A DNA stretch of 64,000 nt, taken from assembly GCA_016188425.1 (NCBI GenBank), contig JACPHX010000016.1:22161-86160 (forward strand), written 5' to 3'. Each line of letters opens with the position of its first letter. Within the stretch, counting starts at the first letter, position 1. The position numbers and the translations under genes are program-made. Below are positions 1 to 64,000 of the stretch, in pieces. This DNA is from Candidatus Uhrbacteria bacterium. Its GTDB lineage: Bacteria > Patescibacteriota > Patescibacteriia > UBA9934 > GWF2-40-263. The notes beneath the pieces are model-generated. The model ran no database searches. It saw only the letters and a program-made list of their open reading frames with translations, and was not told where the DNA came from.

Positions 1-344
1 AGAAAAACTGAAATCGTCTAATTTGAGGGAAAAATCATAGATGATGTTGAACGACATTCCTGTTCATCTACAAGATATCCACAGATATAAAATCCGCTCG
101 CATGCTGCGAAATACTGACATGGTTTAAACGCAGAGCATCGAATGACTATAGATGAGCGCGAGGAGAGAGATTTTTCTTGCCTTGTGGGCAAGAGACGCT
201 CGTTACAATCACCCGATACGAACCATGCGGCATCCCGCAGCGTGCCAACGGATATTACAGACAAAGTTTACGGGGATATTTTGAATCGAACAAGAGGGGA
301 AAAAAGGTGCCGGATATGCCCCCCCGCATACCCGGCTACGACGA

Positions 345-1478
345 TTACATAGTTACGGTCGCCTGCAAACGGCGTTCCGTATCCGGTTCCGGCCGTGGAG
401 ATTTCTCGGCTGCCAAGGCGGCCAAGTGGACTCGCGAGGGCGACGGTTTGTATCCGCTGGGAGGCCGCCACGTGAGGATGCTTTGGCGTTCCCCCTCTTG
501 CTGCTCGGGCCACACTTTTTCGTCGCGGTCGCTTTCCAGGACATGGATCCTGGAAAAAATCCTCTCCTGGAAACAGCGGGCCGAAAATCCCACCTGCCCC
601 TCACGAGCCTCTGCCATCTCGAGATTGAAACGGCTTGCCTCCAAGAGGGACTGCTCCGACCATCGCTTTTGCTCTGGCCAAAACTCGATCCACACCGATC
701 GACGAAACGCCCGATCCAAAGAAAGGATCGCTGCCGTTTCATCCCACATCGAGACACCCGCCCACACTTTCCATAACCCGATCGCACGAACGGGCTTCCG
801 AGGCGAGGGGACGAGACCATCCCTTCGTTGGCATGCCACCCGCACGACGGCCGGCCCTTGAGGCCAACGGGTCGTGTCGGGAAACGAAACCACGGGGGAA
901 GATACCATGCCAGCGGGAAGCATCGTGCCGTCTTGCACGCGCATTTCCCGCGCCGAAGAAATCAATGGCTCCCGCTTCGCGGGCAAGTACTCGAACTGGT
1001 CCCTCCACTCGGGCGGGGAGAGGAGCGACCACGGGTTGAGATCCGCTGGCAGCTTCCCCAAACGCTGAAGGAATGCTGGCAGGGATTGGAACTTCCCCGG
1101 GCCTCCCGGACGCCCCTTCACGCACCAAAAGCACCGAACGTATGGCTCCCAAGAACCAACGTGGTTCTCTCCCGTGAGGTACAAGCTGGCAAAACCAACG
1201 TGCTCGGATCGCCGGAGCGGCCACCCGATCGGCCACTCCAAAGAGCAGCCACCACATCGAACCATCTCGCTTTTCTTCATTTGGTTGGTGTCTCCTACTT
1301 CCACCACCCTGCTACCGTCTACGCCTACGGATGAACAGGGACCATGAGCAACGCGCTCTTCTCTACTTCCGCCTACGCCTGCGGAAGGGGCGAAGATACC
1401 ATGTTCAAACCTATTCGTCAAGCCAAAATCTTGGTAAAATGGAGACATATGGCTCGACGAAAAAAGCAAAAAGAACAA
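345..1478 (-). CDS. hypothetical protein (uncertain; longest ORF in a region with many overlapping high-GC ORFs)
   Basis: 377-aa ORF divergent from ftsK. No recognisable motif. The plus-strand ORF 178..861 is an alternative reading. The low-GC first ~340 bp may be non-coding. Confidence 0.25.
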   Translation of the reverse strand: MFFLLFSSSHMSPFYQDFGLTNRFEHGIFAPSAGVGGSREERVAHGPCSSVGVDGSRVVEVGDTNQMKKSEMVRCGGCSLEWPIGWPLRRSEHVGFASLYLTGENHVGSWEPYVRCFWCVKGRPGGPGKFQSLPAFLQRLGKLPADLNPWSLLSPPEWRDQFEYLPAKREPLISSAREMRVQDGTMLPAGMVSSPVVSFPDTTRWPQGPAVVRVACQRRDGLVPSPRKPVRAIGLWKVWAGVSMWDETAAILSLDRAFRRSVWIEFWPEQKRWSEQSLLEASRFNLEMAEAREGQVGFSARCFQERIFSRIHVLESDRDEKVWPEQQEGERQSILTWRPPSGYKPSPSRVHLAALAAEKSPRPEPDTERRLQATVTM

Positions 1479-3671
1479 GAAGATCTTGAACTATCCTTCT
1501 CCTCCACTGGTTTACACCCTGATACAAGGCGTGGCTTGCTCGCCCTGTGCGCCTTTGCCTTTTGTGCCCTCATCATCCTTTCATTCCTTGGACTGGCGGG
1601 GACTTTTGGCTTGTGGGTCTCCTCTTTTTTGTCTGTACTGTTTGGCATGGATCGCCTGCTGCTCATTCTCCTTTTCCTTGGGATTGGGTTCTCGCTTCTC
1701 TACCCGGAAAAATTCCGCATCTCTGTTATGGGAACCGTGGGAGTACTGCTTTTTTTCTTGAGTTTCAATGCCCTGCTGAATCTCCTCTTCCAAGACCAAA
1801 CGGCAGGCGGCCATGTCGGCTCCCTCCTTTCCACGAGTTTGCCCCACGCCCTAAGTTATTGGGGAAGCATCGTCATGTTGCTCTTCTCCACGCTGGCGGG
1901 AATCCTGCTTCTCTTCAACAAGCCGCTGCGCCATTTGTTTGTCCTCCCTTCACGCTCCCGTACGCAGGCTGCTGTATCCGACCCATTCCTTTCCACTGAT
2001 TCTGAATCCCCTTTTGATATTAAACTTACAGAGGACATAGAGGAGGAACCAACCCAATTGGATGAACCAATAGAACCAGAAGCGGAAACGGAACCGGAAG
2101 AAGAGGAACAGGAGGAGGAAAAAGTCCTAACCTCCAAACACCAACGAAAAGTGACGATTCCCCCCGATATTCTCGATTATCGCTCCAGTATTGCCAAATC
2201 CGGTGACTTGGAGCGGAACAGGCAAATCATTGGGAAAACGTTTTCCCAATTCGGTATCGATGTGGAGATGGGAGAGGAGTCGGTGGGGCCTACCGTGACC
2301 CAATTCACCCTGCGGCCTGCCCAAGGGGTAAAACTTTCTCGGATTGTCGGGCTTCAAAACGATTTGGCTCTGGCCCTCGCCGCCCACCCGATCCGCATTG
2401 AAGCCCCTATCCCGGGAAAGTCCTTGGTGGGAATTGAAATCCCCAACAAAACCGCCGCCACCGTCTCGCTGCGAGACATCATAGAGGCACGAGAATTCAC
2501 GCAACGAAAAACCGACCTCACTTTTGCCCTTGGCAAGGATGTCTCGGGTAAACCCTGGGTGGTCCCTCTGGAAAAAATGCCCCACATACTCGTCGCAGGT
2601 GCGACCGGTTCAGGAAAGAGCGTCTGCCTCAATAGCATCATCATCTCATTCCTGTACGCCAACGGACCAGACGATTTGAAATTGATCCTCGTTGACCCCA
2701 AGCGGGTGGAGTTGAACGCTTACGCCGGCATCCCCCACTTGCTTGTCCCGCCGATCATCAAGGCAGAAGACACGGTCAACGCCCTTAAATGGACGGTGCG
2801 CGAGATGGAACGCCGCCTGGACACGCTCTCAAAATTCGGGACGCGCGACATTGCTTCTTATAACAGCAAGAGCGAGGAGAAGATGCCGAAAATCGTCGTG
2901 ATCATCGATGAGCTGGCTGACCTTATGGCCGTCAGCGGACGGGAAGTGGAAGCGACGATCACCCGTATCGCCCAAATGTCGCGTGCGGTGGGTATCCACC
3001 TCGTGCTCGCGACCCAACGCCCGTCGGTAGACGTCATTACCGGCGTCATCAAAGCGAACATCCCCGCACGCATCGCCTTTGCCGTGGCCTCCCAGGTAGA
3101 TTCGAGAACCATCTTAGATTGCTCTGGTGCCGAAAAACTCCTTGGCCGCGGGGACATGCTCTTTAGCTCTGCGGAACTCTCAAAACCAAAACGTATCCAG
3201 GGTGCCTATGTTTCCGAGGAAGAGGTCGGTCGCGTGGTAGACTTTCTCAAAAAGCAAGGCGCTCCTGACTACAACTACAGCGTCACAGAAGTCGCACGTT
3301 CTTCCACCGTCATGGGCGACGACGGTGAGGCAGAGGATCCCCTCTTTGAAGAAGCTGTTGAAGCGATCCTCCAAGCCCAAAAAGCATCAACTTCTTTCCT
3401 TCAACGACGCCTGCGCATCGGCTATTCGCGTGCGGCCCGTCTTATTGATCTCCTTGAGGACCAGGGGGTCATTGGCGCGGGAGAGGGAGCAAAACCCCGC
3501 GAGGTGATCGTTGACAGTTGGCCGCCGGAAAAGGAAGCGGCACCAGCGAAGACCCAAAAGGCAACCCCACCCGGCCTCCCCTTTGCAGGGGAGGGGTTTG
3601 TGGCAGGGGAGGAGTCTACGAGTACGGGTGAGCGGAAGAAGGGAGTTGATGAGGAAGAGGAGGATGCGTAA
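1449..3671 (+). CDS. ftsK: DNA translocase FtsK/SpoIIIE
   Basis: N-terminal multi-TM region, acidic/Pro-rich linker, Walker A GATGSGKS, and a motor domain with C-terminal gamma-like winged helix (SFLQRRLRIGYSRAARLIDLLE). The ORF track start is 1344; ATG at 1449 is preferred because GGAGA lies 4-5 nt upstream. Confidence 0.9.
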   Translation: MARRKKQKEQEDLELSFSSTGLHPDTRRGLLALCAFAFCALIILSFLGLAGTFGLWVSSFLSVLFGMDRLLLILLFLGIGFSLLYPEKFRISVMGTVGVLLFFLSFNALLNLLFQDQTAGGHVGSLLSTSLPHALSYWGSIVMLLFSTLAGILLLFNKPLRHLFVLPSRSRTQAAVSDPFLSTDSESPFDIKLTEDIEEEPTQLDEPIEPEAETEPEEEEQEEEKVLTSKHQRKVTIPPDILDYRSSIAKSGDLERNRQIIGKTFSQFGIDVEMGEESVGPTVTQFTLRPAQGVKLSRIVGLQNDLALALAAHPIRIEAPIPGKSLVGIEIPNKTAATVSLRDIIEAREFTQRKTDLTFALGKDVSGKPWVVPLEKMPHILVAGATGSGKSVCLNSIIISFLYANGPDDLKLILVDPKRVELNAYAGIPHLLVPPIIKAEDTVNALKWTVREMERRLDTLSKFGTRDIASYNSKSEEKMPKIVVIIDELADLMAVSGREVEATITRIAQMSRAVGIHLVLATQRPSVDVITGVIKANIPARIAFAVASQVDSRTILDCSGAEKLLGRGDMLFSSAELSKPKRIQGAYVSEEEVGRVVDFLKKQGAPDYNYSVTEVARSSTVMGDDGEAEDPLFEEAVEAILQAQKASTSFLQRRLRIGYSRAARLIDLLEDQGVIGAGEGAKPREVIVDSWPPEKEAAPAKTQKATPPGLPFAGEGFVAGEESTSTGERKKGVDEEEEDA
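3558..3610. repeat. GC-rich hairpin element family 1 (CCTCCCCTT-GC-AGGGGAGG core), copy inside the 3' end of ftsK, in-frame
   Basis: The sequence ggcaaccccacccggcctcccctttgcaggggaggggtttgtgg is ~85% identical to 5572-5620 and shares its core with 52085-52135. It encodes ATPPGLPFAGEGFVAGEE in the FtsK C-tail. Confidence 0.6.
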
Positions 3672-3683
3672 GATGAAGGGCTT

Positions 3684-4349
3684 ATGGCCTTCCTTATACG
3701 AAAACTTGGCGACCAGGAGCCGCTGGGCTCGCGCTTGCGCACCCTGCGCAAGCTTGCCAACCGTACATTGTCCGAGCTCGAACAAGAGACAAAAATCCCA
3801 AAAAAAATCATCGCCGCCTTTGAAGAAAACGCCTACGACAAGCTCCCGGCTCCGATCTATTCCAGGCATCTGCTCCGCCTCATCGTCCGCACGCTCGGAG
3901 CGGAACCAGTCTATTTCATCGAACGCTTCGACTCGGAGCGTGGCACCAGCGATTTTCTCAAGGAAGCCCGCCTCCCTCTGCTGCGCCGCCGCGCGCGCGA
4001 TTTTTTCGTGCCAGCCAAACTTATCAAAGCCCTCCTCCTCTCTTCCTTGCTGGCCGCCTTCTTTGGCTATCTCGGCCTGGAGGTACGCGCAGCCATCTCT
4101 GCTCCTGTCCTTTCGGTCTACTCCCCAGACGACGGACTCGAGACCAAGGAGGCCCTCGTCCACATCGTCGGCGAAACCGAAACCCGCGCGCATGTGCGCG
4201 TGAACAACCGTCCTGTGCTCCTTTCCCCAGACGGCTCGTTTTCGACCGACGTTTTTCTGCGCCGCGGGGTGAATTTGATCACTATCGAGTCTGCAAAGCG
4301 GTATTCGCGGCCGACACAGGAGTATAGAAGAGTAATTTTTACGCCGTAA
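3684..4349 (+). CDS. RodZ-like cytoskeleton protein (N-terminal HTH, single TM)
   Basis: The HTH region LRTLRKLANRTLSELEQETKIPKKIIAAFEENAYDKLPAPIYSRHLLRLIVRTL resembles the RodZ XRE-type HTH. It is followed by a basic stretch and a TM helix LIKALLLSSLLAAFFGYLGL. Confidence 0.55.
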   Translation: MAFLIRKLGDQEPLGSRLRTLRKLANRTLSELEQETKIPKKIIAAFEENAYDKLPAPIYSRHLLRLIVRTLGAEPVYFIERFDSERGTSDFLKEARLPLLRRRARDFFVPAKLIKALLLSSLLAAFFGYLGLEVRAAISAPVLSVYSPDDGLETKEALVHIVGETETRAHVRVNNRPVLLSPDGSFSTDVFLRRGVNLITIESAKRYSRPTQEYRRVIFTP

Positions 4350-4390
4350 ACGAAGGGGGAGATACCAACGGGACAGGATCGGACGATGAG

Positions 4391-4449
4391 TCGCTGCTAA
4401 CTCTCGGGGTTAGCAGTGCCAACCCACAGAGTTAGCGCCGCATCTGTGG
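4391..4449. repeat. Palindromic element family 3 (GCTAAC-CTCGGGGTTAGCA-TGC), copy 1, intergenic between the rodZ-like gene and recA
   Basis: tcgctgctaactctcggggttagcagtgcc plus a second hairpin ccacagagttagcgccgcatctgtgg. Related to 35876-35922 (ctgctaacgctcggggtta, 24/26). Confidence 0.5.
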
Positions 4450-4514
4450 ACGACGCCTGTTGCGGGCTGTATGGGCTCTGCTAAGCTGGGGACACATTTC
4501 TCAAAAGCATACGT

Positions 4515-5561
4515 ATGCCAAAAATATCGGAACAGGACGGACGGTCACGGGCGGCCATGACGGCCATCAGCCAAATCAAGGAACGCTTCGGCGAAGGGTC
4601 GATTATGCGTTTGGGCGAGGCCAAGGCGATGAATATTGAGGCGCTTTCAACAGGATGTCTCTCCATCGACCAAACGCTTGGAATCGGCGGCGTCCCCCGC
4701 GGCCGTATTATTGAAATCTACGGCCCAGAATCATCTGGAAAATCCACGCTCGCCCAGCACATCGTCGCCGAGGCGCAGAAACGAGGCGGTATTGCTGCCT
4801 ATGTCGACGCGGAGCACGCGCTGGACCCGGAATACGCCGCAAAGATAGGCGTGAACATCAACGAACTCTTCATCTCCCAGCCGGATACGGGAGAACAGGC
4901 GCTTGAAATCGTCGAAACGCTCGTCCGCTCCAATGCGGTAGACGTCATCGTCATCGACTCGGTCGCCGCCCTCACGCCAAAGGCGGAAATCGAAGGAGAG
5001 ATGGGTGATTCCCACATGGGTCTCCAAGCCCGATTGATGAGCCAAGCGCTCCGCAAGCTCGCGGCCATCGTCAACAAATCCAAGACGACCGTCCTTTTTA
5101 TAAACCAGATCCGCATGAAAATCGGCGTAGTCTTCGGCAACCCCGAAACCACTCCGGGCGGCACGGCGCTCAAGTTCTACTCCTCCGTCCGTATCGAAAT
5201 CCGTCGCGCCGCCCAGATTAAGCAAGGCGACGCGATCATCGGCAACCGCGTAAAACTTAAGGTCGTTAAAAACAAGGTAGCTCCCCCTTTTCGCACTTGC
5301 GAGTTCGACATTATGTACAACGAGGGCATCTCGATCTCGGGTGACTTGCTCGATTTGGGAACCAGTACTGGTGCCCTCAACAAGAGTGGCAATTCCTATA
5401 GCTTCCAAGACACGAAACTGGGCGTCGGTCGCGAGGCGGCAAAGACGACGCTTCGAGCGGCGCCAGAACTCATGGCAGCCATCCGCAAGGCAATCGAGGG
5501 GAAGATGTTGGCGCCAGTAGTGGCGAACGACAGCGGGGAAAGTGAGGGGGATACGGAGTGA
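4515..5561 (+). CDS. recA: Recombinase RecA
   Basis: Full-length RecA signature: [18 protein letters not shown] Walker A, L1/L2 loops, and C-terminal acidic tail. Confidence 0.95.
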
Positions 5562-5571
5562 GCACAAACTT

Positions 5572-5622
5572 CGGGCAACCCCACCCTGCCCTCCCCTTGG
5601 CAGGGGGGGGTTCTGTGTCGGA
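5572..5622. repeat. GC-rich hairpin element family 1, copy immediately downstream of the recA stop
   Basis: ttcgggcaaccccaccctgccctccccttggcagggggggttctgtg. The stem is ccctgccctcccctt/ggcaggggggg. It may also serve as the recA terminator hairpin, but there is no T-tract. Confidence 0.55.
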
Positions 5623-5691
5623 TTCGACAGCCCAACCTTCTGGAGGAGGGGCTTTTTATGAAAAAACAGACAATCTCTAGGAGACTGCCTG

Positions 5692-7458
5692 TCAGAATTG
5701 TACGACGGGACCGATAGCGGGAAGGCCGGTGACGAGGGAGCCGTTCATACGGGAACCGTTGATGAACAGGGCTACGGAGGACAGATCGTTGGCATGGCCA
5801 ACGCCGCTATCGCCGCCTCCATCCATGTCGAAGGATGGACAGGAGGGACCGGAGGAAGAAACGCAATCTTCCAAGAGGGTGTCTGCTTCCCCTTCTTCCA
5901 GGAGGGTCAATCGTATGAAATCATCCATAAGCCCGCTGATCGAGCCGCTATAGGAGAACGCAAGCGTCCGACATTGCTCTGGCGCCAACTGGATAGAAGG
6001 CGTCGTCGACGATCTCTCGAAATCGAACGCAAGGATATGCACGACTTCCGATGGATCGCATGCATCGTTGGCTACCGTTCCATCCAAGACAAAATGTTCG
6101 CCGTTCACGTAGAACGACACCCCGCTCTGGAGATCCCGCACATGCCATTGGAAGGAGCGCCAGAGCTGATCACACCGATTCCAACCCGTCCCCTCTCCAT
6201 CCGCGGAGTCCAAACGGAACAGGAGGCCGTCTACTCGCACCGGATCCTCGCCCGCGCACATATCCAGCCACAGGATATCGGATCCGCTCCCTACGACCCC
6301 GATGCCCGAGACGGCAGGTGAATTTGGGTTCACGGAAACCATCAGATGCGGCTCGTACAAACCGAACCTGGGAAGAGACACGGTCGCAAATGAGGAGCCA
6401 TCCAGCTCGCGCTTCGAATACTCCGCCTTCACCCGCATCGGATGCGCCGAAGCAGTCGTGAGACGCCACTGAATACCCTGGTAGGCAGGCCCAATCGGGA
6501 TATTGGCGATATCGGCGTAGACCCGGATCACGCCTTCCGTATTGAGCGGGACATACCCGGTAAGCCCAGCGAACACCGCTCGATTCCCTGCGGGAGTCAC
6601 GAACATTCGTTTCGTGACCCCATCCCGATCCTGATACTCCAGCCGAAGCCGCGTCGTCACGGCCGGATCCCCCCACTGCTCCCCTGCATCGGCGCAATCC
6701 CCATCGACATCCTGCACCCCGCTGCCCGTGAGGCAGTTGTGGAAAGACAGGGTGTCGAAGGAAAAAGGCTCGAGCGCGGAGCTCAGGATGATTTCACCCA
6801 GGAACATGCCGCGGGATCCAGGACTAAGCGGGCTCCCCTGCGGGGTACGCGCAGAAGGCAGGAACGTAAGCGTTCCTATCGGAGGCGGTGTCGTGTCGCG
6901 CACGACCAGAACGGTTCGCGCGGCCTCGTCCCCGCCCCCAGGATTCACCGTCACGGCAAACGTATCGTCATCCCAACTTTCGTTGGGAACATCCGCCACG
7001 TTGCAGCGATACTCCGCCTGAATCGCCTTGCGTACGGAAAGCGCCGTCGAAGGAAGCGCAAATGAGGTGTGGCCAGAGGCGCGCAAACGCCCACGAACAT
7101 CCACAGGGCTTCCAAGCCGACCCAGCGGCCACCAGCGCGGCGCGCTGGGAAGCACCAAGTGGCAATCCCCAAACCTCCGTGCGACGGGAATATCCGGCCC
7201 ATCAAAAGACTCATCGTCATCGTCGCCCGAAAGGATGCTCACGGTGAGCTGATCGATGGCTCCGTCGCCCCGCGAGATGTTTTCCAGATCGAACACGAGC
7301 AGCGCGGCATCCTTTTGCCCGCGCCACACCGTCGTCCGCGTCCCAGGAACCACATGCGTCACCCGCAACTGAAAGTGCGAAACCAGAAAGGGGGAGGCGA
7401 CCGCGGCGGTCGCACAGAAAAGCGAAACACCTGCGAAAATCCACCATTTTCGTTGCAT
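5692..7458 (-). CDS. secreted hypothetical protein (signal peptide)
   Basis: 588-aa ORF with N-terminal signal MQRKWWIFAGVSLFCATAAVASP. No recognised domain. Convergent with recA. Confidence 0.5.
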   Translation of the reverse strand: MQRKWWIFAGVSLFCATAAVASPFLVSHFQLRVTHVVPGTRTTVWRGQKDAALLVFDLENISRGDGAIDQLTVSILSGDDDDESFDGPDIPVARRFGDCHLVLPSAPRWWPLGRLGSPVDVRGRLRASGHTSFALPSTALSVRKAIQAEYRCNVADVPNESWDDDTFAVTVNPGGGDEAARTVLVVRDTTPPPIGTLTFLPSARTPQGSPLSPGSRGMFLGEIILSSALEPFSFDTLSFHNCLTGSGVQDVDGDCADAGEQWGDPAVTTRLRLEYQDRDGVTKRMFVTPAGNRAVFAGLTGYVPLNTEGVIRVYADIANIPIGPAYQGIQWRLTTASAHPMRVKAEYSKRELDGSSFATVSLPRFGLYEPHLMVSVNPNSPAVSGIGVVGSGSDILWLDMCAGEDPVRVDGLLFRLDSADGEGTGWNRCDQLWRSFQWHVRDLQSGVSFYVNGEHFVLDGTVANDACDPSEVVHILAFDFERSSTTPSIQLAPEQCRTLAFSYSGSISGLMDDFIRLTLLEEGEADTLLEDCVSSSGPSCPSFDMDGGGDSGVGHANDLSSVALFINGSRMNGSLVTGLPAIGPVVQF

Positions 7459-7577
7459 GTAAAGAACTCCTCTCCGAAATAATAGCGCAAGATTGCGCTA
7501 GAAAAACTATAGCTTTTTATGGGGGAGGAGGCAACAAAAAGGCGGGGGCAGGGACCCCGCCTATTCTCTATTGGATC

Positions 7578-8144
7578 TTATTCGTTCACGCGTTCGACAT
7601 ATTCACCGTCTTCAGTGTTTACGATGATATGGTCGCCTTGGTTGATAAAAATGGGGACGCGAACGGTAAGCCCATTGTCCATTTTTGCTTCTTTCCGCAC
7701 GTTTCCCGAAGCGGTATCCCCTTTCACGGCCGGTTCGGTCTCGACTACGGCGTAGGTGATCTTCTTGGGAAGCTCGATCGTCAACGGCGTTTCCCCATGG
7801 ATGACCACCGTCACCTCCAACCCTTCTTTGAGGTAGTTCACATCATCGCCAACATCTTCCTTCGTGAGCGAAATCTGTTCATAGTTTTGGGTATCCATGA
7901 ACGTGTACAGAGAGCCGTCTGTGAAAAGATACTGCATCTTTTTGTACATGACATCCTCAAACGCCACGGATTCCGCTGACTTGAACACGTGTTCAACCAC
8001 CTTGCCGGATCGAAGATTTTTGATGCGCGTGCGCACGAACGAGCTCCCTTTGCCGGGGGAGACGCGCTGAAAAGAAATGACGACGTTGAGGTCGCCAGAA
8101 AGGTTGATGACCGTACCTTTTTTGATGTCGTTGGGGGAAGACAT
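7578..8144 (-). CDS. efp: Elongation factor P
   Basis: 188 aa from the internal Met (MSSPNDIKKGTVINL...). The KOW-like N-domain has a conserved SPGKGSSF loop (modifiable Lys), and there are OB domains II/III. The ORF track ORF is N-extended to 8255, probably spuriously. No SD. Confidence 0.9.
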   Translation of the reverse strand: MSSPNDIKKGTVINLSGDLNVVISFQRVSPGKGSSFVRTRIKNLRSGKVVEHVFKSAESVAFEDVMYKKMQYLFTDGSLYTFMDTQNYEQISLTKEDVGDDVNYLKEGLEVTVVIHGETPLTIELPKKITYAVVETEPAVKGDTASGNVRKEAKMDNGLTVRVPIFINQGDHIIVNTEDGEYVERVNE

Positions 8145-8167
8145 AGGGGGGTGGAGAATGGAGAATG

Positions 8168-8220
8168 GGGAGTGTCCGGCGGAGCCGGATCCGGCTCCGC
8201 CGGAGAGCATGACGGAGGGG
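8168..8220. repeat. Palindromic element family 2, copy A (perfect 30-bp palindrome tccggcggagccggatccggctccgccgga), intergenic epmA-efp
   Basis: A 36-bp core gtgtccggcggagccggatccggctccgccggagag is identical to 15590-15625. Flanks are also similar (ggg.gtgtccgg ... ggagag.(c/a)(a/g)tgacgg). Confidence 0.8.
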
Positions 8221-8242
8221 GGAGGGAGAGTGGAGGAAAAAA

Positions 8243-8347
8243 AGACAAAGGGCAAGGGGCGAAGGGCTAAGGTTAAGGGATGGAAAGTTTTTTATTCCGA
8301 TCGGTGGCTTCTTCCACCCTTCGACCTTCGCCCTTTGACCTTCGACC
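8243..8347. repeat. Imperfect long inverted repeat built from phased 7-mers (xAAGGGx x5 ... CGACCTT x5)
   Basis: acaaagggcaaggggcgaagggctaaggttaaggg ... cacccttcgaccttcgccctttgaccttcgacc in the 210-bp IGR between epmA and efp. Could form a ~30-bp stem. Confidence 0.55.
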
Positions 8348-8354
8348 TGTCTCC

Positions 8355-9326
8355 TCATCCTCCTAGGAACAACTTCCTCCCAGGAAACAACAGAACGTCT
8401 TCGATGTCTTTTGTGCCGATCATCATCATATGCAAGCGGTCCAGGCCCATGGCATTGCCAAAGGTCGGTGTTGCCACGGATGGTAGCAATCGCAGGAACT
8501 CTTCGTCAATCGGGAAGACTGTTTTGCCGATGCGACGGCGTTCCTCCGCTTCCTCAAGAAATCTCCGTCGTTGCTCGAGGGCATCGGTAAGCTCGGTGAA
8601 TCCGTTGGAGAGCTCCAGATGATCCATGTACAACTCGACGCGCTCTCCAAAACGTCCGGTCGCGTCCAATCGAGATAGTGACGCTTGATAACGGGGATAG
8701 TCGTAAACGAAAACGGGGTCGCGCGGAAGATTGGGTTCGACGAATTGGAGGAAGAGACGGTAGTACAGGTCGCTTTCGGTGTCGGTGGGGTCGGTATGGA
8801 CGCCAAGCTCGTGGCAGCGGACGGCGAGCTCAGTCGCGCCAGCGGACAATAGGTCTAATTGGACGAATTGGATGAATAACTGGCGGACGGAGAGGCGCTG
8901 GAACGCAGGCCATTCCTTTCCAAAGGCCTTTCCCACTTCCCGGATGAGCCCTTCGGTCTCATCCATCATCGCGTGATGATCCGCTCCCTGCGTGTACCAC
9001 TCCATCATCGTGAACTCATGGTTGTGCGTGTTCCCGAACTCTTCTTCGTTGCGAAATACTTTGGTGATGGAAAAAATCTTTTCCATCCCCTGCCCCAACA
9101 GCTTTTTCATGGAGTACTCCGGGCTGGTCGCGAGCGCTCCGGCAAACCGTTCCTTCTTCTCGTTGATGACCGTTGTCTCAAACGGCACCAAATTCGGTTC
9201 CATCCCCGGACACTTGAGCAGGATCGGCGTCTCGACCTCCGTGTATCCCCTCTCACACAAAAAGGCACGGATCGTTTGCATGATCCGTTGCCTTTCGTTC
9301 GCAATGGTGGCGGCTAAGCGCGCCAT
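8355..9326 (-). CDS. epmA: EF-P--lysine ligase EpmA (GenX/PoxA; class II LysRS catalytic-core paralog)
   Basis: Segment-by-segment match to E. coli EpmA: RIMQTIRAFLCERGYTEVETP, LVPFET, LATSPEYSMKKLL, FRNEE, EFTMMEWY, FVYDYPRYQASL, ELSNGFTELTDALEQRRRF, MGLDRL. Adjacent to efp. Start taken at the internal Met (MARLAATIANE). The ORF track extends to 9416, overlapping rpsR. Confidence 0.85.
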   Translation of the reverse strand: MARLAATIANERQRIMQTIRAFLCERGYTEVETPILLKCPGMEPNLVPFETTVINEKKERFAGALATSPEYSMKKLLGQGMEKIFSITKVFRNEEEFGNTHNHEFTMMEWYTQGADHHAMMDETEGLIREVGKAFGKEWPAFQRLSVRQLFIQFVQLDLLSAGATELAVRCHELGVHTDPTDTESDLYYRLFLQFVEPNLPRDPVFVYDYPRYQASLSRLDATGRFGERVELYMDHLELSNGFTELTDALEQRRRFLEEAEERRRIGKTVFPIDEEFLRLLPSVATPTFGNAMGLDRLHMMMIGTKDIEDVLLFPGRKLFLGG

Positions 9327-9334
9327 GCGCGTGT

Positions 9335-9559
9335 TTAACGTTGAATGAATGGAATCAACGCCATGATGCGCGAACGCTTCACGGCTACGGCGAGTTGGCG
9401 CTGATGCCCCATGCACACCTTGCTGCGCTTGCGCGCGACAATCTTTCCGAAACTCGAAAGGTAGCGGCGCAACAGGCCGACATCCTTATAATCGATTTCT
9501 TCTACTTTATGCAGACAAAAGCCGCAGACGCGCTTTTTGCCGTTGGTTTGTGATTTCAT
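9335..9559 (-). CDS. rpsR: 30S ribosomal protein S18
   Basis: 74 aa with KRVCGFC...EIDYKDVGLLRRYLS..GKIV.RK..K....QRQLAVAVKRSR. Part of the canonical rpsF-ssb-rpsR order. Confidence 0.9.
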   Translation of the reverse strand: MKSQTNGKKRVCGFCLHKVEEIDYKDVGLLRRYLSSFGKIVARKRSKVCMGHQRQLAVAVKRSRIMALIPFIQR

Positions 9560-9565
9560 ACGCAG

Positions 9566-10057
9566 TTAAAAAGGAATATCTTCCATGCGAATCTCTTCCG
9601 AGGGCTTGGCAGACGGGTCATCTTTTGGTGGGGCAGGTGGCTTGAATGCGGCCGGGGCTCCCTCCCCCCCGACCCCCCCTCGGGCAGGGGGGGACCCCGC
9701 TCCGGAGACGGGAGCTCCGCCTCCTCCTGGGCGATCTAGGAGAATGACATTGTCAGCGACGATTTCGGTGCGGTAGCGGCGGACGCCATCTTGGCCTTCC
9801 CAATCACGGGTCTGGAGACGCCCTTCTATGTAAACCTTTCGTCCTTTGGTGAGATACTGGCCGCAAATTTCTGCCAGCTTGCCCCAAGCTACGACATTAT
9901 GGAACTCGGTCTGTTCCTGCTTTACCCCCTGCGGATCCGTCCATGCCCGGTTGGTGGCCACCGCAAAACTGCAGACGGATTGTCCAGAGGGGATCTGTTT
10001 GAGCTCCGGGTCGCGCGTGGTATTGCCAAGGAGCGTGGCGCGGTTGAGTGAGTACAT
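9566..10057 (-). CDS. ssb: Single-stranded DNA-binding protein
   Basis: OB fold (NRATLLGNTTRDPEL, FHNVVAWGKLAE), Gly-rich linker, and acidic C-terminal tail ending DIPF. Confidence 0.9.
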   Translation of the reverse strand: MYSLNRATLLGNTTRDPELKQIPSGQSVCSFAVATNRAWTDPQGVKQEQTEFHNVVAWGKLAEICGQYLTKGRKVYIEGRLQTRDWEGQDGVRRYRTEIVADNVILLDRPGGGGAPVSGAGSPPARGGVGGEGAPAAFKPPAPPKDDPSAKPSEEIRMEDIPF

Positions 10058-10058
10058 A

Positions 10059-10571
10059 TTAGGCCTGTTTCGTTATATCTCCGCCTTCGGCGATCGCATC
10101 CAGCTTCTGATCGAGCTCTTCCATGCTGATCGGGGTGGTAGGAGCGAGAGCGGCCGGTGTAGGCGCCATGAGCTTTGGCATGTCGCGACGAGGAGGAGTA
10201 GTAGCAACATCTCCCCCACGGGCTTCGCGTGCTTCCTCCGACAGCGGAGCGACGTAGGAAGTGATTTCGTATTTGCGCTCCTGGGCGAGTTTGCTGGGAA
10301 CCGTAATCATGTGTCGGAGAACCTCCGGAGCAAGGGCCAGGCCGCGATCCAGCTCCTGCATCGCTTCCGGGGCGGCTTCAAAGTAGACAAGGATGTAGGT
10401 TCCAAACTGTATCCCTTTAATAGGATAGGCAAGACGGATCTTTCCAAGATTCTCGTGGCGGCCAGGAGTAGCGCCGTATTTGGCCAAAAGGGCTAGCACG
10501 GTCTCCTGTACCCCCTCTACTTCCTTTTCCGTATAATCGCCTGAAACAATATAAAGCAATTCGTAGGTCAT
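10059..10571 (-). CDS. rpsF: 30S ribosomal protein S6
   Basis: YELLYIV...RLAYPI core with an extended acidic/Pro-rich C-tail. Start taken at MTYELLYIV. The ORF track extends to 10598. Confidence 0.8.
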   Translation of the reverse strand: MTYELLYIVSGDYTEKEVEGVQETVLALLAKYGATPGRHENLGKIRLAYPIKGIQFGTYILVYFEAAPEAMQELDRGLALAPEVLRHMITVPSKLAQERKYEITSYVAPLSEEAREARGGDVATTPPRRDMPKLMAPTPAALAPTTPISMEELDQKLDAIAEGGDITKQA

Positions 10572-10754
10572 AGGTTCTGGGCTGTTTTGCACAGCCAACC
10601 CTTTAGGGGTTATGGACAGAATTAAAGAGTGAATGCGGATATATAACCAGCTGGAGGGGGGATGGTCAAGATGCGGATAGAAAGATGAAAGGCTGGGAGG
10701 GCCAGAAATGGCTAGAAAGAGCGAGGAGGGCTGTGGGAAAAGGGCGGGATGATA

Positions 10755-13700
10755 CTAGCGGTTGGATATGAGAGGGACTAAGCGCATTTGGTGATCGATG
10801 GATGGAGCCGCGGCGCGGGCGGCGGTTGGGTCGAAAACATCCCGGTTTACTTGGGAGAGCGGTATCCCCTTTTCATAGGAAGAGACGAAGGAATCCGATA
10901 GGTCGTCCACGGCTTTTTGCCAGCCAGGACCGAAATAGTCGTGCGCCACTGCCTCTGTCTCAAGCGGATACAGGATTCCTCCCGCTCCCACGCCATACAC
11001 CTTGGGATCCGACACAACCTTCACCATCTTTCCCGGTCGGTACAGCACGTCCCCCGCCAAAGGAACGGCCGCGAGATCCTGTTCAGGAATGATGATGAGC
11101 GATCGGTAATCCGAAAACCAGGTAAAAAATATGCGCTCATTGGGGAAGGCGTGGCGCTCCCCATCCATGCCGAGGTAATACACCGTCCGGCAGGGATGCG
11201 TGAAATCTTCCCACCCAGGACACTCAAATTTGAGGAGAGGCCCGCCAACCGGCTGCGCAAAAATGTCGTAACCAAACGTAGAACGTATGGATGCCTCCAG
11301 TACCTGCCGTTGATTGGTAAGAGCGGCGAGCGTTAATCCACCCGGCAAATCGTAGATGATGGTTGCTCCAACCAAACCACCAAACTGACCGCTCAATGAT
11401 TGGGCGCGGGCGAAGAGTACATACACCCCTTCTGCCGCAGGAAGCGTATAGGTCGTTTGCGTCACGCCCCCTTGCATGGGCTGCCACAGCGCCCCCGCAA
11501 ACGTCGGGTCGGGAGAAATCTGGTTCTGGCTTGCTCCGTAGGATTGATAGGTAACCTGGATCACGGGAGAATCTGTCACTGACGCTCCCCCATTTAGGAG
11601 CAGACGCCCCGCCACGGGCGCCATGGTCGTGAGAGCAGAGGCGCGCGGGTTTGGGGGTGGGGGCGGGGCGACCGATTGGAGATAAATGAGATAGGACGCT
11701 CCGCGATCTGCTCCAGAGGAACTTTCAGTCGGGGTGCCTGTCAAAAAATCCGGAACGCCATTCCCATCCAAATCACTCACCATGGCGACCGACCTCCCAA
11801 ACCCGCCGGGGGATGGAATCTGCGGGGATCCGGTTCGGTTCGGAAGAATATTCATGGTACGAATGATCGTCCCGTCCGCATTGAGAAAATGGACATACGC
11901 CGCCCCCATATCCGTTCCGATCGTATCTGTCCCAGGGGCGCCTACAACCAAATCTTGAATGCCGTCCGCGTTCACGTCCCCCGCAAAGGCAACGGAAGCG
12001 CCATACTGGTCCCCTGCCATCACCGGAGCGCCAAAGAAAGTTTGTCCTGTTAATTCAATCGTCCTTTTCACGGACCCGTCCATATTCATGAGATGGATGA
12101 ACACGCTCCCCTGTTCTTCCCCCAGAACCAGCCGCTCCGGAGCGCCAACGGCGAGATCCTGGACGCCATCATGATCGACATCTCCGATCAGCGTCACGGA
12201 CTGGCCATAGCCTTCATCAATCCCAAGACCAGCCGGCCCATTGGGAGAAAGATTGTTTATGGAAACCGTCCGTTTGACCCGGCCATCCGCTTGCAAGAAA
12301 TGAATATACACATTGCCTGCGCCGCCGTTTGCAAGCGGAGTCGACACGGCCAAATCCGCGATCCCATCGCGATCTAAATCCCCTACGCCCGCAAGCGAAG
12401 TCCCGTATTCGACTCCCGCGGAATGCAACGGACCATTTGGCGTAGCAGAATTGATCTCCGCTGTGCGTTGGATGCTTCCATCCCGGCTCATGTAGTGGAT
12501 GAATACCGCACCTTGGGCCATCCCTGGGTTTTGATCATGTGTCGCAGAAACGGCGATCTCTTGAACGCCATCGCGATCCAAGTCACCAATCAGAGTCATG
12601 GCGCTTCCGTAGCGATCCTTGGGGAACAGGAGCGCGCCTCCCCGGGTAAAGGCATTCAGTTCCGTTGTTTGCTTCACCCGTCCGTCTGCTCGAAGGAAGT
12701 GGATGTAGGCAGACCCAACTTCGATGCCTCCTGTATTGTCGTCTGGAGATCCAACCAGAACATCGGCGACACCGTCACGATCCAAATCCCCGATGCTGGT
12801 CACAGAACTTCCATACTGATCCAAATCCGACAGGACAGGGCCATTCTCAACCGCCTCGCGAATGACGACCGATCGATTCGGCTCCGCGTACGAGTATGTC
12901 GCCGTCCTCCAGGAGAAGGCATTGCGGCCAACCACCGCATCAGGAAAATCTTCCTCGGCGAAAATGCCTTTAAAAAGCCAGCTGTCGTCCACATCGATAA
13001 AATCATCGGCCACCTCTGCCCCGACGACATTCAAAAACGCAGGCGTTCCAGAGACGGTCGAACGAATGCGCAGCCGATTCGTCGTGGAAACGCCGCGTGC
13101 CTCAAACCGATGCAGGATGGATTGGGTGATCATGGGCTCAAACAGAACCGTTTGCGCTCCGATCAGATCCAAATCGTAAAAGGTGTTCGACCCGAGTATG
13201 GTTTGCGTATTGGAAGGGCGATCGAAAATGAAATGTGCGGTTCCAGGATCAAACCCGCCCGTGAGATGCCGGAAGTCCCCGGAGATATGAACGGTTGCCG
13301 TCCCCGCATGAACCGTGCCTCGATACTCGTTGCGCCATCGTATGGTGCCGACGTTCAAATCGACGTCGATGGTCGCATCCGCTTGTGAAGCGTTACCGTC
13401 GAAGATGGCTCCATGGTCCACGACCGCCCCGACGCCAGGCGCCCCGCCCAAACAGTTCTGCCAGTTCGCGGGCGTGCTCCATTTTCCGTCCCCGGAGGCG
13501 TTGATCCAGATACATTCTGCCCCAGGCTCCCCTGGGCCATCCGGATCCCGGGGAGAAAAAGGAACAAAACTCACATACACCACCCCCTTCTCTACTCCAG
13601 TCGCTTGTTCATGAGAAAGACCGGACGCAAAATCCACGAGCCCATTTTTATCCATGTCCCCCAAGGCCGAGAGCGACATTCCCAAACGAGGAAATCGCTG

Positions 13701-15518
13701 GATCGAACTGACCTCTGGAGTGCTTTGCACGATAAATTCTGTTTTTAGAACGGATCCATCTGCGGCCATCTGATGCACATACAGGCCGCCGACCGGCGCC
13801 CCATCAACATCCCTCCCCGGGGCGCCGACAAGCAAATCGGGGACGCCGTCCCGATTATAATCACCCACGCCGATCACCGCGTGCCCATAGGCATCAAAAT
13901 CAGAAAGCTGCGGACCGTTCATGGTCGTCTTGTCGATGAATACCGTCCGCTTCACGCTGCCATCCGCATTCATCAAGTGAATATACAGCATGCCGCGATC
14001 TGTCCCCCCTCCGTTAGTAAACGGCGCTCCAACCGCCATGTCCGTCACCCCGTCGCCATCAAGGTCACCGATGGATCCGAGCGCAAACCCGTATCTCCCG
14101 TTTGCCTCGAGGCCCGCCGGTCCGTTGCTGGTCAGACGATCTATCGTAACGGTCCGTTTCACGGAACCGTCTGTTTTCATGAAATGAATGAACAGCCGGC
14201 CAAATTGGCCATCTGCCCCGCTGGCCCCAACCGCCAGATCCGCCACCCCATCGGCATCGATATCTCCCAGCGAGGCGAGGGAGGATCCGTAACGATCCCC
14301 CGCCACAAGGACGGCTCCGTTTGGCGTGAGGCCATCTAGGCGGATCGTCCGGCTGATGCCGCCCGCGAGCGTGAGCGAGTGAATTTGCACGGCCCCCGCC
14401 CCTCCGTTTGCCCCCGGAGAACCAACCGCCACCTCCACGGCTCCGTCATGGTTCAAATCCCCCACCGCTGCCACCGACGATCCGTACAGATCCCCGGCCG
14501 CAAGCGCGGGACCATTGGGTGTGGCGGCGGTAATTTGTGCGCTTTGCCTCACAGACCCATTTTGATTCAGGAAAGAAAGATACGCCGACCCTGCCTCCGG
14601 GGCCGATGCATCGTTGTTGGGCGAAGCCATGAACAGATCCGTCGTCCCATTGCGGTCTACATCTCCCACATTGGCCACCGCATAGCCGAACCGGTCACCG
14701 GCAACAATGCCTTGAGGCCCATTCACGACCGAACCGTCAATTTTGATAAAAGGAGCCCGACTGGGTTCGGCATCCCGCCCTGGGGCAAACCATAAACGGT
14801 TATTCCCGCGATTTTGCGAGTTCTGCGGATTGAGTGGACGCACCCCGTCCTGCACGAGCCATTGGTCTTGCACGTCTACGTGAGTCGCGCTCGCTGCTGC
14901 CCCTTTCACGTTGATGATGGACGCGAGGCCGGGGATACGCGAGACGATTTTCAATGGCTGGCCACCTGTCACTCCCGCGGCCTGAAAAGCGGCGGTGACG
15001 CGTGTCGTCACCCCTGGCTCCAAGACTATGGTTTGTCCCCCCAAAAATCGAAGCGTTGAAAAAGCAGTCGCCCCTGTGATGGTTTGAGAGGAACCGGCCG
15101 CACCGTCAAACACCACCGTAGAGGTAGCTGCGACGAATGTCCCTCCCAAATGGGAAAAATCCCCTTTGATTTGCATGGTATGGGTGCGCGCCGTGAAGAA
15201 ACCATTGTAACTTTGCAGCATCCGGAAAGAATTGATGGAAACTGAACGGTCTAAAAAAGCATTCGATTGAGAAACCGTGCCATCAAAAACCACATCCGCC
15301 CCCGTAACGATCCCTACCCCAGGCACCCCTCCCAAACAGCCGCTCCAGTTCCCCGCATTGTTCCACAACTGCGTGCCCGCCCCATTGGTCCACGTACAAG
15401 TGGCGGGAACAGCAGAGCGACCGATGCGAATGCCGTAGAAGGCAATGACAACCGCCGTCAAAAAAACACACGCAAGGACAGAGGAACGGCGACGCGAAAC
15501 AGCGCGGAAGGAGAGCAT
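10755..15518 (-). CDS. Giant membrane-anchored FG-GAP (integrin-alpha-like) repeat protein, 1587 aa
   Basis: N-terminal TM anchor. The N-terminal module is duplicated (CTWTNGAGTQLWNNAGNWSGCLGGVPGVG / CIWINASGDGKWSTPANWQNCLGGAPGVG). Roughly 20 FG-GAP-type repeats follow (YGSS..xxGDxDxDGVxDLxVGAP), then a Pro-rich linker and a ~230-aa C-terminal domain. Confidence 0.75.
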   Translation of the reverse strand: MLSFRAVSRRRSSVLACVFLTAVVIAFYGIRIGRSAVPATCTWTNGAGTQLWNNAGNWSGCLGGVPGVGIVTGADVVFDGTVSQSNAFLDRSVSINSFRMLQSYNGFFTARTHTMQIKGDFSHLGGTFVAATSTVVFDGAAGSSQTITGATAFSTLRFLGGQTIVLEPGVTTRVTAAFQAAGVTGGQPLKIVSRIPGLASIINVKGAAASATHVDVQDQWLVQDGVRPLNPQNSQNRGNNRLWFAPGRDAEPSRAPFIKIDGSVVNGPQGIVAGDRFGYAVANVGDVDRNGTTDLFMASPNNDASAPEAGSAYLSFLNQNGSVRQSAQITAATPNGPALAAGDLYGSSVAAVGDLNHDGAVEVAVGSPGANGGAGAVQIHSLTLAGGISRTIRLDGLTPNGAVLVAGDRYGSSLASLGDIDADGVADLAVGASGADGQFGRLFIHFMKTDGSVKRTVTIDRLTSNGPAGLEANGRYGFALGSIGDLDGDGVTDMAVGAPFTNGGGTDRGMLYIHLMNADGSVKRTVFIDKTTMNGPQLSDFDAYGHAVIGVGDYNRDGVPDLLVGAPGRDVDGAPVGGLYVHQMAADGSVLKTEFIVQSTPEVSSIQRFPRLGMSLSALGDMDKNGLVDFASGLSHEQATGVEKGVVYVSFVPFSPRDPDGPGEPGAECIWINASGDGKWSTPANWQNCLGGAPGVGAVVDHGAIFDGNASQADATIDVDLNVGTIRWRNEYRGTVHAGTATVHISGDFRHLTGGFDPGTAHFIFDRPSNTQTILGSNTFYDLDLIGAQTVLFEPMITQSILHRFEARGVSTTNRLRIRSTVSGTPAFLNVVGAEVADDFIDVDDSWLFKGIFAEEDFPDAVVGRNAFSWRTATYSYAEPNRSVVIREAVENGPVLSDLDQYGSSVTSIGDLDRDGVADVLVGSPDDNTGGIEVGSAYIHFLRADGRVKQTTELNAFTRGGALLFPKDRYGSAMTLIGDLDRDGVQEIAVSATHDQNPGMAQGAVFIHYMSRDGSIQRTAEINSATPNGPLHSAGVEYGTSLAGVGDLDRDGIADLAVSTPLANGGAGNVYIHFLQADGRVKRTVSINNLSPNGPAGLGIDEGYGQSVTLIGDVDHDGVQDLAVGAPERLVLGEEQGSVFIHLMNMDGSVKRTIELTGQTFFGAPVMAGDQYGASVAFAGDVNADGIQDLVVGAPGTDTIGTDMGAAYVHFLNADGTIIRTMNILPNRTGSPQIPSPGGFGRSVAMVSDLDGNGVPDFLTGTPTESSSGADRGASYLIYLQSVAPPPPPNPRASALTTMAPVAGRLLLNGGASVTDSPVIQVTYQSYGASQNQISPDPTFAGALWQPMQGGVTQTTYTLPAAEGVYVLFARAQSLSGQFGGLVGATIIYDLPGGLTLAALTNQRQVLEASIRSTFGYDIFAQPVGGPLLKFECPGWEDFTHPCRTVYYLGMDGERHAFPNERIFFTWFSDYRSLIIIPEQDLAAVPLAGDVLYRPGKMVKVVSDPKVYGVGAGGILYPLETEAVAHDYFGPGWQKAVDDLSDSFVSSYEKGIPLSQVNRDVFDPTAARAAAPSIDHQMRLVPLISNR

Positions 15519-15555
15519 AGATAGGAACAGTATACAGCAAGAGGACGGATCTCTT

Positions 15556-18500
15556 TTAGGTTTTGAGGGAGGAGGCGTGAGGTGGGAGGGTGTCCGGCGG
15601 AGCCGGATCCGGCTCCGCCGGAGAGAGTGACGGGGAAGGCTTGTGTTGTGCTGTTCCGGAGGGGAGAGGGCTCATGTCTACACGCATGCTCAACAGTTCC
15701 GGCTGTTTGATAGAACGATAATCGATAGGACGCACCTCGGTGGTTTGATACCCTTCCTTTTCGAAGGTGGCGTAATACTCGTTGGGACCAAGAAGGAAGT
15801 GGTAGCGTCCGTTGCGGTCGGTAAGACGGGAGTCGATAAGCTTGTTGTAGAGCGGCTCAAACACACGGATAACAGCATCTCGCAACGGTTTTTTCGTGGA
15901 CTTGTCATATACGATCCCCCAGCTCTTCGGTTTGCGCGGGCGAACCAGAACGAACACAAGAACGAGCAAGACGACCTGCAAAATGAAGACACCGATTGTG
16001 AACGCAGAAGGATGAAGAATAAGGACGACAAGCGCCAACACGACGCTCGCCCACGAGAGCGCCGACTCAAGGCGGCGAAGGCGACGTTTCCAACGAATAC
16101 GCAACGCTTCTTTTTCTCCCTTTTCCAAAATGGGATCTAGCGGGATATTGGCGCTAATAACGGCGTTTTTATCTGTCACGCGGATCACCTCGCCGTGATA
16201 GACATCCAAATATTCGCCATCCGTACGAACTTTCTTGAGCCATTCGCTTGGGAAGGAAAACTCCGGCTTGGTCACTTCAATTTGATACTCGCCAGGATCC
16301 GCCAGAAATTCATACATCCCATCTTTCCCAGTGACCCGCGTACGCACCACCTTCGCGTCGGGCAAACGCAGGAGACGGACGACCGCCAATTCAACCGGCA
16401 GCTTTATCCCCGAATGGTACACGACCCCGTATCCTTTTCGTTTCCGCTTAAAGAAAAGACGCAGGGGTTGGGTGAACAAGAGCTGAAGGAACGGCCACAG
16501 TTGGAATTGCAACAACAGAAAACCGATACTGATAGCAGAAAGCGGAACGAACATGAAAGAGAAGCCATCAGCAATCCCGCTCAACAAAGCCCACAGCGAA
16601 AGCTCCGGCCCGGGAATCATAATCTGGGGGTTGATGATGCGGTCTCCATCATCCTCAACCGGCGACCACCCGCTTCCAAGGAGATCCTTAACTCCCTCCA
16701 CGGAATACCGTCCGGCAGGAACATACCAGTAAAAACTGCCATCTACTGGAGTTTCTAAAGGATTCTGTTGGAAAAATGCCGCAATGTTCATGGGGCGATC
16801 TAGCCCGAACTCACGCACATACAGCCGCGCAGAGGCCCCCGAGAGCGGCTGGATAATGCCATCTTGATTCCGCCACACCAACCGGCCGCGCGGCTGCGCC
16901 TCCAGCACATAAGAAAACGACTGCTGCGTGCGATCCTGATAGGTCACCAAGAGAAGCAGGGCGTAATTGCTGACGACGGCAGGGACACGCAAGGTTCCGA
17001 CCCATCCACGATCATCCGTGACCAGCGAGGAAGAACTCGTAGAAAAGTAGGCGTCTATCTTTTCGATCGCTTTGGTTCCCTCATCTGGAATGAGACGCAC
17101 TTGAACGTCTGTATCCACCACCGCGCGGAAACGAATTTCCTGAAGCGGCAGTTCGATTGTCTCGCTTTGTACAAGGAAATGATTCTCTTCCCCAGAAAGC
17201 TCCCCCGGGCGAAGCGGAAACGCCGTGCAATCAACCGGACAGGTCAGAATACTCTCCCCTTTTCCGCAAAATCCGTTTCCACACGCGATGGTGCACCCAG
17301 GGCCGACGCAAATGGGACAGGCCGACCCTACGCAAGGGAGCGGGCAATCCCTCACGCAACTTGCCGGGTCTTCACCGATGCCGCAGACGAGATCACCGCA
17401 GACGGGCGCGCATCCTGGCCCCGTACACGCAGAACAGCCAGGACCGACGCAGGCCACACAATTTGGCCCTGTGCACGGTGCTGGACAATCGATAATGCAG
17501 TTGGCGAGATCCTCCCCGATGCCGCAGACGAAATCTCCACAGACGGGCGTACAGCCAGGGCCCGTACAGGACGCCGGGCAATCGATAATGCAGTTGGCCA
17601 AATCTTCATTCAGGCCGCAGATAAAGTCTCCGCAAAAACCGTTTGTCTGCAATAAGGTTTTGCACGCAATATCTCCCGTCTGGTCAGAGAGAGCCCCGCT
17701 TTGTGACAAGTAGCGCGCCGTATAGGTCGTATCTTGCTGCAACCCGGTCACGGGGAAGGAATGCGAAATGACATACGCGTTGTTCACGAGATGCACGTTC
17801 TTATTGTTGGGATCTGCGCCATACAGCACATCCCCGTCCGCAGGGATATTCGTCTCCCATGCCCAGGTAAGCGAATTATACGAAACGTCCTCGCACCGAG
17901 GGTTGGAAATAAGCACCGGGACGCCAGAGGGACAAACGGGGGTGGCATTGGTAAACGCCCCTGTATAAAATTGGTTCACGCTATCGTACCCGAACACCCC
18001 GTAATAATACGTCGTCCCCGAAACCGCGCTTGAATGGACAAACGTCGTGCTGGCACCATCGTACAGCACGGTTCCGTCATTCTCATCCGCGGGGTAGGTA
18101 TCCGTCCTATACACCACGCGCGCGCCCACCAAAGGCGGAGGAAGCGTCCAGGTTAAACTGTTCTGGCAAAACCCCGGCGTCACGGTAACGGTTATGGGAG
18201 TAATCGGGGGCAAGCCGAAGGGGATGCCGGAATCCAGCGCGATGGGCGCGAACGACCCATTGCTATCAGAGGCGAACGCCGCGTAAAAATATTCCTGACC
18301 GGATACGATCCCTGGGTGCATGAGCGAGCTTCCGGGGCCATCATACAAAAACGTACCATCGGCAATACTGACTGGATAACGATCCAATCGATAAACGATG
18401 ACGGTGTCGACATAAGGAAATCCGGAGGGCGAATACCACGCCAAGTTGTTTAAATACAGCCCAGGCGTGACATCGAGCACTAAACTGACAACCGCGGAAC

Positions 18501-19704
18501 AATCCGGAGTCTGAAACACCAAATCGGTCGATTCGTTGGTATTTCCATCCTGGTCCGTCACGGCAATTTTTGCGCGATACGCGGTTTGGGGGGAAAGCCC
18601 GCTCAACGTAACCGCATGCGAGAGCGCGGGTGTGGAACTCAAAACGGGGCCTAACCCGTACAAGGGAGTAAGCCCATACACCACCGAACCTGTCGTGGGC
18701 CGGTTGGTATCCCACACGACCGTTGCTTCCGTGCAGGAGAGCAAATTGACATGGGGAGCAAGAATAAGCGGATCGGTTGTGTAGGGGGTATGGAACGTGA
18801 GGGTGAGAGCGGCAAAATTGTTACAAAAATCTTCCGAAGTGATCCGCGCCTCATAATCCATTCCAGGGGTGAGCCCGGTAAGGTTGTAGGAATGAGCTAT
18901 CACCAACGATCCGCTGAAAAGCGTCCCGTCATAGGGCGGAGTCGGTGCAACCCCCCAAGAAACCTGGTCGTTGGCATTCTCGTTGGTGGACCACGAGACG
19001 ACAGCAGACGTTGGGGTGATCCCTGAAATACTCGGGTTGATAAACAAAGGCGCGACCGTATCGCTGCATCCGCCTCCTCCGCCCGGGGGAGGCGCCGCTC
19101 CTACCGAGGCCGTAATCTCCACTTCATCATCCGACACGATAGAGATGGCCGCTTGGTTGGCATCCCCAAACCCGCCCGTCACCGCGACCTCAAAATTCCC
19201 CTCGACCGCAGGATTGACGATCTGATTCACCCCTGCCCCGCCGAAACCGCTGATCGTACCAACCTCGATTTGCACGCAGCGTCCTCCCGGTATTTCTCCG
19301 GCCGCCGCGTCCGTGGGAGGGGTAAAGGCAATCTCCTGCCCCGCAATCCCCACGCCCCAAATACCAGCCGCTGCCGCAACCGCCAGCGTTTCATCCGTAA
19401 ACGGGCCATCGCAAGCCCCGTCGTCATCCACGGCAAAATCAAAATCCAATGGGCTTGAAAGCGCGGTTAAGTCCCATCCTGCCTCATACACCAACTTCAC
19501 GGTATCGGTGGAACTGTCGACCCCCGTAGGCGTCACGAAACGAACGACGTGATTGGTCACTTCTCCTGTCGATTGCGCACTCGGAGTCACGGAATAACTG
19601 GTCAAGATCGCGGCAAAGGCAACGGAGACAAATTGGAACAATAAGGCGGTGGAAACACCGAGAAAACTCACCCAAACTGCTTTTCGTAGCATCGCGATAG
19701 TCAC
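15556..19704 (-). CDS. Giant surface protein, 1382 aa: signal/anchor, FN3-like domains, three tandem Cys-rich CGDFVCGxGEDxxNCxxDCP repeats, then multi-TM region with two carboxypeptidase-regulatory-like beta-sandwich domains
   Basis: Hydrophobic N-terminus. FN3-like segments (VVSWSTNENANDQVSWGV...YEARITSED). The Cys-rich repeats lie at about nt 17200-17650. C-terminal TM helices are interleaved with GVVYHSG...EYQIEV and GIVYDKST...EYYATFEKEGY modules. The last ~20 codons are contributed by palindromic element family 2. Confidence 0.7.
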   Translation of the reverse strand: MTIAMLRKAVWVSFLGVSTALLFQFVSVAFAAILTSYSVTPSAQSTGEVTNHVVRFVTPTGVDSSTDTVKLVYEAGWDLTALSSPLDFDFAVDDDGACDGPFTDETLAVAAAAGIWGVGIAGQEIAFTPPTDAAAGEIPGGRCVQIEVGTISGFGGAGVNQIVNPAVEGNFEVAVTGGFGDANQAAISIVSDDEVEITASVGAAPPPGGGGGCSDTVAPLFINPSISGITPTSAVVSWSTNENANDQVSWGVAPTPPYDGTLFSGSLVIAHSYNLTGLTPGMDYEARITSEDFCNNFAALTLTFHTPYTTDPLILAPHVNLLSCTEATVVWDTNRPTTGSVVYGLTPLYGLGPVLSSTPALSHAVTLSGLSPQTAYRAKIAVTDQDGNTNESTDLVFQTPDCSAVVSLVLDVTPGLYLNNLAWYSPSGFPYVDTVIVYRLDRYPVSIADGTFLYDGPGSSLMHPGIVSGQEYFYAAFASDSNGSFAPIALDSGIPFGLPPITPITVTVTPGFCQNSLTWTLPPPLVGARVVYRTDTYPADENDGTVLYDGASTTFVHSSAVSGTTYYYGVFGYDSVNQFYTGAFTNATPVCPSGVPVLISNPRCEDVSYNSLTWAWETNIPADGDVLYGADPNNKNVHLVNNAYVISHSFPVTGLQQDTTYTARYLSQSGALSDQTGDIACKTLLQTNGFCGDFICGLNEDLANCIIDCPASCTGPGCTPVCGDFVCGIGEDLANCIIDCPAPCTGPNCVACVGPGCSACTGPGCAPVCGDLVCGIGEDPASCVRDCPLPCVGSACPICVGPGCTIACGNGFCGKGESILTCPVDCTAFPLRPGELSGEENHFLVQSETIELPLQEIRFRAVVDTDVQVRLIPDEGTKAIEKIDAYFSTSSSSLVTDDRGWVGTLRVPAVVSNYALLLLVTYQDRTQQSFSYVLEAQPRGRLVWRNQDGIIQPLSGASARLYVREFGLDRPMNIAAFFQQNPLETPVDGSFYWYVPAGRYSVEGVKDLLGSGWSPVEDDGDRIINPQIMIPGPELSLWALLSGIADGFSFMFVPLSAISIGFLLLQFQLWPFLQLLFTQPLRLFFKRKRKGYGVVYHSGIKLPVELAVVRLLRLPDAKVVRTRVTGKDGMYEFLADPGEYQIEVTKPEFSFPSEWLKKVRTDGEYLDVYHGEVIRVTDKNAVISANIPLDPILEKGEKEALRIRWKRRLRRLESALSWASVVLALVVLILHPSAFTIGVFILQVVLLVLVFVLVRPRKPKSWGIVYDKSTKKPLRDAVIRVFEPLYNKLIDSRLTDRNGRYHFLLGPNEYYATFEKEGYQTTEVRPIDYRSIKQPELLSMRVDMSPLPSGTAQHKPSPSLSPAEPDPAPPDTLPPHASSLKT
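15585..15635. repeat. Palindromic element family 2, copy B, embedded in the 3' end of the giant gene CDS (encodes ...SPAEPDPAPPDTLPP...)
   Basis: 36-bp core identical to 8173-8208. It lies just inside the stop codon (15556) of the 1382-aa ORF. Confidence 0.8.
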
Positions 19705-19752
19705 AAAAAGTCGATAGGAATTACGGGGCTTGGGATAGCTAGGGAAGAAATA

Positions 19753-22700
19753 CTAAGGGGTAACGGGGACAGAGGCGGGATCAATGACCGCCTCTGGTGG
19801 AACGACTGGTTCTTCGGCAACGGGAGGGTCTTCAACAAGAGGCGGTTCTTCCGTTACGGTAGGTTCCTCAACCGCGGGGGGTTCCTCGACGACAGGGGGA
19901 TCGATCGGGTCGGCGGGGGGGTCGGATGGAGGAACAATCGGATCTGTCACAGGATCGGTCGGCGGCATTACCCCTTCGATGGGAGGAGGTTCAACGGCTT
20001 CTTCGACAACATCTTCATGGTCCTTGCGGACGGCCGTGACATGCCAATCGACGACGATGCCGGAATCCATGCCATCAAGCTGGCGCACGGTGAAACCGTT
20101 GTTATCCTTCTGTGAAACATAGACGTACGCGGGGCCGTTGGCAGTCGTTACGACGGAGATAGGTGAGCTTGTCGAGGTAATGTCGTTAAAGGAAGCGTCG
20201 ACATCTTCGAAGGATACAGTCGCTTCTCCTTGTGAGAGGGTCGCGCTTCCCGAAAGGAACACCGAGTGGTCGGTCGTAAGCATGGCATGAGCGGAAACGT
20301 TTTCGTTCTGATAGGAACGAATCACGACATTGTAGGAAGCGACCGTGGCGAAAAGACCCGCCTCGTCCACGGACCAGGTGTTCCCCATGCCGACCAGCTT
20401 GCCGACATCCAACAGATGATTGCCATGGAGGTACACGGAGCCGTACATATCGAGCGAAGAGAGCTGGGCGTTTGAAGAAATGCCACTGGCGACATTGTCT
20501 ATCGGAGCTACGGCCGCTCCCCCTGTGTGCGAAAGGTTGATGAAGGTAATGATCAAATTATCAGGCGACGAGGCCGTGTATGGTTCCATCGCGTAGCCAA
20601 TAACGGGCCCATCCTCGGTTGCCTTCATAGCCACCCCCGGGACAGACGAGGTCGTCAGCGAATCGCCGATCTCAATCGCGCCGTTCTCATCGGTCACCTT
20701 TGTGGGCACGCGGCCAGCAAGGGCGATGGGGAAATCGCCCGCCCGATTGTCACCCGCCAAGAACCCGGGTTTTGTTGAAACGACACCTGCAACGAGGCCG
20801 TCGTAAGTCTTTCCGGTAGATCGCGAGACATGTTCCGTGTCGCTCACCGAGAAAATTACGACATCGCCCGCCTCAAGCTGATCTTTTGAAGGGAACATCT
20901 CTGCAAAATCGTAGGAGCCAGTCCCCCACCCAGAGGCATTGGTGCGCATAAGGTCGCCGCCAGGGCCGGCAGAACCATCGTAATAGATGTATTTATTCGT
21001 CTGCTTCGTTCCGCGGTCGGATGGGTACAAGTTGCCGCCGATCCACAAATCGCCGGCGAGGCTCATCGCGCCGTCTTGGGTAAGGTAAGCGATTTCTTGA
21101 TCAAGACTATCTTTGTAGGAAAGACGGTATTCATTTTTGTCGGTCACTTCCAAGGCAATGCTTATGGCACGATCGACGGCCACGGAGGAGCTACTATCCC
21201 AGGCACTGCCGCGGAAGGCGAGCGCGTGTGATCCTTGGGCTTGATCGACGGCGGTTGCAGCGATGACGCGGTTGATCGCCAGAGCTTGCTCCACCGTGGC
21301 GACAGAGCCATCGTTAGCGATAACGGCGCCGCTGTGCCACGAAGGCTGCACGTACACGCGAATCGTTCCGACCCCAGGCCCAGTCCATGAATCGAGCGCC
21401 ATACCGACCACCATTCCGGGAAGCGTGGATTTCATGCCCGCGCCGGCGGTTGAGGAAGAGGTGATGGGGTCGCCTGGACGAATCGCTCCGTTTTCGTCGC
21501 TGACTTTCAGAGGAACGCGGCCGGCGGTCGCAATGGCTTTCGGATACGTGGCTGCGTCGATAACGCCGCGGCCGTAGCTTTGCGCCGGCGAGGTGGAGAC
21601 GATACCGACGATGCGTGATTCGTAAGGGGTCGAGGATTTATCGAGAACCGTCAGGTCGCTGACTATTTTGCCTCCCGTGAGGATACCGGTGAGCGGCTCC
21701 ACTTCATCGGCTTCGTAGGTGATCGTCGAGTCGGTGGCAACGACCAAGTCTCCCGCGGTTTCATCACCGGTTGTTTCATACCATTCCGCGATGTCATCCG
21801 GGGCGGCGGAACAGACGACGAGTTCACGATCCGTGGCCGTGGTATCCGAATCCGCCCCGCTGTGGCAGACGCCGTTGGTGGTGGCGGCCCCGTTAAAATC
21901 AGTCTTGATGACTCCGTTCACGTCCAAGATCGTGGCGCCGATGGCGATGGTGCCGTCGGTACCGTCGTTGTCGATGGTTTCGCCTTGCTGAAGGGTGATG
22001 TCGGTGGTCATGTTGGCGCCGGCGCCGTTGGAAAAGACGAGGCCGTTGGTAATGGTTCCCGATGTACTATTCACGACAATGCCGTTTGTGATACCCATAT
22101 CCCCCGTCGAATCGATCCGTAGCCCAATGTCGACCGTAATATCAGACAAGTCATTCACATCTGCGTTATCAATATACAGCAGTTGTGAAACATTCGTATC
22201 ACTTACCCCCGCATCGCTGATGTTTTGATTGCGGATTCTAAAGACTTCTTCCGTTACGTTAACCCCACCGCCAACCGGCGCGGTCCAAAGAGTTTCAAAG
22301 GCAGATATAGTACCACCCGTCACCGAGCCAGAAAGTGTGCTTCTGACATCGATTGTGTTTGAAGTCCACGTAGAAGATTCGGAAGTTGAGTAATGTGCCG
22401 TGAGATCAAGAACTTTTCCGATAGAAAAAGAGTCGCCACTTGTGACGTTATCAAAGTTGAAAATGGATCCTGATGATATGGCGGAGGTGACAACGTCGAT
22501 GACGCTACCTGTTGTGGCATTTGACGTAAATGTGAAGGCACCATCTGCAACACCGTTGCTGATGGTTTCCCCATTTTGCAGACGAATGTCTGTGCCAATG
22601 GATAGGCTTGAAAAATTAAGACCAATTGTCTGCGCACCGCTTATATTGATACCGGTCGTGACCCCCGTCCCGATTTCAATACCATCTGAAATCGTGCCTA

Positions 22701-25700
22701 CTGTTCCGCTCACATACAGACCGTTTGTAATACCCATCCCCCCCGTCGAGTCGATCGTTATACCATTGTCAACAATAATATCTGATAAATCATCGACATC
22801 TGCGTTATCAATGTAAAGTAATTGTGAAACATTGTTATCACTCACTCCCGCATCGCTGATATTTTGATTGCGGATTCTGAAAACTTCCTCCGTGACGTTT
22901 ACCCCACCTCCAACCGGCGCGGTCCAAAGGGTTTCAAAGGCGGAAATGGTGCCACCCGTAACAGAACCAGAAAGCGCACTCCTTACATCTATCGTGTTTG
23001 ATGTCCAAGAGGATGATTCTGAAGTACTGTGTTCTGCCGTTATATCAAGAACTTTTCCTATAGACAATGCATCCGCGTTCGTTACGTTGTCATAGAGAAA
23101 GACAGAGCCGACATCAATATTGGTAGATAGGATTTCCAAGATATTTTGATCTCCGTTGGTAGAGGTAGAAGAGAATCGGAATGTCCCATTTATATCATTT
23201 GAAAGCGTTTCCCCATTCTGAAAACTGATATCGGTTCCAATGCCTGTATTTGAGAGATGAATCCCTGTGGTGGCCGCACCAGCGATTTCAATGGCGTCTG
23301 TAAGGCTGCCAGAAGAAGTGGAAATACGGATGGCGTCCGAAACAGCTGCTCCGTTTGTATCGATATGGAGTTGACCGGTTGGAGCGACGATACCAATCCC
23401 CACATTCCCTCCATCCAGCACAGTAAATACTTGCGACGTATTGTCGTAGAGGTTGAAAATATCGAAGGTATTGGTGCCATTGCTGACCGTGAGCGCTCCG
23501 TCTGGGGCAACAAATGAACCTGATTGGTTTCCAATACCAAGGCGAGATTCGTCGTCCAGGCGCATGCCGGGAGAGAAAGTGCCGTCGTCCATGACCCTGA
23601 AGTCGAGGGCTGCGTCTTCAGATCCATTAGTGGGATCAGTATTGTTTCCTTCAATGCTAGCAAAAGTTGTTTGCGTATTCGTATCGTCTTTCGTATCAAA
23701 ATTGAGAACAATATCTTCTGTGCCGGCAGCTGCGCCTCCAAAATTGTCGGAGTTATATAGGGTGAACAACGCGTTTCCATTGGATGCTTCTTCTATCTGC
23801 ATCGCGCCATTTGTTATGTTTGTGATCGTTCCGCTATTTTGGAGCCGAATGTCGGTAAGCGTCCCGATTCCAGTGGTATCAATCACCACACCATCGATCG
23901 CTGAAGCAGAATCGGCAATAACCTCAAGGCGGCCAGCAGGAGCGATCGTGCCGATCCCCACATTCCCTCCATCAAGCACGGTGAATACCTGCGAGGTGTT
24001 GTCATAAAGGTTGAAAATATCGAAGGTATTGGTGCCATTGCTGACCGTGAGCGCTCCGTCTGGGGCAACAAATGAACCTGATTGGTTTCCAATACCAAGG
24101 CGAGATTCGTCGTCCAGGCGCATGCCGGGAGAGAAAGTGCCATCATCCATGATACTGAAATCGAGGGCTGCGTCTTCGGAGGTATCGGTTGGGTCAATAG
24201 AGTTCGCCTCCATGCGCGCGATCGTTGTCTGTGTTCCAACGGTATCTCTTACGTCAAAATTGATACCAACATCTTCGGTACCTGCCGCAGCTCCACCGAA
24301 TGTATCCGCGTTATAGAAAGTAAAAAATGCATTTCCGTTTATATCTTCAATAAACTGCATGGTTCCATTCCCCAAGGACGGAGTGGAGCTAATTTGTAAA
24401 ATATTGTTTGTGGTGTCGTAAGAGATCGTTCCTTCATCTGTCGTACTAGTTCCTATATGTAATGAACCTGGCTGAACGAATAGATCAGCCCACCGATGAG
24501 TGTCGTCTCCCAGAGTCAGAGAGTTGGAGGTTGGTGGAAGAATTGAGGTATCAACGAGTCCGTTCACACTCACCAAATCCGCCGTTGAAGATCCTAAATC
24601 AATATTATTGTTAAAGAATCCGTTTCCAGAACCATCAATCGTGAAGTAATCCGTCGCTCCCCCGTTATTTTCAACCACGACGAGGTTTGATGTCTGGGTG
24701 GCGTTCGCTTGGATAAGAAGCTGAATTTCATCCGCATTTCCATCGGTTGCCAATTGGGCGGACAAGTTCGTCGCAGACCCAACCGTGACATTATCGGTAG
24801 CGGTCGTAAGGCGCACGAGTGTGCCGTCGTCGGTCCAACCGCCTCCACCGCCGCCACCTGCTGACAAATCGACCCAGGTAGTGCCGCTTCCGGCACTTGT
24901 ATTGACCCAAGTGGTGCCGGCTTGATCTAAATAAAGAGAACCCTCATTGGCGGTCACAATGGTGTTTGGATCTCCGCTTCCAGTAAAAACACCAACCGAC
25001 ACTCCCGCGGTAGTATCTGAGAAACGTAAAAATTCATCTTGATCGGCGGGATTTGAGGATTCAATATCCAACAGCGCGTCGGGCGTGGTGGATCCGATCC
25101 CCACGAAACCAGTATTGGCAAAAGTAGCAAAGGGTGTTCCTGCGTCGGCGATTTTGAAGTCTCCAGTGGTCGTCAAATCAAAGGTGAGCCCAGTTGTGTC
25201 ATCGACCTCCATTGTAAGATTCGTGTTGGTGATGGATTGCGCGTACACCTCGTCGAAATCCGGTGTTGTTCCCGCACCAGCCAGGTCTGTCCAAGTGGTT
25301 CCCGCATCTCCCGCGCTGGAGTTGACCCACGCTTTTCCCGCCTGGTCCAAGTAGAGAGATCCGGACTCGGCCGAATGGGTCGGTGTTCCTGTGCCGGTAT
25401 AGAAATCCACTTCATCGGCATTCGTTTCGTCCGTGAGGCGCATCAAGCTCGTATTCTCTGCATCGGAAATATCAATGTAGGTATCAGGAGTGATCGTGCC
25501 GATACCCAGCCGGCTCGTATCGGTGATGACGACGGGATTCGTGCCGAAATAGCGAAGGACGTCCGCACGCACGCTGGCGGCGGTCGACAAATCATCTACC
25601 GCCAACCCGTAAAAGGTTCCCACGGATCCTGCCCCTGTATCGCTCGTTTCGTTCACACTGAAGGCATAGTAGGTATCGATATTCCCTGCCGCCGTAATAA

Positions 25701-28700
25701 TAGGCGTCGTGCGAACCCCATACCCTTCCGTGATCGAGGCCGCCGATTGGGCGGCAATTTGTACATTGATCCCCAAAGCATCGGCGATATCCGCCGCCGC
25801 GCTGGTCGCTTCGCTGCTGATGACAGATTCAAGACCCGTAAGCGTCAGAACGCCATCCGTATCGCCGGCAGCGGTGATGGCTTGGAAATACCCGGCCATG
25901 GAACTGTTCAAGGCGGCGGAGGCATCATACCGGTTCGAAACGCGCAGTACTTGTGTTGCGTCGGCTGAAAGGTCTTCGGCTAAATGAAAGACGCGCGTGG
26001 AAGAGGCGACTTCTCCCAGATCCCCGCCGATGAACCGGCTCCCCATAATGCCGTGGCCTGTCACAAGAAAATCTCCGGAAAGCGTAAGATTCTCGGTGGG
26101 GGTCGTATCTCCAAACCCGGCGAATCCGCTGCTCTTATCCAGATAGAAATCGTCGACGAAGAAGGCGATGTCTGCATTCCCCGTTGCGTCTGAAGCAAAA
26201 TTGAAAATATCCTGTCCTGCATCGGTATAGGTAAGCAGCCCTTCCGCCGTCGCAGAGGTGCCGATATGGAGCGTCGCGGGGCCCAAATACAAATCCTTCC
26301 AGCGCTGGCCGGCCGAGCCGAGGTCGTAAAAATCATCGGTTTCCGGGATGAAATCGGACGCTATATCCGCGTTAAAATCGACGGTATCGGTGGCGTCCGC
26401 ACCGAAGGTGATATTCCCACTGTCATCAAAAAGCGCAAAGGTCGAACTTGCATCTTGGATCGCTATGTCACCTGTGGTTGTCAGATCAAAGAAAAGACCC
26501 GTGGCAGAATCCACGTCCATCGTCTTGTCTCCATCATTGTCATAAACAGAATCCAACGTATCCGCGCCGCCGGTTGCGGCAAGATCGGTCCAGGTGGTTC
26601 CGCTTCCGGCACTCGTGTTGACCCAGGTCGTTCCGGCCTGATCCAAGTAAAGGGATCCTTCATTGGCCGTCACAGATCCATTAGGATCCCCAGAACCTGT
26701 ATATAAGCTGGCGGAGGTGGCACCAAATGTCAGACGGATGTATTCCGCGTCTGCAACCCCTTGTTCCACATCCAGTCGCGCGTCGGGGGTGGCGGTATTG
26801 ATCCCGACGAAGCCCGCTTGTCCACTCACGACGGATCCGTTCACGGTAAAGGCATCAATGCTTCCCCCAATCGCTGTGATGAAAAAATTATCTGATGCTG
26901 AAGCCAATTCCCATGTCAAATCCCCGGAATCGACCTCGATTAATTCTGTTCCGCCCCCATAGTTGTCGTAGGCGTCATCGAGCGTTGGGCTGCTCCCGCC
27001 GCTAAGGTCTATCCATGTATCAGCCCCATCGGTATTGACCCAAGCCGTCCCTCCCGCCCCATCTTGGTCGAGATAGATCGAACCAATGCCGCCAAACGTG
27101 TTAATCACCAGATTCGGATCCCCAGTTCCTGTATAGATACCGGGAATGAGGCCGGAAGTTTGGTCGTTCAGTGAAATAAACTTGTTGTCCTCTGGTCGAG
27201 AAATGGTGGCAAGCGAGTCGGTATCTGGTGTTGATGTCCCAATCCCGAGCCTTCCGCCTTCATCAACGACAAAGCCGGCGCCCCCGAGGTAGCGTATCGG
27301 GAACGTCTCCGTGGCGCCCGCCCCCGTGAGGTCTTCGATGAGCAGGCCGTTAAACGAGTTCACGACGCCGCTGCTGGCCAAATCCGGCCCGTTCACGACA
27401 AACGCGCCGTACGAATCGATGTCGCCAGAATCGAGGATGATCGGCCTCCCGTGGAAGCTGTATCCGGTGGGAAGACTCGCCGTTCCGTCATTGACGACCT
27501 GCCCGTTCACGCCAACCAGCACCGTTGCCAGATCATATCCAAAGGTATCGATGTTCCCGATCGCATTCCCTTCCGTACCGATAAGAGTTCCCAGTTTCAC
27601 TGCGGCTCCAGACGTATTCTGCGCGGTGGCCTGAAAAACGCCGGCGGTATTCCCGGAAAAACCCACCGAAGTCGCGGTAAAACGGGAGGAAGCGCGAAGA
27701 ACCTCATCGCCATCGGCCGTCATGTCTTCCGCCAGATGCAAGACGCGATCCGTGAAAGAGACCTCCCCCAAATCGCCTCCGTTGAACCGATTTCCCATGA
27801 TGCCGTGGCCTGTCACGAGATAATTTCCAGATACGGTGAGGTTCTCGGTGGGGGTAGTATCCCCCAAGCCGACGAACCCGGCGCTTTTATCAAGATATAT
27901 GTCGTCTGTAAAGAATGCGATGTCTGCATTCCCTGTGGCGTCAGAAGCAAAATTAAAAATATCCTGACCTGCGTCGGTATAAGTGAGCAGCCCTTCCGCG
28001 GTCGCAGACGTGCCTATATGGAGCGAGGCAGGCCCTAAGTATAAATCGCGCCATCGCTGGCCGGCAGAACCAAGATCAAAGGCAATGTCGGTTTCCGGAA
28101 TAAAATCCGAGGAGATATCCGCGTTGAAATCGACCGTATCGGTTGCGTCCGCACCGAAGGTGATATTCCCATTATTGGCAAATCTGGCAAATGTGCTCCC
28201 TGCATCCTGAATGACAAAATCTCCGGTCGCAGCCGTGATATTGAAGGTAAGGCCTGCTCCTCCTGCGTCATCGATCTCCATGATGAGGTTCCCATCCGCA
28301 ATCGACTCGGCGTAGACCTCATCGAAGTTATCGACTGTGCTTGCACCAGCCAGGTTAGACCACACGCTCCCCGTCGCGCCGACGGACGTGTTTACCCAAG
28401 TGACGCCAGTCTGATCCAGATAGATGGACCCGCGCGCCGCCGTCACTCCGCCATTGGGATCCCCGCTTCCCGTAAGAATTCCCGTGGAAGCGCCATTTCC
28501 TGTATCGGTAAGGTTGATATAAACGTCGTCTTCGCCCGCATTGGCAGATTCGATGTCGATGGCGCCATCAGGCGTGGTCGTATTGATGCCCAAAGAACTG
28601 CGCAGGTAGGTTTGCCCGCCGGAGGTCAGAAAAAATTGAACCGTTTCGTCTCCAGAGACATCCGATGTTACTTCAAACAGCCGATCCGCATCCGCGGTCG

Positions 28701-29388
28701 ATTCTGAATCGATATCAACCAACGCATCCGTATCCACGCGGTTCAACGTCGTGTTGTCGATATTGAGCGCATTGGTGAGCTGCAGGTTCCCCGTGGAATC
28801 TGTGACGGTCACGATGCTGTTGCCGCCAACCTGCGAGGGGAAAAATCCATCCAGACTCTCCGCATTAAGGGCGTACGATGACGCCCCCATGCGGATGCGC
28901 GGAGTCATCTCGGGATCGGGGGAAATCGTCAGTCCAAGGTAGACGGTGGAGGTGTCGGCAAACAGGGAACTCGGGATGAAATTTTGACCCGTGTCGCCCA
29001 AAAGGAGAGAGAACACGCCGTCTGTGACGGTCACGGAAACCGTGCCGTCTGGCGTATCGCCGGCACAGTCTATCGTCGCGGTATTGGCATCGGTATTGCC
29101 GGCGCTCCAAAGACAGACGCCTGCGGCGGCGGCATCATAAAACGCAAAAAACATTGAGTAGACGCCGTCATCGACGGTAACGCGCTGGTCATCGGTAAGC
29201 TTCGCTTGAAAAGGGATCAGCCGAGGTGGTGTGACCGCCAAAGCAGTGGCGGCTTGCGTCATGTTTATGATGGCCACCGATACGCAAACAACAGCGCGAA
29301 TCAACCGATTCGTGCGTTTGGAAAACGGATGAATGTGTCCCACCAAACGATGGGAGAAATGGCCTCCGTACATAATCGGGGCAAGCAC
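19753..29388 (-). CDS. Giant repetitive surface protein, 3211 aa (signal peptide; Thr/Asp/Gly/Ser-rich beta-repeat modules; duplicated C-terminal ~150-aa domains; Pro/Glu-rich C-tail)
   Basis: Longest ORF in the window. Signal-like region RLIRAVVCVSVAIINMTQAATALA. Paralogous over the N-terminal ~140 aa and several internal modules to ORF 39697..46914. Contains multiple internal tandem duplications. Antisense ORFs in the ORF track are GC artefacts. Confidence 0.8.
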   Translation of the reverse strand: MLAPIMYGGHFSHRLVGHIHPFSKRTNRLIRAVVCVSVAIINMTQAATALAVTPPRLIPFQAKLTDDQRVTVDDGVYSMFFAFYDAAAAGVCLWSAGNTDANTATIDCAGDTPDGTVSVTVTDGVFSLLLGDTGQNFIPSSLFADTSTVYLGLTISPDPEMTPRIRMGASSYALNAESLDGFFPSQVGGNSIVTVTDSTGNLQLTNALNIDNTTLNRVDTDALVDIDSESTADADRLFEVTSDVSGDETVQFFLTSGGQTYLRSSLGINTTTPDGAIDIESANAGEDDVYINLTDTGNGASTGILTGSGDPNGGVTAARGSIYLDQTGVTWVNTSVGATGSVWSNLAGASTVDNFDEVYAESIADGNLIMEIDDAGGAGLTFNITAATGDFVIQDAGSTFARFANNGNITFGADATDTVDFNADISSDFIPETDIAFDLGSAGQRWRDLYLGPASLHIGTSATAEGLLTYTDAGQDIFNFASDATGNADIAFFTDDIYLDKSAGFVGLGDTTPTENLTVSGNYLVTGHGIMGNRFNGGDLGEVSFTDRVLHLAEDMTADGDEVLRASSRFTATSVGFSGNTAGVFQATAQNTSGAAVKLGTLIGTEGNAIGNIDTFGYDLATVLVGVNGQVVNDGTASLPTGYSFHGRPIILDSGDIDSYGAFVVNGPDLASSGVVNSFNGLLIEDLTGAGATETFPIRYLGGAGFVVDEGGRLGIGTSTPDTDSLATISRPEDNKFISLNDQTSGLIPGIYTGTGDPNLVINTFGGIGSIYLDQDGAGGTAWVNTDGADTWIDLSGGSSPTLDDAYDNYGGGTELIEVDSGDLTWELASASDNFFITAIGGSIDAFTVNGSVVSGQAGFVGINTATPDARLDVEQGVADAEYIRLTFGATSASLYTGSGDPNGSVTANEGSLYLDQAGTTWVNTSAGSGTTWTDLAATGGADTLDSVYDNDGDKTMDVDSATGLFFDLTTTGDIAIQDASSTFALFDDSGNITFGADATDTVDFNADIASDFIPETDDFYDLGSAGQRWKDLYLGPATLHIGTSATAEGLLTYTDAGQDIFNFASDATGNADIAFFVDDFYLDKSSGFAGFGDTTPTENLTLSGDFLVTGHGIMGSRFIGGDLGEVASSTRVFHLAEDLSADATQVLRVSNRYDASAALNSSMAGYFQAITAAGDTDGVLTLTGLESVISSEATSAAADIADALGINVQIAAQSAASITEGYGVRTTPIITAAGNIDTYYAFSVNETSDTGAGSVGTFYGLAVDDLSTAASVRADVLRYFGTNPVVITDTSRLGIGTITPDTYIDISDAENTSLMRLTDETNADEVDFYTGTGTPTHSAESGSLYLDQAGKAWVNSSAGDAGTTWTDLAGAGTTPDFDEVYAQSITNTNLTMEVDDTTGLTFDLTTTGDFKIADAGTPFATFANTGFVGIGSTTPDALLDIESSNPADQDEFLRFSDTTAGVSVGVFTGSGDPNTIVTANEGSLYLDQAGTTWVNTSAGSGTTWVDLSAGGGGGGGWTDDGTLVRLTTATDNVTVGSATNLSAQLATDGNADEIQLLIQANATQTSNLVVVENNGGATDYFTIDGSGNGFFNNNIDLGSSTADLVSVNGLVDTSILPPTSNSLTLGDDTHRWADLFVQPGSLHIGTSTTDEGTISYDTTNNILQISSTPSLGNGTMQFIEDINGNAFFTFYNADTFGGAAAGTEDVGINFDVRDTVGTQTTIARMEANSIDPTDTSEDAALDFSIMDDGTFSPGMRLDDESRLGIGNQSGSFVAPDGALTVSNGTNTFDIFNLYDNTSQVFTVLDGGNVGIGTIAPAGRLEVIADSASAIDGVVIDTTGIGTLTDIRLQNSGTITNITNGAMQIEEASNGNALFTLYNSDNFGGAAAGTEDIVLNFDTKDDTNTQTTFASIEGNNTDPTNGSEDAALDFRVMDDGTFSPGMRLDDESRLGIGNQSGSFVAPDGALTVSNGTNTFDIFNLYDNTSQVFTVLDGGNVGIGIVAPTGQLHIDTNGAAVSDAIRISTSSGSLTDAIEIAGAATTGIHLSNTGIGTDISFQNGETLSNDINGTFRFSSTSTNGDQNILEILSTNIDVGSVFLYDNVTNADALSIGKVLDITAEHSTSESSSWTSNTIDVRSALSGSVTGGTISAFETLWTAPVGGGVNVTEEVFRIRNQNISDAGVSDNNVSQLLYIDNADVDDLSDIIVDNGITIDSTGGMGITNGLYVSGTVGTISDGIEIGTGVTTGINISGAQTIGLNFSSLSIGTDIRLQNGETISNGVADGAFTFTSNATTGSVIDVVTSAISSGSIFNFDNVTSGDSFSIGKVLDLTAHYSTSESSTWTSNTIDVRSTLSGSVTGGTISAFETLWTAPVGGGVNVTEEVFRIRNQNISDAGVSDTNVSQLLYIDNADVNDLSDITVDIGLRIDSTGDMGITNGIVVNSTSGTITNGLVFSNGAGANMTTDITLQQGETIDNDGTDGTIAIGATILDVNGVIKTDFNGAATTNGVCHSGADSDTTATDRELVVCSAAPDDIAEWYETTGDETAGDLVVATDSTITYEADEVEPLTGILTGGKIVSDLTVLDKSSTPYESRIVGIVSTSPAQSYGRGVIDAATYPKAIATAGRVPLKVSDENGAIRPGDPITSSSTAGAGMKSTLPGMVVGMALDSWTGPGVGTIRVYVQPSWHSGAVIANDGSVATVEQALAINRVIAATAVDQAQGSHALAFRGSAWDSSSSVAVDRAISIALEVTDKNEYRLSYKDSLDQEIAYLTQDGAMSLAGDLWIGGNLYPSDRGTKQTNKYIYYDGSAGPGGDLMRTNASGWGTGSYDFAEMFPSKDQLEAGDVVIFSVSDTEHVSRSTGKTYDGLVAGVVSTKPGFLAGDNRAGDFPIALAGRVPTKVTDENGAIEIGDSLTTSSVPGVAMKATEDGPVIGYAMEPYTASSPDNLIITFINLSHTGGAAVAPIDNVASGISSNAQLSSLDMYGSVYLHGNHLLDVGKLVGMGNTWSVDEAGLFATVASYNVVIRSYQNENVSAHAMLTTDHSVFLSGSATLSQGEATVSFEDVDASFNDITSTSSPISVVTTANGPAYVYVSQKDNNGFTVRQLDGMDSGIVVDWHVTAVRKDHEDVVEEAVEPPPIEGVMPPTDPVTDPIVPPSDPPADPIDPPVVEEPPAVEEPTVTEEPPLVEDPPVAEEPVVPPEAVIDPASVPVTP
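21328..22011. repeat. 684-bp tract near-identical (by eye roughly 93-96%, no indels) to 41248-41931 in the paralogous giant gene
   Basis: Encodes MTTDITLQQGETIDNDGTDGT...IRVYVQPSWHSG in both proteins. Identity drops abruptly at both ends (ggtggtcat | divergent). Confidence 0.85.
22100..23250. repeat. In-gene tandem duplication A (~636-bp period, two units) within the 3211-aa ORF
   Basis: Protein units SIGKVLDITAEHSTSESSSWTSNTIDVRSALSGSVTGGTISAFETLWTAPVGGGVNVTEEVFRIRNQNISDAGVSD... repeated at ~95% identity. The nucleotide motif atctgcgttatcaat...attgtgaaacatt recurs at 22165 and 22800. Confidence 0.8.
23400..24520. repeat. In-gene tandem duplication B (558-bp period, two units) within the 3211-aa ORF
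   Basis: Antisense ORFs 23453.. and 24011.. begin with identical 47-aa strings. The sense strand encodes ...DAALDF..MDDGTFSPGMRLDDESRLGIGNQSGSFVAPDGALTVSNGTNTFDIFNLYDNTSQVFTVLDGGNVGIG twice. Confidence 0.85.
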
Positions 29389-29483
29389 CCGAATGCGTGT
29401 TCGATGATTATATCATCAAACGCACATCCCGGCTCGCCCGCCGTATCCCTTTTAAGAAACGGCGGACGAGTGGAGTCCGTACG

Positions 29484-30452
29484 CTATGGACGCTTGGACT
29501 TGCTCATCATGGCTTTCGCCACGATCCAGCGGTTGTATTGCTTGAGGAGCAATGCGGCCGCCACGAGCAGGATCAGGAACAGCACGATCAAGAGCCATGG
29601 AATCACCCAGAACGTGGTCTGGGCAGACACGGTCTCTTGGCCTCCTGCTCCGAAATGAAGCACGAGAGACGCGGTATACGGCCCGAAGCCGAAATTGCGC
29701 CACTCCTTCATAAATTCGGAGGCATCGTCTTTGAGGGCGCTTTTCTGCCACGCGGCAGAAAACACGCGCTCGGAATTTGGCAGGACATTTCGTCCGTCGC
29801 CGTTCACGGGGAGAGCGGCAGATTCCCCCCCCAGGAAGTTCGTGACCCGAATAGCCCCGCTGGGTTTCAGATGCACGGTTCCCGAGTTTTGGAATTTGAT
29901 GTCAAAATCCACGGGCAAGCTGCTGTAGGTCCCTTTGGGAATCGAGAACGCGGTAATCCGTCCCGTCTCCTGCACGGCTCCGTCTACGCGAAGGAGCAAC
30001 AAGGTAGCAATCTCGGCGACCGTCCCGATCTGCTGTTTTGCCACCGGGCTGCTGGTCGAGAAGATCAGTCCCCCGAAATATCCCCCAGGGGAGGCATTGC
30101 GGGGAACGGAGATGTTATAGGTGACGAATTTTGTTTCTCCTGGAGCCAACGTGACTGTTTTCTCTGTAAAGGATACCCAATCTACCAAGGAGCGGGTCGT
30201 GGACTTTCCAATGAAATTGGGGGCGCCTTGCACGCCCGTGGCCTCAAAATCTTGGATTTCCGTGAAGAACGTAGATGATTCCTTCCCCTCGTTGCGCAAG
30301 CGGATCGAGCCGACAAAGGCATCGCCGGGGCCCACTTCGTATTCGACAAGAACGGGGCTGATGGTAAGGGCCTCTGCATCGTTTTGGACGACCGACAAGA
30401 GCGGGAACGCCAAAACGAGGGCGGCCAATACACAGGTAAGATTCCTCCTCAT
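29484..30452 (-). CDS. DUF916/DUF3324-like cell-surface protein with signal peptide and C-terminal TM anchor plus basic tail
   Basis: Signal MRRNLTCVLAALVLAFPLLSVVQNDAEA. Two beta-rich modules (ISPVLVEYEVGPGDAFVGSIRLRNEGKES; TLAPGETKFVTYNISVPRNASPGGYFGGLIF). C-terminal helix WLLIVLFLILLVAAALLL followed by KQYNRWIVAK. This architecture matches CscA-type DUF916 proteins of Firmicutes WxL clusters. The family call is from memory and not verified. Confidence 0.5.
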   Translation of the reverse strand: MRRNLTCVLAALVLAFPLLSVVQNDAEALTISPVLVEYEVGPGDAFVGSIRLRNEGKESSTFFTEIQDFEATGVQGAPNFIGKSTTRSLVDWVSFTEKTVTLAPGETKFVTYNISVPRNASPGGYFGGLIFSTSSPVAKQQIGTVAEIATLLLLRVDGAVQETGRITAFSIPKGTYSSLPVDFDIKFQNSGTVHLKPSGAIRVTNFLGGESAALPVNGDGRNVLPNSERVFSAAWQKSALKDDASEFMKEWRNFGFGPYTASLVLHFGAGGQETVSAQTTFWVIPWLLIVLFLILLVAAALLLKQYNRWIVAKAMMSKSKRP

Positions 30453-30462
30453 AATGGGTTTG

Positions 30463-31674
30463 TTAGAAGGTCGCCGTCGCGATGAATCGCATGGCGTCCG
30501 TATAATCAGTGTGGGCTTCTGTGGCACCGGAAATCGCCGCTTTCACGGCAACGCGCGCTTCTCCGCCCGCCACAGGACCGGCCGCGGTGAATATAGGCTC
30601 CGCCGCGGAGCTGGAAGAAGGAGTGACGCCGACGGTATGGTCGCCGGCACCGGCCGTACAGCCGTCCGCGCTCACGTCCCCGTCATAATCGCCATCCATC
30701 AAGATCGTTCCTGTAGTCGCCGAGGTAGAAACAATGCAAATTCCATATCCTTCCGTCCCGGCGACAAGGGCGGTCGCGGCCGAGGTAATCGTGTCCCCTG
30801 GCACCGAGGCCGAGGCCAAATCGATCACGGTATCCGTATTGATGACGGTCACGACGAATCCATCGGTGGCATTGGTGGCAATGTCGAACCAAATGGAATT
30901 GATGGAGCCGCCCGAAGAGGAAACCGCGCTTGAGGTAAGCGTTCCCAAGGCAACCGGAACGGTCGCCGGGTTCGTCTCCGTGTGCGTGATCCCCACATCG
31001 ATATCGAAGGTGAGGGACGCATCCACAGATGCAGTAATCGTAACCGTATCTTCTTCCACGATAGCGACGCTATCCGTTGCCGCATGGGCCGCTGACGTTC
31101 CTTCGTCATCCATCGAGAAATTGAGCGTGTAGCTTCCTGCGGTCGCTGGGTTGATCAGTTCTCCATCTGCCGAGGTTCCATCGATCGTGAATGTCACGAT
31201 CGCGGCGGCGCCAGACGCGGTATACGATGCTCCGCAAGGAATGACGCGGAAAGCGATCGCGGTCGTGTCGATGGCGACACCGACGTTATTTGCTCCATCG
31301 GCACAGGCCACCGTTGTCGTACCGGCGCCGGCGGAAACGGCATTGACTGTGCGCGCCGTCCCATCATTGAAGGTAAAATCAGCGGTTGCCCACGTTCCGG
31401 ACTGCGTAAAAGCAGCCGTTTGAGGGAAATCGTAGATAAGGACATCGGTGGAGCCCGAAACATCGAACGTCGTAGCCGCGGGAAGCGTGAGCAAGATCGT
31501 ATGATCTGCGTTCGTGCTTATTTTGAGCCTGGTCATGGTGTCTTTCACCGCCGTAAACTGCGCGGCGCTGGCCGGGCTTGCGTAGGCGACGAGGGAAACC
31601 AGCATCGCGGCGACAAGCACCCGCGCGATGTTGGTTTTCCAAGAACTCGTTTCAATAACATTCAACATAGTCAT
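30463..31674 (-). CDS. Secreted Thr/Ala/Ser-rich beta-protein, 403 aa (signal peptide)
   Basis: Signal VLVAAMLVSLVAYASPASAAQ. Low-complexity beta-strand-like composition. Ends in aromatic F. Same strand and tightly spaced (10-nt gap) with the DUF916-like gene. Confidence 0.5.
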   Translation of the reverse strand: MTMLNVIETSSWKTNIARVLVAAMLVSLVAYASPASAAQFTAVKDTMTRLKISTNADHTILLTLPAATTFDVSGSTDVLIYDFPQTAAFTQSGTWATADFTFNDGTARTVNAVSAGAGTTTVACADGANNVGVAIDTTAIAFRVIPCGASYTASGAAAIVTFTIDGTSADGELINPATAGSYTLNFSMDDEGTSAAHAATDSVAIVEEDTVTITASVDASLTFDIDVGITHTETNPATVPVALGTLTSSAVSSSGGSINSIWFDIATNATDGFVVTVINTDTVIDLASASVPGDTITSAATALVAGTEGYGICIVSTSATTGTILMDGDYDGDVSADGCTAGAGDHTVGVTPSSSSAAEPIFTAAGPVAGGEARVAVKAAISGATEAHTDYTDAMRFIATATF

Positions 31675-31849
31675 AATAATCAGTCTCGGAGCGTTTCATG
31701 AAAAGTCGCCCCGAAACAAAAGACATATGTACATTCGACCTTTATTCTGCCTGTGGAAGGTAGCCCTTGCTTCACAGCAGACGTCCCTTGATCTTGGGAC
31801 GTCTGTGGTGAAGAGAGGGTGAAAAATTTTATATGCTAGGCATGCTCTC

Positions 31850-32515
31850 CTAAAAATTAGACGTCGCAATTATCCTGTAAAGCCCCGTGTAGCTCCCTGC
31901 CACCGTAAGGGTGTCAATGGCGGCTTTGAAGGTAATGGTGGTATCGCGCCCCGTCCCCCAAATCGTCCGCGAGGCAAGAATGAGCGGCGTGGCGCTGACC
32001 GCTTGGTCTGTGGCAAAAGCCGCGTCAGCACCGGAAACCGCCACTCCAAACTCTTCGCTTCCGGCAGTGACTGATCCGTCTCCCACATCGTCGATGGTAT
32101 CGAAGGTCGCATTTTGGATCTCCTGGATTTCGGTCATGGCGAGCGTGTAGCCAAAATCCGCATTCGTGGTGACCGAAGCGGTCATGGAGGCGGTACTGAC
32201 CGTTCCGGTAGTAAGGGCGCTTGGGGAAAGAGGCATGCTCACGTCGTCTAGAGACAAAATAAGGATCGGTTCCTCATACACTTCCTCAAACCCATTGAAT
32301 GTTTTGTAGCTCGTGCTTTCCCCTTGGTTCCCCGATCGATCCCCTGTGGCCTCTTGGACGATGTAGTTGGTGGACGTCGCCCGGTTCCCTCCGCTGGTCG
32401 TCGCATCGGCCCACATGATGTAGCTTGGAGAGGAAGATTCAGCCGACGCAAAGAACGGCACCGATGCCGAGAGCATGATCACCCCCACGATCCAGCTGCG
32501 AACAGACACGCACAT
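31850..32515 (-). CDS. Small secreted protein, 221 aa (signal peptide), first gene of the surface-protein operon
   Basis: Signal MCVSVRSWIVGVIMLSASVPFFASA. Ends ...RIIATSNF. Followed by a 10-bp-stem hairpin (31773-31810) before the next gene. Confidence 0.5.
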   Translation of the reverse strand: MCVSVRSWIVGVIMLSASVPFFASAESSSPSYIMWADATTSGGNRATSTNYIVQEATGDRSGNQGESTSYKTFNGFEEVYEEPILILSLDDVSMPLSPSALTTGTVSTASMTASVTTNADFGYTLAMTEIQEIQNATFDTIDDVGDGSVTAGSEEFGVAVSGADAAFATDQAVSATPLILASRTIWGTGRDTTITFKAAIDTLTVAGSYTGLYRIIATSNF

Positions 32516-32634
32516 AATATTGTCCCTATTTTATAGGATCCGGGCGATTGCCACAATAAGAAATATAAAGCATACTTGCACTTCGGCGGCCTCCGTCCAC
32601 ATTTATTCAACCCCCAACACACGCTTTCGCCTTT

Positions 32635-33831
32635 ATGTCATCTTTTTTTGTCCTGGGTTCGCACCCAAGCATCTCCCTGGCCGAACTCATCCAAACCAAC
32701 CCCGCGCTTTCCCCGATCACCGTGCGGTCGAAGGAAATTGCCGTCTCTGAATCTGCATTGGAAACAGCCGACGCCCGCCGATTAGGCGGTTTGATAAAGA
32801 CAGGGACCATCATCGCCTCCACCGACGGATCCAATCCTGCCCTACTGGAAGCACTCCACATCCATCTCAAAAAACATGGATCCGAGACACGGGCCAAATT
32901 TGGCATAAGCGACTACCGCCCCGGTGCCTCATCCACGGAAAAGATGGGGCTGGCTATCAAATCCCTCCTCAAAGAGGCAGGGACACCGGCCCGGTTCGTC
33001 TCGGCCAAGGAAACAACGCTCTCCTCGGTCATCGTGTCGACGAACAAATTGCTTCCACCCACAGGATACGACTTCTGCCTTTTCCCCAACCCTGACGGTG
33101 GATGCGATATTGGGGTGACCACCTACGTCCAATCCTTCCAATCTTGGTCGCGACGTGATTTCGGTCGGCCGCGCCGCGATGCGAAAGCGGGGATGCTGCC
33201 TCCGAAGCTCGCTCGCATGTTGGTGAACCTCGCCAACGGAAACCCAACCAAAGACGTCCTCATCGACCCGTTCTGTGGCTCTGGCACCGTGCTTATGGAA
33301 GCCGCCCTGCTTGGATATGCACACTTGATTGGCTCGGACATCACTGCATCTGCTGTGGCAAACTCAAAAGCCAACCTCCTTTGGCTCCGCAAAGACGGCT
33401 ATGCCGTGCCTCCGATCCTTCTCATGAAAACTCCCGCCCAAGAACTCCCGGGGCTCATGGCAAAAAAAGCAGACCGTATCGTTGCCGAAGTACATTTGGG
33501 CGCACCAAAACAAGGAGTAGAAACAGAAAAATATCTCCGAGAAGAAATCAAAAGTCTCGCGGTCATGTACACGCAAGTTCTACGCCAGCTTGGACAAATC
33601 GCGAACAAGAAAGCCGTTGCCGTCCTCGCCTTCCCTATATATAGGTTCGGCGGCACCTGGCTTGCGCTCCCCATTAAGGACATCGTCGAGGGAAGCGGTT
33701 GGGCCATCCGGCCTGCGACGGCAAAATGGCCTGATCGCTTTAACCCATCACTTTCTCCCAACGGTGGACTACTCTACGCCCGCAAAGAACAGCATGTAGG
33801 CCGCGATATCATCGTTCTTGAGAAGGTATGA
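32635..33831 (+). CDS. THUMP-type RNA (guanine-N2) methyltransferase, RlmL/Trm11-like class I SAM MTase
   Basis: RlmL-like N-terminus (MSSFFVLGSHPSISLAELIQ), SAM motif I DPFCGSGTVLMEAALLG, and motif IV-like region. Confidence 0.55.
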   Translation: MSSFFVLGSHPSISLAELIQTNPALSPITVRSKEIAVSESALETADARRLGGLIKTGTIIASTDGSNPALLEALHIHLKKHGSETRAKFGISDYRPGASSTEKMGLAIKSLLKEAGTPARFVSAKETTLSSVIVSTNKLLPPTGYDFCLFPNPDGGCDIGVTTYVQSFQSWSRRDFGRPRRDAKAGMLPPKLARMLVNLANGNPTKDVLIDPFCGSGTVLMEAALLGYAHLIGSDITASAVANSKANLLWLRKDGYAVPPILLMKTPAQELPGLMAKKADRIVAEVHLGAPKQGVETEKYLREEIKSLAVMYTQVLRQLGQIANKKAVAVLAFPIYRFGGTWLALPIKDIVEGSGWAIRPATAKWPDRFNPSLSPNGGLLYARKEQHVGRDIIVLEKV

Positions 33832-34628
33832 TTGGATTCTTCGACTCGGGAGTGGGTGGGCTCACCATCATCGAGGAAGTCCATCGACGGTTGCCCTCCT
33901 ACGGGACTGTCTATCTCGGAGACTCCGCTCGCATGCCTTACGGAGAGAAAAGGCACGACGAATTAGTCCAATTCCTTTGGGAAGGAGCGCAGTGGCTGTT
34001 TGCACGAGGATGCTCCCTTATCATCGTCGCCTGCAATTCCGCCTCCGCGAGCGCGCTGCGGGAGGTACAACAGACAAAACTCTCCTCGTTTCCGGGGCGT
34101 CGCATTCTTGGGGTCATCCGACCGACCGTTGAGGAACTCTCTCATCAAGGATATAAGCGAATCCTTGTGCTTTCGACGACGGCGACCAAAAAGAGCGAGG
34201 CATATGTGCATGAATTTGCTAAAATCAATCCTTCCATCCAGGTCATCTCGCACGCCTGCCCCAACTGGGGGCCGATGGTTGAGGAAGGAAAGGCGGTGTC
34301 TATTGAAATGAAAATCGAGGTGAATCGGGAGCTGTCTCTGGTTGACGATCCGTCAGCAATCGACGCTGTCCTGCTCGCCTGCACACATTATCCGTATGTC
34401 CGTGAGGATGTGGAGGCATTCTTCCTATACAAAATCCCCGTGTTTAACCAAGGAAACCTCGTCGCGAGCTCGTTGGAGGATTACCTCCTCCGACACCCAG
34501 AGATGGAACGGACGCTCACAAAAGACGGGGCGCGCGAGTATTTCACCACCGGAGACGTCGCAAATGCGGATTTCCTGGCATCAAAACGGTTTGGATACGA
34601 TGTCCGGTTCCAAAATACGTTTGTATAA
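33828..34628 (+). CDS. murI: Glutamate racemase
   Basis: IGFFDSGVGGLTI, catalytic Cys motifs ACNSAS and LACTHYP. 266 aa. Confidence 0.9.
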   Translation: MIGFFDSGVGGLTIIEEVHRRLPSYGTVYLGDSARMPYGEKRHDELVQFLWEGAQWLFARGCSLIIVACNSASASALREVQQTKLSSFPGRRILGVIRPTVEELSHQGYKRILVLSTTATKKSEAYVHEFAKINPSIQVISHACPNWGPMVEEGKAVSIEMKIEVNRELSLVDDPSAIDAVLLACTHYPYVREDVEAFFLYKIPVFNQGNLVASSLEDYLLRHPEMERTLTKDGAREYFTTGDVANADFLASKRFGYDVRFQNTFV

Positions 34629-34689
34629 AATAGGCGGGGTCACTTGACCCCGCCTATTTTATGATAGTTCTTAATAATCAATCTTCCAT

Positions 34690-34755
34690 CTCCCTTGTTC
34701 ACCCCTGTTCACCCTTGTTCGCTCTTGTTCCCCCTTGTCCCCCTTGGTCACCTCC
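34690..34755. repeat. Degenerate 10-bp tandem repeat (CCCTTGTTCA)x6 in the convergent IGR between murI and ychF
   Basis: tcccttgttcacccctgttcacccttgttcgctcttgttcccccttgtcccccttggtcacc. A related CCCTTG-phased tract occurs at 48893-48938. Confidence 0.7.
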
Positions 34756-34757
34756 CC

Positions 34758-35822
34758 CTAGGCGATCCTAAAATGACACACGTCCCCATCCCTCATCACA
34801 TATTCCTTCCCCTCCACCCGCAATTTGCCCGCTTCCTTCGCTCCATGCTCTCCCAGCGCGACAAAATCTTTCCAATCAATAACCTCCGCACGAATAAAGC
34901 CCTTTTCAAAATCCGTATGGATAACGCCCGCGGCTTGCGGCGCCTTCGTTCCTCGATGAATCGTCCAGGCCCTTGTTTCCATTTCTCCTGACGTAAAATA
35001 CGTAATCAACCCAAGAAATCTATACGATTCGCGGATGAGACGATCCAGCCCGGGCTCTGTAATTCCCAATGATTCCAAGATCGGTTTCTGGTCCTCTGGC
35101 GCCATTTCTACAATCTCCGACTCAATCTTGATCGAGAGAGGGACCACTAGCTCGCGATCATTTAACAGAGTCGGAGGAGACGCCAACTGATCTTCACTGA
35201 CATTTAATACGAAAATGACTGGTTTCGCGGTCAGTAACTGAAGCGGCTTGATCATTTCCTTCTCTTTTTCCGTTTCAATGACACTCCGTGCCGATTTTCC
35301 CGTCGAAAGTGCAGCATCAACCTTCAACAAAAAAGCTTCCTCCTCTTCCAACTCCTTTGTCTTCCCAGATTTCATCACTCCATGCACCGCTGTCAGCCGC
35401 TTGCCGACGGCAACCATATCCGCCATCGCCAGCTCGATATCGATAACTTCGACATCACGAAGAATGTCTACGCCACCCTCGACATGATGCACATTTGTGT
35501 CCACAAAGGCGCGGACAACATGCGCGATCATGTCGACTTCTCGGATCGTCGCGAGAAACTTGTTTCCAAGCCCTTCTCCTTTGCTCGCCCCTTTCACAAG
35601 ACCAGCGATATCAACGAACTCGATCGCCGCCGTGATGATTTTTCCTGATTTTGAAACCGCCGCCAGCTGTTTTAGCCGATCATCCGGCACTTCCACTGTC
35701 CCAACATTGGGTTCAATCGTACAAAACGGAAAATTCTCGCAAGGAACTTGTTTTTTGGTGAGCGTTTTGAACAGCGTAGATTTACCGACGTTTGGGAGAC
35801 CGACGATACCGACTTTGAGCAT
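34758..35822 (-). CDS. ychF: Ribosome-binding ATPase YchF (Obg-like)
   Basis: [19 protein letters not shown]1 motif, TGS and coiled-coil domains. Start at the internal Met. The ORF track N-extension to 35900 would overrun an intergenic palindrome. Confidence 0.9.
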
Positions 35823-35875
35823 AAGAGAGATGTAATGGGGAGTATATCGGCGGGAAGGAGGAAAAACAAGGCGTC

Positions 35876-35922
35876 GGCCGCTAACCCCGAGCGTTAGCAC
35901 TGCTAACGCTCGGGGTTAATAG
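35876..35922. repeat. Palindromic element family 3, copy 2 (perfect 17-bp inverted repeat taaccccgagcgttagc / gctaacgctcggggtta)
   Basis: Lies between the relE-like stop and the ychF start. Related to 4391-4449. Confidence 0.6.
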
Positions 35923-35967
35923 AATTAAAAAGCTCCGCTGGCTGGAGCCGAGACGAAGCGTTCGGCA

Positions 35968-36243
35968 TTAACCCTTTTGTGTCCGGTAAATAGAGTGATC
36001 TCCGACTCGCAACAATACCACCTCGTGATCCCCTAAAAACTGGAATAACACTCGATTTCTAAAATCGACGGAGAATGACCATGTTCCTTTCAAGGGACCA
36101 GATAACTTATGCGTTTTTAAGAGCGGGTGAAACGGATTTTCCTCAAAAAGGCGACCGCGATCTTTCAAAAGAATTTGAATGTCTGACGGTAATTTTTTGT
36201 AGTCCCTCTTGAATTCAGGTGCATAGAGGATAAAGAGATGCAT
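35968..36243 (-). CDS. Type II toxin, RelE/ParE superfamily
   Basis: 91 aa. KLSGPLKGTWSFSVDFRNRVLFQF...VVLLRVGDHSIY is a typical RelE/YoeB-fold mRNA interferase signature. The stop overlaps the upstream antitoxin gene arrangement. Confidence 0.75.
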   Translation of the reverse strand: MHLFILYAPEFKRDYKKLPSDIQILLKDRGRLFEENPFHPLLKTHKLSGPLKGTWSFSVDFRNRVLFQFLGDHEVVLLRVGDHSIYRTQKG

Positions 36244-36246
36244 ATA

Positions 36247-36543
36247 TTAAGCATCCAAATCGTTCCAATCCAACAGACGCTTGGTTTTTCCTTGTTTACA
36301 GGAAGCAAGCGCCTCTTTCACGAGCTTGTCAGTGTGCTTTTCATCCCAGGCGTACCCATCCTCCACCAACGCATTGTAGGTTTCCACATCCAAGACCACC
36401 GCTTCCGGGACACTGTTATTAATAAGAAGAACGGCATCATGCGTCCGTTTCGCCATGTCGAGCACTTTTCGGTAATTCCTCTGAAGATCCCGAACGGAGT
36501 AGGAGGGGGTGATTGGTTGCATAGAAGTATAGATTGCTGACAT
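36247..36543 (-). CDS. Type II antitoxin, Phd/YefM-like
   Basis: MSAIYTSMQPITPSYSVRDLQRNYRKVLDMAKRTHDAVLLINNSVPEAVVLDVETYNAL... 4 nt upstream of the toxin. Start taken at the Met immediately after a TATAAT box (possibly leaderless). The ORF track N-extension is probably spurious. Confidence 0.55.
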   Translation of the reverse strand: MSAIYTSMQPITPSYSVRDLQRNYRKVLDMAKRTHDAVLLINNSVPEAVVLDVETYNALVEDGYAWDEKHTDKLVKEALASCKQGKTKRLLDWNDLDA

Positions 36544-36546
36544 TGT

Positions 36547-36570
36547 ATTATACGTCCAATTGCATGTCAA
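36547..36570 (-). promoter_or_regulatory. Candidate sigma70-type promoter of the TA operon (TTGACA-12-TATAAT-3-ATG; short spacer, leaderless-like)
   Basis: Minus strand reads ttgacatgcaattggacgtataatacaATG. Confidence 0.3.
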
Positions 36571-36713
36571 ACTAATCTGCCAGCGCTCGAGGTTGCACAA
36601 AACATCTATGGAATTCATCGACACCGTGAACGGTTCAAACAAAGTCGTGGGCCAAATTACCAAGGATGATCTGTCTGTTTTCGAAAGTTCTTTAATAATC
36701 TATGTACATTTTC

Positions 36714-36742
36714 TTGACCATGACCTTCCCATGCCGTATTCT
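36714..36742 (+). promoter_or_regulatory. Candidate promoter of tRNA-Ala(GGC): TTGACC-17-TATTCT
   Basis: ttgaccatgaccttcccatgccgtattct, ~20 nt upstream of the tRNA 5' end. Confidence 0.35.
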
Positions 36743-36763
36743 ACCGCCATCCCAAAGTAATAC

Positions 36764-36839
36764 GGGCTCTTAGCTCAGTTGGTAGAGCGCTTCCATGGCA
36801 TGGAAGAGGCCAAGGGTTCGAATCCCTTAGAGTCCACCA
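36764..36839 (+). tRNA. tRNA-Ala (anticodon GGC)
   Basis: Cloverleaf folds manually: acceptor GGGCTCT/AGAGTCC with G3:U70, D arm GCTCAGTTGGTAGAGC, anticodon loop ATGGCAT, T arm AAGGGTTCGAATCCCTT, encoded CCA. Confidence 0.9.
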
Positions 36840-36941
36840 CGAACCAAACCTGGTCCATGGTTGGTTAAACCGCAGAGCAACCATCTCTGTGGTTGCCCCG
36901 CCGCCAATCGTCCAGGTACGAGGTTTGATACGTGGTCCACC
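36840..36941 (+). ncRNA. Conserved structured 3' trailer of tRNA-Ala(GGC); homologous to the trailer of tRNA-Ala(CGC) at 47259-47359
   Basis: cgaaccaaacctggtccatggttggttaaaccgcagagca...ccaatcgtccaggtacgaggtttgatacgtggtccacc aligns block-by-block with the reverse complement of 47262-47359. Confidence 0.4.
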
Positions 36942-36979
36942 AAAAACCCCCTTCGATATTGAAGGGGGTTTTTGTTTTT
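36942..36979. terminator. Bidirectional rho-independent terminator (aaaaaccccc-ttcgatattg-aagggggtttttgttttt)
   Basis: Perfect 8-bp GC-rich stem with an A-tract on the 5' side and a T-tract on the 3' side. Sits between the tRNA-Ala (+) and the convergent gene 36986..39358 (-). Confidence 0.75.
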
Positions 36980-36985
36980 ACTCAT

Positions 36986-39358
36986 TTATTCCCCCACCGT
37001 TTTCTTCCCCAGTATCTCCGGGAGATTCTCATTCAATTTTCCCGCCTTCAATCGCGCAAGCCGTGCCTGCGCAAGCTGGTCCTCTGGATTGTACTCGAGG
37101 ATTTTTTCAACCTGTTCGATGGCCTTGGCCCCCTCCTTTTGTCGCTCATAAACCGTTGCCAGGAACCAACGGGCATTCGCGTACCCAGGGAGGAGGTTCA
37201 CGGCATGTTCAAGCGATTGCTGTGCGCGATTCACGTCCCCGTCAGCGTTTCGTCGTAAATACAGCAGACCGAGCTGAAAATAGACGCCGACATCGTACTC
37301 GTTATATCGCGCCACGCTCTCCATTTTACCAATGGCATCATCCATCCGGCCTTGCTGCTGGTAGACAAGCCCAAGCTGGTAGTGCGCCGGCGCATAATCG
37401 GGCTTGAGAATGATGGCCTGATCGAATAGTCCCTCGGCACGTTTGAGCGATTCATCTCGTTTGCGGGTTGCGGCAGCCGCGTCTCCGCCGGCTTTCGCTC
37501 CTTCCGCCACTTCTTTTGCGGCAATCGCCGTCTGGGCCAAACCATACTCAACCGCTACTGCGGGGCTGTTGGGTTCGCGCTCATATGCGGCCGCAAACGC
37601 AAGGAGCGCTCCCGAGGCCGCCTCTGGCAACAGGGGAATGAGCTCTCGTTCCACCTGCCCCAATATGAGCCAATTGCGGGCATTCCCAGGCGCAAGACGC
37701 GTTGCCTCCTTCGCCGCTTCGACAGAGAGCGCGGCGGTATCCTTGAGGGCCGTCTTCACCTCCTCGGGCATCGCCTCTGTGTCCGAATATTCCCCGACTT
37801 TTTCATTCAACAGAAACAGCAAACTTCTGGACAAGTTGCGGACATAGAGGTCGTTCCATCTGTTGAGATCTCTCGCGCGGTCCAGACGCTCCACGACCTC
37901 CAGGATGGACGCATGGGTTCGATCCGATCGGATAGCTTGCGCATAGACGATTTCCGACGCGTAACGCTGCCCGCTGAAAAAGACCAACCATGTTCCCGCG
38001 AACACTCCGAGAACAAAAACGACGATTCTCCATGTGCGTTTCGCTGGCTTGTTTGGGTGAGAGGCCGCCCGTCGATTCTCTTGGAGAGAAACGCCCTGAT
38101 CCCCAACCACAGACAGAGCCGAGAGACAAAAAATGAAAAACCCAAGAAGAACCAGGCTGATTGGATACACAAAGAACAAAACAAAACTCATCACGAAACC
38201 CAATACCCAAGGAAGTTGCTCTGGATCGAGGATTTTCCGTCGGACAAGCTGAAACAGGGTGATGACAGGAGCAACAAGGAAGCACAGCAACCCCAGCCAC
38301 CCGAAACTGGCGACTATATTGAAGAGAAAGGAATAGGCGTGATCGATACGCGTGTCCCAAAATCCAGTTTTTGCCATAGCAGGATCATGGTATTTCGCAA
38401 ACCCGAATTGGAATGTTCCACCTCCGGACCCGAGAAGGGATGAGGAATGGGAAAGAATCTTCGACACGACTTCTTTGGAAGCAGAAAAGGAAGGAGTTGC
38501 TTCCAAGGGAGGATGTACGCCCAAAAAACCAGGGAAGACGAAGAGGAATGCAGAGGCGATAAGGCAAGAAGTGAATGAAACCAATGCCAGTTTATAGCGG
38601 GGGTACCTTGTCGCGTCTGCTATGACCGCAATACATACTATCAAGGATCCGGCTGCGAAAAATCCTAGAGCAAGCCCGTAATCCACTGCGGCAAGGATAA
38701 AAAGCGAGGAAATGGCTGTCACCCAGGTCATGATCGCCTCCCAGAGAGCAAAACGTTCGTGGCGCGTTTGAAAAGGCAGCATCGCCAGCGCGAACACGCC
38801 ATACACCGCTGCAACCAGAGAGAGCTGGTTTGCGGTGCCCACGGAATTCACTCCTGACAGAACCCAGCTGGAAGGAACCAAGATGCCAACGACAGCGAGC
38901 GTCCCCGCACCCGCTCCACCTGTGACCATGGCGTGACGAAACGCACGGCGGAAAGGACTATCCATCCACGCGAATCGAAACGATACTATGGCGCAGAACA
39001 GGCCAATCCACGTCAGCACGCTCTCGGTCTCAATTCCTGATCCGCCAATCCATGAACGATACGGAGTGGACGAGCCCAGTGCCGCCACCGCTGTCACCGC
39101 TACAAAAGCCAATACAGAGAGAACGGAAGGAGGAAAAAGTTTCTGCGCACTGGGCTGCTTCAGTTGGGAACCTAGCACCCCGATAAACGACAAAACGGAA
39201 AGGACAACCAGCATTGTTTGTTTTGTGATTTCAAATGGCTCCAATGTAAAAGGCAAAAACGCCACAGGCATCAACACCGCCAAAGCGATGAGGGACCAAC
39301 GGTTCAATTTCAAAAAAAAGGAGGTGTCCCTCTGCATATGCAGATGATTATATCGCAC
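36986..39358 (-). CDS. O-antigen ligase (Wzy_C)-like polytopic membrane protein with C-terminal TPR repeats
   Basis: More than 10 predicted TM helices in the N-terminal 430 aa. The C-terminal ~250 aa have TPR-like repeats (AHYQLGLVYQQQGRMDDAIGKME...YFQLGLLYLRRNADGDVNRAQQSLEHAVNL...). Confidence 0.55.
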   Translation of the reverse strand: MRYNHLHMQRDTSFFLKLNRWSLIALAVLMPVAFLPFTLEPFEITKQTMLVVLSVLSFIGVLGSQLKQPSAQKLFPPSVLSVLAFVAVTAVAALGSSTPYRSWIGGSGIETESVLTWIGLFCAIVSFRFAWMDSPFRRAFRHAMVTGGAGAGTLAVVGILVPSSWVLSGVNSVGTANQLSLVAAVYGVFALAMLPFQTRHERFALWEAIMTWVTAISSLFILAAVDYGLALGFFAAGSLIVCIAVIADATRYPRYKLALVSFTSCLIASAFLFVFPGFLGVHPPLEATPSFSASKEVVSKILSHSSSLLGSGGGTFQFGFAKYHDPAMAKTGFWDTRIDHAYSFLFNIVASFGWLGLLCFLVAPVITLFQLVRRKILDPEQLPWVLGFVMSFVLFFVYPISLVLLGFFIFCLSALSVVGDQGVSLQENRRAASHPNKPAKRTWRIVVFVLGVFAGTWLVFFSGQRYASEIVYAQAIRSDRTHASILEVVERLDRARDLNRWNDLYVRNLSRSLLFLLNEKVGEYSDTEAMPEEVKTALKDTAALSVEAAKEATRLAPGNARNWLILGQVERELIPLLPEAASGALLAFAAAYEREPNSPAVAVEYGLAQTAIAAKEVAEGAKAGGDAAAATRKRDESLKRAEGLFDQAIILKPDYAPAHYQLGLVYQQQGRMDDAIGKMESVARYNEYDVGVYFQLGLLYLRRNADGDVNRAQQSLEHAVNLLPGYANARWFLATVYERQKEGAKAIEQVEKILEYNPEDQLAQARLARLKAGKLNENLPEILGKKTVGE

Positions 39359-39696
39359 ACCGCATCACGGGAACAGCACAAAACAAAAAACAATACGCAA
39401 AAAAGGCGGGCGTGGGGTCCCGCCTTTTCGCTAGGCAGAACTTGTCCACCTTTGGGCCGAGGCTCGCACTCCGCCCAACCGCTGGACAAGTTCTGCAATG
39501 GAAAGAACGTACGGTCTTTGAGAGACCGGCCCTGCGTGCTTGCAACGCAAGACTGGTCTCTCAAAGGCGTTGATGACGGGATCGCCGGCATCGGGTGGAA
39601 AAATGAGGAACGACCAATGGTCGAACCGCCAGGGCGAGGATCCGCCGCTGGTGTGAAGGCAGGGAAGCCCTCGCATCAGCGGTGGATGTCTCACGA

Positions 39697-42600
39697 TTAT
39701 TCGCTGACTGGGCCAAAGACGATCTCGTCTGGAACAGGGTCAGAGGCAGGGACATCAACCTCCGTCGGGGGAGGATCGGCTGGCTGATCGCCTGTTCCTA
39801 CATCCGTAGACGGATCAGTACCCGCGTCTCCAGATGTGTCTGTGCCGTCGACTGGATCTGGTGCTGTGTTAGTCGTTGTGTCTGTGGTTGTCCCTGCCCC
39901 CTCATCTGCAATCTCATCTATGACCTCCGGCTCATGGTCTTTACGATACGCATACACAACCCAATCGAAGCTGACGCCGTTTTCTGTGCCACCGATTTGT
40001 TGAACGGTGAATCCATTGTTATCGCGCTGCGACACATACAAGGAAACGGGTCCATTTGGAGTGGCGATGACGCGGATAGGAGCAAAAGTCGAGATGATGT
40101 CATTGAAAGCGGGGTTTACCTCTTCAAAGACGATGGTGGCGCTGCCATTTTCCAGCAATCCTTCGCCGACCAAGGTCGCGAACGGTTCCATAGAAACAGT
40201 CGCAACGGTTTCAACATCTTCACCTTGGTAGGATTCGATGACGTTCTTCACGAGACCTTTGGTGACAAAATTTCCTTCTTCATCGATGGCCCACACGCCA
40301 GCAAGGCCGTTGATGCGGCCGACATCGAGGATTTCATTGCCGTGCGCATAGAAACTGCCGTAGAGGTCGAGCTGTGACAAACCGCTTACTCCCGAGGTGG
40401 TGCCAGTGATGGTCTCCGTCCCAGGAATCGATTCTGATTCCCCAGTAAACAACGATGTTTGGACAAAGACGACGATCAAATCATCGGCGGCACCGCTTGT
40501 ATATGGTTCCAACGCGTATCCGACGATCATGCCCGATTCCGTCGCTTTCATGGCGACACCTGGGGTGGAAGAGGCGGTGAGGGGATCGCCGATCGCGATA
40601 TCGCCATTTTCGTTTGATACTCTCGTTGGCACGCGCCCCATAAGGGCAACGGGGTAGTGACCGGGGAGATTTTCACCTGCGAGAAACCCTGGCTTGGTGG
40701 AGATAATGCCGGCGAGAATTTCATCAGCGGAACCGGTGCTCTTCATGATAGTTTCGTTTCCCGCCACGGAGAAAGCGACGACGTCCCCAGGGACAAGGGA
40801 GGCGGCAGATGGGAACATTTCCGCGAAATCATAGGAACCAGTGCTCCAACCGGAGGCATTGGTGCGCATCATGTCGCCGCCCGGACCTTCTGAATTATCG
40901 TAGAAAATATATTTATCCATTTGCTTCGTGCCGCTGGCGGATGGATAGAGCTTGCCGCCGATCACGATATCGCCATTGAGTTCAGCTGTGCCGAGATTGT
41001 TGATGAGGGCGACTTCTTGATCTGAAGCGTCCTTGACGGATAAGCGATAGTCCGTCGTGGAGGTGGTCGCCAAGGAGAGGCTCATGGAGACACCATCCGC
41101 ACTCGTCGTGTCTGTATTCCATGCGCTTCCACGGAAGACGAACGCCCGCGAATCAACCGCCGTGGCGATTTCCGTCGCCGTTCCTTCCGCCGACAGCACG
41201 GCAGCCGTGGCCAGCGAAATCATCGAGCCGTCGTTGCCGATCGCCATGCCGCTGTGCCACGAAGGCTGCACATACACGCGAATCGTGCCGACTCCAGGCC
41301 CATTCCATGCATCAAGGGCGATGCCGACCACCATGCCGGGAAGAGTGGATTTCATGCCCGCGCCAGCGGTCGAGGAAGAGGTGATGGGGTCGCCTGGGCG
41401 AATTACTCCGTTCTCATCGCTCACTTTCAGAGGAACGCGGCCGGCGGTCGCGATGGCTTTCGGATACGTGGCTGCATCTATCACGCCGCGGCCATAGCTC
41501 TGTGCCGGCGAGGTGGAGACGATACCGACGATGCGTGATTCGTAAGGGGTCGAGGATTTATCGAGAACGGTCAGATCACTGACGATCTTGCCTCCCGTGA
41601 GGACGCCGGTGAGCGGTTCCACTTCATCCGCCTCGTAGGTGATGGTGGCATCCGTGGCAACGACCAAGTCTCCCGCGGTTTCATCACCGGTTGTTTCATA
41701 CCATTCCGCGATGTCATCCGGAGCCCCGGAACAGACGACGAGTTCGCGATCCGTGGCCGTGGTATCCGAATCCGCCCCGCTGTGACAGACGCCGTTGGTG
41801 GTGGCGGCCCCGTTGAAATCAGTCTTGATGACTCCGTTCACGTCCAAGATCGTGGCGCCGATGGCGATAGTGCCGTCGGTACCGTCGTTGTCGATGGTTT
41901 CGCCTTGCTGGAGGGTGATGTCGGTGGTCATCCGATTGCCGGCACCGTCTCCTAAAACAAGACCATTGGTAATGGTGCCGCTCGTTCCGTTTATTTTGAT
42001 TCCATTGGTCATTCCAGAGGTCCCGGTACTATCAATAAACAGGCCGTTTGTCACCACAACATTTGCTCCATCACCCGTAGGATCTGCGTTGTTGATATAC
42101 ACAAGGGTATCGACCAATAGATCCGAAGAACTGGAAGTGGATTGATTTTCCACACGCAGGACGCGCTCTGTTGCGCCTGCAGTTGACGTGCTTTGAGTCC
42201 AAGGAATATCGATGCCGATATCTGTTCCTCCGCTCGCGCCATGTACATTCGTGATATTGAATTTGTAGGCCGAGAATCCTGAAGCACCGTTATTATGTCT
42301 TGACGTGAGATCAAGAACAGAACCTGTTGAAAAATTATTGGCTCCGCTCGTGAAATTCACGATATCGCCTGCTCCAAACGAGCTTCGGGAAAGCGAGAAC
42401 ATGTTTGCGGCGGCGGTATTGCTCGTGAATCGGAACGTCCCATCGTCCTCATTGTCGATGGTCTGACCGCTCTGCAGTTTGAAATCTGTGATCATATCAA
42501 CCTCCCCAGAACTGAAATCGATCCCCGTAAGCACCCCATCAGTCACCTTGTATCCAACTGTTGCTGTGTTTGTACCGGCCAAATCGATATTAATACCATT

Positions 42601-45600
42601 CGTAATCCCATCGGCGATCCCTCCTGAATTCAATATGTTGATGGCATTGGTTGCTTTCACGCTTTGCGTGGCGGTCGTGTCGTCATTATCCAATACGAGC
42701 AAAGTGTTAATGGCGAGATCGTCATTAGTCGCCGTATCTTCTACCACATGGATCTCAAACACCTTTTCCTGACTTCCATTAAATTCTGAGTCTTGCTGCC
42801 AGGCAAAATCGTATCCCCAGATATTATTGGAACCTCCTCCGCTTGTTGCATTTACAGTCTTAAATTTATTAGCAGTAAACCCGAAACTTGTCCCATCGTG
42901 CCGTGAAGTGACATTGAAGGCGCTCCCCACTGAATCGAAGTATCCTGTAGAGGAGGCATAATTGATCAGGCTTCCGGACATGCTTGCCAAATCATGATCA
43001 AAGGTCAATACATTCGCGCTATCGGTCGTGTTTGAGGTGAGCTTCAGGGTTTGCGTGGAAAGATTTATGACTCCCAGCGTTGCGTTATCAATACGCGAAA
43101 CACTTGCCGAGCTTGCATCGTAATCTCCCCGCAACCGAATTTCGGCCGTTCCAGTAAAATCTGTCGCAGTTACTGACGTATTATCAGAAAAATTAATTCC
43201 ATAGCCGACTCCGTCCAATATGGTAATGCCATTGGCAAATCCGTTGCCCGTCATCGCCTCCCCGATCTTGATACCGTGCGAAAAGACATCTGTATTATCT
43301 CCGGTATTGGAAATCTCCAGGGCTTGCGATATGGTCATGTCTTGCGTAAGAGTCGTATCTGAATTATTCAATCGTAATAGCGACTGGATGTTTGTATCAG
43401 AGTTTCCGCCGGAATCGTCTTCGATATTCCGGATATCCACGACAATCTCGTTTCCCCCATTGAATGAGGCGCTGTTTTGCCAGATAAAGTCATACCCTTT
43501 CGAACCGGCGGCACCGCTCCCTGACTGATTATTGATGATATTAAATTCTCCAGCGGTGAAACCGGGTCCGTTATGCGATGATGTCACATTAAAAACACGC
43601 CCCGTCCCATTGAGGGACGATGTTGTCGATACATCAAAAATATCGCCGGATGTTGCCCCGGATGTAATCTGAATTGCCTGCCCGCCGGATGTCTGCGTCC
43701 CGGTAGTGATCGCAAGAGCGGTGCCGGTGGTCAGTGCGCTTGTGTTGATATTGATGCCGGTCCCTGAAGACATGGAGGTTGCATCCAATACAATACCCGA
43801 CCCCGTAGTGGCTCCCGAAGCAATGTGGATTGCCTCTCCTCCGGCTATTTGCGTTCCAGTTGTCATTTCGATACCTGATCCGGTAGTCAATGATGATGCG
43901 GTGATCCCAAGCGCGAATGCGGTTGTTGCAAAACTATCGATATCAAACGTGCCATCTGGTGTTGTGTCGTTTATACCGACTCTTCCTGCAGATTTATCAA
44001 GATACAAATCGTCCGTAAAAAAGGCGATGTCGCCGTCTGACGTTGCGTCCGTACCGAAGTTAAAAATACTGGAGACGCTATTGTACGACAACGTCCCTTC
44101 ATTTGTTGCCGTATCGCCGACGTGAAGCGTGGCTCCGTCCAAATACAAATCCCCCCATCGCAACGCACTCGTACCAAGATCGAGCGTGCCGTCGGCAGAA
44201 GGGACGATCGCCGAACTCACACGGCTCACAAACGAAACCGTATCGGTCGTCGCGTCACCAAGCGTCACATTGCCGTTGAATGTGCCGACGCCGGCATTCG
44301 TCATGGTGAACAAATCGGTCCCGGCGCTATTTTCAAATACAACGAGGTTTGTGGTTTGTGCCGCATTCGCCTGCACGAGGAATTGGATTTCATCCGCGTT
44401 TCCGTCCACGGCCAAATTGGCAGAGAGGTTTGTCGCCGTACCGACCGTGACGTTATCCGTGGCGGTCGTGAGGCGCACAAGCGTGCCATCGTCGGTCCAG
44501 CCGCCGCCACCACCCGCGCCGATTTGCACGAACGAGGCGCCGTTGTACATGTACAAACCATCCCCCGTGGCATCCCAAACAATATCCCCCTCGGCTGTCC
44601 CCGTGACGGAGGATGGCGCGCCCGCATTCGTGGGAATGTTCAACCCGACGTTCGCCGCATGCGCGGCCGTGTCGACTCGTTTCGTCGTAACGACATTGCC
44701 GGAGGAATCAACCGTAAACAGGTCACCGGACCCGACCGTAAACAAGGCAGCGGGGGTTGCATCGCCGATACCGACAAATCCGCTGTCAGCGAACGTCACA
44801 AATGGGGTTCCCGCATCCGCGATGGTAAAGTCGCCCGTCGTCGTCAGGTTGTAGGTGAGACCCGTTGCATCGTCGATTTCCATGGTCAAATTCGTATTGG
44901 TGATGGATTGCGCGTACACCTCGTCGAAATCGGGAGTCGAGACGCTGCCCGCCAAATCCGTCCACGTCGTTCCCGCGTCTCCCGCGCTGGAATTCACCCA
45001 CAATTTTCCCGTCTGATCCAGATAAATAGAGCCGGACTCTGCCGAGTGGGAGGGGGTTCCCGTTCCGGTTTGGATATCGACTTCGTCTGCATTCGTACTG
45101 TCTGTCAATCGGATGAAATTCGTATTCTCAGCGTCAACGATGTCGATATGCGTATCCGGAGCCGTGGTTCCCATGCCAATCCACCCATTTACATCAACGA
45201 CGAAATCGTCCGGGCCGAAATAGCGGATCGGAAAGGCGGCCACAGAGGCAGATGCCGATAAGTCATCAATGGCCAGCCCATAAAAATTCCCAACGACTCC
45301 GGTACTGGAGGCAAATGTGTCATTGATGGTCACTGCATAATAATCCGTAATATCTCCCGCCCCCGTGAGCAATGGTCGGGTGATGACTCCGTAGGCAGAA
45401 GTTATATCTCCAGAAGATTCGTTGACTACTTGCGCGCTCACGGCCATGGCACTCGTAATAGGATCCGGTCCTCCTCCGACCGCTTGGTTGCTCACGACAG
45501 ATTGCACGCCAGTCAAAGTATCTACGGCATTTATCAGCCCTGTCTTTGCAATAGATTGAAAGTATCCTGCCGTGGACGCATATCCTGCCGCCCCTGGGCT

Positions 45601-46914
45601 GAATTGATTCGAGACGCTCAGCACGCGCGTCGCGTCGGCCGTAAGATTTTCTGATACATGCAGCACCCTGTCCGCCCCCGCGACTTCTCCCAAATCTCCT
45701 CCTGTGAACCGATTTCCCATGATGCCGTGGCCTGTCACGAGATAATCGCCGGCGACAGTAAGATTTTCCGTTGGCGTCGTATCGCCAACTCCAACGAATC
45801 CAGTTGATTTGTCCATGTATAAATCATCCGTAAAAACGGCGATGTCTCCATTGGTTGTGGAATCGGTTGCAAGATTCAGGACATTCGTCCCCGTATCATA
45901 GGAGAGCGTTCCTTCATCCGTTGCGGATGTCCCAATATGGAGGGTGGCCGGGCCCAGATACAAATCCGACCATCGTTCCCCGGTTGTCCCTAAGGAAAAA
46001 GTATCGTTGGCAAGAGGAATGATGTTGCCATCTGCTGCCAGTGTCCCCCCAGCGGTGATATAAAACTCAACCTGGTCATTTGTCCCCGCATCGGAAAGAA
46101 TTTCAATCATCCTATCATTTGTATCCGCCGATTCGCTGTCAATGTCTACAATAGCGTCGACATCCGTTCTATTCGTCGACGTATTGACGATATTCACAGC
46201 TCCCGTAAGCGCAAGGTCTGCATCCGACTCGGTTACGAGTACGGAAGAAGCTGCCCCAGTCTGCGTCGCATCGAATCCATCGAGATTATCCGCATTCATT
46301 GTCCACGGTGTTGCAGACAATCGAATGCGCGGAGTCATCTCTGCCGTGTCGGGCGAGATGGCTATCCCAATATACCGATCCGATACGGAATTGAACAAAT
46401 TGTTTGGAAGCACGTTCTGCCCGGAGTCTCCTAATAATAAGGAAAAGACACCGTCGACGACCGGAACGGAAATGGCCGCGTCCGGCGTATCGCCTCCACA
46501 ATCAATGGTGGCTGTGTTTGCGTCTGTGTTTCCAGCGCTCCATAAACAAGTACCGCCCGTGGAGGCGGTATAAATGGCGAACATCATGGAATACGAACCA
46601 TCATCCACCGTTACGCGCAATTCATTCGTGATTTTAGCTTGAAAAGAGACTACGTTAGGGACACCGACGGCCGCTTGTGCCGAAAAAGGGAGGAGTGTTG
46701 GCGCGACAAGCATGGACGCCAGCACAAAGACACACTGCATCCAACCGGACGCAATCCTCCACGAACAATCCCTAGGATGACGGTGTGTCATACCTCCCAC
46801 GTCGGCAAAATAAAATCGTGGAAATGCCATTACCTGGCAAACCCCACGATTCAGGCCTATTGGCCACTTACCGTCCTGCAAATGCATCATACCATGAAAA
46901 CAAATAGTAGTCAA
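39697..46914 (-). CDS. Giant repetitive surface protein, 2405 aa; paralog of ORF 19753..29388
   Basis: Signal-like MQCVFVLASMLVAPTLLPFSAQAA. N-terminal 140 aa, the GGGGWTDDGTLVRLTTATDNVTVG module, the DLGxxxxRWxDLYLGPATLHIGTSAT module and both C-terminal ~150-aa domains are shared with the 3211-aa protein. Divergent, acidic Pro/Thr-rich C-tail. A later start at the Met before the signal region (~46791) is possible. Confidence 0.8.
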   Translation of the reverse strand: MTTICFHGMMHLQDGKWPIGLNRGVCQVMAFPRFYFADVGGMTHRHPRDCSWRIASGWMQCVFVLASMLVAPTLLPFSAQAAVGVPNVVSFQAKITNELRVTVDDGSYSMMFAIYTASTGGTCLWSAGNTDANTATIDCGGDTPDAAISVPVVDGVFSLLLGDSGQNVLPNNLFNSVSDRYIGIAISPDTAEMTPRIRLSATPWTMNADNLDGFDATQTGAASSVLVTESDADLALTGAVNIVNTSTNRTDVDAIVDIDSESADTNDRMIEILSDAGTNDQVEFYITAGGTLAADGNIIPLANDTFSLGTTGERWSDLYLGPATLHIGTSATDEGTLSYDTGTNVLNLATDSTTNGDIAVFTDDLYMDKSTGFVGVGDTTPTENLTVAGDYLVTGHGIMGNRFTGGDLGEVAGADRVLHVSENLTADATRVLSVSNQFSPGAAGYASTAGYFQSIAKTGLINAVDTLTGVQSVVSNQAVGGGPDPITSAMAVSAQVVNESSGDITSAYGVITRPLLTGAGDITDYYAVTINDTFASSTGVVGNFYGLAIDDLSASASVAAFPIRYFGPDDFVVDVNGWIGMGTTAPDTHIDIVDAENTNFIRLTDSTNADEVDIQTGTGTPSHSAESGSIYLDQTGKLWVNSSAGDAGTTWTDLAGSVSTPDFDEVYAQSITNTNLTMEIDDATGLTYNLTTTGDFTIADAGTPFVTFADSGFVGIGDATPAALFTVGSGDLFTVDSSGNVVTTKRVDTAAHAANVGLNIPTNAGAPSSVTGTAEGDIVWDATGDGLYMYNGASFVQIGAGGGGGWTDDGTLVRLTTATDNVTVGTATNLSANLAVDGNADEIQFLVQANAAQTTNLVVFENSAGTDLFTMTNAGVGTFNGNVTLGDATTDTVSFVSRVSSAIVPSADGTLDLGTSALRWGDLYLDGATLHVGDTATNEGTLSYNSVSSIFNFGTDATSDGDIAFFTDDLYLDKSAGRVGINDTTPDGTFDIDSFATTAFALGITASSLTTGSGIEMTTGTQIAGGEAIHIASGATTGSGIVLDATSMSSGTGININTSALTTGTALAITTGTQTSGGQAIQITSGATSGDIFDVSTTSSLNGTGRVFNVTSSHNGPGFTAGEFNIINNQSGSGAAGSKGYDFIWQNSASFNGGNEIVVDIRNIEDDSGGNSDTNIQSLLRLNNSDTTLTQDMTISQALEISNTGDNTDVFSHGIKIGEAMTGNGFANGITILDGVGYGINFSDNTSVTATDFTGTAEIRLRGDYDASSASVSRIDNATLGVINLSTQTLKLTSNTTDSANVLTFDHDLASMSGSLINYASSTGYFDSVGSAFNVTSRHDGTSFGFTANKFKTVNATSGGGSNNIWGYDFAWQQDSEFNGSQEKVFEIHVVEDTATNDDLAINTLLVLDNDDTTATQSVKATNAINILNSGGIADGITNGINIDLAGTNTATVGYKVTDGVLTGIDFSSGEVDMITDFKLQSGQTIDNEDDGTFRFTSNTAAANMFSLSRSSFGAGDIVNFTSGANNFSTGSVLDLTSRHNNGASGFSAYKFNITNVHGASGGTDIGIDIPWTQSTSTAGATERVLRVENQSTSSSSDLLVDTLVYINNADPTGDGANVVVTNGLFIDSTGTSGMTNGIKINGTSGTITNGLVLGDGAGNRMTTDITLQQGETIDNDGTDGTIAIGATILDVNGVIKTDFNGAATTNGVCHSGADSDTTATDRELVVCSGAPDDIAEWYETTGDETAGDLVVATDATITYEADEVEPLTGVLTGGKIVSDLTVLDKSSTPYESRIVGIVSTSPAQSYGRGVIDAATYPKAIATAGRVPLKVSDENGVIRPGDPITSSSTAGAGMKSTLPGMVVGIALDAWNGPGVGTIRVYVQPSWHSGMAIGNDGSMISLATAAVLSAEGTATEIATAVDSRAFVFRGSAWNTDTTSADGVSMSLSLATTSTTDYRLSVKDASDQEVALINNLGTAELNGDIVIGGKLYPSASGTKQMDKYIFYDNSEGPGGDMMRTNASGWSTGSYDFAEMFPSAASLVPGDVVAFSVAGNETIMKSTGSADEILAGIISTKPGFLAGENLPGHYPVALMGRVPTRVSNENGDIAIGDPLTASSTPGVAMKATESGMIVGYALEPYTSGAADDLIVVFVQTSLFTGESESIPGTETITGTTSGVSGLSQLDLYGSFYAHGNEILDVGRINGLAGVWAIDEEGNFVTKGLVKNVIESYQGEDVETVATVSMEPFATLVGEGLLENGSATIVFEEVNPAFNDIISTFAPIRVIATPNGPVSLYVSQRDNNGFTVQQIGGTENGVSFDWVVYAYRKDHEPEVIDEIADEGAGTTTDTTTNTAPDPVDGTDTSGDAGTDPSTDVGTGDQPADPPPTEVDVPASDPVPDEIVFGPVSE

Positions 46915-46984
46915 GATATTAATTAGCTAATTTTAGATTAATAACTGATCTGTCGTTCTGCTCTGTCTCCAATTTGCGCACGAC

Positions 46985-47025
46985 TTATCCACAGGAAGTA
47001 TTTTTCAATAGTGCCTTGTGGATAA
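46985..47025. promoter_or_regulatory. 11-bp inverted repeat TTATCCACAGG-N18-CCTTGTGGATAA in an AT-rich region 70-110 bp upstream of the 2405-aa giant gene (candidate operator)
   Basis: Seen directly. Flanked by AT-rich promoter-like sequence. Confidence 0.3.
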
Positions 47026-47065
47026 CTTTGTGTCTACACTACTCTAGACAAATAGAAAACCGAAC

Positions 47066-47098
47066 AACTAAAAACCAGTTTCTTATGAAACTGGTGCG
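47066..47098 (-). terminator. Rho-independent terminator on the minus strand (accagtttc-ttatg-aaactggt followed by TTTTTAGTT), end of the tRNA-Arg/tRNA-Ala transcription unit
   Basis: Perfect 9-bp stem. The T-tract on the minus strand corresponds to aactaaaaa on plus. Confidence 0.55.
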
Positions 47099-47225
47099 TT
47101 GAAAGACCTATTTCATGGAAAAGAACTACCCCGCCGCAAAGCGGACGTGGTATCAAATGACAGAGAACAATCCTGAAATAGACTGACGCGGTAGAGCCGC
47201 CGAGGTATTGGACCTTGAGGGAATA

Positions 47226-47258
47226 AACAAAACCCCTTCGATGCGGAAGGGGTTTTGC
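47226..47258. terminator. GC-stem terminator hairpin aaaacccctt-cgatgcgg-aaggggtttt, sequence-related to the terminator at 36942-36979
   Basis: Minus strand gives the hairpin plus TTTTGTTT. Confidence 0.6.
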
Positions 47259-47359
47259 GGGAACCATGTACCAAACCTGGTGCCTGGAGGATTAGTGGCA
47301 GGGCGACAACAAACGTATGTGCTCCGTGGTTTAACCACTCATGCACCAGGTTTGGTACG
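47259..47359 (-). ncRNA. Conserved structured 3' trailer of tRNA-Ala(CGC): 16-bp stem (gtaccaaacctggtgc / gcaccaggtttggtac) enclosing a ~56-nt loop
   Basis: Inverted repeats at 47270-47286 and 47343-47359. The loop contains GTGGTTTAACCAC. Homologous to 36840-36941. Confidence 0.4.
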
Positions 47360-47435
47360 TGGTGGACTCGAGGGGAGTCGAACCCCTGACCTCTGCAATG
47401 CGAATGCAGCGCTCTACCAACTGAGCTACGAGCCC
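47360..47435 (-). tRNA. tRNA-Ala (anticodon CGC)
   Basis: Minus strand GGGCTCGTAGCTCAGTTGGTAGAGCGCTGCATTCGCATTGCAGAGGTCAGGGGTTCGACTCCCCTCGAGTCCACCA. G3:U70, anticodon loop TTCGCAT. Confidence 0.9.
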
Positions 47436-47462
47436 ATATGTAAAAATTCCAAATTCTAATTT

Positions 47463-47504
47463 CCAAGCGTCCAAGAATATAAAATTTCTTTCCTGGACGC
47501 TTGG
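47463..47504. promoter_or_regulatory. 12-bp inverted repeat ccaagcgtccaag-N17(AT-rich)-ctggacgcttgg between tRNA-Arg and tRNA-Ala (candidate processing hairpin or operator)
   Basis: Seen directly. Function unknown. Confidence 0.3.
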
Positions 47505-47531
47505 TGCTTGGGATTTGATGCTTTCCATTTT

Positions 47532-47607
47532 TGGTGTCCCTGGAGGGACTTGAACCCCCATCTCATCCTTAGGACGGATTTGCTCTATCCAGTTGAGCGA
47601 CAGGGAC
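47532..47607 (-). tRNA. tRNA-Arg (anticodon CCT)
   Basis: Minus strand GTCCCTGTCGCTCAACTGGATAGAGCAAATCCGTCCTAAGGATGAGATGGGGGTTCAAGTCCCTCCAGGGACACCA. Anticodon loop GTCCTAA. Confidence 0.85.
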
Positions 47608-47705
47608 ATCACATGTGTCGTAAAACGTACAGAACAAATCTTTCTGTACGCGATAGGACAGTGCCGATATAATACGCGGGCATTTTTCTTCGCGCAAACA
47701 CCTCT

Positions 47706-48845
47706 ATGGATATTGGCATTCTCCCTATCGCACTCGCCCTTGTTCTCTTGGGTCTGGTTGCGGTCATCGTCTTTCTTGTCCGAAAACAATCCTCTGGAAG
47801 CGCGACCGGATTGAATGCAGACCAACTGATGCAGCAAATCCACGAGATGCGACGCGACATGCAATCAATGACATCGCAAGGGCGGCAGGAAGTGCAATCG
47901 CGATTAGATCATATACAAAAAGAGTTGACGAGTAATCTCACCGAGTCCCAGCAGAGCATGCAGCGCCACTTCGCGCAGTCGGCAACGGTTATTCGTGACG
48001 TGACGGAAAAGATGACGACGCTCGATTCGACCAACAAGCAAATCCTCGGATTTTCCGAGCAGCTCACGAGCTTGGAGTCTATTCTCAAAAATCCTAAACA
48101 TCGAGGAATCCTTGGTGAATATTGGCTGGAAACGCTCTTGAGTCAAGTCCTGCAACCCACGCAGTACAAGATGCAATACGACCTTGGGATCGACGGCGGC
48201 GGCGCCCGCCTTGTCCCGGATGCCGTCATCTTCATCCGTGACATGATCATCCCGATCGATTCCAAATTCTCTTTGGAGAATTACAATAAAATCATGTCGA
48301 CCGACGATCCGGCACTGCGCGAATCCCTCGAGCGTGATTTCAAATCAGATGTAAAAAAACGAATAGACGAAACATCCAAATACATCAACCCCGAAAAAGG
48401 GACGACGAATTTCGCCTTCATGTTCGTCCCGGCCGAGGGTGTCTACCACAATCTGGTGAGCTCAAGCGTCGGCGCCGTAAACGTAAATACAAGGAGTCTT
48501 ATAGAGTACGCGTTTGAAAAAGGAGTCGTGATCGTGGCTCCCACTTCCTTCTTCGCCTACCTTCAGACGGTCATCATGGGACTCAAAGCCCTCAAAATTG
48601 AGGAGTCGGTAAAGGAGATCCAGCGGCGCTCCGAGGAGCTCATGCGGCATCTCAAGGCCTACGAGGATTATCATAATAAGCTAGGAAAACACATAGAGAC
48701 CACAATGCGTGTTTACTCTTCCTCCTCCAATGAACTCAAAAAGATCGATAAGGACATTTATCGTATCAGCGAAGGTCGCGCCGGCAAACTCCTCACCCCC
48801 CTCGCCATCACCCGCGAAGAAACGCTTGACGAGATTCAGAGCTAA
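47706..48845 (+). CDS. rmuC: DNA recombination protein RmuC
   Basis: N-terminal TM, long coiled coil, and C-terminal RmuC nuclease-like domain (FAFMFVPAEGVY...VVIVAPTSFFAYLQTV). Confidence 0.85.
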   Translation: MDIGILPIALALVLLGLVAVIVFLVRKQSSGSATGLNADQLMQQIHEMRRDMQSMTSQGRQEVQSRLDHIQKELTSNLTESQQSMQRHFAQSATVIRDVTEKMTTLDSTNKQILGFSEQLTSLESILKNPKHRGILGEYWLETLLSQVLQPTQYKMQYDLGIDGGGARLVPDAVIFIRDMIIPIDSKFSLENYNKIMSTDDPALRESLERDFKSDVKKRIDETSKYINPEKGTTNFAFMFVPAEGVYHNLVSSSVGAVNVNTRSLIEYAFEKGVVIVAPTSFFAYLQTVIMGLKALKIEESVKEIQRRSEELMRHLKAYEDYHNKLGKHIETTMRVYSSSSNELKKIDKDIYRISEGRAGKLLTPLAITREETLDEIQS

Positions 48846-48892
48846 GCTATACTATCGCCACATATCCTCAATAAATTAAGGTCTTCTCGCTA

Positions 48893-48938
48893 GCTCTTGT
48901 AACCCTTGTCGCCCTTGCGACCCTTGCCACCCTCCTCC
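48893..48938. repeat. CCCTTG-phased pyrimidine repeat upstream of rpsT (ctcttgtaacccttgtcgcccttgcgacccttgccaccc)
   Basis: Same motif family as 34690-34755 and the CCCTT 7-mers at 8311-8347. Confidence 0.5.
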
Positions 48939-48941
48939 TTT

Positions 48942-49205
48942 ATGCCAAACCTCGAAAACGCCAAAAAGGCCCTTCGCCAAAGCGAAAAGCGCGCGTACCG
49001 CAACAAAGTCGTGAAGGCCGAAATCCATTCCTTGCGCGCGCACTTGCGCAAAGCGCTGGAAGCAAAAAACCTTGAGGAGGCGGAAACCTTGGTCAAAACC
49101 CTTGCCCAGAAGCTGGACAAGGCGCACGCCAAAGGCGTCCTCAAGAAAAATACGGCCGCCCGATACAAATCCCGCATGGCACGAAAGCTCAAAGTCGCCG
49201 CCTAA
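48942..49205 (+). CDS. rpsT: 30S ribosomal protein S20
   Basis: MPNLENAKKALRQSEKRAYRNKVVK...; 87 aa from the internal Met. The ORF track N-extension to 48906 runs through the upstream repeat. Confidence 0.9.
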   Translation: MPNLENAKKALRQSEKRAYRNKVVKAEIHSLRAHLRKALEAKNLEEAETLVKTLAQKLDKAHAKGVLKKNTAARYKSRMARKLKVAA

Positions 49206-49207
49206 AC

Positions 49208-49262
49208 AAAACACCCCTCGATTCGCCAGGCGCCGCCAGGCATCACTCGGGGTGTTTTGTTT
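49208..49262. terminator. Bidirectional terminator-like hairpin aaaacacccc...ggggtgtttt between rpsT (+) and holA (-)
   Basis: Outer 8-bp stem with a long loop containing gccaggcgccgccaggc. T-run on plus strand. Overlaps the last codons of holA. Confidence 0.45.
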
Positions 49263-50235
49263 TCAAGAGGTCCGCGATCATGAGTTCGAGCGCTGCCTCG
49301 GCCGAAAGCGCGCGGCGTTTAATGAGTTGGTCTGCTTCGAGCGCTCGTGCACAGGCACGAACTAACGCGTCTGGAGAAAACGCACGCTGTTGGCTCATTG
49401 TTTTCTTGGCAACGAACTGATGCAGACGGAATACGGAGCCGAAGCCCCCTGCTGATGACGGGCCATGTTCTTGTTCCCATTGGGAAGCCGCGCGCAAGAG
49501 ACGGATTTGCCGTAACCAAAGACCCCAGAGAGAAAACGCATCGCTCCCCGCCTGGCGTTCTTTCATCAGCAATTGTGCCGCGCGCTGTCCGTCGCCTCCC
49601 GAAATCGTATCCATGAGACCGAAAAGGTTGCTCTCCGCCATCGGTCGCACCAATTCTTCTATGGCTTCCTTGGTAATCGATCCAGACCCGGCATACGAGA
49701 CCAGTTTGCGGAGCTCGGCATCCATGCGGAAGAGATCCGAGCCGACGCGGGATACTAATTCTTGCGCCTGCACACGGTCAATCCTTCCTTTAAGAGAGTT
49801 CGCGCGTTCGATCACCCACGAGACGAGTGATGCGCCCACAAGTGATGGGAAAGGATATTTATGTACTTCAGGAAGCGAGGAGACAAAGGTTATCAATGGA
49901 TGTTTTTCGATGTCTGGGACACTTTTGCAATCGAGACAGACGAGGATGGTCGAGGTGGGTATGCTTGAAAAGATTTCTTCCCAAATTTTGTAATCCGCTT
50001 TTTTTGTCGCGGAGGTGAGGATGCCCGTGACGATCACCATGCGCTTGGGAGCCAAAAAAGGGCTCTGGCGCAAGGCAACACGCACGGCATTGGGCTCGAG
50101 GCGTTCAGACTCCCGCGCGGGCAGGACGGTGACATTTATTTTGGTTGGGTCGTGCCTCTGGATAAAGGCCTGGCGCATCTGATTGGCCTTCTCCCGCACC
50201 CGGAACCCATCGTCTCCGTAAATGAAAATCCTCAT
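49243..50235 (-). CDS. holA: DNA polymerase III delta subunit
   Basis: MRIFIYGDDGFRVREKA..., delta N-terminal RFC-like fold and C-terminal helical domain. Conserved divergent/convergent pairing with rpsT. Start at the internal Met. Confidence 0.7.
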   Translation of the reverse strand: MRIFIYGDDGFRVREKANQMRQAFIQRHDPTKINVTVLPARESERLEPNAVRVALRQSPFLAPKRMVIVTGILTSATKKADYKIWEEIFSSIPTSTILVCLDCKSVPDIEKHPLITFVSSLPEVHKYPFPSLVGASLVSWVIERANSLKGRIDRVQAQELVSRVGSDLFRMDAELRKLVSYAGSGSITKEAIEELVRPMAESNLFGLMDTISGGDGQRAAQLLMKERQAGSDAFSLWGLWLRQIRLLRAASQWEQEHGPSSAGGFGSVFRLHQFVAKKTMSQQRAFSPDALVRACARALEADQLIKRRALSAEAALELMIADLLKTKHPE

Positions 50236-50346
50236 ACCGGCGCATCTTATCATAATCAGAAACCGCCCCGGACGGACGGTTTCATGTCTGTATTTTGTTG
50301 GTGTGGACGGGTTTACACCATACACGAACGGGTTTGGTATACGCCC

Positions 50347-53025
50347 CTACGATCGAATTGGCTTTAATCCCCCCCAATTATCCCCCTGTTCTACATCGAC
50401 GACCAATGGAACCTCCCAGTGGGTGACGCCCTCCATAATTTCACGGACGCCCATCGCGACCGACTTCACCGCGTCGTCATCCACTTCCAGTACGATTTCG
50501 TCGTGCACCTGGAGGATCATGGCGGCAGGCCACTTTGAGGCGGTGAGCCAGCCGTCCACGGCGATCATCGCCTTCTTCATAAGGTCGGCGGCCGTGCCTT
50601 GGATGGGCATATTAATGGCCATGCGTTCCGCTTGCGCGATGAGTTGCGGGACGGATCCCCGGATTTCTGGCAGATAGCGGCGACGGCCAAAAAGCGTCTC
50701 GACGTACCCCTTTTCGTGGGCGAAGGCCTTCATCGCATCGAGATACTCGCGAATGCCGGTGTGTATCGAGAAGTATGTTTCAATAAATGTCTTCGCTTCA
50801 TCCTGCTTCATTCCCGTCGAAGCGGCGAGCGAACGGGAACCCATGCCATAGAGGATGCCGAAGTTGATCGCTTTTGCGGCCCGCCTCTGTTCCTTCGTCA
50901 CTCTCCCTTCCTCCACTCCCCACACTTCCGCCGCCGTGCGCGTATGCACGTCCGCTCCATCGACGAACGCTTGGATGAACGGTTTGTCTTTGGCGATGAC
51001 GGCGGCGAGACGCAATTCGATTTGGGAGTAGTCGGCCGAAACCAACTTCTTCCCTCGTCCAGCGACGAACGCCTTACGAATCTCATTCCCCAGTTCAGTT
51101 TTGATCGGGATATTCTGCAGGTTGGGGTCTTTAGACGACAAACGCCCGGTCGCTGCCACGGCCTGCTGGTAGGTAGTATGAATGCGCCCATCCTGCTCTA
51201 TCAACGACGGTAAAGCTTCGACATACGTCGATTGGAGCTTAGACCATTCGCGGTATTGGGAGATGAACGGGATGACCGGATGCGCATCCATCATCTTTTC
51301 GAGCTCAGGCGCCGCGGTCGAGAATCCCTGTTTCGTCCGTTTTATCCCCTTGGTCGGCAACGCGAGCTTTTCGTAGAGAACTTGCCCCAGCTGGCTCGGT
51401 GAGTTGATGTTGAACGTGGAACCGGCGGCTTTGTAGATATCCTGGGCTACTTGTTCCAGGTCGTGCTTGAGACGCTTGGAGAGTTTCGTAAGCGCACTTT
51501 GATCCAGAGAGATCCCTGTTTTCTCCATCTTGTTGAGGATAGGCACCAAAGGCATTTCCATGTCTTCAAAGACGGGTTGAGCGCCCTCGTCTGCGAGCTT
51601 TTTCTTGAGGATAGCTTTGAGGCCAGGCAAAAGCGCGGTCGTTTGCGCAAGCAAACGCAGTTCTTTTTCCACCGTAAACTGCCGCGGCCATTCGGGGAGC
51701 TGGATGTGTTGATATTCGTTGACGATGGAAGGGAGATCGTGACCGCGCGTGCCCGGGTTCAGGACATACGCCGCCAGCATGATATCGAACCAGCGCGCGT
51801 CGGTCGCAAACGGGTAGAGTTTGAGCGAGGATTTAAGATCGTGCGTGGCCACATGGCTGGCATGGGCCAGACGATCATGAAGATGTCGAAGGGATTCCGC
51901 GGATGGATGAGTCAGGAGAAGCGTCGTCTTCCCATCACTGACACACAAAGCCGAGAGTCTCGATCCGAACAAGTCCGCCGGCTGCTCCCCCAGAAGAAAC
52001 GCGACTGTTTCACCGGAAAGTTTGGTGAGCGCCTCCGTGAATTGTGTTTCTGTGACGGTTTTGACCTCGTCTTTTGACGCAACTACCCCACGGACTCTCC
52101 CCCTGCCAAGGGGGAGTTGGAGGGGGTTTGGCTCGTTCTCGTGGCGACGAATAAGTGTTTTGAAACCGTACTCTCGATAAAAAGCGAGGACTTTGTCCCA
52201 GGTGGGGGAGATCGCGGTACTGGCCAAGTCTATCTTGAGCGGCAAATCGCGAACGATGGTGACAAGGGCGCGCGCCATCTCCGCTGTCTTTTCCTGGCCT
52301 TCCAATTTTTGCGCGTATTTGGAAGAAAGCGTCCCCGCTTTGAGCGCTTCAAACATTTTCTCGATCGAATGGTACTTTCCAACCAACTCTTCCGCCGACT
52401 TTTCCCCGATGCCGCGCACGCCAGGGATGTTATCGGACGTATCCCCACGTAACGCCTTGTATTCGATGAGTTCCGTGGGGGTCAGGCCGCCATAGCGTTC
52501 TTTTACCGCATCGATGTCATAGCGCTTCGTCTGCGACAGGCCTTTTACGAAAAACAGCACTTCCGTCGTCTTGTCGACGAGCTGGAGCGAGTCCAAGTCG
52601 CCGGTGACGATCATGGTCTGCCACTGCTTCTCTTTGGCCTTTTCCGCAAGCGTCCCGATGATGTCGTCGGCTTCATACCCCGGGAGCGACACGCTGGGGA
52701 TGCCGAAGGTGGCCAACAGATCCTGGATCATGGGGATCTGGTCGTAGAGTTCTTGTTCCTTGGTTTCCCGCTGGGCTTTGTACGGCTCAAACATCTCGTG
52801 GCGGAAGGTCTTGCCTGGCAAATCCCAAGCGACGGCGACATAGGCCGGTTTTTGGTCGGTAAGCAATTTTTCAAGCACCATCGCAAACCCATAGACGGCG
52901 TTTACGACCGTGCCGTCGGGTTTGGTGAGCGGAGGGATGGCATGCCAAGCGCGATGCAAAAGCGCATTGCCATCGAGCAAAACAAACAGAGGATTTTTGG
53001 TAGTCATGTATGCTGATACTAGCAA
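50347..53025 (-). CDS. polA: DNA polymerase I
   Basis: 5'-3' exonuclease (FVLLDGNALLHRAWHA), 3'-5' exo-like and polymerase domains (motif A DYSQIELR, motif B RRAAKAINFGILYG, motif C QVHDEIVLE). An alternative start Met lies at 53007. Confidence 0.95.
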   Translation of the reverse strand: MLVSAYMTTKNPLFVLLDGNALLHRAWHAIPPLTKPDGTVVNAVYGFAMVLEKLLTDQKPAYVAVAWDLPGKTFRHEMFEPYKAQRETKEQELYDQIPMIQDLLATFGIPSVSLPGYEADDIIGTLAEKAKEKQWQTMIVTGDLDSLQLVDKTTEVLFFVKGLSQTKRYDIDAVKERYGGLTPTELIEYKALRGDTSDNIPGVRGIGEKSAEELVGKYHSIEKMFEALKAGTLSSKYAQKLEGQEKTAEMARALVTIVRDLPLKIDLASTAISPTWDKVLAFYREYGFKTLIRRHENEPNPLQLPLGRGRVRGVVASKDEVKTVTETQFTEALTKLSGETVAFLLGEQPADLFGSRLSALCVSDGKTTLLLTHPSAESLRHLHDRLAHASHVATHDLKSSLKLYPFATDARWFDIMLAAYVLNPGTRGHDLPSIVNEYQHIQLPEWPRQFTVEKELRLLAQTTALLPGLKAILKKKLADEGAQPVFEDMEMPLVPILNKMEKTGISLDQSALTKLSKRLKHDLEQVAQDIYKAAGSTFNINSPSQLGQVLYEKLALPTKGIKRTKQGFSTAAPELEKMMDAHPVIPFISQYREWSKLQSTYVEALPSLIEQDGRIHTTYQQAVAATGRLSSKDPNLQNIPIKTELGNEIRKAFVAGRGKKLVSADYSQIELRLAAVIAKDKPFIQAFVDGADVHTRTAAEVWGVEEGRVTKEQRRAAKAINFGILYGMGSRSLAASTGMKQDEAKTFIETYFSIHTGIREYLDAMKAFAHEKGYVETLFGRRRYLPEIRGSVPQLIAQAERMAINMPIQGTAADLMKKAMIAVDGWLTASKWPAAMILQVHDEIVLEVDDDAVKSVAMGVREIMEGVTHWEVPLVVDVEQGDNWGGLKPIRS
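52085..52135. repeat. GC-rich hairpin element family 1-like, inserted in-frame in the polA interdomain linker (encodes NPLQLPLGRGRVRGV)
   Basis: The minus strand ccaaaccccctccaactcccccttggcagggggagagtccgtgg shares the ctcccccttggcaggggg core with 5572-5620 and 3558-3610. Confidence 0.5.
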
Positions 53026-53139
53026 AAATAGGCAAATTTTTCAATAAAAAAGTGGTGTCACTTGCAGATGGGAAACGAACCCCATAGGCAGATGACACGC
53101 ACAGAGATTGCCGTACCGCCTTTGGGCGGCATCAGGAGA

Positions 53140-54402
53140 TCACGCGGTCGGAACCGTGGCCTTGGCGGGCGTGAACGGATTGTTCCGCTGCATCGTCACC
53201 TCGACCTTGTTGCCATTATCGGAGCGTCGCACGCGCGTGAGAATCTCTCCTTCCACGCGGATGACGAAGCCGTCCTTGGTGTTCTCGTCGAGGATCGGCT
53301 GACCGTCCGGGACGAACGCGTACGTGCCGTCCGGCGAGGACTTCGCGATGACCGGCTGGAGGTAGAAGGCCTTGTTCTCGCCCTTGAGCGTGAACACCGA
53401 ACCGATCAGATTGCCGATCTGGTAGCCGATGCTCATCTCGACGATGACGCCTTCGAAGGAGGCGTGTTTCCACATCCCTTCCGGCATGATGTCGCCCGCG
53501 AGGCGCTTCTTGCCGAGGTTTCCATCGAGGTACTGGAGGCCTTTGCCGTCACTCTGCACGAGCAAGTCGCCCATGAAGGTGTGCACCCCACCCGACGCGA
53601 GCGGCACCGAGGCGATCGCCTCGCCCTTCCAGTAGATCTGGGAGCGCTCTTGCGCCGGGTTGGCGAGCACGATGGAGCGATGCTCGACCGTGGGCGACTC
53701 GCTGCGGAGGAAGCCCTTGTTGCCGAAGAGGGCGTGCTGCATCATCGAGAGGAAGTCGATCGTGGCCTGCTCCGGCGGGAACATCCCGATGGCGCTGGGG
53801 CTGCCGTCCGCAAGGATGTTCATGGCATCCAGGGTGAACCACGACGTGAAGCCCGTCTTGATCGCGACGAAGTTGTCCAGCGCGTCGTAGAGGCCTTCGG
53901 GCACCTGGCTCGCCGCGTTCTTGTTGGGGACGTACCCGCTGACGATGTAAGCGACGTAGCCGATGTCCTCCAGCGCGTAGGTCGGCTTTCCGGCCTTCAC
54001 GAGCGTCATCGGCCGCATATCCTTGCTCATGAGCTCCGCGAGGCCCTTGTTGGTCCCCACCGCGACGAGCACCACGAGCTTGCGGTTCTTGGGATCGGCG
54101 AACGTCTTGTGAAAGAAGAGCCCCTCGATCTCTTTGGGCGGGGTCGCGATGATGGGGTTGTCCTTGTTCTGCGCGGCGGCCGCAACAAGGGTCGTGTCCT
54201 TGGGGGCGATCTCGAGCGCGGGCCCGGTCTTCGCCGGGGTGTTCGCGGGCGGGGCCATCCGCTTCTCGATCTTCGTGCCCTTCGCGCGCACCTTGGTCGT
54301 CTTCTTGCCCTTGGTCGAGACGACCTTCGGGGCCTTGGGCTTGTTGGGGGCGATGTTCTTGCCCTTGGGGTTCCGCTTGGTCTTGTTGCCATTGGGATTC
54401 AT
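53140..54402 (-). CDS. Hypothetical protein with lysine-rich histone-H1-like N-terminal tail and ~330-aa C-terminal domain of unknown function; compositionally foreign
   Basis: Start at MNPNGNKTK with AGGAGA 6 nt upstream. GC3 ~80% and Lys encoded exclusively by AAG, versus ~55% GC3 and frequent AAA in the neighbouring polA. The plus-strand ORFs 53062..54426 and 53549..54499 are R/G/L-rich antisense artefacts. Confidence 0.6.
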   Translation of the reverse strand: MNPNGNKTKRNPKGKNIAPNKPKAPKVVSTKGKKTTKVRAKGTKIEKRMAPPANTPAKTGPALEIAPKDTTLVAAAAQNKDNPIIATPPKEIEGLFFHKTFADPKNRKLVVLVAVGTNKGLAELMSKDMRPMTLVKAGKPTYALEDIGYVAYIVSGYVPNKNAASQVPEGLYDALDNFVAIKTGFTSWFTLDAMNILADGSPSAIGMFPPEQATIDFLSMMQHALFGNKGFLRSESPTVEHRSIVLANPAQERSQIYWKGEAIASVPLASGGVHTFMGDLLVQSDGKGLQYLDGNLGKKRLAGDIMPEGMWKHASFEGVIVEMSIGYQIGNLIGSVFTLKGENKAFYLQPVIAKSSPDGTYAFVPDGQPILDENTKDGFVIRVEGEILTRVRRSDNGNKVEVTMQRNNPFTPAKATVPTA

Positions 54403-54645
54403 GTACCGTCTCCTGTCCTTGGGTAGAGGAACGAACCGGAACTGTTCCGGGACGTTCTGCATCCGCATACGTTCGATGTCTTCGAAAACGTACGATCACT
54501 GTAAAGCGATAGGCGCAATTCTAGTCGAAGCGGAAAATTGTGTCAAAGCGTGGGGATCGTTACAAAATCAAAAAGGTGCCGGGGATTGAGTGTTTGAGCA
54601 CTCGTTCCCCGACACCTGCACCGTCCCGGCCGTATGCCGGATCGA

Positions 54646-56910
54646 TCAACTCACCTTTCCCGTGCCCGTCCCCGTCGCCGGTGCGATTGGCGTCGCCACT
54701 GGTGTCGCCCCCGAAGGTGCAGGCGCCGCTGGCGGAACCACTCCATTGCTTTTTGGTTGCACTACAGGCACGACAACCTCAGGCACCGGACCAGTCCACC
54801 CAAGTACGCGCAGCTCATCGGTGTTCACTTGAAAGAACGCCTGCGGCCCCTTCAAAGAGGGCATCCGCGAAGGCAGAGGAGGGATCTCCTCGCCCAGCGA
54901 CTGGATCTCGTCCAGGATAGGACCCAACTCCCGAAGGGGTCGGAAAACCCTATCGAGAGCAGCAGCATACTTTTGCTGCTGAAGGGTTGCGTAGGGCATA
55001 GTCGGATTCCCAACCGCCCGACTCCTCGCCTCATCCTCGATGTGGCCGATCTCCATGCTGATCCGGGCATATTCGGCCCGGACCTTCTCTTGCAGCTGCG
55101 CCGCCCTTCGCAGCAGCGGACCAGCGTCCACCCATCCGATCTCCAGAAGAGAATCGAACATGTTGTCGATGAACCGACGAGGGTGAGGCTCGCCCGGATA
55201 GGCACTTCCCCATGTAGTCCGCGACTTCGGGAAACGAATATCCCCCTTCGCCGCTGCTCGCTCTGCCCGTCGTACCCTATCCAGCGCCGGCACCACGATC
55301 TTATCCCAGTGCTTGTGGACGACTTTCTCGATTTCCGAGCTCTTCGTCCGCTGTGGCGATGCTTCCTGGCGTATGGTCGTCTCAAACGACCGAAATGCCG
55401 TCACCAGTGCCTCGTCCGCATCGTGGATCTCCTTGTGCACTTGCTGCACCTTCTCATCCGTGAAGAACCCATCTATCGACGGCTCGTACCCTTCGACACG
55501 AAACCCTTCGAGAACATCTGGATTCCCCTTCGCGGCCTGATATTCCCGCGAATAGTAGAGGTGCAATTCCTTCGGAGCGCGACCCTTGAACAGGATCAGG
55601 AGAAGACTCGGAGCCATCATCACCAGATGCACGAGCATCACGATAAAAAAATTGCTCCAATCCGACCGAATGACCTTCCAGAGCGCCCGGTGCTGGTCGC
55701 TGATGCCGTTGCTCTCCTCGAAGTCTCCCGAATAAATCGCGGCGAGCTCCTTTGGATCCAATCTGCGGATCTTGTTTTCCTCCTCCTGTCGTTCGCGCTG
55801 AAGCGCTCGAACTTTGGAAGACCCGGTATCCGTGTCACCCCTCCGCATCGAGTCCGTTTCCTTGTCGAAGGCGACGATTGCCTCGCGTGCCGTCTTCTCG
55901 GCTTCTGTCCGCTCGGCGACCGTTTCCGCCTTGGTCTGCTTCAGATCCTGACAAATCCGGCCGCAGGTGCCTTTTTTGCTGGTGCCGTTGCCCGCTATCT
56001 CATCGGCGATCCGGCGGTCCAGTTCCTTGATACGCGCTTCGATTGGCTTCCGGTCCTCGGCAAGCGAAGCGATGAGCTCCGAGCGCGCACCTTTGCGTCC
56101 TTCCAAAGCCGCCGACTGGCCGTCGGACGAGCCCTTGCTCGCTTCCGCGATCAATTTCTCATACTCGTCCCGCTTGCTGGCGACCGCATCCTCTCGGATT
56201 TTGTCGAGTTTGGGTTTTTTGTCCCTGTCCAGCTGCCGCACGATCTCCTGTCTCATGAAGAGCAGGTCCAGTGGAAGCGCGGTGGCGAACGTGAACCCAA
56301 GGGCAAGGATGATGCGCAGGAGGAATGGATTCTTCATCCAGCCCATCCACTTGCTCCACTGCTCCCGCGCCCGTTTGAATGCGAGGACGTCGACCTTGTA
56401 CAAAGATAGGTCGACCAGGGCGATCAGCAGCGGAAACGCCATCCCCAGGACATAAACCCATGCGTTAGTTTGGAGACCAATGAACCAGTACCCCATCCAC
56501 GCGAACACGTCGATGACGAAGTTCACGCCAATGAGCGCCTTGGCATCCAAGATGGCCTTGGAAGCCGGTGGCTCGAGGTTTCGGTCCCCATAGACCTTGA
56601 GGTCGATGAGCTCTGGAATCCGTAGAAAATTGACGATCTTGTCCAGCGTCGCCCACAAGAACATGGTGACACTCATAAGGATTCGTCCCATGTACGCGAA
56701 CGCACGTTCAACGGCGTTCAACGTCTGGTACCACTTCCTTGCGATCCAATCCCCGATCCCCTCCGCCGTCCTCCATCCTCTTACGAGAATGTTTGGCCGC
56801 GGAGGCGTCGGCCTCTCAACCTGCGTTACTGGGTCTTGCCCCCCGACGTTCGTCTGGGGCTCTTGTTGTTGGTTCCCGGCTTGTCCGCCTGGATCTTGTC
56901 TTGTTGCCAT
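54646..56910 (-). CDS. Membrane protein with four TM helices flanking a ~250-aa charged coiled-coil (possibly DUF4407-like) and Pro-rich C-tail
   Basis: Start at MATRQDPGG with AAGGAGG upstream. TM helices MSVTMFLWATL..., FVIDVFAWMGYWFIGL, VYVLGMAFPLLIALV, LLRIILALGFTFATALPL and a later FFIVMLVHLVMMAPSLLLILF. Strongly KR/E-rich heptad region. Confidence 0.5.
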   Translation of the reverse strand: MATRQDPGGQAGNQQQEPQTNVGGQDPVTQVERPTPPRPNILVRGWRTAEGIGDWIARKWYQTLNAVERAFAYMGRILMSVTMFLWATLDKIVNFLRIPELIDLKVYGDRNLEPPASKAILDAKALIGVNFVIDVFAWMGYWFIGLQTNAWVYVLGMAFPLLIALVDLSLYKVDVLAFKRAREQWSKWMGWMKNPFLLRIILALGFTFATALPLDLLFMRQEIVRQLDRDKKPKLDKIREDAVASKRDEYEKLIAEASKGSSDGQSAALEGRKGARSELIASLAEDRKPIEARIKELDRRIADEIAGNGTSKKGTCGRICQDLKQTKAETVAERTEAEKTAREAIVAFDKETDSMRRGDTDTGSSKVRALQRERQEEENKIRRLDPKELAAIYSGDFEESNGISDQHRALWKVIRSDWSNFFIVMLVHLVMMAPSLLLILFKGRAPKELHLYYSREYQAAKGNPDVLEGFRVEGYEPSIDGFFTDEKVQQVHKEIHDADEALVTAFRSFETTIRQEASPQRTKSSEIEKVVHKHWDKIVVPALDRVRRAERAAAKGDIRFPKSRTTWGSAYPGEPHPRRFIDNMFDSLLEIGWVDAGPLLRRAAQLQEKVRAEYARISMEIGHIEDEARSRAVGNPTMPYATLQQQKYAAALDRVFRPLRELGPILDEIQSLGEEIPPLPSRMPSLKGPQAFFQVNTDELRVLGWTGPVPEVVVPVVQPKSNGVVPPAAPAPSGATPVATPIAPATGTGTGKVS

Positions 56911-57063
56911 GTTGTGAAAGGCCTCCTTCGCCTTTTCAGAACCGTTGTTTGGTGAGGTCTTGGAGCTCTGGCTGTAATGAAATGCAGGCAGAGACAAGAC
57001 GAGAAAATACCATATTTTGGCCAAAAAGTCAAGATCCTGGCTGTAAGCTATAATGGAACAACT

Positions 57064-57771
57064 ATGAGCTTATTTTTCTTGGCTATTTTGGCAGGATTCC
57101 TGACTATCATTGCCCCCTGTATTCTTCCTGTCCTCCCCATAGTCCTAGGAAGCGGATCCTCGCCCTCAAAGGCCAGACCCCTCTTCGTGGTCGCTGGTTT
57201 CATCCTTTCCTTCAGCATTATCGGCGCCGCTTTTGCCACGGCCGGCTCATTTATCGGCCTTTCCCAAGACACCGTCCGTCTCGTCGCCTCTCTGTTATTG
57301 ATCTTGTTTGGTTGCTCCATGCTTTTTGAAGAAACGTTTTCCCGTTTCACAAGCAAGCTCTCCTCCCCCCTTTCCAAAGCGGGACAAAGAATCAGCGCTC
57401 CCGCGGCTACCCATCAGCACCCAGCGTTTGGACTCCTGGTTGGGTTGTCTCTCGGTTTGATCTGGACGCCCTGCGCCGGCCCTATCCTTGGAACAATCCT
57501 GACTTTGTCCTTCACGGAAAAAGATTTCATCCTGACAGCTGTCCTCTTTGGCGCCTATGCTTTGGGTGCTGGCATCCCCATGCTCGCCATCGCCTATGGC
57601 TCCGGTCGCATCTTAAGCCGACTGCGCGCCTTCAGTTCCCGCGCCCATCTCATCAACCGCATCTTCGGCGCCCTCATTATCCTCGCGGGGATAGGAATCC
57701 TTACTGGGTACGACCGATACCTGCAGGCAGCCCTTATCCAGTTTTACCCTGAACGCTTTCTCCCCCTATGA
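57064..57771 (+). CDS. ccdA: Cytochrome c-type biogenesis / thiol-disulfide transporter CcdA (DsbD beta-core)
   Basis: Six TM helices with paired Cys in TM1 (IAPCILPVLP) and TM4 (WTPCAGPIL). The stop overlaps the downstream redoxin start (ATGA). Confidence 0.85.
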   Translation: MSLFFLAILAGFLTIIAPCILPVLPIVLGSGSSPSKARPLFVVAGFILSFSIIGAAFATAGSFIGLSQDTVRLVASLLLILFGCSMLFEETFSRFTSKLSSPLSKAGQRISAPAATHQHPAFGLLVGLSLGLIWTPCAGPILGTILTLSFTEKDFILTAVLFGAYALGAGIPMLAIAYGSGRILSRLRAFSSRAHLINRIFGALIILAGIGILTGYDRYLQAALIQFYPERFLPL

Positions 57772-58916
57772 AATACCGCGCGCTCATTGCCGTCATTATT
57801 ATTTTTGTTTTCGTGGTGGTGGGCGGCATCATCACTTCCACTCGGATTGGAAGCAAAGCGAATCTTCCATCACTGAACGCGCTCATCCAAACCCAACCGC
57901 TGATGCCGGATATGGATTTGCCGGTGCTGGGAACACTTCCAAAAATCGAAGGCATCGCCGCCTGGATCAATACAGGCGGCATCAACCAAGACGACCTAAA
58001 AAACAAAGTGGTCCTGGTGGATTTCATGACCTATTCCTGCATCAATTGCATCCGAACCTTCCCCACCCTGAACCGATGGTACGATAAATATCACCGCAGC
58101 GGCCTTGTGATGATTGGCATTCATACTCCCGAGTTTGATTTTGAAAAAAAACAGGATTCTGTTCAACGAGCCGTGAATGATTATGGCATCAAATTTCCGG
58201 TCGGACTGGATAACGACTATAAAACCTGGAACAATTTCCAAAACCGCTTCTGGCCCGCCACGTATCTTTTTGATCGCACCGGCGCCCTCCGATATACCCA
58301 TTTTGGCGAGGGAAATTATGAGGTCACAGAGGCCGCCATTCAGGAACTGTTGGATACCGATGAGGAAATCACAAACTCCTCGTCGCCAGATTTTAAAAAA
58401 ATCGCCTCCCCTGAAACGTACTTTGGATGGAAAAGGGCGGACCGATACGCAGGAAATATAGACATCGATGCCAATGACCGCGCCCTCTACGAATTCCCTA
58501 CATACCTCCCCAAAAACAACTGGGCCTTGCAGGGCGGCTGGACGGTCTTCAAGGAATACGCCCTGGCCGATGGCCCAAGCCGTCTCCAATTCCGTTTTGA
58601 CGCACCGAAGGTTTACTTCGTCCTGGCGCCAGAAACGGCCAAACAAACCAAAGTGAATGTCCGTCTTGATGGTCAGTGGGTGCCGAAACAATACGCAGGG
58701 GCAGACGTATCGGTAGAATCCACTACTGACAGAAGTTATGTGACCATTGAGTATCCGCAGCTATATGAGCTTCTGGCGAATATAGAAGGGGAACACACGA
58801 TAGAACTGGAATTTTTGGAACCAAACAGCAAGGTCTACTCCATCACGTTCGGGGCTGGAGAAAAGCCGACAACGAGCGAACAGCCGGCGGCTCCGACAGA
58901 GGTAAAACCACAATAA
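57768..58916 (+). CDS. Membrane-anchored thioredoxin-fold protein (TlpA/ResA-like, CxxC = SCINC) with extra C-terminal beta domain
   Basis: N-terminal TM anchor. VVLVDFMTYSCINCIRTFP redoxin motif. Translationally coupled to ccdA. Confidence 0.8.
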   Translation: MKYRALIAVIIIFVFVVVGGIITSTRIGSKANLPSLNALIQTQPLMPDMDLPVLGTLPKIEGIAAWINTGGINQDDLKNKVVLVDFMTYSCINCIRTFPTLNRWYDKYHRSGLVMIGIHTPEFDFEKKQDSVQRAVNDYGIKFPVGLDNDYKTWNNFQNRFWPATYLFDRTGALRYTHFGEGNYEVTEAAIQELLDTDEEITNSSSPDFKKIASPETYFGWKRADRYAGNIDIDANDRALYEFPTYLPKNNWALQGGWTVFKEYALADGPSRLQFRFDAPKVYFVLAPETAKQTKVNVRLDGQWVPKQYAGADVSVESTTDRSYVTIEYPQLYELLANIEGEHTIELEFLEPNSKVYSITFGAGEKPTTSEQPAAPTEVKPQ

Positions 58917-58979
58917 GCGTTCTTTGCCCGCTTTTTACCGTGAACGAAAAAACAGGCCATCCGTTCGATGTGCCTGTGC

Positions 58980-59963
58980 TTAGTCCAATATCGCGTTTGC
59001 AATAGAGGTCGCGAGGCTCAAAACCCTGAAAGGGCCTTTGCCGTCGAGATCGCGGGCGCTCGGGCAGGAATCCGTTACCCAGACCTTTTCGAATCCAGCA
59101 TCGAGGAACTTCTTCCAGGAGCCGTTTTCAAGCACTCCATGCGTGACGAACACGCTTACTTTCCGCGCGCCAGCAGCCAACAACGCATCCCGACACCTGA
59201 TGATCGTTCCACCCGAATGAATGAGATCATCAATGATCACCACGTCGCAACCGCGCGCCTCGCCTCGGCTGACATGCACATCGCGCTTGTCGCCATCCCT
59301 ATCTTTGTCACAAACGACGAAGGGGTACGGCGACCTCCCATTCTCGTCCAGGAACATTACCTTGAACCTCTTGCGAGCGCCGTCATCTGGAAAAACGATC
59401 GACACGTTGCGCCCCGCGAGCACCTCCTTGAGGAGCTTGGTTCCCGTCTTGAACCGTGGCGAAATGCTGGGGCCGAAGTAATGCCGGTTCGCGAGCGCGT
59501 GAATGTCCCACAGGTACAGCGGGATCGGCCCGGGGCCAGCTGGCGGCAACCCCGAGAACATCTGCGCCAGCGTGCTGGCCGTCGCCACTTGCCCCTCTTC
59601 GTCGACCCGCTCCATCGTTCCCGTCGGGAAATAGGGGAGAAGGATCCGCAACGATGTGGGCGCGAGCGCGGCGAGCGTGTGCAGGACGCTCCATTGCTCG
59701 AAAATCGTCCCAGGCTTATCGAAACAAGCCAGGAACGAAACATGTGAATGCCTGACCTGATCCACGTGACGAATGAACGTGTTTGGGAACCCGTCTGGGA
59801 ATTGTCCCCAGGAGATATCCCCTAAGGTAATGTTGGCTTGTCGCTTCACCACCTCCCGGGCGAGCGACTCCATTTGAGGACTGAACAGAAGCACGTATCT
59901 ATCCACGTGTATTCCCCCGCGATGATCGGTTAAGAGCCAGTAGACACCCACAGAATACCACAC
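58980..59963 (-). CDS. prs: Ribose-phosphate pyrophosphokinase family protein
   Basis: Divalent-cation site LYLWDIHA and PRPP-binding loop CDVVIIDDLIHSGGTI. The N-terminus is uncertain; a non-ATG start near VDRYVLLF is possible. Confidence 0.7.
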   Translation of the reverse strand: MWYSVGVYWLLTDHRGGIHVDRYVLLFSPQMESLAREVVKRQANITLGDISWGQFPDGFPNTFIRHVDQVRHSHVSFLACFDKPGTIFEQWSVLHTLAALAPTSLRILLPYFPTGTMERVDEEGQVATASTLAQMFSGLPPAGPGPIPLYLWDIHALANRHYFGPSISPRFKTGTKLLKEVLAGRNVSIVFPDDGARKRFKVMFLDENGRSPYPFVVCDKDRDGDKRDVHVSRGEARGCDVVIIDDLIHSGGTIIRCRDALLAAGARKVSVFVTHGVLENGSWKKFLDAGFEKVWVTDSCPSARDLDGKGPFRVLSLATSIANAILD

Positions 59964-60029
59964 TATGTTTTTTGAACGAGTAAAGAACCGTCCACAAAAA
60001 TAGGACGGCCGCGCGCGCGTCGCCGTCCG

Positions 60030-60311
60030 TCAGTTCATCTTCCGTCTTCGCTGTGCGATCAGCAAGGCCTGTTTGGCTCGCCAGGTTTCGATCTTGAGAT
60101 CTTTTCGGATCCGCTTCGTTTCTCCCTCGACTTGATCCATATACTCATTGAACCAAGTCGCGCATCTGTCACAGGATTCAAGATGCCCGTTCAAAACCTC
60201 CTCCAGCTCCTCCGTCTCCCACGTATCGACCTCCTTATCCGACAAGAACAACTTGACGTCCTCGCAGGTAGGGAACGTCAGTTCCCCGGTGGACGAATCT
60301 TTTTCATTCAT
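60030..60311 (-). CDS. Small acidic Cys/His protein with ZAS-like HxxxCxxC motif (HLESCDRC); possible zinc-finger anti-sigma-like protein
   Basis: 93 aa. Cys at PTCEDV plus H-x3-C-x2-C. Basic C-terminal tail. No sigma factor gene nearby. Confidence 0.3.
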   Translation of the reverse strand: MNEKDSSTGELTFPTCEDVKLFLSDKEVDTWETEELEEVLNGHLESCDRCATWFNEYMDQVEGETKRIRKDLKIETWRAKQALLIAQRRRKMN

Positions 60312-60406
60312 TACTGACCCGCTCTAGCGAAAATTGACGATCAAGGCAAAAGAAAACCACAAAACCCTTGCCTTCCCGCTCCTTTTTTTGTATCCTCCCC
60401 ACACAT

Positions 60407-60482
60407 GGCGGCTATGGTGAAATGGCTATCACATCGGGTTGTGGTCCCGACGGTACGGGTTCGATCCCCGTTAGCCGCCCCA
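60407..60482 (+). tRNA. tRNA-His (anticodon GTG) with encoded G-1:C73
   Basis: G-GCGGCTA...TAGCCGC-C-CCA, D arm GTGA/TCAC, anticodon stem TCGGG/CCCGA with loop TTGTGGT, T arm ACGGGTTCGATCCCCGT. Confidence 0.9.
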
Positions 60483-60483
60483 T

Positions 60484-60516
60484 AAAACACCCTCGAAAGA
60501 GGGTGTTTTGTTTTTC
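60484..60516 (+). terminator. Rho-independent terminator aaaacaccctc-gaaa-gagggtgttttgttttt
   Basis: Perfect GC stem plus T-tract directly after tRNA-His. Confidence 0.75.
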
Positions 60517-60533
60517 CATAAAAATGTCTTCGT

Positions 60534-61349
60534 CTACCAAAACCACCCCACCATCGCCCCGACGCACAGGAATGGGAAGAGCGGCACCACGTGACGGAAC
60601 CTCGCGACAACCATCGCGATCAAGAGCCCAATCATTAATCCTCCAATAAGCGGCAATGTCGGCTCCCATCCGCGATGGATGACCGAAGAGGCGACGAGCG
60701 CCGCCGGAAACAAGGCGTCACCGACTCCAATGATCGCCGCCGGCTTGGCATGCGCGATCGTTTGTAACCAATCGCTTCGCTTCTGTGGCACAGCAAAAAT
60801 CAACGGTGCGTGGATCGCGATGGCTTGCAATGCTAATTTCGGAATCATCATAGAAAAAAAGACGCCGAGAACGTCGTAAATGCTCAAAAAAACAAAGGCG
60901 ATCAGCAAGAACGGCGCTTGGTACCAGACCGAAATCCAAAGACCTGCAAAGACGGCCAATGCGGTCACAAAAATTCCATTCACCAGATACGTCCGCGCAG
61001 TGCGCTCCCAGGCCCAGAGGACGATCGCGATCAGGAGCGCGAGAACGGGATTGATAAACAAAGTTAGCCCAGAAAAAATCAGACTCGCCGCCGACACCGA
61101 AATGACATGCCCAAACCATTTATTGTGACGAAGAACGAACAAGAGGAGGAGCGCGATCACAAAGGAGAGGAAAAATGATGGGATACCTGGCTGCACCAGC
61201 TCCCCGATCGGTTCCTGCGCCCACGTGAACGAACGCAAAGGAAACGCGCCTATAAACGCCAAAAACCAAACGCCCACGAGCCATCCCACGCTCCATTCCA
61301 TCGCGTGCCATGGATGCGCTTGCGCTACAGGTTGTCGTTTCCCTCCCAT
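60534..61349 (-). CDS. Polytopic membrane protein; candidate presenilin/SPP-type intramembrane aspartyl protease (A22-like)
   Basis: Eight or more TM helices, with YD (FLSIYDVLGVF) and GxGD (IIGVGDALFP) motifs in consecutive helices and a downstream PxL-like VPLFPF. The family call is tentative. Confidence 0.45.
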   Translation of the reverse strand: MGGKRQPVAQAHPWHAMEWSVGWLVGVWFLAFIGAFPLRSFTWAQEPIGELVQPGIPSFFLSFVIALLLLFVLRHNKWFGHVISVSAASLIFSGLTLFINPVLALLIAIVLWAWERTARTYLVNGIFVTALAVFAGLWISVWYQAPFLLIAFVFLSIYDVLGVFFSMMIPKLALQAIAIHAPLIFAVPQKRSDWLQTIAHAKPAAIIGVGDALFPAALVASSVIHRGWEPTLPLIGGLMIGLLIAMVVARFRHVVPLFPFLCVGAMVGWFW

Positions 61350-61389
61350 ATTAGTAGTATTCTATCACGTTGTACGCAAACTCAATTGA

Positions 61390-61464
61390 GTCCCTGTAGC
61401 TCAACGGATAGAGCTGCGCTCTTCTAAGGCGTAGATGGGGGTTCGATTCCCTCCAGGGACGCCA
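61390..61464 (+). tRNA. tRNA-Arg (anticodon TCT)
   Basis: GTCCCTGTAGCTCAACGGATAGAGCTGCGCTCTTCTAAGGCGTAGATGGGGGTTCGATTCCCTCCAGGGACGCCA. Confidence 0.9.
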
Positions 61465-61497
61465 CAAAAAATCCTGCTTTGCGGGATTTTTTGTTTA
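61465..61497 (+). terminator. Rho-independent terminator aaaaaatcctgc-ttt-gcgggattttttgttt
   Basis: Stem atcctgc/gcgggat plus T-tract. Confidence 0.7.
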
Positions 61498-61552
61498 GGA
61501 AAAAATAATCATCTAATTGCTAACCCATCGGTCCAGTCCTTCTTAGCCATTT

Positions 61553-62479
61553 CTAGCCCTTCCCCTTCCCATGGAACTTCTCATGTATCTTCTTCAACTG
61601 CGGATCCGTCACATGCGTATATATCTGAGTCGTCGTTATCGATGCGTGCCCCAACATGGCCTGTACCGATCGAATATCTGCCCCAGACCTCAACAAATCC
61701 GTCGCAAAGGTGTGTCGGAGCGTGTGCGGCGTGATCTTTTTGGAAATCCCCGCCTCCCGCGCGTAGCGAGCCACTGTCCGTTCGATGGAGCGAGGGGTCA
61801 GAGGGCCCGCCTCCTCCCGGCCGTTCTTGGCGCGATCGTGGGAGACGAAGGCGAATGGTGATGTATCTTTCCGTTTCTTGAAATACCGGTCGATTGCCTC
61901 GGCCGCTGGCTCCGAGAGAAAAACAATACGTGGTTTGTCTCCCTTGCCGCGCACAGTGAACTCCCGTTTCTTCGTATTAATCTGATCGATGTGCAAGTTC
62001 GACAGCTCCGAGACCCGGAGCCCTGTCGCGAACAAACATTCGAGGATTGCTTGGTCGCGCAGGGCAATCATCGAATCTCCCAGCTTCATTGGAAGCACCA
62101 ACATTCTCTCCAACTCATCCGTTTCCAGGAACTCAACGGATCGCTGCGATTGCTTTGCAAGCTCCACCTTCTCTGGAGGCAAACTCGCGATGTCGCGTTT
62201 GGACAGGTACTTAAGGAATGACCGCAACGCGATCAGATGATAGTTTTGTGTAGATTTTTTGAGATTCTCCTCATCTCTTCCTTCAATAGAGCGGTTGAGC
62301 CAAAGCCGATACCGTCGTAACACCTCGGGTGTAATGTCTCTGGGACCAATTTTTCCCACCCATTTGGAAAACCGCTTCAGATAAAATTCATAATTGCGTA
62401 CCGTCCGAGGGGAACGCCCTTGTTCGATTTCCAGATACTCCAAGTAATCCTTCAGTAATTTGTCCAAGGGGCTGTTCAT
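61553..62479 (-). CDS. Tyrosine recombinase XerC/XerD family
   Basis: N-terminal SAM-like core-binding domain (LLKDYLEYLEIEQGRSPRTVRNYEFYLKRF) and catalytic R..HxxR..Y (HTLRHTFATDLL ... IYTHV). Start at the internal Met MNSPLDK. Confidence 0.8.
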   Translation of the reverse strand: MNSPLDKLLKDYLEYLEIEQGRSPRTVRNYEFYLKRFSKWVGKIGPRDITPEVLRRYRLWLNRSIEGRDEENLKKSTQNYHLIALRSFLKYLSKRDIASLPPEKVELAKQSQRSVEFLETDELERMLVLPMKLGDSMIALRDQAILECLFATGLRVSELSNLHIDQINTKKREFTVRGKGDKPRIVFLSEPAAEAIDRYFKKRKDTSPFAFVSHDRAKNGREEAGPLTPRSIERTVARYAREAGISKKITPHTLRHTFATDLLRSGADIRSVQAMLGHASITTTQIYTHVTDPQLKKIHEKFHGKGKG

Positions 62480-62550
62480 ACACAGGTATGATACTTGAGT
62501 CCCTGGTTTGCCTCTAGGGAGCATGGTAAGATCGGACATATTTAAAAACT

Positions 62551-63309
62551 ATGGATATTCAACCACCCAAACCAGTTTTCGACAGCCTGCCGCCTAAGAC
62601 AGCTTTTATCATCGGATTCGTCAGTGCGGTCCTCACATTGGGAACCATAGGGTTCGTAGCCCTGGGTTCCTGTGTCCTCAAAGACGGATGCTCTTTTGGG
62701 AGCAGTGCGGTCGCGGCAGTACCGACTCCATCTCCCACCCCCTCCGCCCCTACCCCGGCCCCAGAACCAGTCGGCAACCCGGCTGCCGTCACGGATGCCG
62801 ACCATATCCGCGGGGATAAAAAGGCAAAAATAACCCTCATTGAATACTCTGATTTCCAATGCCCATTCTGCGGTCGCTTTGCCCCAACCGCCGATCAAAT
62901 TCTTAAGGACTACGCAGGAAAGGTAAAAATGGTGTACCGCCACTTCCCCTTGAGCTTCCACCCCAACGCCGAACCGGCTGCGGAGGCGTCCGAGTGTGCT
63001 GATGAACAAGGAAAATTCTGGGAATTCCACGATAAAATGTTCCAGAACCAGGAGGGATTGACCGCCGACTACTTCAAAAAAGTCGCCGCCGACCTCGGCC
63101 TCAACGCCACCAAGTTCCAGGCCTGCCTCGACTCCGACAAAATGCTCGCCAAAGTCCGCGCCCAGCAGCAAGAAGGCGGCACCGCCGGCGTTACAGGAAC
63201 ACCTGGCTCCTTCCTTGTTGACGACAAGGGCCGCATCCAGTCCATCCGCGGCGCGCTCCCATTTGAGAGCATCAAGCCGATGATCGACCAGATGCTGCAG
63301 CAGAACTAG
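62551..63309 (+). CDS. DsbA-family thiol:disulfide oxidoreductase (membrane-anchored, CPFC active site)
   Basis: N-terminal TM anchor, Pro/Thr-rich linker, and thioredoxin fold with FQCPFCGRF. Confidence 0.8.
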   Translation: MDIQPPKPVFDSLPPKTAFIIGFVSAVLTLGTIGFVALGSCVLKDGCSFGSSAVAAVPTPSPTPSAPTPAPEPVGNPAAVTDADHIRGDKKAKITLIEYSDFQCPFCGRFAPTADQILKDYAGKVKMVYRHFPLSFHPNAEPAAEASECADEQGKFWEFHDKMFQNQEGLTADYFKKVAADLGLNATKFQACLDSDKMLAKVRAQQQEGGTAGVTGTPGSFLVDDKGRIQSIRGALPFESIKPMIDQMLQQN

Positions 63310-63383
63310 AACGATTTGAACAATACCCTCTAATAATAGAGGGTATTTTCTTTTTGTGCCTCTGTGTTATCTTGGCTCGCACT

Positions 63384-64000
63384 ATGCAAATCCAGCCCAT
63401 CCGATGTCCGCTTTTCAAGGAAAATGGATCGCTCGAAACCTACATTTCCAAAATCATCCCTGTTTTGCGCAACAGCGACATTCTCGTCATCACCTCCAAA
63501 ATCGTCGCTCTCTCCCAAGGCCGGATCGTCGAGAATGGCCCAGGACGCAAATCAAACGTCATTCGGGAGGAAAGCGAGCAGGTAATCAAAACCAAATGGT
63601 GTTACCTCACCCTCAAAGACGGCCACTGGTGCCCAAACGCCGGCGTCGATGAGTCCAACGCCCGCGGGAAACTCATCCTCTGGCCGACAGATTCATATCT
63701 AGTCGCCGCCGAGATGAGAAAAACGCTCATGAAAAAATTCAAACTCAAGAAACTAGGCATCCTCATCACCGACAGCCGCACATTCCCCCTCCGATCCGGT
63801 GTGACGGGAGTGGCACTTGGATACGCAGGGTTCAAGGGGCTCCGAGACTATCGAGGAAAACGCGATCTCTTCAAAAGAAAACTCATCATGACCCAGACCA
63901 ACGTCGCGGACTCGCTTGCGACCGCGGCGGTTCTGCTGATGGGAGAAGGAAATGAGCGGCAGCCGCTTTGTCTCATAAAGGAGGCGCCGGTGGTGTTCAC
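63384..64000 (+). CDS. CofE-like (F420-0:gamma-glutamyl ligase family) protein, 3'-truncated by the window end
   Basis: Manual translation from ATG 63384: MQIQPIRCPLFKENGSLETYISKIIPVLRNSDILVITSKIVALSQGRIV...LGILITDSRTFPLRSGVTGVALGYAGF... with a CofE-type ILVITSKIV..QGR motif. Absent from the ORF track because there is no in-window stop. Confidence 0.5.
   Translation, partial: MQIQPIRCPLFKENGSLETYISKIIPVLRNSDILVITSKIVALSQGRIVENGPGRKSNVIREESEQVIKTKWCYLTLKDGHWCPNAGVDESNARGKLILWPTDSYLVAAEMRKTLMKKFKLKKLGILITDSRTFPLRSGVTGVALGYAGFKGLRDYRGKRDLFKRKLIMTQTNVADSLATAAVLLMGEGNERQPLCLIKEAPVVF

Follow-up and report, generated by a model that had tools for sequence, protein, structure and literature searches.

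A modular surface stalk protein of Patescibacteria with a conserved C-terminal membrane module built on two transthyretin-like sandwiches

Cultivated Patescibacteria all live attached to other microbes (PMC11623550), and apart from type IV pili the molecules of their contact surface are little known. In Peribacteria, clusters of large signal-peptide-bearing, Cys-rich proteins, some of them with FG-GAP repeats, have been reported and a role in rigidity or attachment was proposed (Anantharaman et al. 2016, PMC4736985); that work describes their composition, and neither the Cys unit nor the anchor module considered here. Stalk adhesins and pilins of Gram-positive bacteria with CnaB, SdrD-B or transthyretin-like domains (SdrD, SpaA, BcpA and B. 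anthracis TIE) are exported as long arrays of Ig-like or FN3-like sandwiches by cells with a single membrane, and sortase attaches them covalently to peptidoglycan via a C-terminal LPXTG. The WxL/Csc clusters of Firmicutes comprise a small WxL protein, a DUF916+DUF3324 membrane protein and a large multidomain WxL protein (PMC9772566). Beta-sandwich stalks also tether large surface or lumenal structures to the membrane in SlaB of the Sulfolobus S-layer (PDB 8qox_B) and in NOMO of the BOS complex (PDB 9c7u/9c7v), each with a single membrane helix and with every sandwich non-cytoplasmic.

Within the 64,000-nucleotide stretch of DNA analysed here (the window), a minus-strand ORF at 15556-19704 encodes 1382 aa from a GTG start; an alternative ATG at 19692 gives a product of 1378 aa which is identical to library protein P0153. 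The encoded protein is a modular stalk of the cell surface, from a bacterium of the Patescibacteria (CPR, Uhrbacteria-like). With aa 688-1382 of it as the search query, homologues P0001-P0011 show 30-41% identity. The layout of the protein is as follows.

15556..19704, minus strand: whole ORF, anchor/stalk protein (ORF list; identity to P0153 from the ATG)
19612..19704, minus strand: Sec-type signal peptide, aa 1-31, with MLRK, a hydrophobic core and AFA before A (hydropathy segment aa 9-39; AXA motif read from the sequence)
19075..19611, minus strand: N-terminal membrane-distal domain, aa 32-210, without family match
17644..19074, minus strand: FN3-like beta-sandwich array, aa 211-687 (Pfam fn3 and Pur_ac_phosph_N)
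17218..17643, minus strand: Cys-rich spacer, aa 688-829, with four C-x4-C-x8-C-x3-C cores and CxGPxC linkers
16585..17217, minus strand: two Cys-free extracellular beta domains adjoining the membrane, aa 830-1040 (AlphaFold, locus conservation)
16453..16569, minus strand: first membrane segment, aa 1046-1084 (hydropathy, hydrophobic moment, family profile), consisting of hydrophobic TM1a (aa 1048-1066) and amphipathic helix TM1b (aa 1067-1084, family motif (L)LPFLQxLFTxP)
16120..16452, minus strand: basic cluster KRKRK, transthyretin-like sandwich 1 and a conserved extension (DVYHGE...NIPLDP), aa 1085-1195, predicted cytoplasmic
15937..16119, minus strand: basic helix (RIRWKRRLRRLE), TM2 (1215-1232), 5-aa loop (HPSAF) and TM3 (1237-1256) (hydropathy, AlphaFold)
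15667..15936, minus strand: basic cluster RPRKPK and transthyretin-like sandwich 2, aa 1257-1346, predicted cytoplasmic; duplicate of the sandwich 1 unit
15559..15666, minus strand: Pro/Ser-rich C-terminal tail, aa 1347-1382 (read from the sequence)

Hydrophobic segments are found at aa 9-39, 1046-1073 and 1211-1259, and cleavage of the signal peptide is predicted between AFA and the following A. The distal N-terminal domain has no Pfam match at E<=1 and its AlphaFold model (pLDDT 42.6) is unusable. It is present in 42 of 82 related loci, and the same domain type recurs at the N-terminus of a neighbouring 403-aa protein, whose aa 36-220 resemble the N-terminal domain of a homologue of the anchor protein (BLASTP). 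The array behind it contains three stretches above the Pfam cut-offs for fn3 and Pur_ac_phosph_N, with 42-48 bits against a cut-off of 25 for Fibronectin type III (PF00041) in three stretches; 58 of the 82 loci have such an array. The two beta domains next to the membrane are kept in 39/82 loci. The second of them is CarboxypepD_reg-like in sequence pattern, and aa 940-1030 (model residues 1-91) form an all-beta domain with pLDDT >90. The Pro/Ser-rich tail shows no conservation among the homologues.

Over about 310 aa, the C-terminal module runs from a hydrophobic segment and a basic cluster into a transthyretin-like sandwich, and on through a helical hairpin and a further basic cluster to a second sandwich, an order that hydropathy, charge profile and AlphaFold secondary structure give for this protein. 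The AlphaFold model of aa 940-1350 (pLDDT 87.9) contains three beta sandwiches and has helices at the expected places. Strands of sandwich 1 lie at model residues 154-252 with pLDDT >90 and the helices of the TM2-TM3 hairpin at 257-291 and 295-315; confidence is low for TM1a (pLDDT <50). Both sandwiches score above the Pfam cut-off for CarboxypepD_reg (PF13620; 50 bits vs 32.3, two stretches, the best at aa 1263-1329) and have its seven-stranded transthyretin-like fold; sandwich 1 in addition matches SdrD_B. The likeness to carboxypeptidases (human carboxypeptidase D, PDB 5aq0) is confined to this domain. The window protein contains no peptidase, and its sandwiches are placed between membrane helices, each starting ~6-8 residues after a basic cluster. 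Cytoplasmic examples of transthyretin-like or CnaB-like domains are uncommon. The initial annotation had described a giant stalk outside the cell with an integral membrane module at its end, where TM helices alternate with two carboxypeptidase-regulatory-like domains; hydropathy, which finds the hydrophobic helices, as well as Pfam and AlphaFold agree with it in both respects.

The module is the product of an internal duplication, with 39% identity between its halves (E 1e-11). Across 12 module sequences of 29-46% identity, 28 columns are invariant. Strong conservation is seen for FPS, DxYxGE and NIPLDP in or after sandwich 1 and for polar residues in the membrane helices.

Charge is distributed very unevenly along the module. 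Averaged over 117 modules, Lys and Arg together number 4.2 in the 15 aa after TM1, 4.9 before TM2 and 3.2 after TM3, as compared to 0.9 before TM1 and 0.13 in the 5-aa loop between TM2 and TM3. This positive-inside bias strongly favours a cytoplasmic position of both sandwiches, the topology being read solely from the positive-inside rule and hydropathy. Family members whose N-terminus is of prepilin type are predicted to carry an exported domain ahead of TM1, given that the standard type IV pilin topology is assumed for them. The lack of Cys in the module is uninformative on the side of the membrane, since the extracellular aa 830-1040 are also without Cys.

As TM1a and TM1b are equally hydrophobic over the family (mean 0.56 each), it is conceivable that they form a hairpin like TM2/TM3, with a conserved D/N-L-L-P as the possible turn between them. 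The chain would then cross the membrane four times, both sandwiches would lie outside the cell and prolong the stalk, and two hairpins would stitch the protein to the membrane. The structural neighbours found for the sandwiches (CnaB pilins, SdrD B, SlaB, SusC NTE and NOMO), all of them extracytoplasmic stalk domains, are in keeping with such an arrangement. However, it contradicts the positive-inside rule, because the basic residues would be outside and the near-uncharged turns inside: translocation of about 12 conserved Lys/Arg would be required in each protein, and the turns left in the cytoplasm have a K+R of 0.13 to 0.9. In the window protein, moreover, TM1b is clearly amphipathic and weakly hydrophobic (mean hydrophobicity 0.39; hydrophobic moment 0.40 vs 0.08 for TM1a), and the basic clusters immediately adjoin the ends of the helices, as they do in stop-transfer anchors. 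We regard four crossings as unlikely, if still worth keeping in mind, and favour the topology with both sandwiches in the cytoplasm.

A profile of the module, whose seed alignment (A1) includes the window protein itself, matches this protein with 448 bits (profile positions 31-326, aa 1051-1346 of 1382). Among representatives, i.e. clusters at 50% identity, the profile finds 10,107 at E<=1e-3, 5,128 at E<=1e-10 and at least 2,535 at E<=1e-30. Proteins with the module range from 300 to 3,595 aa, and in all 131 of the 131 examined the module ends within ~120 aa of the C-terminus, usually within 30 aa. The ectodomains fused to it are of varied types, including prepilin-type, DUF4215, cadherin and beta-helix-like domains and GYAWxENxGWINF repeats. 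Nearly all named genomes with the module belong to Patescibacteria, with titles such as Uhrbacteria, Magasanikbacteria, Falkowbacteria, Parcubacteria and Minisyncoccota. Neither a Pfam or NCBIfam family model nor a solved structure exists for the module, and literature text searches found no paper on it. The architecture, which had been called unusual, is so in comparison with characterised proteins only; within Patescibacteria the 2,535 representatives at E<=1e-30 speak against the term.

Compared with the Gram-positive stalk proteins, the window protein shares the long exported array of sandwiches, the single-membrane cell and the presumed role in attachment. It differs in its anchoring. No LP.[TSA]G motif occurs anywhere in the protein and its C-terminus is a Pro-rich tail behind a folded domain, so that a sortase-anchored (LPXTG) protein was rejected; instead, the module would provide an anchor with three membrane helices and two sandwiches predicted to be cytoplasmic. 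SlaB and NOMO have no sequence relationship to the window protein. As regards the Peribacteria proteins, Cys richness in the window protein is limited to the 142-aa spacer.

The anchor gene belongs to a conserved operon whose other genes encode a DUF916-like protein, one small secreted and one giant protein, and a membrane protein with TPR; the same-strand gene order is kept in up to 58/82 loci. The corresponding genes in the window are listed below.

29484..30527, minus strand: 347-aa DUF916-like protein with signal peptide, two beta-sandwich regions, C-terminal TM helix and basic tail
31850..32515, minus strand: 221-aa secreted beta-rich protein ending in ...IATSNF (homologue in 43/82 loci)
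30463..31674, minus strand: 403-aa secreted protein, N-terminal domain similar to that of the anchor protein (BLASTP)
19753..29388, minus strand: 3211-aa giant exported protein (BLASTP to the 2012-aa protein of locus L001, 41% over 724 aa)
36986..39358, minus strand: 790-aa multi-TM protein with C-terminal TPR domain (Pfam TPR; many hydrophobic segments)

The 347-aa protein itself scores 22.2 bits against the DUF916 model WxLIP_PGBD, below the cut-off of 27.3, and 18 of 39 members of its family match this model at E<=0.01 (best E 1.8e-6). Its gene lies directly upstream of the anchor gene in 58/82 loci, and in two loci the DUF916-like ORF continues in frame into the anchor ORF. In other genomes, the anchor gene is followed by a giant gene that shares the N-terminal 300 aa and the C-terminal ~700 aa of the 3211-aa protein; the N-terminal part is found downstream of the anchor gene in 54/82 loci. 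The 790-aa protein is 34% identical to a 788-aa protein of L001 and is present in 23/82 loci. The window departs from the conserved order: the anchor gene comes after the giant gene and is itself followed by an FG-GAP gene, and the operon as a whole is split, the TPR gene, which is the last gene of the operon elsewhere, being found after a second giant gene (39697-46914). The window also encodes a CcdA/DsbD-type membrane protein and a thioredoxin-like protein.

The logic of this operon is similar to that of the WxL/Csc clusters: each combines a secreted beta protein of small size with large multidomain exported proteins and with a protein that has two sandwiches and a C-terminal TM anchor. Neither the polytopic anchor module nor the TPR membrane protein has an equivalent in those clusters. 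No WxL domain was found at E<=1 in the 221-aa and 403-aa proteins or in the last 749 aa of each giant protein, nor at E<=1e-3 in the full 3211-aa protein, and the 221-aa protein has no Pfam match. Since the gene is part of a conserved surface-protein operon, the suggestion of a surface assembly with its base embedded in the membrane is a reasonable one.

The module might do more than hold the stalk. In an integrin-like outside-in link, contact or tension at the ectodomain would be passed through a three-helix bundle to the sandwiches, which would bind a cytoplasmic partner. The 28 invariant columns exceed what a simple anchor seems to need, many different ectodomains including pilin-like ones are combined with the module, and the charge bias supports cytoplasmic sandwiches. 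On the other hand, matches of the module in Pfam and NCBIfam are to the sandwich fold only, with no kinase, nucleotide-binding or other output domain; the operon contains no conserved cytoplasmic partner gene in the 82 loci; and constraints of folding or packing explain the conservation equally well. A signalling or coupling role of the module is in our opinion unlikely. A still more specific version, in which a device particular to Patescibacteria links a host-contacting fibre built by the operon to the cell interior, mechanically or by signalling, seems quite unlikely. Were it true, episymbiotic ultra-small bacteria would possess a functional counterpart, among prokaryotes, of an integrin-type adhesion receptor, and the module, since it is fused to many ectodomains, could be a general plug-in for communication between surface and cytoplasm in the phylum. 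Anchoring of a surface attachment assembly at the membrane is the most likely role of the module.

The Cys-rich spacer holds 28 Cys in 142 aa, as compared to 10 in the remaining 1240 aa, and all 38 Cys of the protein are located at aa 98-826. Its repeated element is a core of 19 aa with four Cys (C-x4-C-x8-C-x3-C; CGDxxCGxxEDxxxCxxDC) and an invariant Gly, Glu and Asp.

17578..17634, minus strand: Cys core 1, aa 691-709, CGDFICGLNEDLANCIIDC
17485..17541, minus strand: Cys core 2, aa 722-740, CGDFVCGIGEDLANCIIDC
17344..17400, minus strand: Cys core 3, aa 769-787, CGDLVCGIGEDPASCVRDC
17227..17283, minus strand: Cys core 4, aa 808-826, most divergent, CGNGFCGKGESILTCPVDC

The pattern CG-x3-C-x8-C-x3-C has exactly four sites in the six-frame translation of the window, all within this stretch. 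From start to start the cores are 31, 47 and 39 aa apart, an irregularity due to the 1, 3 and 2 CxGPxC mini-units, respectively, that lie between them. These variable linkers, which account for the Cys beyond the conserved cores, are missing from homologues P0001-P0004. The initial annotation had seen three near-identical ~35-aa units with 6-8 Cys each, recognisable as clear tandem repeats in the DNA. Neither point holds for the four cores, whose pairwise identities are 38-75% at the protein level and 43-71% at the DNA level, with only about half of the third codon positions agreeing at identical residues. Tandem Repeats Finder reported nothing in 17200-17650, even at score 30; a DNA repeat search of the stretch gave three 77-nt copies of 69-74% identity at spacings of 141 and 93. 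The stretch had also been placed between the FN3-like domains and the C-terminal region, which is correct for its upstream side, but the two Cys-free beta domains separate it from the latter.

The Cys unit has no match in Pfam, NCBIfam or the PDB. When aa 688-829 were searched alone against Pfam at E<=10 (hmmscan), only a chance match to AllH (E 3.5) was returned; the whole protein matched no EGF family of Pfam at E<=1, and the canonical Cys stretch of homologue P0002 likewise matched no EGF-clan or DUF4215 model of Pfam at E<=10. Relatives carry 0-7 copies of the unit. It was seen in just 7/82 loci and in 26/142 representatives, there with 1-7 copies at the same relative position. The Cys-rich stretch is thus a variable spacer of the stalk, dispensable and of varying copy number.

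Most likely the 4-Cys units are stapled by disulfides. Groundwater CPR bacteria inhabit reducing settings in which extracellular disulfides are less secure, and such a habitat would suit cores that act as metal-binding knuckles for Zn or Fe, or for Ca via the conserved Asp/Glu; the four Cys per core in C-x4-C...C-x3-C arrangement and the invariant Gly, Glu and Asp would suit them too. Against metal binding, the units are exported, with a location between signal peptide and first membrane segment. The remaining Cys of the ectodomain are found two to a domain or where domains meet, a distribution in keeping with disulfides; the genes of a CcdA/thioredoxin-type extracytoplasmic thiol-disulfide pair lie close by; and no zinc-finger or metal-site model of Pfam matches. 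We consider metal knuckles rather improbable and keep to disulfide-stapled units. That the stretch is EGF-like, as had been proposed, or a Myxococcus-type cysteine repeat (PF13948 DUF4215 / TIGR02232), i.e. a repeat family already described, can be dismissed as highly improbable: the superficial look of small tandem Cys-rich units in an extracellular stalk is common to all, and the CG[DN]G start and conserved Glu are reminiscent of the Myxococcus repeat, but no model of the EGF clan, of DUF4215 or TIGR02232 or of another Cys repeat matches the stretch even at E<=10 (Pfam and NCBIfam), no relative was found in the PDB, and four Cys in 19 aa with spacing x4/x8/x3 differ from the six Cys in ~35-40 aa, three disulfides and C-x-C signature of EGF.

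We consider it probable on the whole that this stalk protein, with its family-defining C-terminal anchor, is part of a surface attachment structure. After Sec export and cleavage of the signal peptide, about 1,000 aa would lie outside the cell in the order distal domain, FN3-like array, 4-Cys spacer and two beta domains, and the number of disulfide-stapled units may set the length and stiffness of the stalk. TM1a would then cross the membrane once, with TM1b running along or packing at the inner face, sandwich 1 directly beneath the membrane, TM2-TM3 as a tight hairpin, and sandwich 2 at the end of the chain, again beneath the membrane. Two compact cytoplasmic domains, three basic clusters and three membrane helices could in this way form a non-covalent, pull-resistant anchor in place of sortase/LPXTG attachment. 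The anchored protein and the products of the operon (the DUF916-like, small beta, giant and TPR proteins) would probably make up the surface attachment structure.

The Cys-rich repeats alone are of modest interest, as a recurrent 4-Cys unit that is unnamed in any database, and the anchor module is the more notable of the two. Its clusters at 50% identity number at least 2,500, which places it among the more widespread uncharacterised membrane architectures of Patescibacteria, where it appears to substitute for sortase-type anchoring on many different ectodomains. If both sandwiches are cytoplasmic, a fold that is typically extracytoplasmic would be put to an unusual use, and the module would be a candidate for linking surface structures with the interior of the cell. 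The conserved five-gene operon is a concrete, testable candidate for an attachment apparatus of CPR bacteria.

The anchor gene is a single minus-strand ORF (window 15556-19704) that encodes 1382 aa counted from its GTG start, in agreement with the protein length given in the initial annotation. An ATG is located at 19692, four codons into the ORF, and the 1378-aa product counted from this position is identical to P0153, a representative in a public library clustered at 50% identity. The protein is arranged as follows.

Domain layout of the anchor protein
aa 1-31: Sec-type signal peptide (MLRK, hydrophobic core, AFA/A), predicted to be cleaved
aa 32-210: domain without a family match in the Pfam scan
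aa 211-687: FN3-like array, with three stretches exceeding the Pfam cut-offs
aa 688-829 (window 17218-17643): Cys spacer
aa 830-1040: two beta domains lacking Cys (all-beta model of aa 940-1030 with pLDDT above 90)
aa about 1046-1346: membrane module, from hydropathy, Pfam and the AlphaFold model
aa 1347-1382: Pro-rich tail

The AlphaFold model of the aa 32-210 domain (8 sequences) is of low confidence (pLDDT 42.6) and could not be used. No LPXTG-type motif is present anywhere in the protein. A C-terminal sorting signal of the PEP-CTERM/PGF-CTERM type ('LPF', TM helix and basic cluster) does not fit either, because about 270 folded residues lie behind this element. A likeness to TasA, a lead taken from the TasA/ABP paper, was also rejected, as no TasA (Peptidase_M73) match was found in the proteins scanned.

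The C-terminal module begins with a hydrophobic segment (TM1a), which is followed by a second, more amphipathic helix (TM1b) carrying the motif (L)LPFLQxLFTxP. A basic cluster (RRKRK) then leads within about 6 residues into a transthyretin-like sandwich, whose first strand is [WY]G[VI]VY. The sandwich is followed by a conserved extension (DxYxGE ... NIPLDP) and a basic helix continuing into TM2, and after a 5-residue loop and TM3 the module ends with another basic cluster (RRLxxPxKPKxWG[IV]VY) and another sandwich. The module consists of two homologous halves, with 39% identity between aa 1087-1140 and aa 1257-1310 (E 1e-11). The AlphaFold model of aa 940-1350 (95 sequences) has a mean pLDDT of 87.9 and a pTM of 0.62, and only TM1a is poorly defined. 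Its structural neighbours include SleC, B. anthracis TIE, SdrD B and CnaB pilins as well as the S-layer anchor SlaB, SusC N-terminal extension domains and NOMO; since the query-relative TM-scores are 0.20 or lower, no solved structure contains the whole arrangement of the module.

A search with aa 688-1382 identified 11 homologues of similar overall build with 30-41% identity, one of them named Candidatus Uhrbacteria. Two homologues, P0008 and P0011, have unrelated ectodomains and have only the C-terminal 310 aa in common with the anchor protein. A profile of the module built from a 12-sequence alignment found at least 350 proteins in a word-indexed search, in which the matches listed are all 620 aa or shorter. 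An exhaustive search of 1.84 billion cluster representatives gave 10,107 at E<=1e-3, 5,128 at E<=1e-10 and 2,535 at E<=1e-30, and the module-bearing proteins range from 300 to 3,595 aa in length. The module lies at the C-terminal end: in each of the 131 proteins inspected, no more than about 120 aa, and mostly no more than 30 aa, follow its last residue. The ectodomains preceding it are diverse and include prepilin-type N-termini (PF07963), DUF4215 repeats, cadherin repeats, a beta-helix-like domain and GYAWxENxGWINF repeats. In six family members (P0047, P0050, P0052, P0053, P0055 and P0056), the C-terminal module is joined to a prepilin-type N-terminal cleavage/methylation helix and a pseudopilin-like domain; such proteins would be tethered to the membrane at both ends and would not be extruded into a filament.

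Scanning of species-representative genomes yielded 128 module loci, and the titles of these genomes name Uhrbacteria, Magasanikbacteria, Falkowbacteria, Parcubacteria, Minisyncoccota or 'Patescibacteria group'. The best identity to the window among these loci is 52%, and the G+C content on the window side is 52-59%, near the 58% that isolate names of some Uhrbacteria bins give according to the usual naming convention. Many more module-bearing MAGs are labelled 'uncultured Gammaproteobacteria'; this label is probably a placeholder, because their chromosomes are only 0.9-1.0 Mb. Two short module-bearing contigs placed in other phyla are probably binning errors. The module is frequent in databases, yet Pfam and NCBIfam hold no model for it apart from the generic sandwich, and our text searches of the literature, including that on CPR adhesins, returned no published description of it.

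The topology of the module was approached from the charge distribution in 117 full modules aligned to the profile. Lys and Arg residues average 0.9 in the 15 positions preceding TM1 and 4.2 in the 15 positions behind it, 4.9 in the 15 positions preceding TM2, 0.13 in the 5-residue TM2-TM3 loop and 3.2 in the 15 positions behind TM3. Together with predicted signal-peptide cleavage and the exported, Cys-bearing ectodomain, this bias supports by the positive-inside rule, without proving it, a path in which the N-terminus is outside, TM1 crosses the membrane once, the first sandwich is inside, TM2 runs outward and TM3 inward, and the second sandwich and the tail would be inside. In the anchor protein, TM1a, with a mean hydrophobicity of 0.70 and a moment of 0.08, is typical of membrane helices, whereas TM1b is amphipathic (0.39 and 0.40), which fits an interfacial or packing helix at the inner side. 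Across the family, the moments differ in the same direction (0.11 versus 0.30) but the two segments are equally hydrophobic (0.56 each), which leaves room for a TM1a/TM1b hairpin that would place both sandwiches outside the cell. Given the charge bias, we regard such a hairpin as unlikely.

On the positive-inside path, the module would act as a non-covalent, pull-resistant membrane anchor in which three membrane helices combine with three basic clusters and with two compact sandwiches directly beneath the membrane. The same parts could also be imagined as a signalling or coupling device, which we consider rather improbable.

The Cys-rich stretch (aa 688-829) contains 28 Cys in 142 residues as compared to 10 in the other 1240, and all 38 Cys of the protein fall within aa 98-826, leaving none in the final 556 residues. 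Where the initial annotation had described three near-identical units of about 35 aa with 6-8 Cys each, we find four 19-aa cores with four Cys each in the spacing C-x4-C-x8-C-x3-C. These are CGDFICGLNEDLANCIIDC (starting at aa 691), CGDFVCGIGEDLANCIIDC (aa 722), CGDLVCGIGEDPASCVRDC (aa 769) and CGNGFCGKGESILTCPVDC (aa 808). The period of the cores is irregular (31, 47 and 39 aa) because 'C[TV]G[PS]xC' mini-units make up the linkers between them, one in the first linker, three in the second and two in the third. Compared pairwise as 24-aa units, they are 38-75% identical in protein and 43-71% in DNA, and at identical residues the third codon positions match in only about half of the cases. The DNA does not appear as the clear tandem repeats described earlier: Tandem Repeats Finder (run on 14000-20000) reports no array in the Cys region even at score 30, and a separate repeat search of this region gives three 77-nt copies with 69-74% identity. 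Judged from these sequence comparisons, the cores are old duplications maintained by selection at the protein level. They are not a chance pattern, because a six-frame translation of the whole 64-kb window shows CG-x3-C-x8-C-x3-C at no other place.

When 17 units taken from five proteins are aligned, their consensus is xxCGDGxCxxxESxxSCxxDCP, with invariant C, G, C, E, C, D and C. The unit was found by tblastn in 7 of 82 related loci, and 26 of the 142 family representatives carry it, in 1 to 7 copies that invariably lie behind the FN3-like region and ahead of the membrane-proximal domains. The CxGPxC linkers are missing from the four homologues inspected for them (P0001-P0004). A two-unit profile of the core matched at least 10 ORFs of 35-81 aa in a set of 5.8 billion proteins; the matches listed apparently extend only to about twice the query length and are all 81 aa or shorter, so that this search hardly informs the breadth of occurrence. 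We read the Cys units as a stalk spacer of variable length which is not conserved across the family.

Disulfide stapling is the most likely chemistry of these units, because the protein is exported and Cys residues elsewhere in the ectodomain follow a two-per-domain pattern. Metal binding by the same residues seems quite improbable to us. The window also encodes a CcdA/DsbD-type membrane protein (56977-57771, plus strand) and, overlapping it by 4 nt, a thioredoxin-like protein (AhpC-TSA/Redoxin and Thioredoxin_10; 57768-58916, plus strand). This pair resembles an extracytoplasmic thiol-disulfide pathway; it fits the disulfide reading and may bear on the folding of Cys-rich exported proteins.

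It is very improbable that the stretch belongs to an already described Cys-repeat family: although it had been called EGF-like, neither an EGF-clan match nor a match to DUF4215 or to TIGR02232 (the Myxococcus repeat) was obtained when Pfam and NCBIfam were scanned with only this stretch at E<=10. The sole match in these scans is a chance one (E 3.5). The more canonical Cys stretch of a homologue likewise gave no Pfam match at E<=10, and a PDB sequence search returned no similar chain. Large exported Cys-rich CPR proteins, some of them with FG-GAP repeats, have been described in the Peribacteria genome paper, where 'very weak similarity' to Myxococcus repeats was noted and a role in rigidity or attachment was suggested (PMC4736985). 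On its own, the Cys-rich repeat is ordinary: a spacer that varies and consists of a recurring 4-Cys unit without a name in the databases.

The anchor gene is closely flanked on both sides, and the genes considered with it are listed below.

Genes around the anchor gene in the window
10755-15518, minus strand: exported 1587-aa protein with many FG-GAP repeats (integrin-alpha-like, 205 bits), 37 nt from the anchor gene on its 3' side
19753-29388, minus strand as the anchor gene: 3211-aa giant protein, gap of 48 nt
29484-30527, minus strand: 347-aa TM-anchored protein
30463-31674, minus strand: 403-aa secreted protein
31850-32515, minus strand: small secreted protein of 221 aa
36986-39358, minus strand: 790-aa TPR membrane protein
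39697-46914, minus strand: second giant protein, 2405 aa

The contigs of the homologues P0004 and P0003 have a common gene order, namely two proteins of about 300 aa, the first secreted and the second with signal peptide and C-terminal TM helix, then the anchor homologue, a giant protein and a multi-TM TPR protein. Among 82 related loci, counting neighbours on the same strand throughout, a TM-anchored protein like the 347-aa one lies directly upstream of the anchor gene in 58 and a relative of the small secreted protein is present in 43. The N-terminal 300 aa of the giant protein are encoded directly downstream in 54 loci, its C-terminal region of about 700 aa is found in 28 and the TPR membrane protein in 23. 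An FG-GAP gene beside the anchor gene occurs in none of the 82; its adjacency is therefore specific to this genome, and an integrin-like alpha/beta pair of the two products was rejected. A scan for promoters and terminators across the operon gave counts not above those in shuffled sequence.

The arrangement in the window is rearranged. The 2405-aa giant gene and the TPR gene adjoin RmuC as in other genomes, while the part with the small protein, the 347-aa protein and the anchor is found at a distance of about 5 kb and has a second giant gene placed ahead of the anchor gene. The adjoining housekeeping genes (PolA, DNA pol III delta, RmuC and Asp/Glu racemase; 34758-53025) match the surroundings of the operon in two related loci, L001 and L002, and the operon is split here.

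The family of the 347-aa protein shows a weak match to Pfam WxLIP_PGBD (DUF916): 18 of its 39 members give hits at E<=0.01, the best at E 1.8e-6, and the window protein itself scores under the cut-off. The match is reminiscent of the WxL/Csc surface clusters of Firmicutes (PMC9772566), but no WxL domain is detectable in the proteins scanned. In two Magasanikbacteria loci (L055:6908-10876 and L056:40-3981), no stop codon closes the DUF916-like gene, and its reading frame continues into the anchor gene, so that its C-terminal TM helix and 'KMARRR' are directly followed by the signal peptide of the anchor protein. This run-on argues for tight coupling of the two genes, which may be truly fused or very closely coupled in translation.

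The two giant proteins are exported paralogues with N-terminal and about 700-aa C-terminal regions in common, which are 41-45% identical to a 2012-aa protein of L001. Long near-repeats occur within the 3211-aa protein, such as '...FNADI[SA]SDFIPETD...LYLGPA[ST]LHIGTSATAEGLLTYTDAGQDIFNFASDATGNADIAFF', which is found twice. A phage tail-fibre-like end received no support, as the C-terminal 749 aa of the giant protein have no PHROGs or PDB match, their sole trace being a weak Pfam K1-lyase_C match (E 0.033). The 790-aa protein, the last operon gene in other genomes, has roughly twelve hydrophobic segments and ends in a TPR domain, the only part recognised in Pfam. Its architecture recalls GT-C-type protein glycosyltransferases with TPR domains. 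In the 403-aa protein, aa 36-220 resemble the N-terminal domain of the anchor protein. Its end ('...RFIATATF') is similar to those of the 221-aa protein ('...IATSNF') and its homologues ('...SGNF'), and these endings may represent a common C-terminal strand motif. Further along the window (60408-62539), a presenilin/SPP-like membrane protease gene (60534-61349) lies between tRNA-His and tRNA-Arg genes, and a tyrosine recombinase gene of the XerC/phage-integrase type (61553-62539) adjoins them; this region may be an integration hot-spot or simply xerC.

With fair confidence, we propose that the anchor protein forms the membrane-held stalk component of a surface assembly in Patescibacteria, in which it would interact with partners and probably serve in attachment. 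The anatomy of the protein, its family, the distribution of that family and the synteny come directly from the analyses above, whereas the disulfides, the mechanics of anchoring, the partner contacts and attachment are inferred. The Cys units would provide a rigid spacer of adjustable length and the C-terminal module a non-covalent anchor. Large Cys-rich CPR surface proteins are already on record (PMC4736985), and compared to characterised systems the module is a variation on the anchoring of surface proteins, not a new kind of system. Expectations are not overturned, and the mechanism is one that we infer; the module and its operon are of interest to those who study the CPR.

What the first reader, a model, noticed from the sequence alone, without database searches (positions are those of the whole stretch)
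21328..22011. 684-bp gene-conversion tract between the two giant genes (21328-22011 vs 41248-41931)
The paralogs are only moderately similar at the nucleotide level overall. This 684-bp block is the exception: it is collinear, indel-free and roughly 93-96% identical by eye, with sharp boundaries (identity ends right after ...ggtggtcat). That is the signature of recent non-reciprocal recombination between paralogs, a mechanism commonly used to diversify or homogenise surface antigens.
Basis: seen in the sequence. Interest (0 to 1): 0.6.

Follow-up and report, generated by a model that had tools for sequence, protein, structure and literature searches.

The report
Gene-conversion island between two giant fibre genes
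Two very large, otherwise strongly diverged surface-fibre genes of an uncultured Candidatus Uhrbacteria bacterium share a 684-bp stretch kept nearly identical by recombination between the copies; this is a known process, and here the stretch encodes a phage-tailspike-like self-cleaving folding module.

Summary
Window 21328-22011 and 41248-41931 are collinear, indel-free and 92.8% identical (635/684). Both lie in frame in two minus-strand paralogues (3211 and 2405 aa) that are otherwise about 47% identical in protein and 52-57% in DNA.

The block is not explained by protein conservation. dS is 0.29 inside and saturated outside, even where amino-acid identity is 80-83%. At conserved residues the same codon is used in 82% of cases inside and 39% outside (p = 3e-31). 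An unsupervised scan recovers the same boundaries.

I tested and rejected an overlapping ORF, RNA structure, an Rfam element, codon bias and a DGR. Ectopic gene conversion, probably recurrent, is the best explanation. The 5' 278 nt differ by 2.9% and the rest by 10.1%. Gene 1 also has a 134-bp perfect intragenic repeat. RecA is in the window.

"Recent" holds only relative to the old duplication, and "non-reciprocal" cannot be tested.

This is a known mechanism in a new setting, of modest interest.

The parts
21328..22011 (-). Tract copy A, inside giant gene 1 (protein residues 2460-2687)
   Evidence: 684 columns, no indels, 92.8% identical to copy B; dS 0.29, dN 0.014
41248..41931 (-). Tract copy B, inside giant gene 2 (protein residues 1662-1889)
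   Evidence: Same as copy A; constant offset of 19920 nt; aa identity 96.9%
19753..29388 (-). Giant gene 1 (ORF of 3211 aa; signal-peptide-like N-terminus; no Pfam hit)
39697..46914 (-). Giant gene 2 (ORF of 2405 aa), paralogue of gene 1, about 47% aa identity end to end
21734..22011 (-). Younger 5' sub-tract (8/278 differences, 2.9%; GC3 0.82 in the first 60 codons); encodes the stalk end and the D-x-A-E motif
   Evidence: Change-point analysis, permutation p = 0.0085; GC3
21328..21733 (-). Older 3' sub-tract (41/406 differences, 10.1%)
21328..21801 (-). First beta-tulip domain (tract residues 71-228), like the phi29 gp12 auto-chaperone; its last strand ends at the 3' tract boundary
21784..21795 (-). 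D-I-A-E motif (tract D73-E76); the gene 2 equivalent is at 41704-41715
   Evidence: D 87/89, A 88/89, E 89/89 across the family; aligns to residues 1-4 (DFAE) of the released gp12 fragment 3gqh
20575..20916 (-). Second, diverged beta-tulip domain of gene 1 (motif SYDFAEMFPS); the gene 2 equivalent is at 40441-40845. It lies outside the tract and is not homogenised
   Evidence: tblastn 39-40% aa identity to tract residues 95-228; motifs; no significant synonymous excess after masking the tract
27783..27824 (-). 42-bp perfect micro-patch shared with gene 2 (45705-45746)
   Evidence: Exact-match list; 13/13 identical codons, permutation p = 0.002; the Logan contigs break here
25226..25260 (-). 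35-bp perfect micro-patch shared with gene 2 (44897-44931)
   Evidence: p = 0.024
23450..23583 (-). 134-bp perfect intragenic repeat in gene 1 (identical to 24008-24141, offset 558 bp = one 186-aa stalk unit), with flanks decaying to 60-70% identity
4515..5561 (+). recA, the homologous-recombination machinery, encoded in the same window
   Evidence: PF00154 E = 3.7e-136

Best explanation
The 684-bp block is an island of concerted evolution, maintained by ectopic (inter-paralogue) homologous recombination, i.e. gene conversion. It links two old, otherwise saturated paralogous genes for secreted, tail-fibre-like giant proteins in a Candidatus Uhrbacteria (CPR) genome.

Shown: the two copies share codons, not just amino acids, over a sharply bounded segment. 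Divergence within the segment is heterogeneous. Other perfect patches exist between and within the genes. recA is present.

Inferred: RecA-mediated conversion has recurred in this segment since the duplication, which kept enough identity there for further events. Meanwhile the flanks (variable stalk repeats upstream, the rest of the C-terminal region downstream) drifted below the identity needed for recombination, and this sharpened the boundaries.

The segment encodes the last ~70 residues of the stalk plus a beta-tulip domain homologous to the phi29 gp12 C-terminal intramolecular chaperone, which carries the family-invariant D-x-A-E motif. By analogy, this module probably nucleates trimer folding of the fibre and may then cleave itself off immediately before the Asp. 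Its strong protein constraint (dN 0.014) makes conversion harmless or beneficial there, whereas conversion elsewhere would erase functional differences between the two fibres.
Against: No close relative exists (tract homologues 52% aa or less; next PolA 59%). The classical proof, paralogues clustering within a genome for the tract but by orthology for the flanks, therefore could not be done. The flanks are too diverged (about 50-60% nt) for RecA to start an exchange there, so the model needs a history of repeated events rather than one recent event. GC3 jumps to 0.71-0.82 inside the tract in both genes, against 0.42-0.60 upstream. That could mean the sequence came from a third donor rather than from either gene. 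Only one assembly spans the tract, because the independent Logan contigs stop earlier. Autocleavage and chaperone function are inferred from homology only, and the window proteins themselves do not reach any Pfam threshold.
Confidence: 0.78

Rival explanations
1. Both genes independently received the segment from a third source: another paralogue elsewhere in the genome, a related strain, or a mobile element. The similarity would then reflect a shared donor rather than direct exchange between these two genes.
For: Codon usage switches abruptly at the tract boundary in both genes. GC3 is 0.82 in the first 60 codons and 0.42-0.60 upstream, so neither flank looks like the native context. Only 64 kb of the genome is visible.
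Against: There is no third copy in the window. No relative above about 52% aa identity exists among 5.8 billion protein clusters, species-representative genomes, JGI metagenomes or IMG/VR. The downstream region also has raised GC3 (0.60-0.62), so the contrast is partly a property of the C-terminal region. This is still recombinational replacement, a variant of the main model.
Confidence: 0.12
2. Purifying selection on an essential protein domain, possibly with strong codon bias, keeps the block similar without any recombination.
For: The domain is highly constrained (dN 0.014) and contains a family-invariant motif. GC3 is high, which suggests biased codon choice.
Against: Synonymous sites are also conserved: dS is 0.29 inside and saturated in equally constrained control windows. 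Same-codon use is 176/215 against 99 expected even from the tract's own codon usage, p = 4e-27. The equally conserved second beta-tulip domain downstream shows no significant synonymous excess.
Confidence: 0.03
3. A constraint at the nucleotide level, from an embedded RNA element, an internal promoter or start site, or an overlapping gene, preserves the DNA sequence itself.
For: The tract begins exactly at an in-frame ATG.
Against: No alternative-frame ORF spans the tract or is shared by both copies. No Rfam family lies there. The RNA folds no better than shuffles, z = +1.9. 43/49 differences sit at codon position 3, the signature of coding constraint only. No Shine-Dalgarno-like sequence precedes the ATG in either gene (read from the sequence).
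Confidence: 0.03
4. Assembly artefact: the metagenome assembler merged or cross-joined reads of two paralogues, creating artificial similarity.
For: k-mer-based Logan assemblies of the same samples fragment inside both giant genes at a shared 42-bp repeat. The tract contains exact runs of up to 68 bp, which could allow phase switching. No second assembly spans the tract.
Against: A collapse would give 100% identity, not 49 differences of which 43 are synonymous third-position changes. Both copies are in frame and continue into distinct, homologous flanks on both sides. Phase switches between copies would not change their pairwise divergence. The flanking sequence is reproduced at 100% identity in independent assemblies.
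Confidence: 0.03
5. The two copies are the template and variable repeats of a diversity-generating retroelement (common in CPR).
For: CPR genomes often carry DGRs that target C-terminal regions of surface proteins (general knowledge).
Against: The differences are not adenine-specific: C>T 13, T>C 7, A>G 6, C>G 5, G>C 5 and so on. 684 bp is several times longer than a typical TR/VR pair. Both copies lie in long intact ORFs. No reverse-transcriptase domain was found among the window ORFs scanned.
Confidence: 0.01

Closest known systems
Inter-paralogue (ectopic) gene conversion and concerted evolution in bacterial surface-protein gene families, including recombination-driven homogenisation in the giant4/giant5 genes of Apilactobacillus kunkeei (PMC12863079)
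   Same: A sharply bounded segment with low dS sits inside otherwise diverged genes for very large extracellular proteins. It was detected by sliding dN/dS and breakpoint statistics, and homologous recombination is the inferred mechanism.
   Different: The A. kunkeei evidence comes from many strains and mostly concerns allelic or inter-strain tracts longer than 1 kb. Here there is one genome, two paralogues 20 kb apart and a 684-bp tract, with no population or orthologue data. Unlike the pilE/pilS or vlsE cassette systems (general knowledge), there are no silent cassettes, and the converted part is the conserved module, not the variable one.
Phage phi29 gp12 (pre-neck appendage / tailspike) C-terminal auto-chaperone domain; Pfam PF11962 Peptidase_G2; PDB 3gqh, 3suc
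   Different: Sequence identity is about 19%, and the window proteins do not hit PF11962 at all. The domain occurs twice in tandem and is followed by a further ~270 residues rather than ending the protein. The host is a cellular CPR genome, not a phage. The residue before the Asp is Asp or Tyr rather than the Ser modelled in gp12 (PMC4690869). Cleavage is untested.
Beta-tulip capsid cement/decoration proteins (Pfam PF09956 Phage_cement_2; HFTV1, Sf11, phi29 gp8.5 base, BB1, Pam3)
   Different: Those are small stand-alone capsid-binding proteins without the D-x-A-E start. They score below gp12 and have no fibre context.
Peptidase_S74 intramolecular chaperone of endosialidase / T5 pb1 tail fibres (PF13884)
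   Same: The logic is the same: a C-terminal trimerisation chaperone of a fibre that is removed by autoproteolysis (PMC4690869). It is also a conserved module at which tail-fibre genes are mosaic.
   Different: The fold is different (helical coiled-coil with tentacles) and so is the catalytic Ser-Lys chemistry. The window proteins have no S74 hit, and only 1 of 89 family members carries one elsewhere in the protein.

Membership tests
Ectopic gene-conversion tract between paralogues | A segment significantly more similar than the rest of the paralogue alignment, with definable breakpoints | tested here: met
   92.8% against 52-57% nt identity; the scan gives 22023-21313 with log-LR 63-72 against a permutation maximum of 13
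Ectopic gene-conversion tract between paralogues | Synonymous divergence inside the tract far below that of the flanks, including equally constrained flanks | tested here: met
   dS 0.29 against saturated; same-codon use 82% against 39%, p = 3e-31; the codon-bias control gives p = 4e-27
Ectopic gene-conversion tract between paralogues | Phylogenetic incongruence: paralogues cluster within a genome for the tract but by orthology for the flanks | not testable with these tools
   No relative above about 52% aa identity for the tract, and the next PolA is 59% identical
Ectopic gene-conversion tract between paralogues | Homologous-recombination machinery present | tested here: met
   recA at 4515-5561, PF00154 E = 3.7e-136
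Ectopic gene-conversion tract between paralogues | Non-reciprocal transfer with an identifiable donor and recipient | not testable with these tools
   There is no outgroup, and both copies share the same atypical GC3
Ectopic gene-conversion tract between paralogues | Not an assembly artefact (read support across the boundaries of both copies) | tested here: inconclusive
   Flanks are reproduced at 100% identity in Logan assemblies, but those contigs stop at 27795 and 45717, before the tract. The pattern of 49 mostly synonymous differences argues against collapse.
Peptidase_G2 / phi29 gp12 autoproteolytic intramolecular chaperone (PF11962) | Match to the Pfam PF11962 model at or above its gathering score (25 bits) | tested here: not met
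   The tract domain and the whole proteins give no PF11962 hit at the E cut-offs used, 1 for the tract domain and 0.01 for the whole proteins. Among homologues, 9/89 hit at E of 0.01 or less, and only some reach 25 bits (P0097 27.8; P0013 24.5).
Peptidase_G2 / phi29 gp12 autoproteolytic intramolecular chaperone (PF11962) | Fold of the gp12 C-terminal fragment (beta-tulip body) | tested here: met
Peptidase_G2 / phi29 gp12 autoproteolytic intramolecular chaperone (PF11962) | Conserved Asp...Glu motif at the very start of the released domain. That these are the catalytic residues is my recollection of the Pfam/MEROPS description; the primary paper was not available. | tested here: met
   D73-x-A75-E76 is invariant in 87-89 of 89 family members and aligns to DFAE, residues 1-4 of chain 3gqh_A
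Peptidase_G2 / phi29 gp12 autoproteolytic intramolecular chaperone (PF11962) | Autocleavage after trimer folding, with release of the C-terminal fragment | not testable with these tools
   Needs protein expression and mass spectrometry
Peptidase_G2 / phi29 gp12 autoproteolytic intramolecular chaperone (PF11962) | The domain forms the extreme C-terminus of a tailspike or fibre | tested here: not met
   The tract domain is followed by about 524 (gene 1) and 516 (gene 2) more residues, including a second beta-tulip copy
Diversity-generating retroelement TR/VR pair | Differences confined to template adenines; short (~100-150 bp) repeats; a nearby reverse transcriptase | tested here: not met
   Mixed substitution spectrum with 43/49 differences at codon position 3; 684 bp long; no RT among the ORFs scanned
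Peptidase_S74 intramolecular chaperone | Match to PF13884 | tested here: not met
   No hit in either giant protein

The most novel reading that the evidence does not exclude
The homogenised module may not be a passive relic. It could be a selected, shared 'adapter' of a modular fibre system in CPR epibionts. In one version, the two giant fibres must keep an identical stalk-end and auto-chaperone junction because they co-assemble into mixed trimers, or are folded, cleaved or anchored by one common partner. In another version, the conserved module serves as a recombination hinge, as in phage tail-fibre mosaicism, that lets the cell swap distal or proximal fibre parts between loci and so change host-attachment specificity. 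The tandem, possibly doubly self-cleaving beta-tulip architecture, found in more than 867 mostly CPR proteins, would then define an uncharacterised class of phage-tailspike-derived cellular surface fibres.
Probability: 0.12. Interest if true: 0.65.

Novelty: new member of a known kind. Interest (0 to 1): 0.35.

Why it matters
Gene conversion between paralogous surface-protein genes is textbook biology, so the mechanism alone is not news. The case has two points of value. First, it is a clean, statistically strong example of partial concerted evolution in a Candidate Phyla Radiation genome. These organisms have tiny genomes and few paralogues, and their recombination dynamics are little documented. 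The genes also show several further identity patches, which suggests ongoing ectopic exchange. Second, the conserved island points to the functionally critical part of otherwise unannotatable giant proteins. That part is a phi29-gp12-like, probably autoproteolytic intramolecular-chaperone module, often in tandem, shared by hundreds of CPR proteins. This gives a testable handle on how CPR cells build their large surface fibres, which are candidates for host attachment. It also flags a practical issue: short-k assemblies break at exactly these repeats.

Tried and rejected
- **Pfam, PHROGs and NCBIfam** on the giant proteins, the tract and the C-terminal regions gave no usable hits. There was only a weak K1-lyase_C match (E 0.03) and coiled-coil-like PHROG matches.
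- **Single-sequence AlphaFold** of the tract was useless, with pLDDT 33. It was redone with an 89-sequence alignment.
- **A 7-sequence profile against the PDB** returned only a chance hit. The 89-sequence profile was needed.
- **Close relatives for an ortholog/paralog tree** were sought in protein clusters, GTDB species genomes and JGI metagenomes. Nothing closer than about 52% aa identity over part of the domain turned up.
- **A viral-contig scan with the family profile** found no confirmed relatives, though only one peptide pattern was usable.
- **Independent assemblies across the tract** could not be obtained. Two look-ups failed, probably because of start-codon mismatches. The Logan contigs that were found end inside the giant genes, before the tract.
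- **Rival explanations** were tested and rejected: DGR, overlapping ORF, Rfam element, RNA structure and codon bias.
- **The 75-80% identity stretch at 20880-21030**, considered as an older tract, was not significant after masking the main tract.
- **Tandem Repeats Finder** found nothing in gene 1 because the repeat period (558 bp) exceeds its limit. The repeat was found by exact matching instead.
- **A self-BLASTP** for internal repeats returned nothing useful.
- **The primary gp12 paper** (Xiang et al. 2009, PMC2692858) is not held. The catalytic roles of Asp and Glu therefore rest on my recollection of the Pfam/MEROPS description.
Full report
**Observation.**

The segments 21328-22011 and 41248-41931 align without a single gap and are 635/684 = 92.8% identical. 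On the same diagonal (offset 19920 nt), identity falls to about 0.5 within 30-60 nt on either side.

Both segments lie in frame within two very long minus-strand ORFs: 19753..29388 (3211 aa) and 39697..46914 (2405 aa). The encoded 228 residues are 96.9% identical.

The two proteins align end to end at about 47% identity. Aligned codons outside the tract are 52-57% identical in DNA, and the other blastn-detectable segments are 68-75% identical. There is no third copy in the window.

**Is it more than protein conservation?**

I built a codon alignment and computed Nei-Gojobori distances.

- Inside the tract, dS = 0.29 and dN = 0.014.
- Outside, dS is saturated everywhere. That includes control windows with 80-83% amino-acid identity (gene 1 codons 1320-1440, nt identity 71-76%).
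- Of the 49 differences, 43 are at third codon positions.

I then restricted the comparison to positions where both proteins have the same degenerate amino acid.

- The same codon is used in 176/215 cases inside the tract and 377/968 outside. Chance expectation from codon usage is about 35%. Fisher's p = 3e-31.
- An unsupervised likelihood scan returns 22023..21313. The log-LR is 72 for that best segment and 63 for the fixed-length scan compared with the null, whose maximum is 13 in 1000 permutations.
- Even with the tract's own codon usage as the null, which is inflated by the identity itself, only 99 identical codons are expected (p = 4e-27).

The codon-level view of the boundary is telling. 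The conserved peptide TSGTITNGLV just upstream is written with different synonymous codons in the two genes, whereas inside the tract the codons themselves coincide.

**Rivals tested.**

| Rival | Result |
|---|---|
| Overlapping ORF | No alternative-frame ORF spans the tract or is shared by both copies |
| Rfam element | No family lies in the tract |
| RNA structure | The tract RNA folds no better than shuffles (z = +1.9) |
| DGR template/variable pair | Substitution spectrum is mixed (30 transitions, 19 transversions), not adenine-specific |
| Assembly collapse | Would give identity, not 49 mostly synonymous differences; both copies continue in frame into distinct homologous flanks |

Independent Logan assemblies of four runs from the same project reproduce the flanking regions at 100% identity over 17.3 and 9.0 kb. 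They stop at 45717 and 27795, at a 42-bp exact repeat shared by the two genes, so they do not reach the tract. The artefact rival is therefore unlikely but not formally excluded.

**Signs of recurrent exchange.**

- Divergence inside the tract is heterogeneous. The 5' 278 nt of the coding strand (22011→21734) differ at 8 sites (2.9%) and the remaining 406 nt at 41 sites (10.1%). Permutation p = 0.0085, and the result is the same using third positions only.
- After masking the tract, two short patches of perfect identity remain significant: 27783-27824 / 45705-45746 (42 bp, p = 0.002) and 25226-25260 / 44897-44931 (35 bp, p = 0.024).
- Within gene 1, two adjacent 186-aa stalk units share a 134-bp perfectly identical core (23450-23583 = 24008-24141). 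The flanks decay to 60-70% identity.
- recA is encoded in the window.

Together these fit ongoing ectopic homologous recombination among similar segments of these genes. The 684-bp block would be the largest island, where repeated events have kept identity high while the flanks diverged beyond the reach of recombination.

"Recent" is thus only relative, since dS of 0.1-0.5 is substantial. Direction and reciprocity cannot be inferred.

One feature remains unexplained. Codon usage switches abruptly at the 5' boundary in both genes: GC3 is 0.82 in the first 60 codons and 0.42-0.60 upstream. This is compatible with GC-biased conversion or with a third, unseen donor copy.

**What the tract encodes.**

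No Pfam, PHROG or NCBIfam model matches the proteins. A direct homologue search gave three distant hits. A profile built from the window copies and translated CPR loci then recovered more than 867 proteins, overwhelmingly from Patescibacteria.

With an 89-sequence alignment, AlphaFold gives pLDDT 90-99 for tract residues 71-228 and disorder for residues 1-70.

- The family profile hits 3gqh by sequence (E 8.5e-4). The alignment begins at chain residue 1, DFAEYFES, opposite the family motif D-x-A-E. That motif is D73/A75/E76 of the tract and is invariant in 87-89 of 89 members.
- Nine of 89 homologues touch PF11962 (Peptidase_G2), five touch PF09956 and five touch PF24146.

The literature states that the gp12 C-terminal domain is an intramolecular chaperone cleaved off after folding. 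[quoted passage not shown]

The tract therefore encodes the last ~70 residues of the fibrous stalk plus a gp12-like beta-tulip auto-chaperone domain, and the 3' tract boundary coincides with the end of that domain.

Each giant protein carries a second, diverged copy of the domain about 295 residues downstream (motif SYDFAEMFPS). This copy is not homogenised. The same tandem arrangement recurs in many CPR homologues.

Membership in Peptidase_G2 proper is not established. The window proteins fail the Pfam model, the domain is not C-terminal-most, and cleavage is untested. The resemblance in fold and motif is nonetheless strong.

**Context.**

PolA in the window is 100% identical to an NCBI protein annotated as Candidatus Uhrbacteria. 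The next-best PolA is 59% identical.

The window is ordinary chromosome. It encodes FtsK, RecA, EF-P, a class II (D/K/N) aminoacyl-tRNA synthetase, SSB, S6, YchF, RmuC, Pol III delta and PolA, plus five tRNA genes. Ribosomal protein S20 is called only on the Logan contig L025, which is 100% identical to this part of the window. Two further large surface proteins lie directly downstream of gene 1, one with FG-GAP repeats (1587 aa) and one with fn3/CarboxypepD_reg domains (1382 aa). Both giant proteins have signal-peptide-like N-termini.

I infer that they are secreted, trimeric, tail-fibre-like surface fibres. A role in host attachment is speculation.

**Comparison and verdict.**

Conversion or homogenisation among genes for very large extracellular proteins is documented, for example in A. 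kunkeei giant4/5 (PMC12863079). Inter-paralogue conversion in bacterial surface genes is general knowledge.

This is therefore a new member of a known kind. The added value is the identification of the conserved module and of further identity patches.

Interest is modest (0.35). The most novel reading not excluded is that the shared module is a selected adapter or recombination hinge of a modular CPR fibre system. I give that about 12% probability.

Noticed in passing
window 23450-23583 and 24008-24141 (gene 1, minus strand): A 134-bp perfectly identical repeat sits inside gene 1, at an offset of 558 bp (one 186-aa stalk unit). Flanks decay to 60-70% identity, and 23396-23611 is 203/216 identical to its partner. 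The two units are only about 58% identical in protein overall. It looks like a very recent intragenic conversion between adjacent repeat units.
   Followed up: partly
window 27783-27824 = 45705-45746; 25226-25260 = 44897-44931: Two short perfect matches (42 and 35 bp) link the giant genes within an otherwise saturated background. Both are significant in the synonymous-codon scan (p = 0.002 and 0.024). The k-mer-based Logan contigs of SRR12113421 and SRR12113422 end exactly at the 42-bp match (45717 and 27795).
   Followed up: partly
window 21832-22011 and 41752-41931 (first 60 codons of the tract) versus 22012-22550 / 41932-42470: Codon usage switches abruptly at the 5' tract boundary in both genes. 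GC3 is 0.82 inside and 0.42-0.60 upstream, for similar amino-acid composition (Thr, Gly, Asn, Ile, Asp). This could reflect GC-biased conversion or an external donor, and is unresolved.
   Followed up: partly
window 20575-20916 and 40441-40845: Each giant protein has a second, diverged gp12-like beta-tulip domain (motif SYDFAEMFPS, closer to phi29's DFAEYFES than the tract copy). The tandem double-domain layout recurs in loci L001, L006-L008, L011, L012 and L021. Which of the two motifs, if either, is the cleavage site is unknown.
   Followed up: partly
family-wide (P0001-P0121; loci L001-L024): More than 867 proteins, mostly from Patescibacteria (Uhrbacteria, Magasanikbacteria, Saccharimonadales, Woesebacteria, Dojkabacteria and others), share this domain with its invariant D-x-A-E motif, yet nearly all have no Pfam annotation. 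A single-pattern scan of IMG/VR found no viral members.
   Followed up: partly
window 10755-15518 and 15556-19704 (minus strand): Two more large secreted-type proteins lie directly downstream of gene 1: one of 1587 aa with about 9 FG-GAP repeats, and one of 1382 aa with fn3, CarboxypepD_reg and SdrD_B-like domains. With gene 1 they form a block of surface-protein genes about 19 kb long.
   Followed up: no
window 29484-30527 and 30463-31674 (minus strand), just upstream of gene 1: Two ORFs of unknown function precede gene 1. One has a weak WxL-interacting peptidoglycan-binding-domain hit (E 1.6e-4). The 403-aa ORF is exactly conserved in four Logan assemblies from the same project. They may be accessory or anchoring partners of the fibre.
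   Followed up: no
window about 36.0-36.6 kb and 61553-62539: A PhdYeFM-family antitoxin gene pair lies next to tRNA-Ala (36764-36839). A tyrosine recombinase (Phage_integrase/XerC-like) lies near tRNA-Arg and tRNA-His (60408-61464), as called on Logan contigs L026 and L025.
   Followed up: no
whole window: The organism is a Candidatus Uhrbacteria with about 55% GC. Its PolA is only 59% identical to the next relative, so it is an isolated lineage. It recurs with 100% identical sequence in runs SRR12113418, -20, -21 and -22.
   Followed up: partly

Follow-up and report, generated by a model that had tools for sequence, protein, structure and literature searches.

A probable MITE-like palindromic insertion between tRNA-Ala genes and their terminators in a Candidatus Uhrbacteria bacterium

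Introduction

Two convergent tRNA-Ala genes with different anticodons, located 10.4 kb apart in a Candidatus Uhrbacteria (CPR) bacterium, are followed by trailers that resemble each other, and this raises the question of how two genes of separate descent came to share the sequence beyond their 3' ends. An earlier note on this DNA had taken conservation beyond the tRNA to imply function, and had also considered an old insertion or inversion boundary around an accessory segment. Here we analyse the window, that is, the whole stretch of 64,000 nucleotides, together with syntenic loci of other Uhrbacteria. The explanation that we consider probable is an insertion confined to this branch of the Uhrbacteria: an imperfect palindrome of ~95 bp, MITE-like and non-autonomous, would have entered exactly where the CCA end of tRNA-Ala meets the intrinsic terminator.

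Results

The two tRNA genes are older than the trailer that they share

The genes for tRNA-Ala(GGC) (36764..36839, plus strand) and tRNA-Ala(CGC) (47360..47435, minus strand), both with an encoded CCA, were called by ARAGORN as well as Rfam, in agreement with the convergent pair described before. A promoter-like site, TTGACC-17-TATTCT (36714..36742, plus strand), lies 22 nt upstream of tRNA-Ala(GGC); it is a tentative call from a consensus scan only. On the other side, tRNA-Arg(CCT) (47532..47607, minus strand) precedes tRNA-Ala(CGC) in the same orientation at a distance of 96 nt, a pairing that is also kept in relatives, in which tRNA-Ala(CGC) adjoins tRNA-Arg(CCT) and RmuC, and tRNA-Ala(GGC) is located between the TPR gene and YchF. 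The window's GGC gene has 67-69 of 76 bases in common with the GGC genes of relatives, versus 64 of 76 with the CGC gene of the window, and the latter has 64-68 of 76 in common with the relatives' CGC genes. In the identity matrix, the tRNA bodies thus cluster with the orthologues of their own isoacceptor and not with each other. As the bodies are old orthologues of their own classes, the shared trailer was acquired later, and its homology is younger than the tRNA genes.

The trailers are homologous hairpins followed by homologous terminators

The ~135-150 nt on the 3' side of each tRNA-Ala align collinearly, which bears out the earlier description of the trailers as homologous and structured, and at both loci a hairpin comes first and then an intrinsic terminator, which is likewise homologous. 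The hairpin part is identical at 79 of 102 positions without a single indel, and the window contains exactly two occurrences of a 29-nt block, ACCAAACCTGGTNCATGNNTGGTTAAACC, versus none in 100 shuffles. Fold z-scores of the two copies are -6.4 and -7.5 for the trailer with its terminator, and -2.8 and -4.5 for the hairpin without it. An independent assembly, Logan contig L026, carries the CGC copy at 100% identity, and a look-up of RmuC led only to the same assembly, again with 100% identity; since, in addition, the two copies have diverged by 23%, an assembly artefact can be dismissed.

The palindromic insert is 95 nt long in both units, and both copies were delimited by alignment, folding and covariance model R1: copy 1, CGAACCAAACCTGG...GAGGTTTGATACGTG, at 36840..36934 on the plus strand (119.9 bits), and copy 2 at 47265..47359 on the minus strand (121.1 bits). 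It has terminal inverted repeats of 16-19 bp (CAYGTACCAAACCTGGTGC), which in copy 2 are perfect over 16 bp (GTACCAAACCTGGTGC, 47343-47358 pairing with 47268-47283), while those of copy 1 are decayed, its arms matching the consensus arm at 13-14 of 16 positions. The 16-bp stem noted before for the CGC copy is thus confirmed, while the loop that it encloses measures 59 nt instead of the reported 56 nt. The terminal-repeat 16-mer has four matches in the window, which are the four arms, versus 0.24 expected. The insert has no coding capacity, its sole open reading frame being the three-codon ATG-NNN-GGT-TAA. Substitutions between the copies are unevenly distributed, with 10 in 68 positions at the ends versus 13 in 34 in the centre (Fisher p = 0.011, with boundaries chosen post hoc), and the blocks ACCAAACCTGGT, TGGTTAAACC and TCCAGG.AC.AGGTTTG.TAC.TGGT are kept around a variable centre.

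In silico folding of the whole precursors retained the cloverleaf in both cases and let the trailer stem start at the discriminator base A73. In copy 1, ACCACG (36836-36841) pairs with CGTGGT (36931-36936), and in copy 2 the stem reaches into the ACCA of the tRNA with one mismatch.

The GGC copy is flanked by a repeated tRNA end

The last eight bases of tRNA-Ala(GGC), GTCCACCA (36832-36839), occur a second time at 36935..36942 (plus strand), 95 nt downstream, with 8 of 8 bases identical, and the second occurrence is followed by AAAA and the terminator. Together with the preceding G it forms GGTCCACCA, which is the 3' end of tRNA-Ala(GGC) in relatives. We read this repeat as a target-site duplication and its second occurrence as the original junction of tRNA end and terminator. 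The duplication at the GGC copy comprises 6-9 bp, GTCCAC(CA), and deletion of the element restores a CCACCA-AAAA-terminator junction, of a type that relatives also have and that recurs at further tRNAs of this genome; the tRNA-His and tRNA-Arg(TCT) genes of the window run directly into a terminator and have the same build as the hairpin-free loci of relatives. At copy 2, the sequence and the alignment of the copies reveal a degenerate counterpart, GTTCCCGCA (47256..47264, minus strand). Where the inverted repeat ends and the duplication starts can be placed only to within 1-2 nt.

The terminator of the GGC unit (36941..36974, plus strand) has a 15-bp stem followed by a T-run and faces the TPR gene, whose stop lies at 36986, in convergent orientation. 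That of the CGC unit (47228..47257, minus strand), CAAAACCCCTTC-CGCATC-GAAGGGGTTTTG, has a homologous stem, and the stem sequence AAAACCCC(C)TTC is common to both units and occurs nowhere else in the window. The terminators at the tRNA-Ala loci of relatives are all different. A genome-wide terminator consensus was considered as the cause of the likeness and rejected, AAACCCCTTC being found only at these two terminators.

Relatives lack the hairpin

Eight syntenic tRNA-Ala loci of other Uhrbacteria were compared, four on the CGC side (L027, L029, L032 and L059) and four on the GGC side (L054, L055, L056 and L060). The hairpin is absent from all eight, and in seven of them the CCA is followed directly by an A-tract and the terminator. 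In one relative (SCUM01000001.1, L032 and L055), the two tRNA-Ala genes are likewise convergent, and the hairpin is again missing. Within the reach of the data, the absence from relatives agrees with what the earlier note itself had named as refuting its reading, and it suggests a small lineage-specific insertion rather than a conserved functional RNA. It should be noted that the relatives compared are distant (64-70% amino acid identity for RmuC and ~70% for YchF) and that the databases hold nothing closer; ancestral presence of the hairpin followed by loss is formally conceivable.

Covariance model R1 found only the two copies in ~264 kb of Uhrbacteria DNA, which include the eight syntenic loci and a filter-off pass over the window. 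With Rfam at the gathering threshold, only tRNAs reached the threshold in the whole window; at a relaxed threshold, applied to the GGC copy only, weak matches fell on the terminator, the best being the rimP leader with 25.8 bits versus a threshold of 47. The block pattern CCAAACCTGGN{4,14}GGTTAAACC yielded 25 matches in GTDB species genomes, and JGI metagenomes gave another 20; by BLAST and by eye, every one was judged to be a chance match, among them L004, which lies in a coding sequence. Two block patterns had no match in viral contigs, and a BLAST search of phages and plasmids was also negative. The pattern scans need exact conserved blocks, which diverged homologues would escape. Neither ARAGORN nor Rfam supported an identity as tmRNA, SRP RNA or Y-RNA-like RNA. 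A T-box-like reading, in which UGGU pairs with ACCA beside the terminator, was also rejected: no T-box model matched, and no aminoacyl-tRNA synthetase gene lies downstream.

The bracketed segment is shared with relatives

Between the two units lie a gene for a 790-aa membrane protein with C-terminal TPR repeats (36986..39358, minus strand) and a giant open reading frame of 2405 aa without a family match (39697..46914, minus strand). The former is 33-37% identical to L054, L055 and L056 in tblastn, and its previous label as an O-antigen ligase found no backing in Pfam or NCBIfam, where only the C-terminal TPR repeats match; the C-terminal 300-680 aa of the latter are 47% identical to L054 and L055. 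In relatives, the orthologue of the giant gene adjoins the TPR gene, and the TPR orthologue is found at the equivalent place. Contrary to what had been supposed, the segment is thus not accessory, and the gene order indicates that its two genes are ancestral synteny and not an accessory island.

Discussion

The observations are best accounted for by a small palindrome that would have been inserted exactly at the junction of CCA and terminator, duplicating the tRNA 3' end, as is clear at the GGC copy. The CGC copy might have originated in one of two ways. A block consisting of the insert, the displaced tRNA end and the terminator could have been transferred from the GGC locus through ectopic gene conversion, for which the similar 3' halves of the two tRNA-Ala genes would have served as the seed, or a second insertion could have occurred into the same target. 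The homology of the terminators favours copying from one locus to the other, while a variable centre between conserved ends, which is typical of members of a MITE family, is compatible with two insertions. With its length of 95 nt, below the usual MITE limit of ~300-500 bp, its lack of coding capacity and its terminal inverted repeats, the element has the build of a MITE. Dispersed copies were not found, the two at the tRNA-Ala genes being the only ones in the 64-kb window, and neither was a parent IS with matching ends: the window is free of transposases, and the scans for exact blocks gave chance matches only. A MITE family should disperse; the only two known copies occupy equivalent positions and point the same way with respect to the tRNA.

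Could the trailer instead be an RNA maintained by selection, for example a small RNA released from the tRNA-Ala precursor in the manner of a 3'-ETS, or a hairpin for processing or quality control, by which the CCA would be sequestered and the maturation of both tRNA-Ala species controlled? The copies are collinear without indels in spite of 23% divergence, their blocks are kept around the variable centre, the two precursor folds agree in architecture, with a stem from the discriminator base, each copy has a strong terminator, and the element is confined to two genes of one amino-acid specificity. Nevertheless, we regard this explanation as rather unlikely. The hairpin is missing at all eight syntenic loci, where the covariance model has no match either, the pattern scans gave no further copy, Rfam contains no matching family, and a comparison of the copies yielded not one compensatory pair, and of the stem that is perfect over 16 bp in the CGC copy, four positions are unpaired in the GGC copy; two sequences alone are too few for a proper test of structure conservation. 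The step from conservation beyond the tRNA to function is not supported, nor do the data describe a new structured RNA family. Even less probable, in our estimation, is that the hairpin is a mobile element that targets the CCA/terminator junction of tRNA-Ala, or else a cis-acting RNA module, specific to the lineage, on which both tRNA-Ala precursors of this CPR bacterium with its reduced genome would depend. If such a module existed, discriminator and CCA would be buried in a helix stacked on the acceptor stem, which would gate 3' and 5' maturation or CCA repair.

It is very improbable that the trailer is a decayed tandem duplicate of tRNA-Ala, a pseudo-tRNA that has become unrecognizable apart from its 3' end GGTCCACCA and the terminator. 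The GGC trailer does terminate in this sequence, and relative L032 has a 5'-truncated, interrupted second tRNA-Ala(CGC) behind the functional gene; however, when either trailer was aligned with either tRNA on both strands, 294-492 of 500 shuffles scored at least equally, no second tRNA match appeared even at E <= 10, and a decayed tRNA would not be expected to form an inverted repeat. Hardly any credence can be given to the view that an accessory segment of 10.4 kb, inserted or invertible, has its boundaries at the tRNA-Ala genes and their trailers, even though the two units form an inverted repeat of ~210 nt with ~80% identity around it and the orientation of tRNA-Ala(GGC) varies among relatives, so that local inversions do occur at the locus. 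Synteny argues against insertion of the segment, the orthologues of the giant and TPR genes lying between the same two tRNA-Ala genes in relatives, of which that with L032 and L055 shares the arrangement without the hairpin. Furthermore, no integrase or transposase gene is present within or beside the segment, its GC content is unremarkable, and integrative elements leave direct and not inverted repeats of the tRNA end, whereas here the repeat of the tRNA end bounds only 95 nt and the segment is flanked by inverted tRNA genes. The idea of an old insertion was therefore right in kind, but the inserted piece would be the hairpin of ~95 nt and not the 10.4-kb segment.

If the preferred reading of a palindromic insertion is followed further, consequences arise for tRNA maturation. 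Because the only terminator lies downstream of the element, the element should be transcribed as a 3' trailer, and its co-transcription with the tRNA, as proposed before, is almost certain to judge from the terminator's position. The trailer RNA would form a rod-like hairpin, the stem of which starts from the discriminator base and includes the ACCA end in its base pairs. With the CCA end buried in this stem, 3' maturation should need an endonucleolytic cut before exonucleolytic trimming to the CCA. By analogy with co-transcribed Correia elements, the hairpins of which have been shown to be substrates of RNase III, the cut would probably be of the RNase III type and directed at the duplex of 16-21 bp. 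A function of the element itself is not required by the data, and selection for one is unsupported.

The element has much in common with the Correia elements of Neisseria, the enterobacterial ERIC and the pneumococcal RUP sequences, which are likewise non-coding, ~100 bp long and bounded by terminal inverted repeats (16-26 bp) and a short target duplication, and occupy intergenic, transcribed positions where RNase III is likely to cleave the RNA hairpin. It differs from them in that two copies were seen, at the same type of site (the tRNA-Ala CCA/terminator junction) and in the same orientation, that the duplication is clear in one copy, and that it has neither sequence similarity to any known element nor a parent IS. 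General features of bacterial MITEs and palindromes are reviewed elsewhere (PMC10969869, PMC3184786). The small hairpin in a fixed orientation beside a specific short target is also reminiscent of REP and of palindrome-associated elements derived from IS200/IS605, which are often found near terminators; no TnpA or RAYT gene was seen in the window. Elements of these two groups have subterminal hairpins and are not known to make a target duplication. Integrative elements with att sites in tRNA 3' ends similarly leave a duplicated tRNA end downstream of a functional gene, but the "island" here is ~95 bp long, lacks an integrase and is itself palindromic. Like 3'ETS-leuZ of E. coli, the trailer is a segment between the last tRNA and the terminator that would be transcribed with the tRNA, and release by processing is a feature of the 3'ETS. 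3'ETS-leuZ is a short RNA with an experimentally demonstrated role as sRNA sponge, whereas the trailer described here is known from its sequence and is not conserved in relatives.

If our main reading is right, the locus offers, for a CPR bacterium, a small and clean case of a palindrome that entered between tRNA and terminator while relatives kept the empty site, and the trailer should be annotated neither as a new sRNA family nor as a genomic island. It would also imply that pairing of the CCA end in a long hairpin is tolerated in tRNA precursors. The locus would gain greater weight if the element were targeted to tRNA-Ala or required for its processing, because the RNA-processing pathways of Patescibacteria are poorly known. 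Some selection may act on the insert: at 23% divergence the copies have no indel, and their ends are better kept than the centre.

Homologous trailers behind the two tRNA-Ala genes

ARAGORN and Rfam both identify a tRNA-Ala(GGC) gene at 36764-36839 (+) and a tRNA-Ala(CGC) gene at 47360-47435 (-), and the earlier note's observation that homologous structured trailers follow them is confirmed by several lines of analysis. The sequences 3' of the two genes are collinear over ~135 nt; from the discriminator base through the hairpin end, the GGC and CGC copies align gap-free, with 79/102 nt identical. A 29-nt conserved block is present at two places in the window, and none of 100 shuffles contained it. 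The fold of both trailers is a rod-like hairpin with a strong intrinsic terminator behind it (z = -6.4 and -7.5), with a perfect 16-bp stem enclosing 59 nt in the CGC copy, and the CGC locus is exactly reproduced in an independent Logan assembly. Both trailers also contain a three-codon frame, ATG-NNN-GGT-TAA (36857-36868 (+), MVG*, and 47331-47342 (-), MSG*), which lies within the conserved block CATG..TGGTTAAACC and is probably meaningless.

The tRNA-Ala(GGC) gene ends in ...GA-GTCCACCA (36832-36839), and GTCCACCA recurs 95 nt downstream (36935-36942), where AAAA and then the terminator come immediately after it. Read together with the G before it, the second repeat is GGTCCACCA, the 3' end of the relatives' tRNA-Ala(GGC), and deletion of 36840-36934 plus one repeat yields an ancestral-type junction. 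The 95-nt insert starts with CG(A/T)ACCAAACCTGG and ends with CCAGGTTTG(A/G)TAC(G/A)TG. Its ends are terminal inverted repeats (16-19 bp), which have decayed in the GGC copy but show no mismatch in the CGC copy. They continue into the ACCA of the tRNA, since GT opens and AC(CA) closes the flanking repeat. The second flanking repeat of the CGC copy is degenerate (GTTCCCGCA). In folds of both whole precursors the cloverleaf is retained, and the trailer stem begins at A73 with no intervening unpaired base.

Syntenic loci of relatives were retrieved via homologues of RmuC and YchF, and all eight lack the hairpin. At seven of them an A-tract and a terminator stem follow 0-2 nt after the CCA end, the same build as in tRNA-His and tRNA-Arg(TCT) of the window; L056 has neither hairpin nor immediate terminator. 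A covariance model built from the hairpin was run against about 264 kb of Uhrbacteria DNA, with one pass over the window made filter-off, and detected no copies beyond the window's two. The element is real but most likely ordinary, a small palindromic insertion specific to this lineage and located behind both tRNA-Ala genes, where tRNA and terminator meet.

In another Uhrbacteria lineage (L032, SCUM01000001.1, about 9400-9575 (-)), a second, 5'-truncated tRNA-Ala(CGC) copy lies beyond the terminator of the functional gene; its D-arm, anticodon arm with CGC, T-arm and CCA can still be made out, and it has a terminator of its own. Two GC-rich palindromic inserts (about 62 and 53 nt) occupy its D-loop and variable-loop positions; thus, small palindromic insertions near tRNA-Ala are found there, too.

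Nature of the insert

In look and working the insert resembles bacterial MITEs or imperfect palindromes of the ERIC/Correia type: it is small, has terminal repeats and, in one copy, a probable target duplication. The data at hand show neither multiple dispersed copies nor a parent IS, so the insert is MITE-like, not a proven MITE. Identification as an att-site scar of an island, a pseudo-tRNA or an Rfam family member was rejected.

The earlier note had deduced a function from the conservation of the trailers. The 23% divergence between the copies without indels, the uneven conservation along the element, the identical fold in both precursors and the restriction to the two tRNA-Ala genes would all suit a functional RNA. 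However, the deduction lacks support: relatives are devoid of the hairpin, it contains no compensatory changes, with four stem-breaking positions of the 16-bp stem left uncompensated in the GGC copy, it matches no Rfam family, and no other instance was found by pattern scans of GTDB genomes, JGI metagenomes and viral contigs or by phage and plasmid BLAST. With two sequences to go on, a functional RNA seems unlikely, and there is a small residual chance of a tRNA-Ala-targeted element or a genuine processing module.

As the terminator lies downstream of the element, the insertion is presumably co-transcribed with the tRNA. In the folded transcript, the hairpin would conceal the CCA end, and therefore an endonucleolytic cut should be needed; release of the mature tRNA would involve a cut in the duplex and subsequent exonucleolytic trimming as far as the CCA that the gene encodes. 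For a helix of 16-21 bp the obvious candidate endonuclease would be RNase III, which is known to act on co-transcribed Correia elements.

Relative age and possible source of the second copy

The window tRNA-Ala(GGC) has 67-69 of 76 bases in common with the relatives' GGC genes and 64 with the CGC gene of the window, which in turn has 64-68 of 76 in common with the relatives' CGC genes. The tRNA bodies thus cluster by isoacceptor, with class-specific anticodon arms, and therefore the trailer homology is younger than the two tRNA-Ala genes. The terminator stem AAAACCCC(C)TTC is common to both terminators and, within the window, unique to them. The relatives' terminators all differ, the closest being AAAACCTCCG (L060) and AAACACCCCCG (L054), both from the GGC side. 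This similarity points, weakly, to a block of insert, displaced end and terminator having passed as a copy from the GGC locus to the CGC one. Alternatively, the same target may have been hit twice independently; this would fit the conserved ends and variable centre seen in the substitutions (10/68 versus 13/34, Fisher p = 0.011, with boundaries set post hoc).

Synteny of the bracketed segment

The order RmuC/tRNA-Arg(CCT)/tRNA-Ala(CGC) is kept in L027, L029, L032 and L059, and the order giant gene/TPR gene/tRNA-Ala(GGC)/YchF/methyltransferase in L054, L055, L056/L057 and L060. By tblastn, the 790-aa TPR protein and the 2405-aa giant are orthologous to relatives' genes at the same positions (33-47% identity). 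The 10.4-kb segment is therefore ancestral, contrary to the earlier note's description of it as accessory. On SCUM01000001.1, which carries both loci (L032 and L055), the tRNA-Ala genes are convergent, too. The 790-aa ORF (36986-39358, -) had been labelled O-antigen ligase/TPR, but it matches solely TPR families, in its C-terminal part; the N-terminal ~600 aa are hydrophobic and gave no Pfam or NCBIfam match.

Relative to the TPR gene and YchF, the small cassette of tRNA-Ala(GGC) and its terminator is co-oriented in L054 (9428-9503), L056 (3094-3169) and L060 (3885-3960) and reversed in L055 (9802-9877) and the window (36764-36839), so at least one inversion of it has taken place within Uhrbacteria. 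In L027, L029, L032, L058 and L059, the stretch from tRNA-Ala(CGC) to the giant gene next to the TPR gene contains three additional genes (about 301, 309 and 1082-1252 aa), joined at least in L029 and L032 by another giant gene of 2733-2814 aa; none of these is present in the corresponding interval of the window (46915-47227). In L058 (2785-3800), tRNA-Arg(CCT) is present and tRNA-Ala(CGC) is absent from the syntenic place, where the AT-rich spacer contains a (CTTT)n microsatellite and two small ORFs.

Genomic setting

RmuC (47706-48845) and YchF (34758-35822) match proteins listed by NCBI under Candidatus Uhrbacteria at 100% identity, and the next-best matches reach just 64-71%; the databases thus hold no close relative. 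The window is core chromosome, with genes for FtsK, RecA, EF-P, YchF, RmuC, HolA, PolA and a Xer-type recombinase; no transposase was found in it. Between YchF and tRNA-Ala(GGC) lies a toxin-antitoxin pair (35968-36663, -), a ParE/YafQ-like toxin (91 aa) and a Phd-family antitoxin, which is absent at that place in relatives. An Asp/Glu racemase-family gene (33828-34628, +) separates the methyltransferase gene from YchF, direct neighbours in L054, L056 and L060. Three further giant ORFs occupy 10755-29388, and an exact 30-bp repeat (45717-45746 and 27795-27824), common to the 2405-aa giant gene and a 3211-aa ORF (19753-29388), suggests that the giant genes contain paralogous modules.
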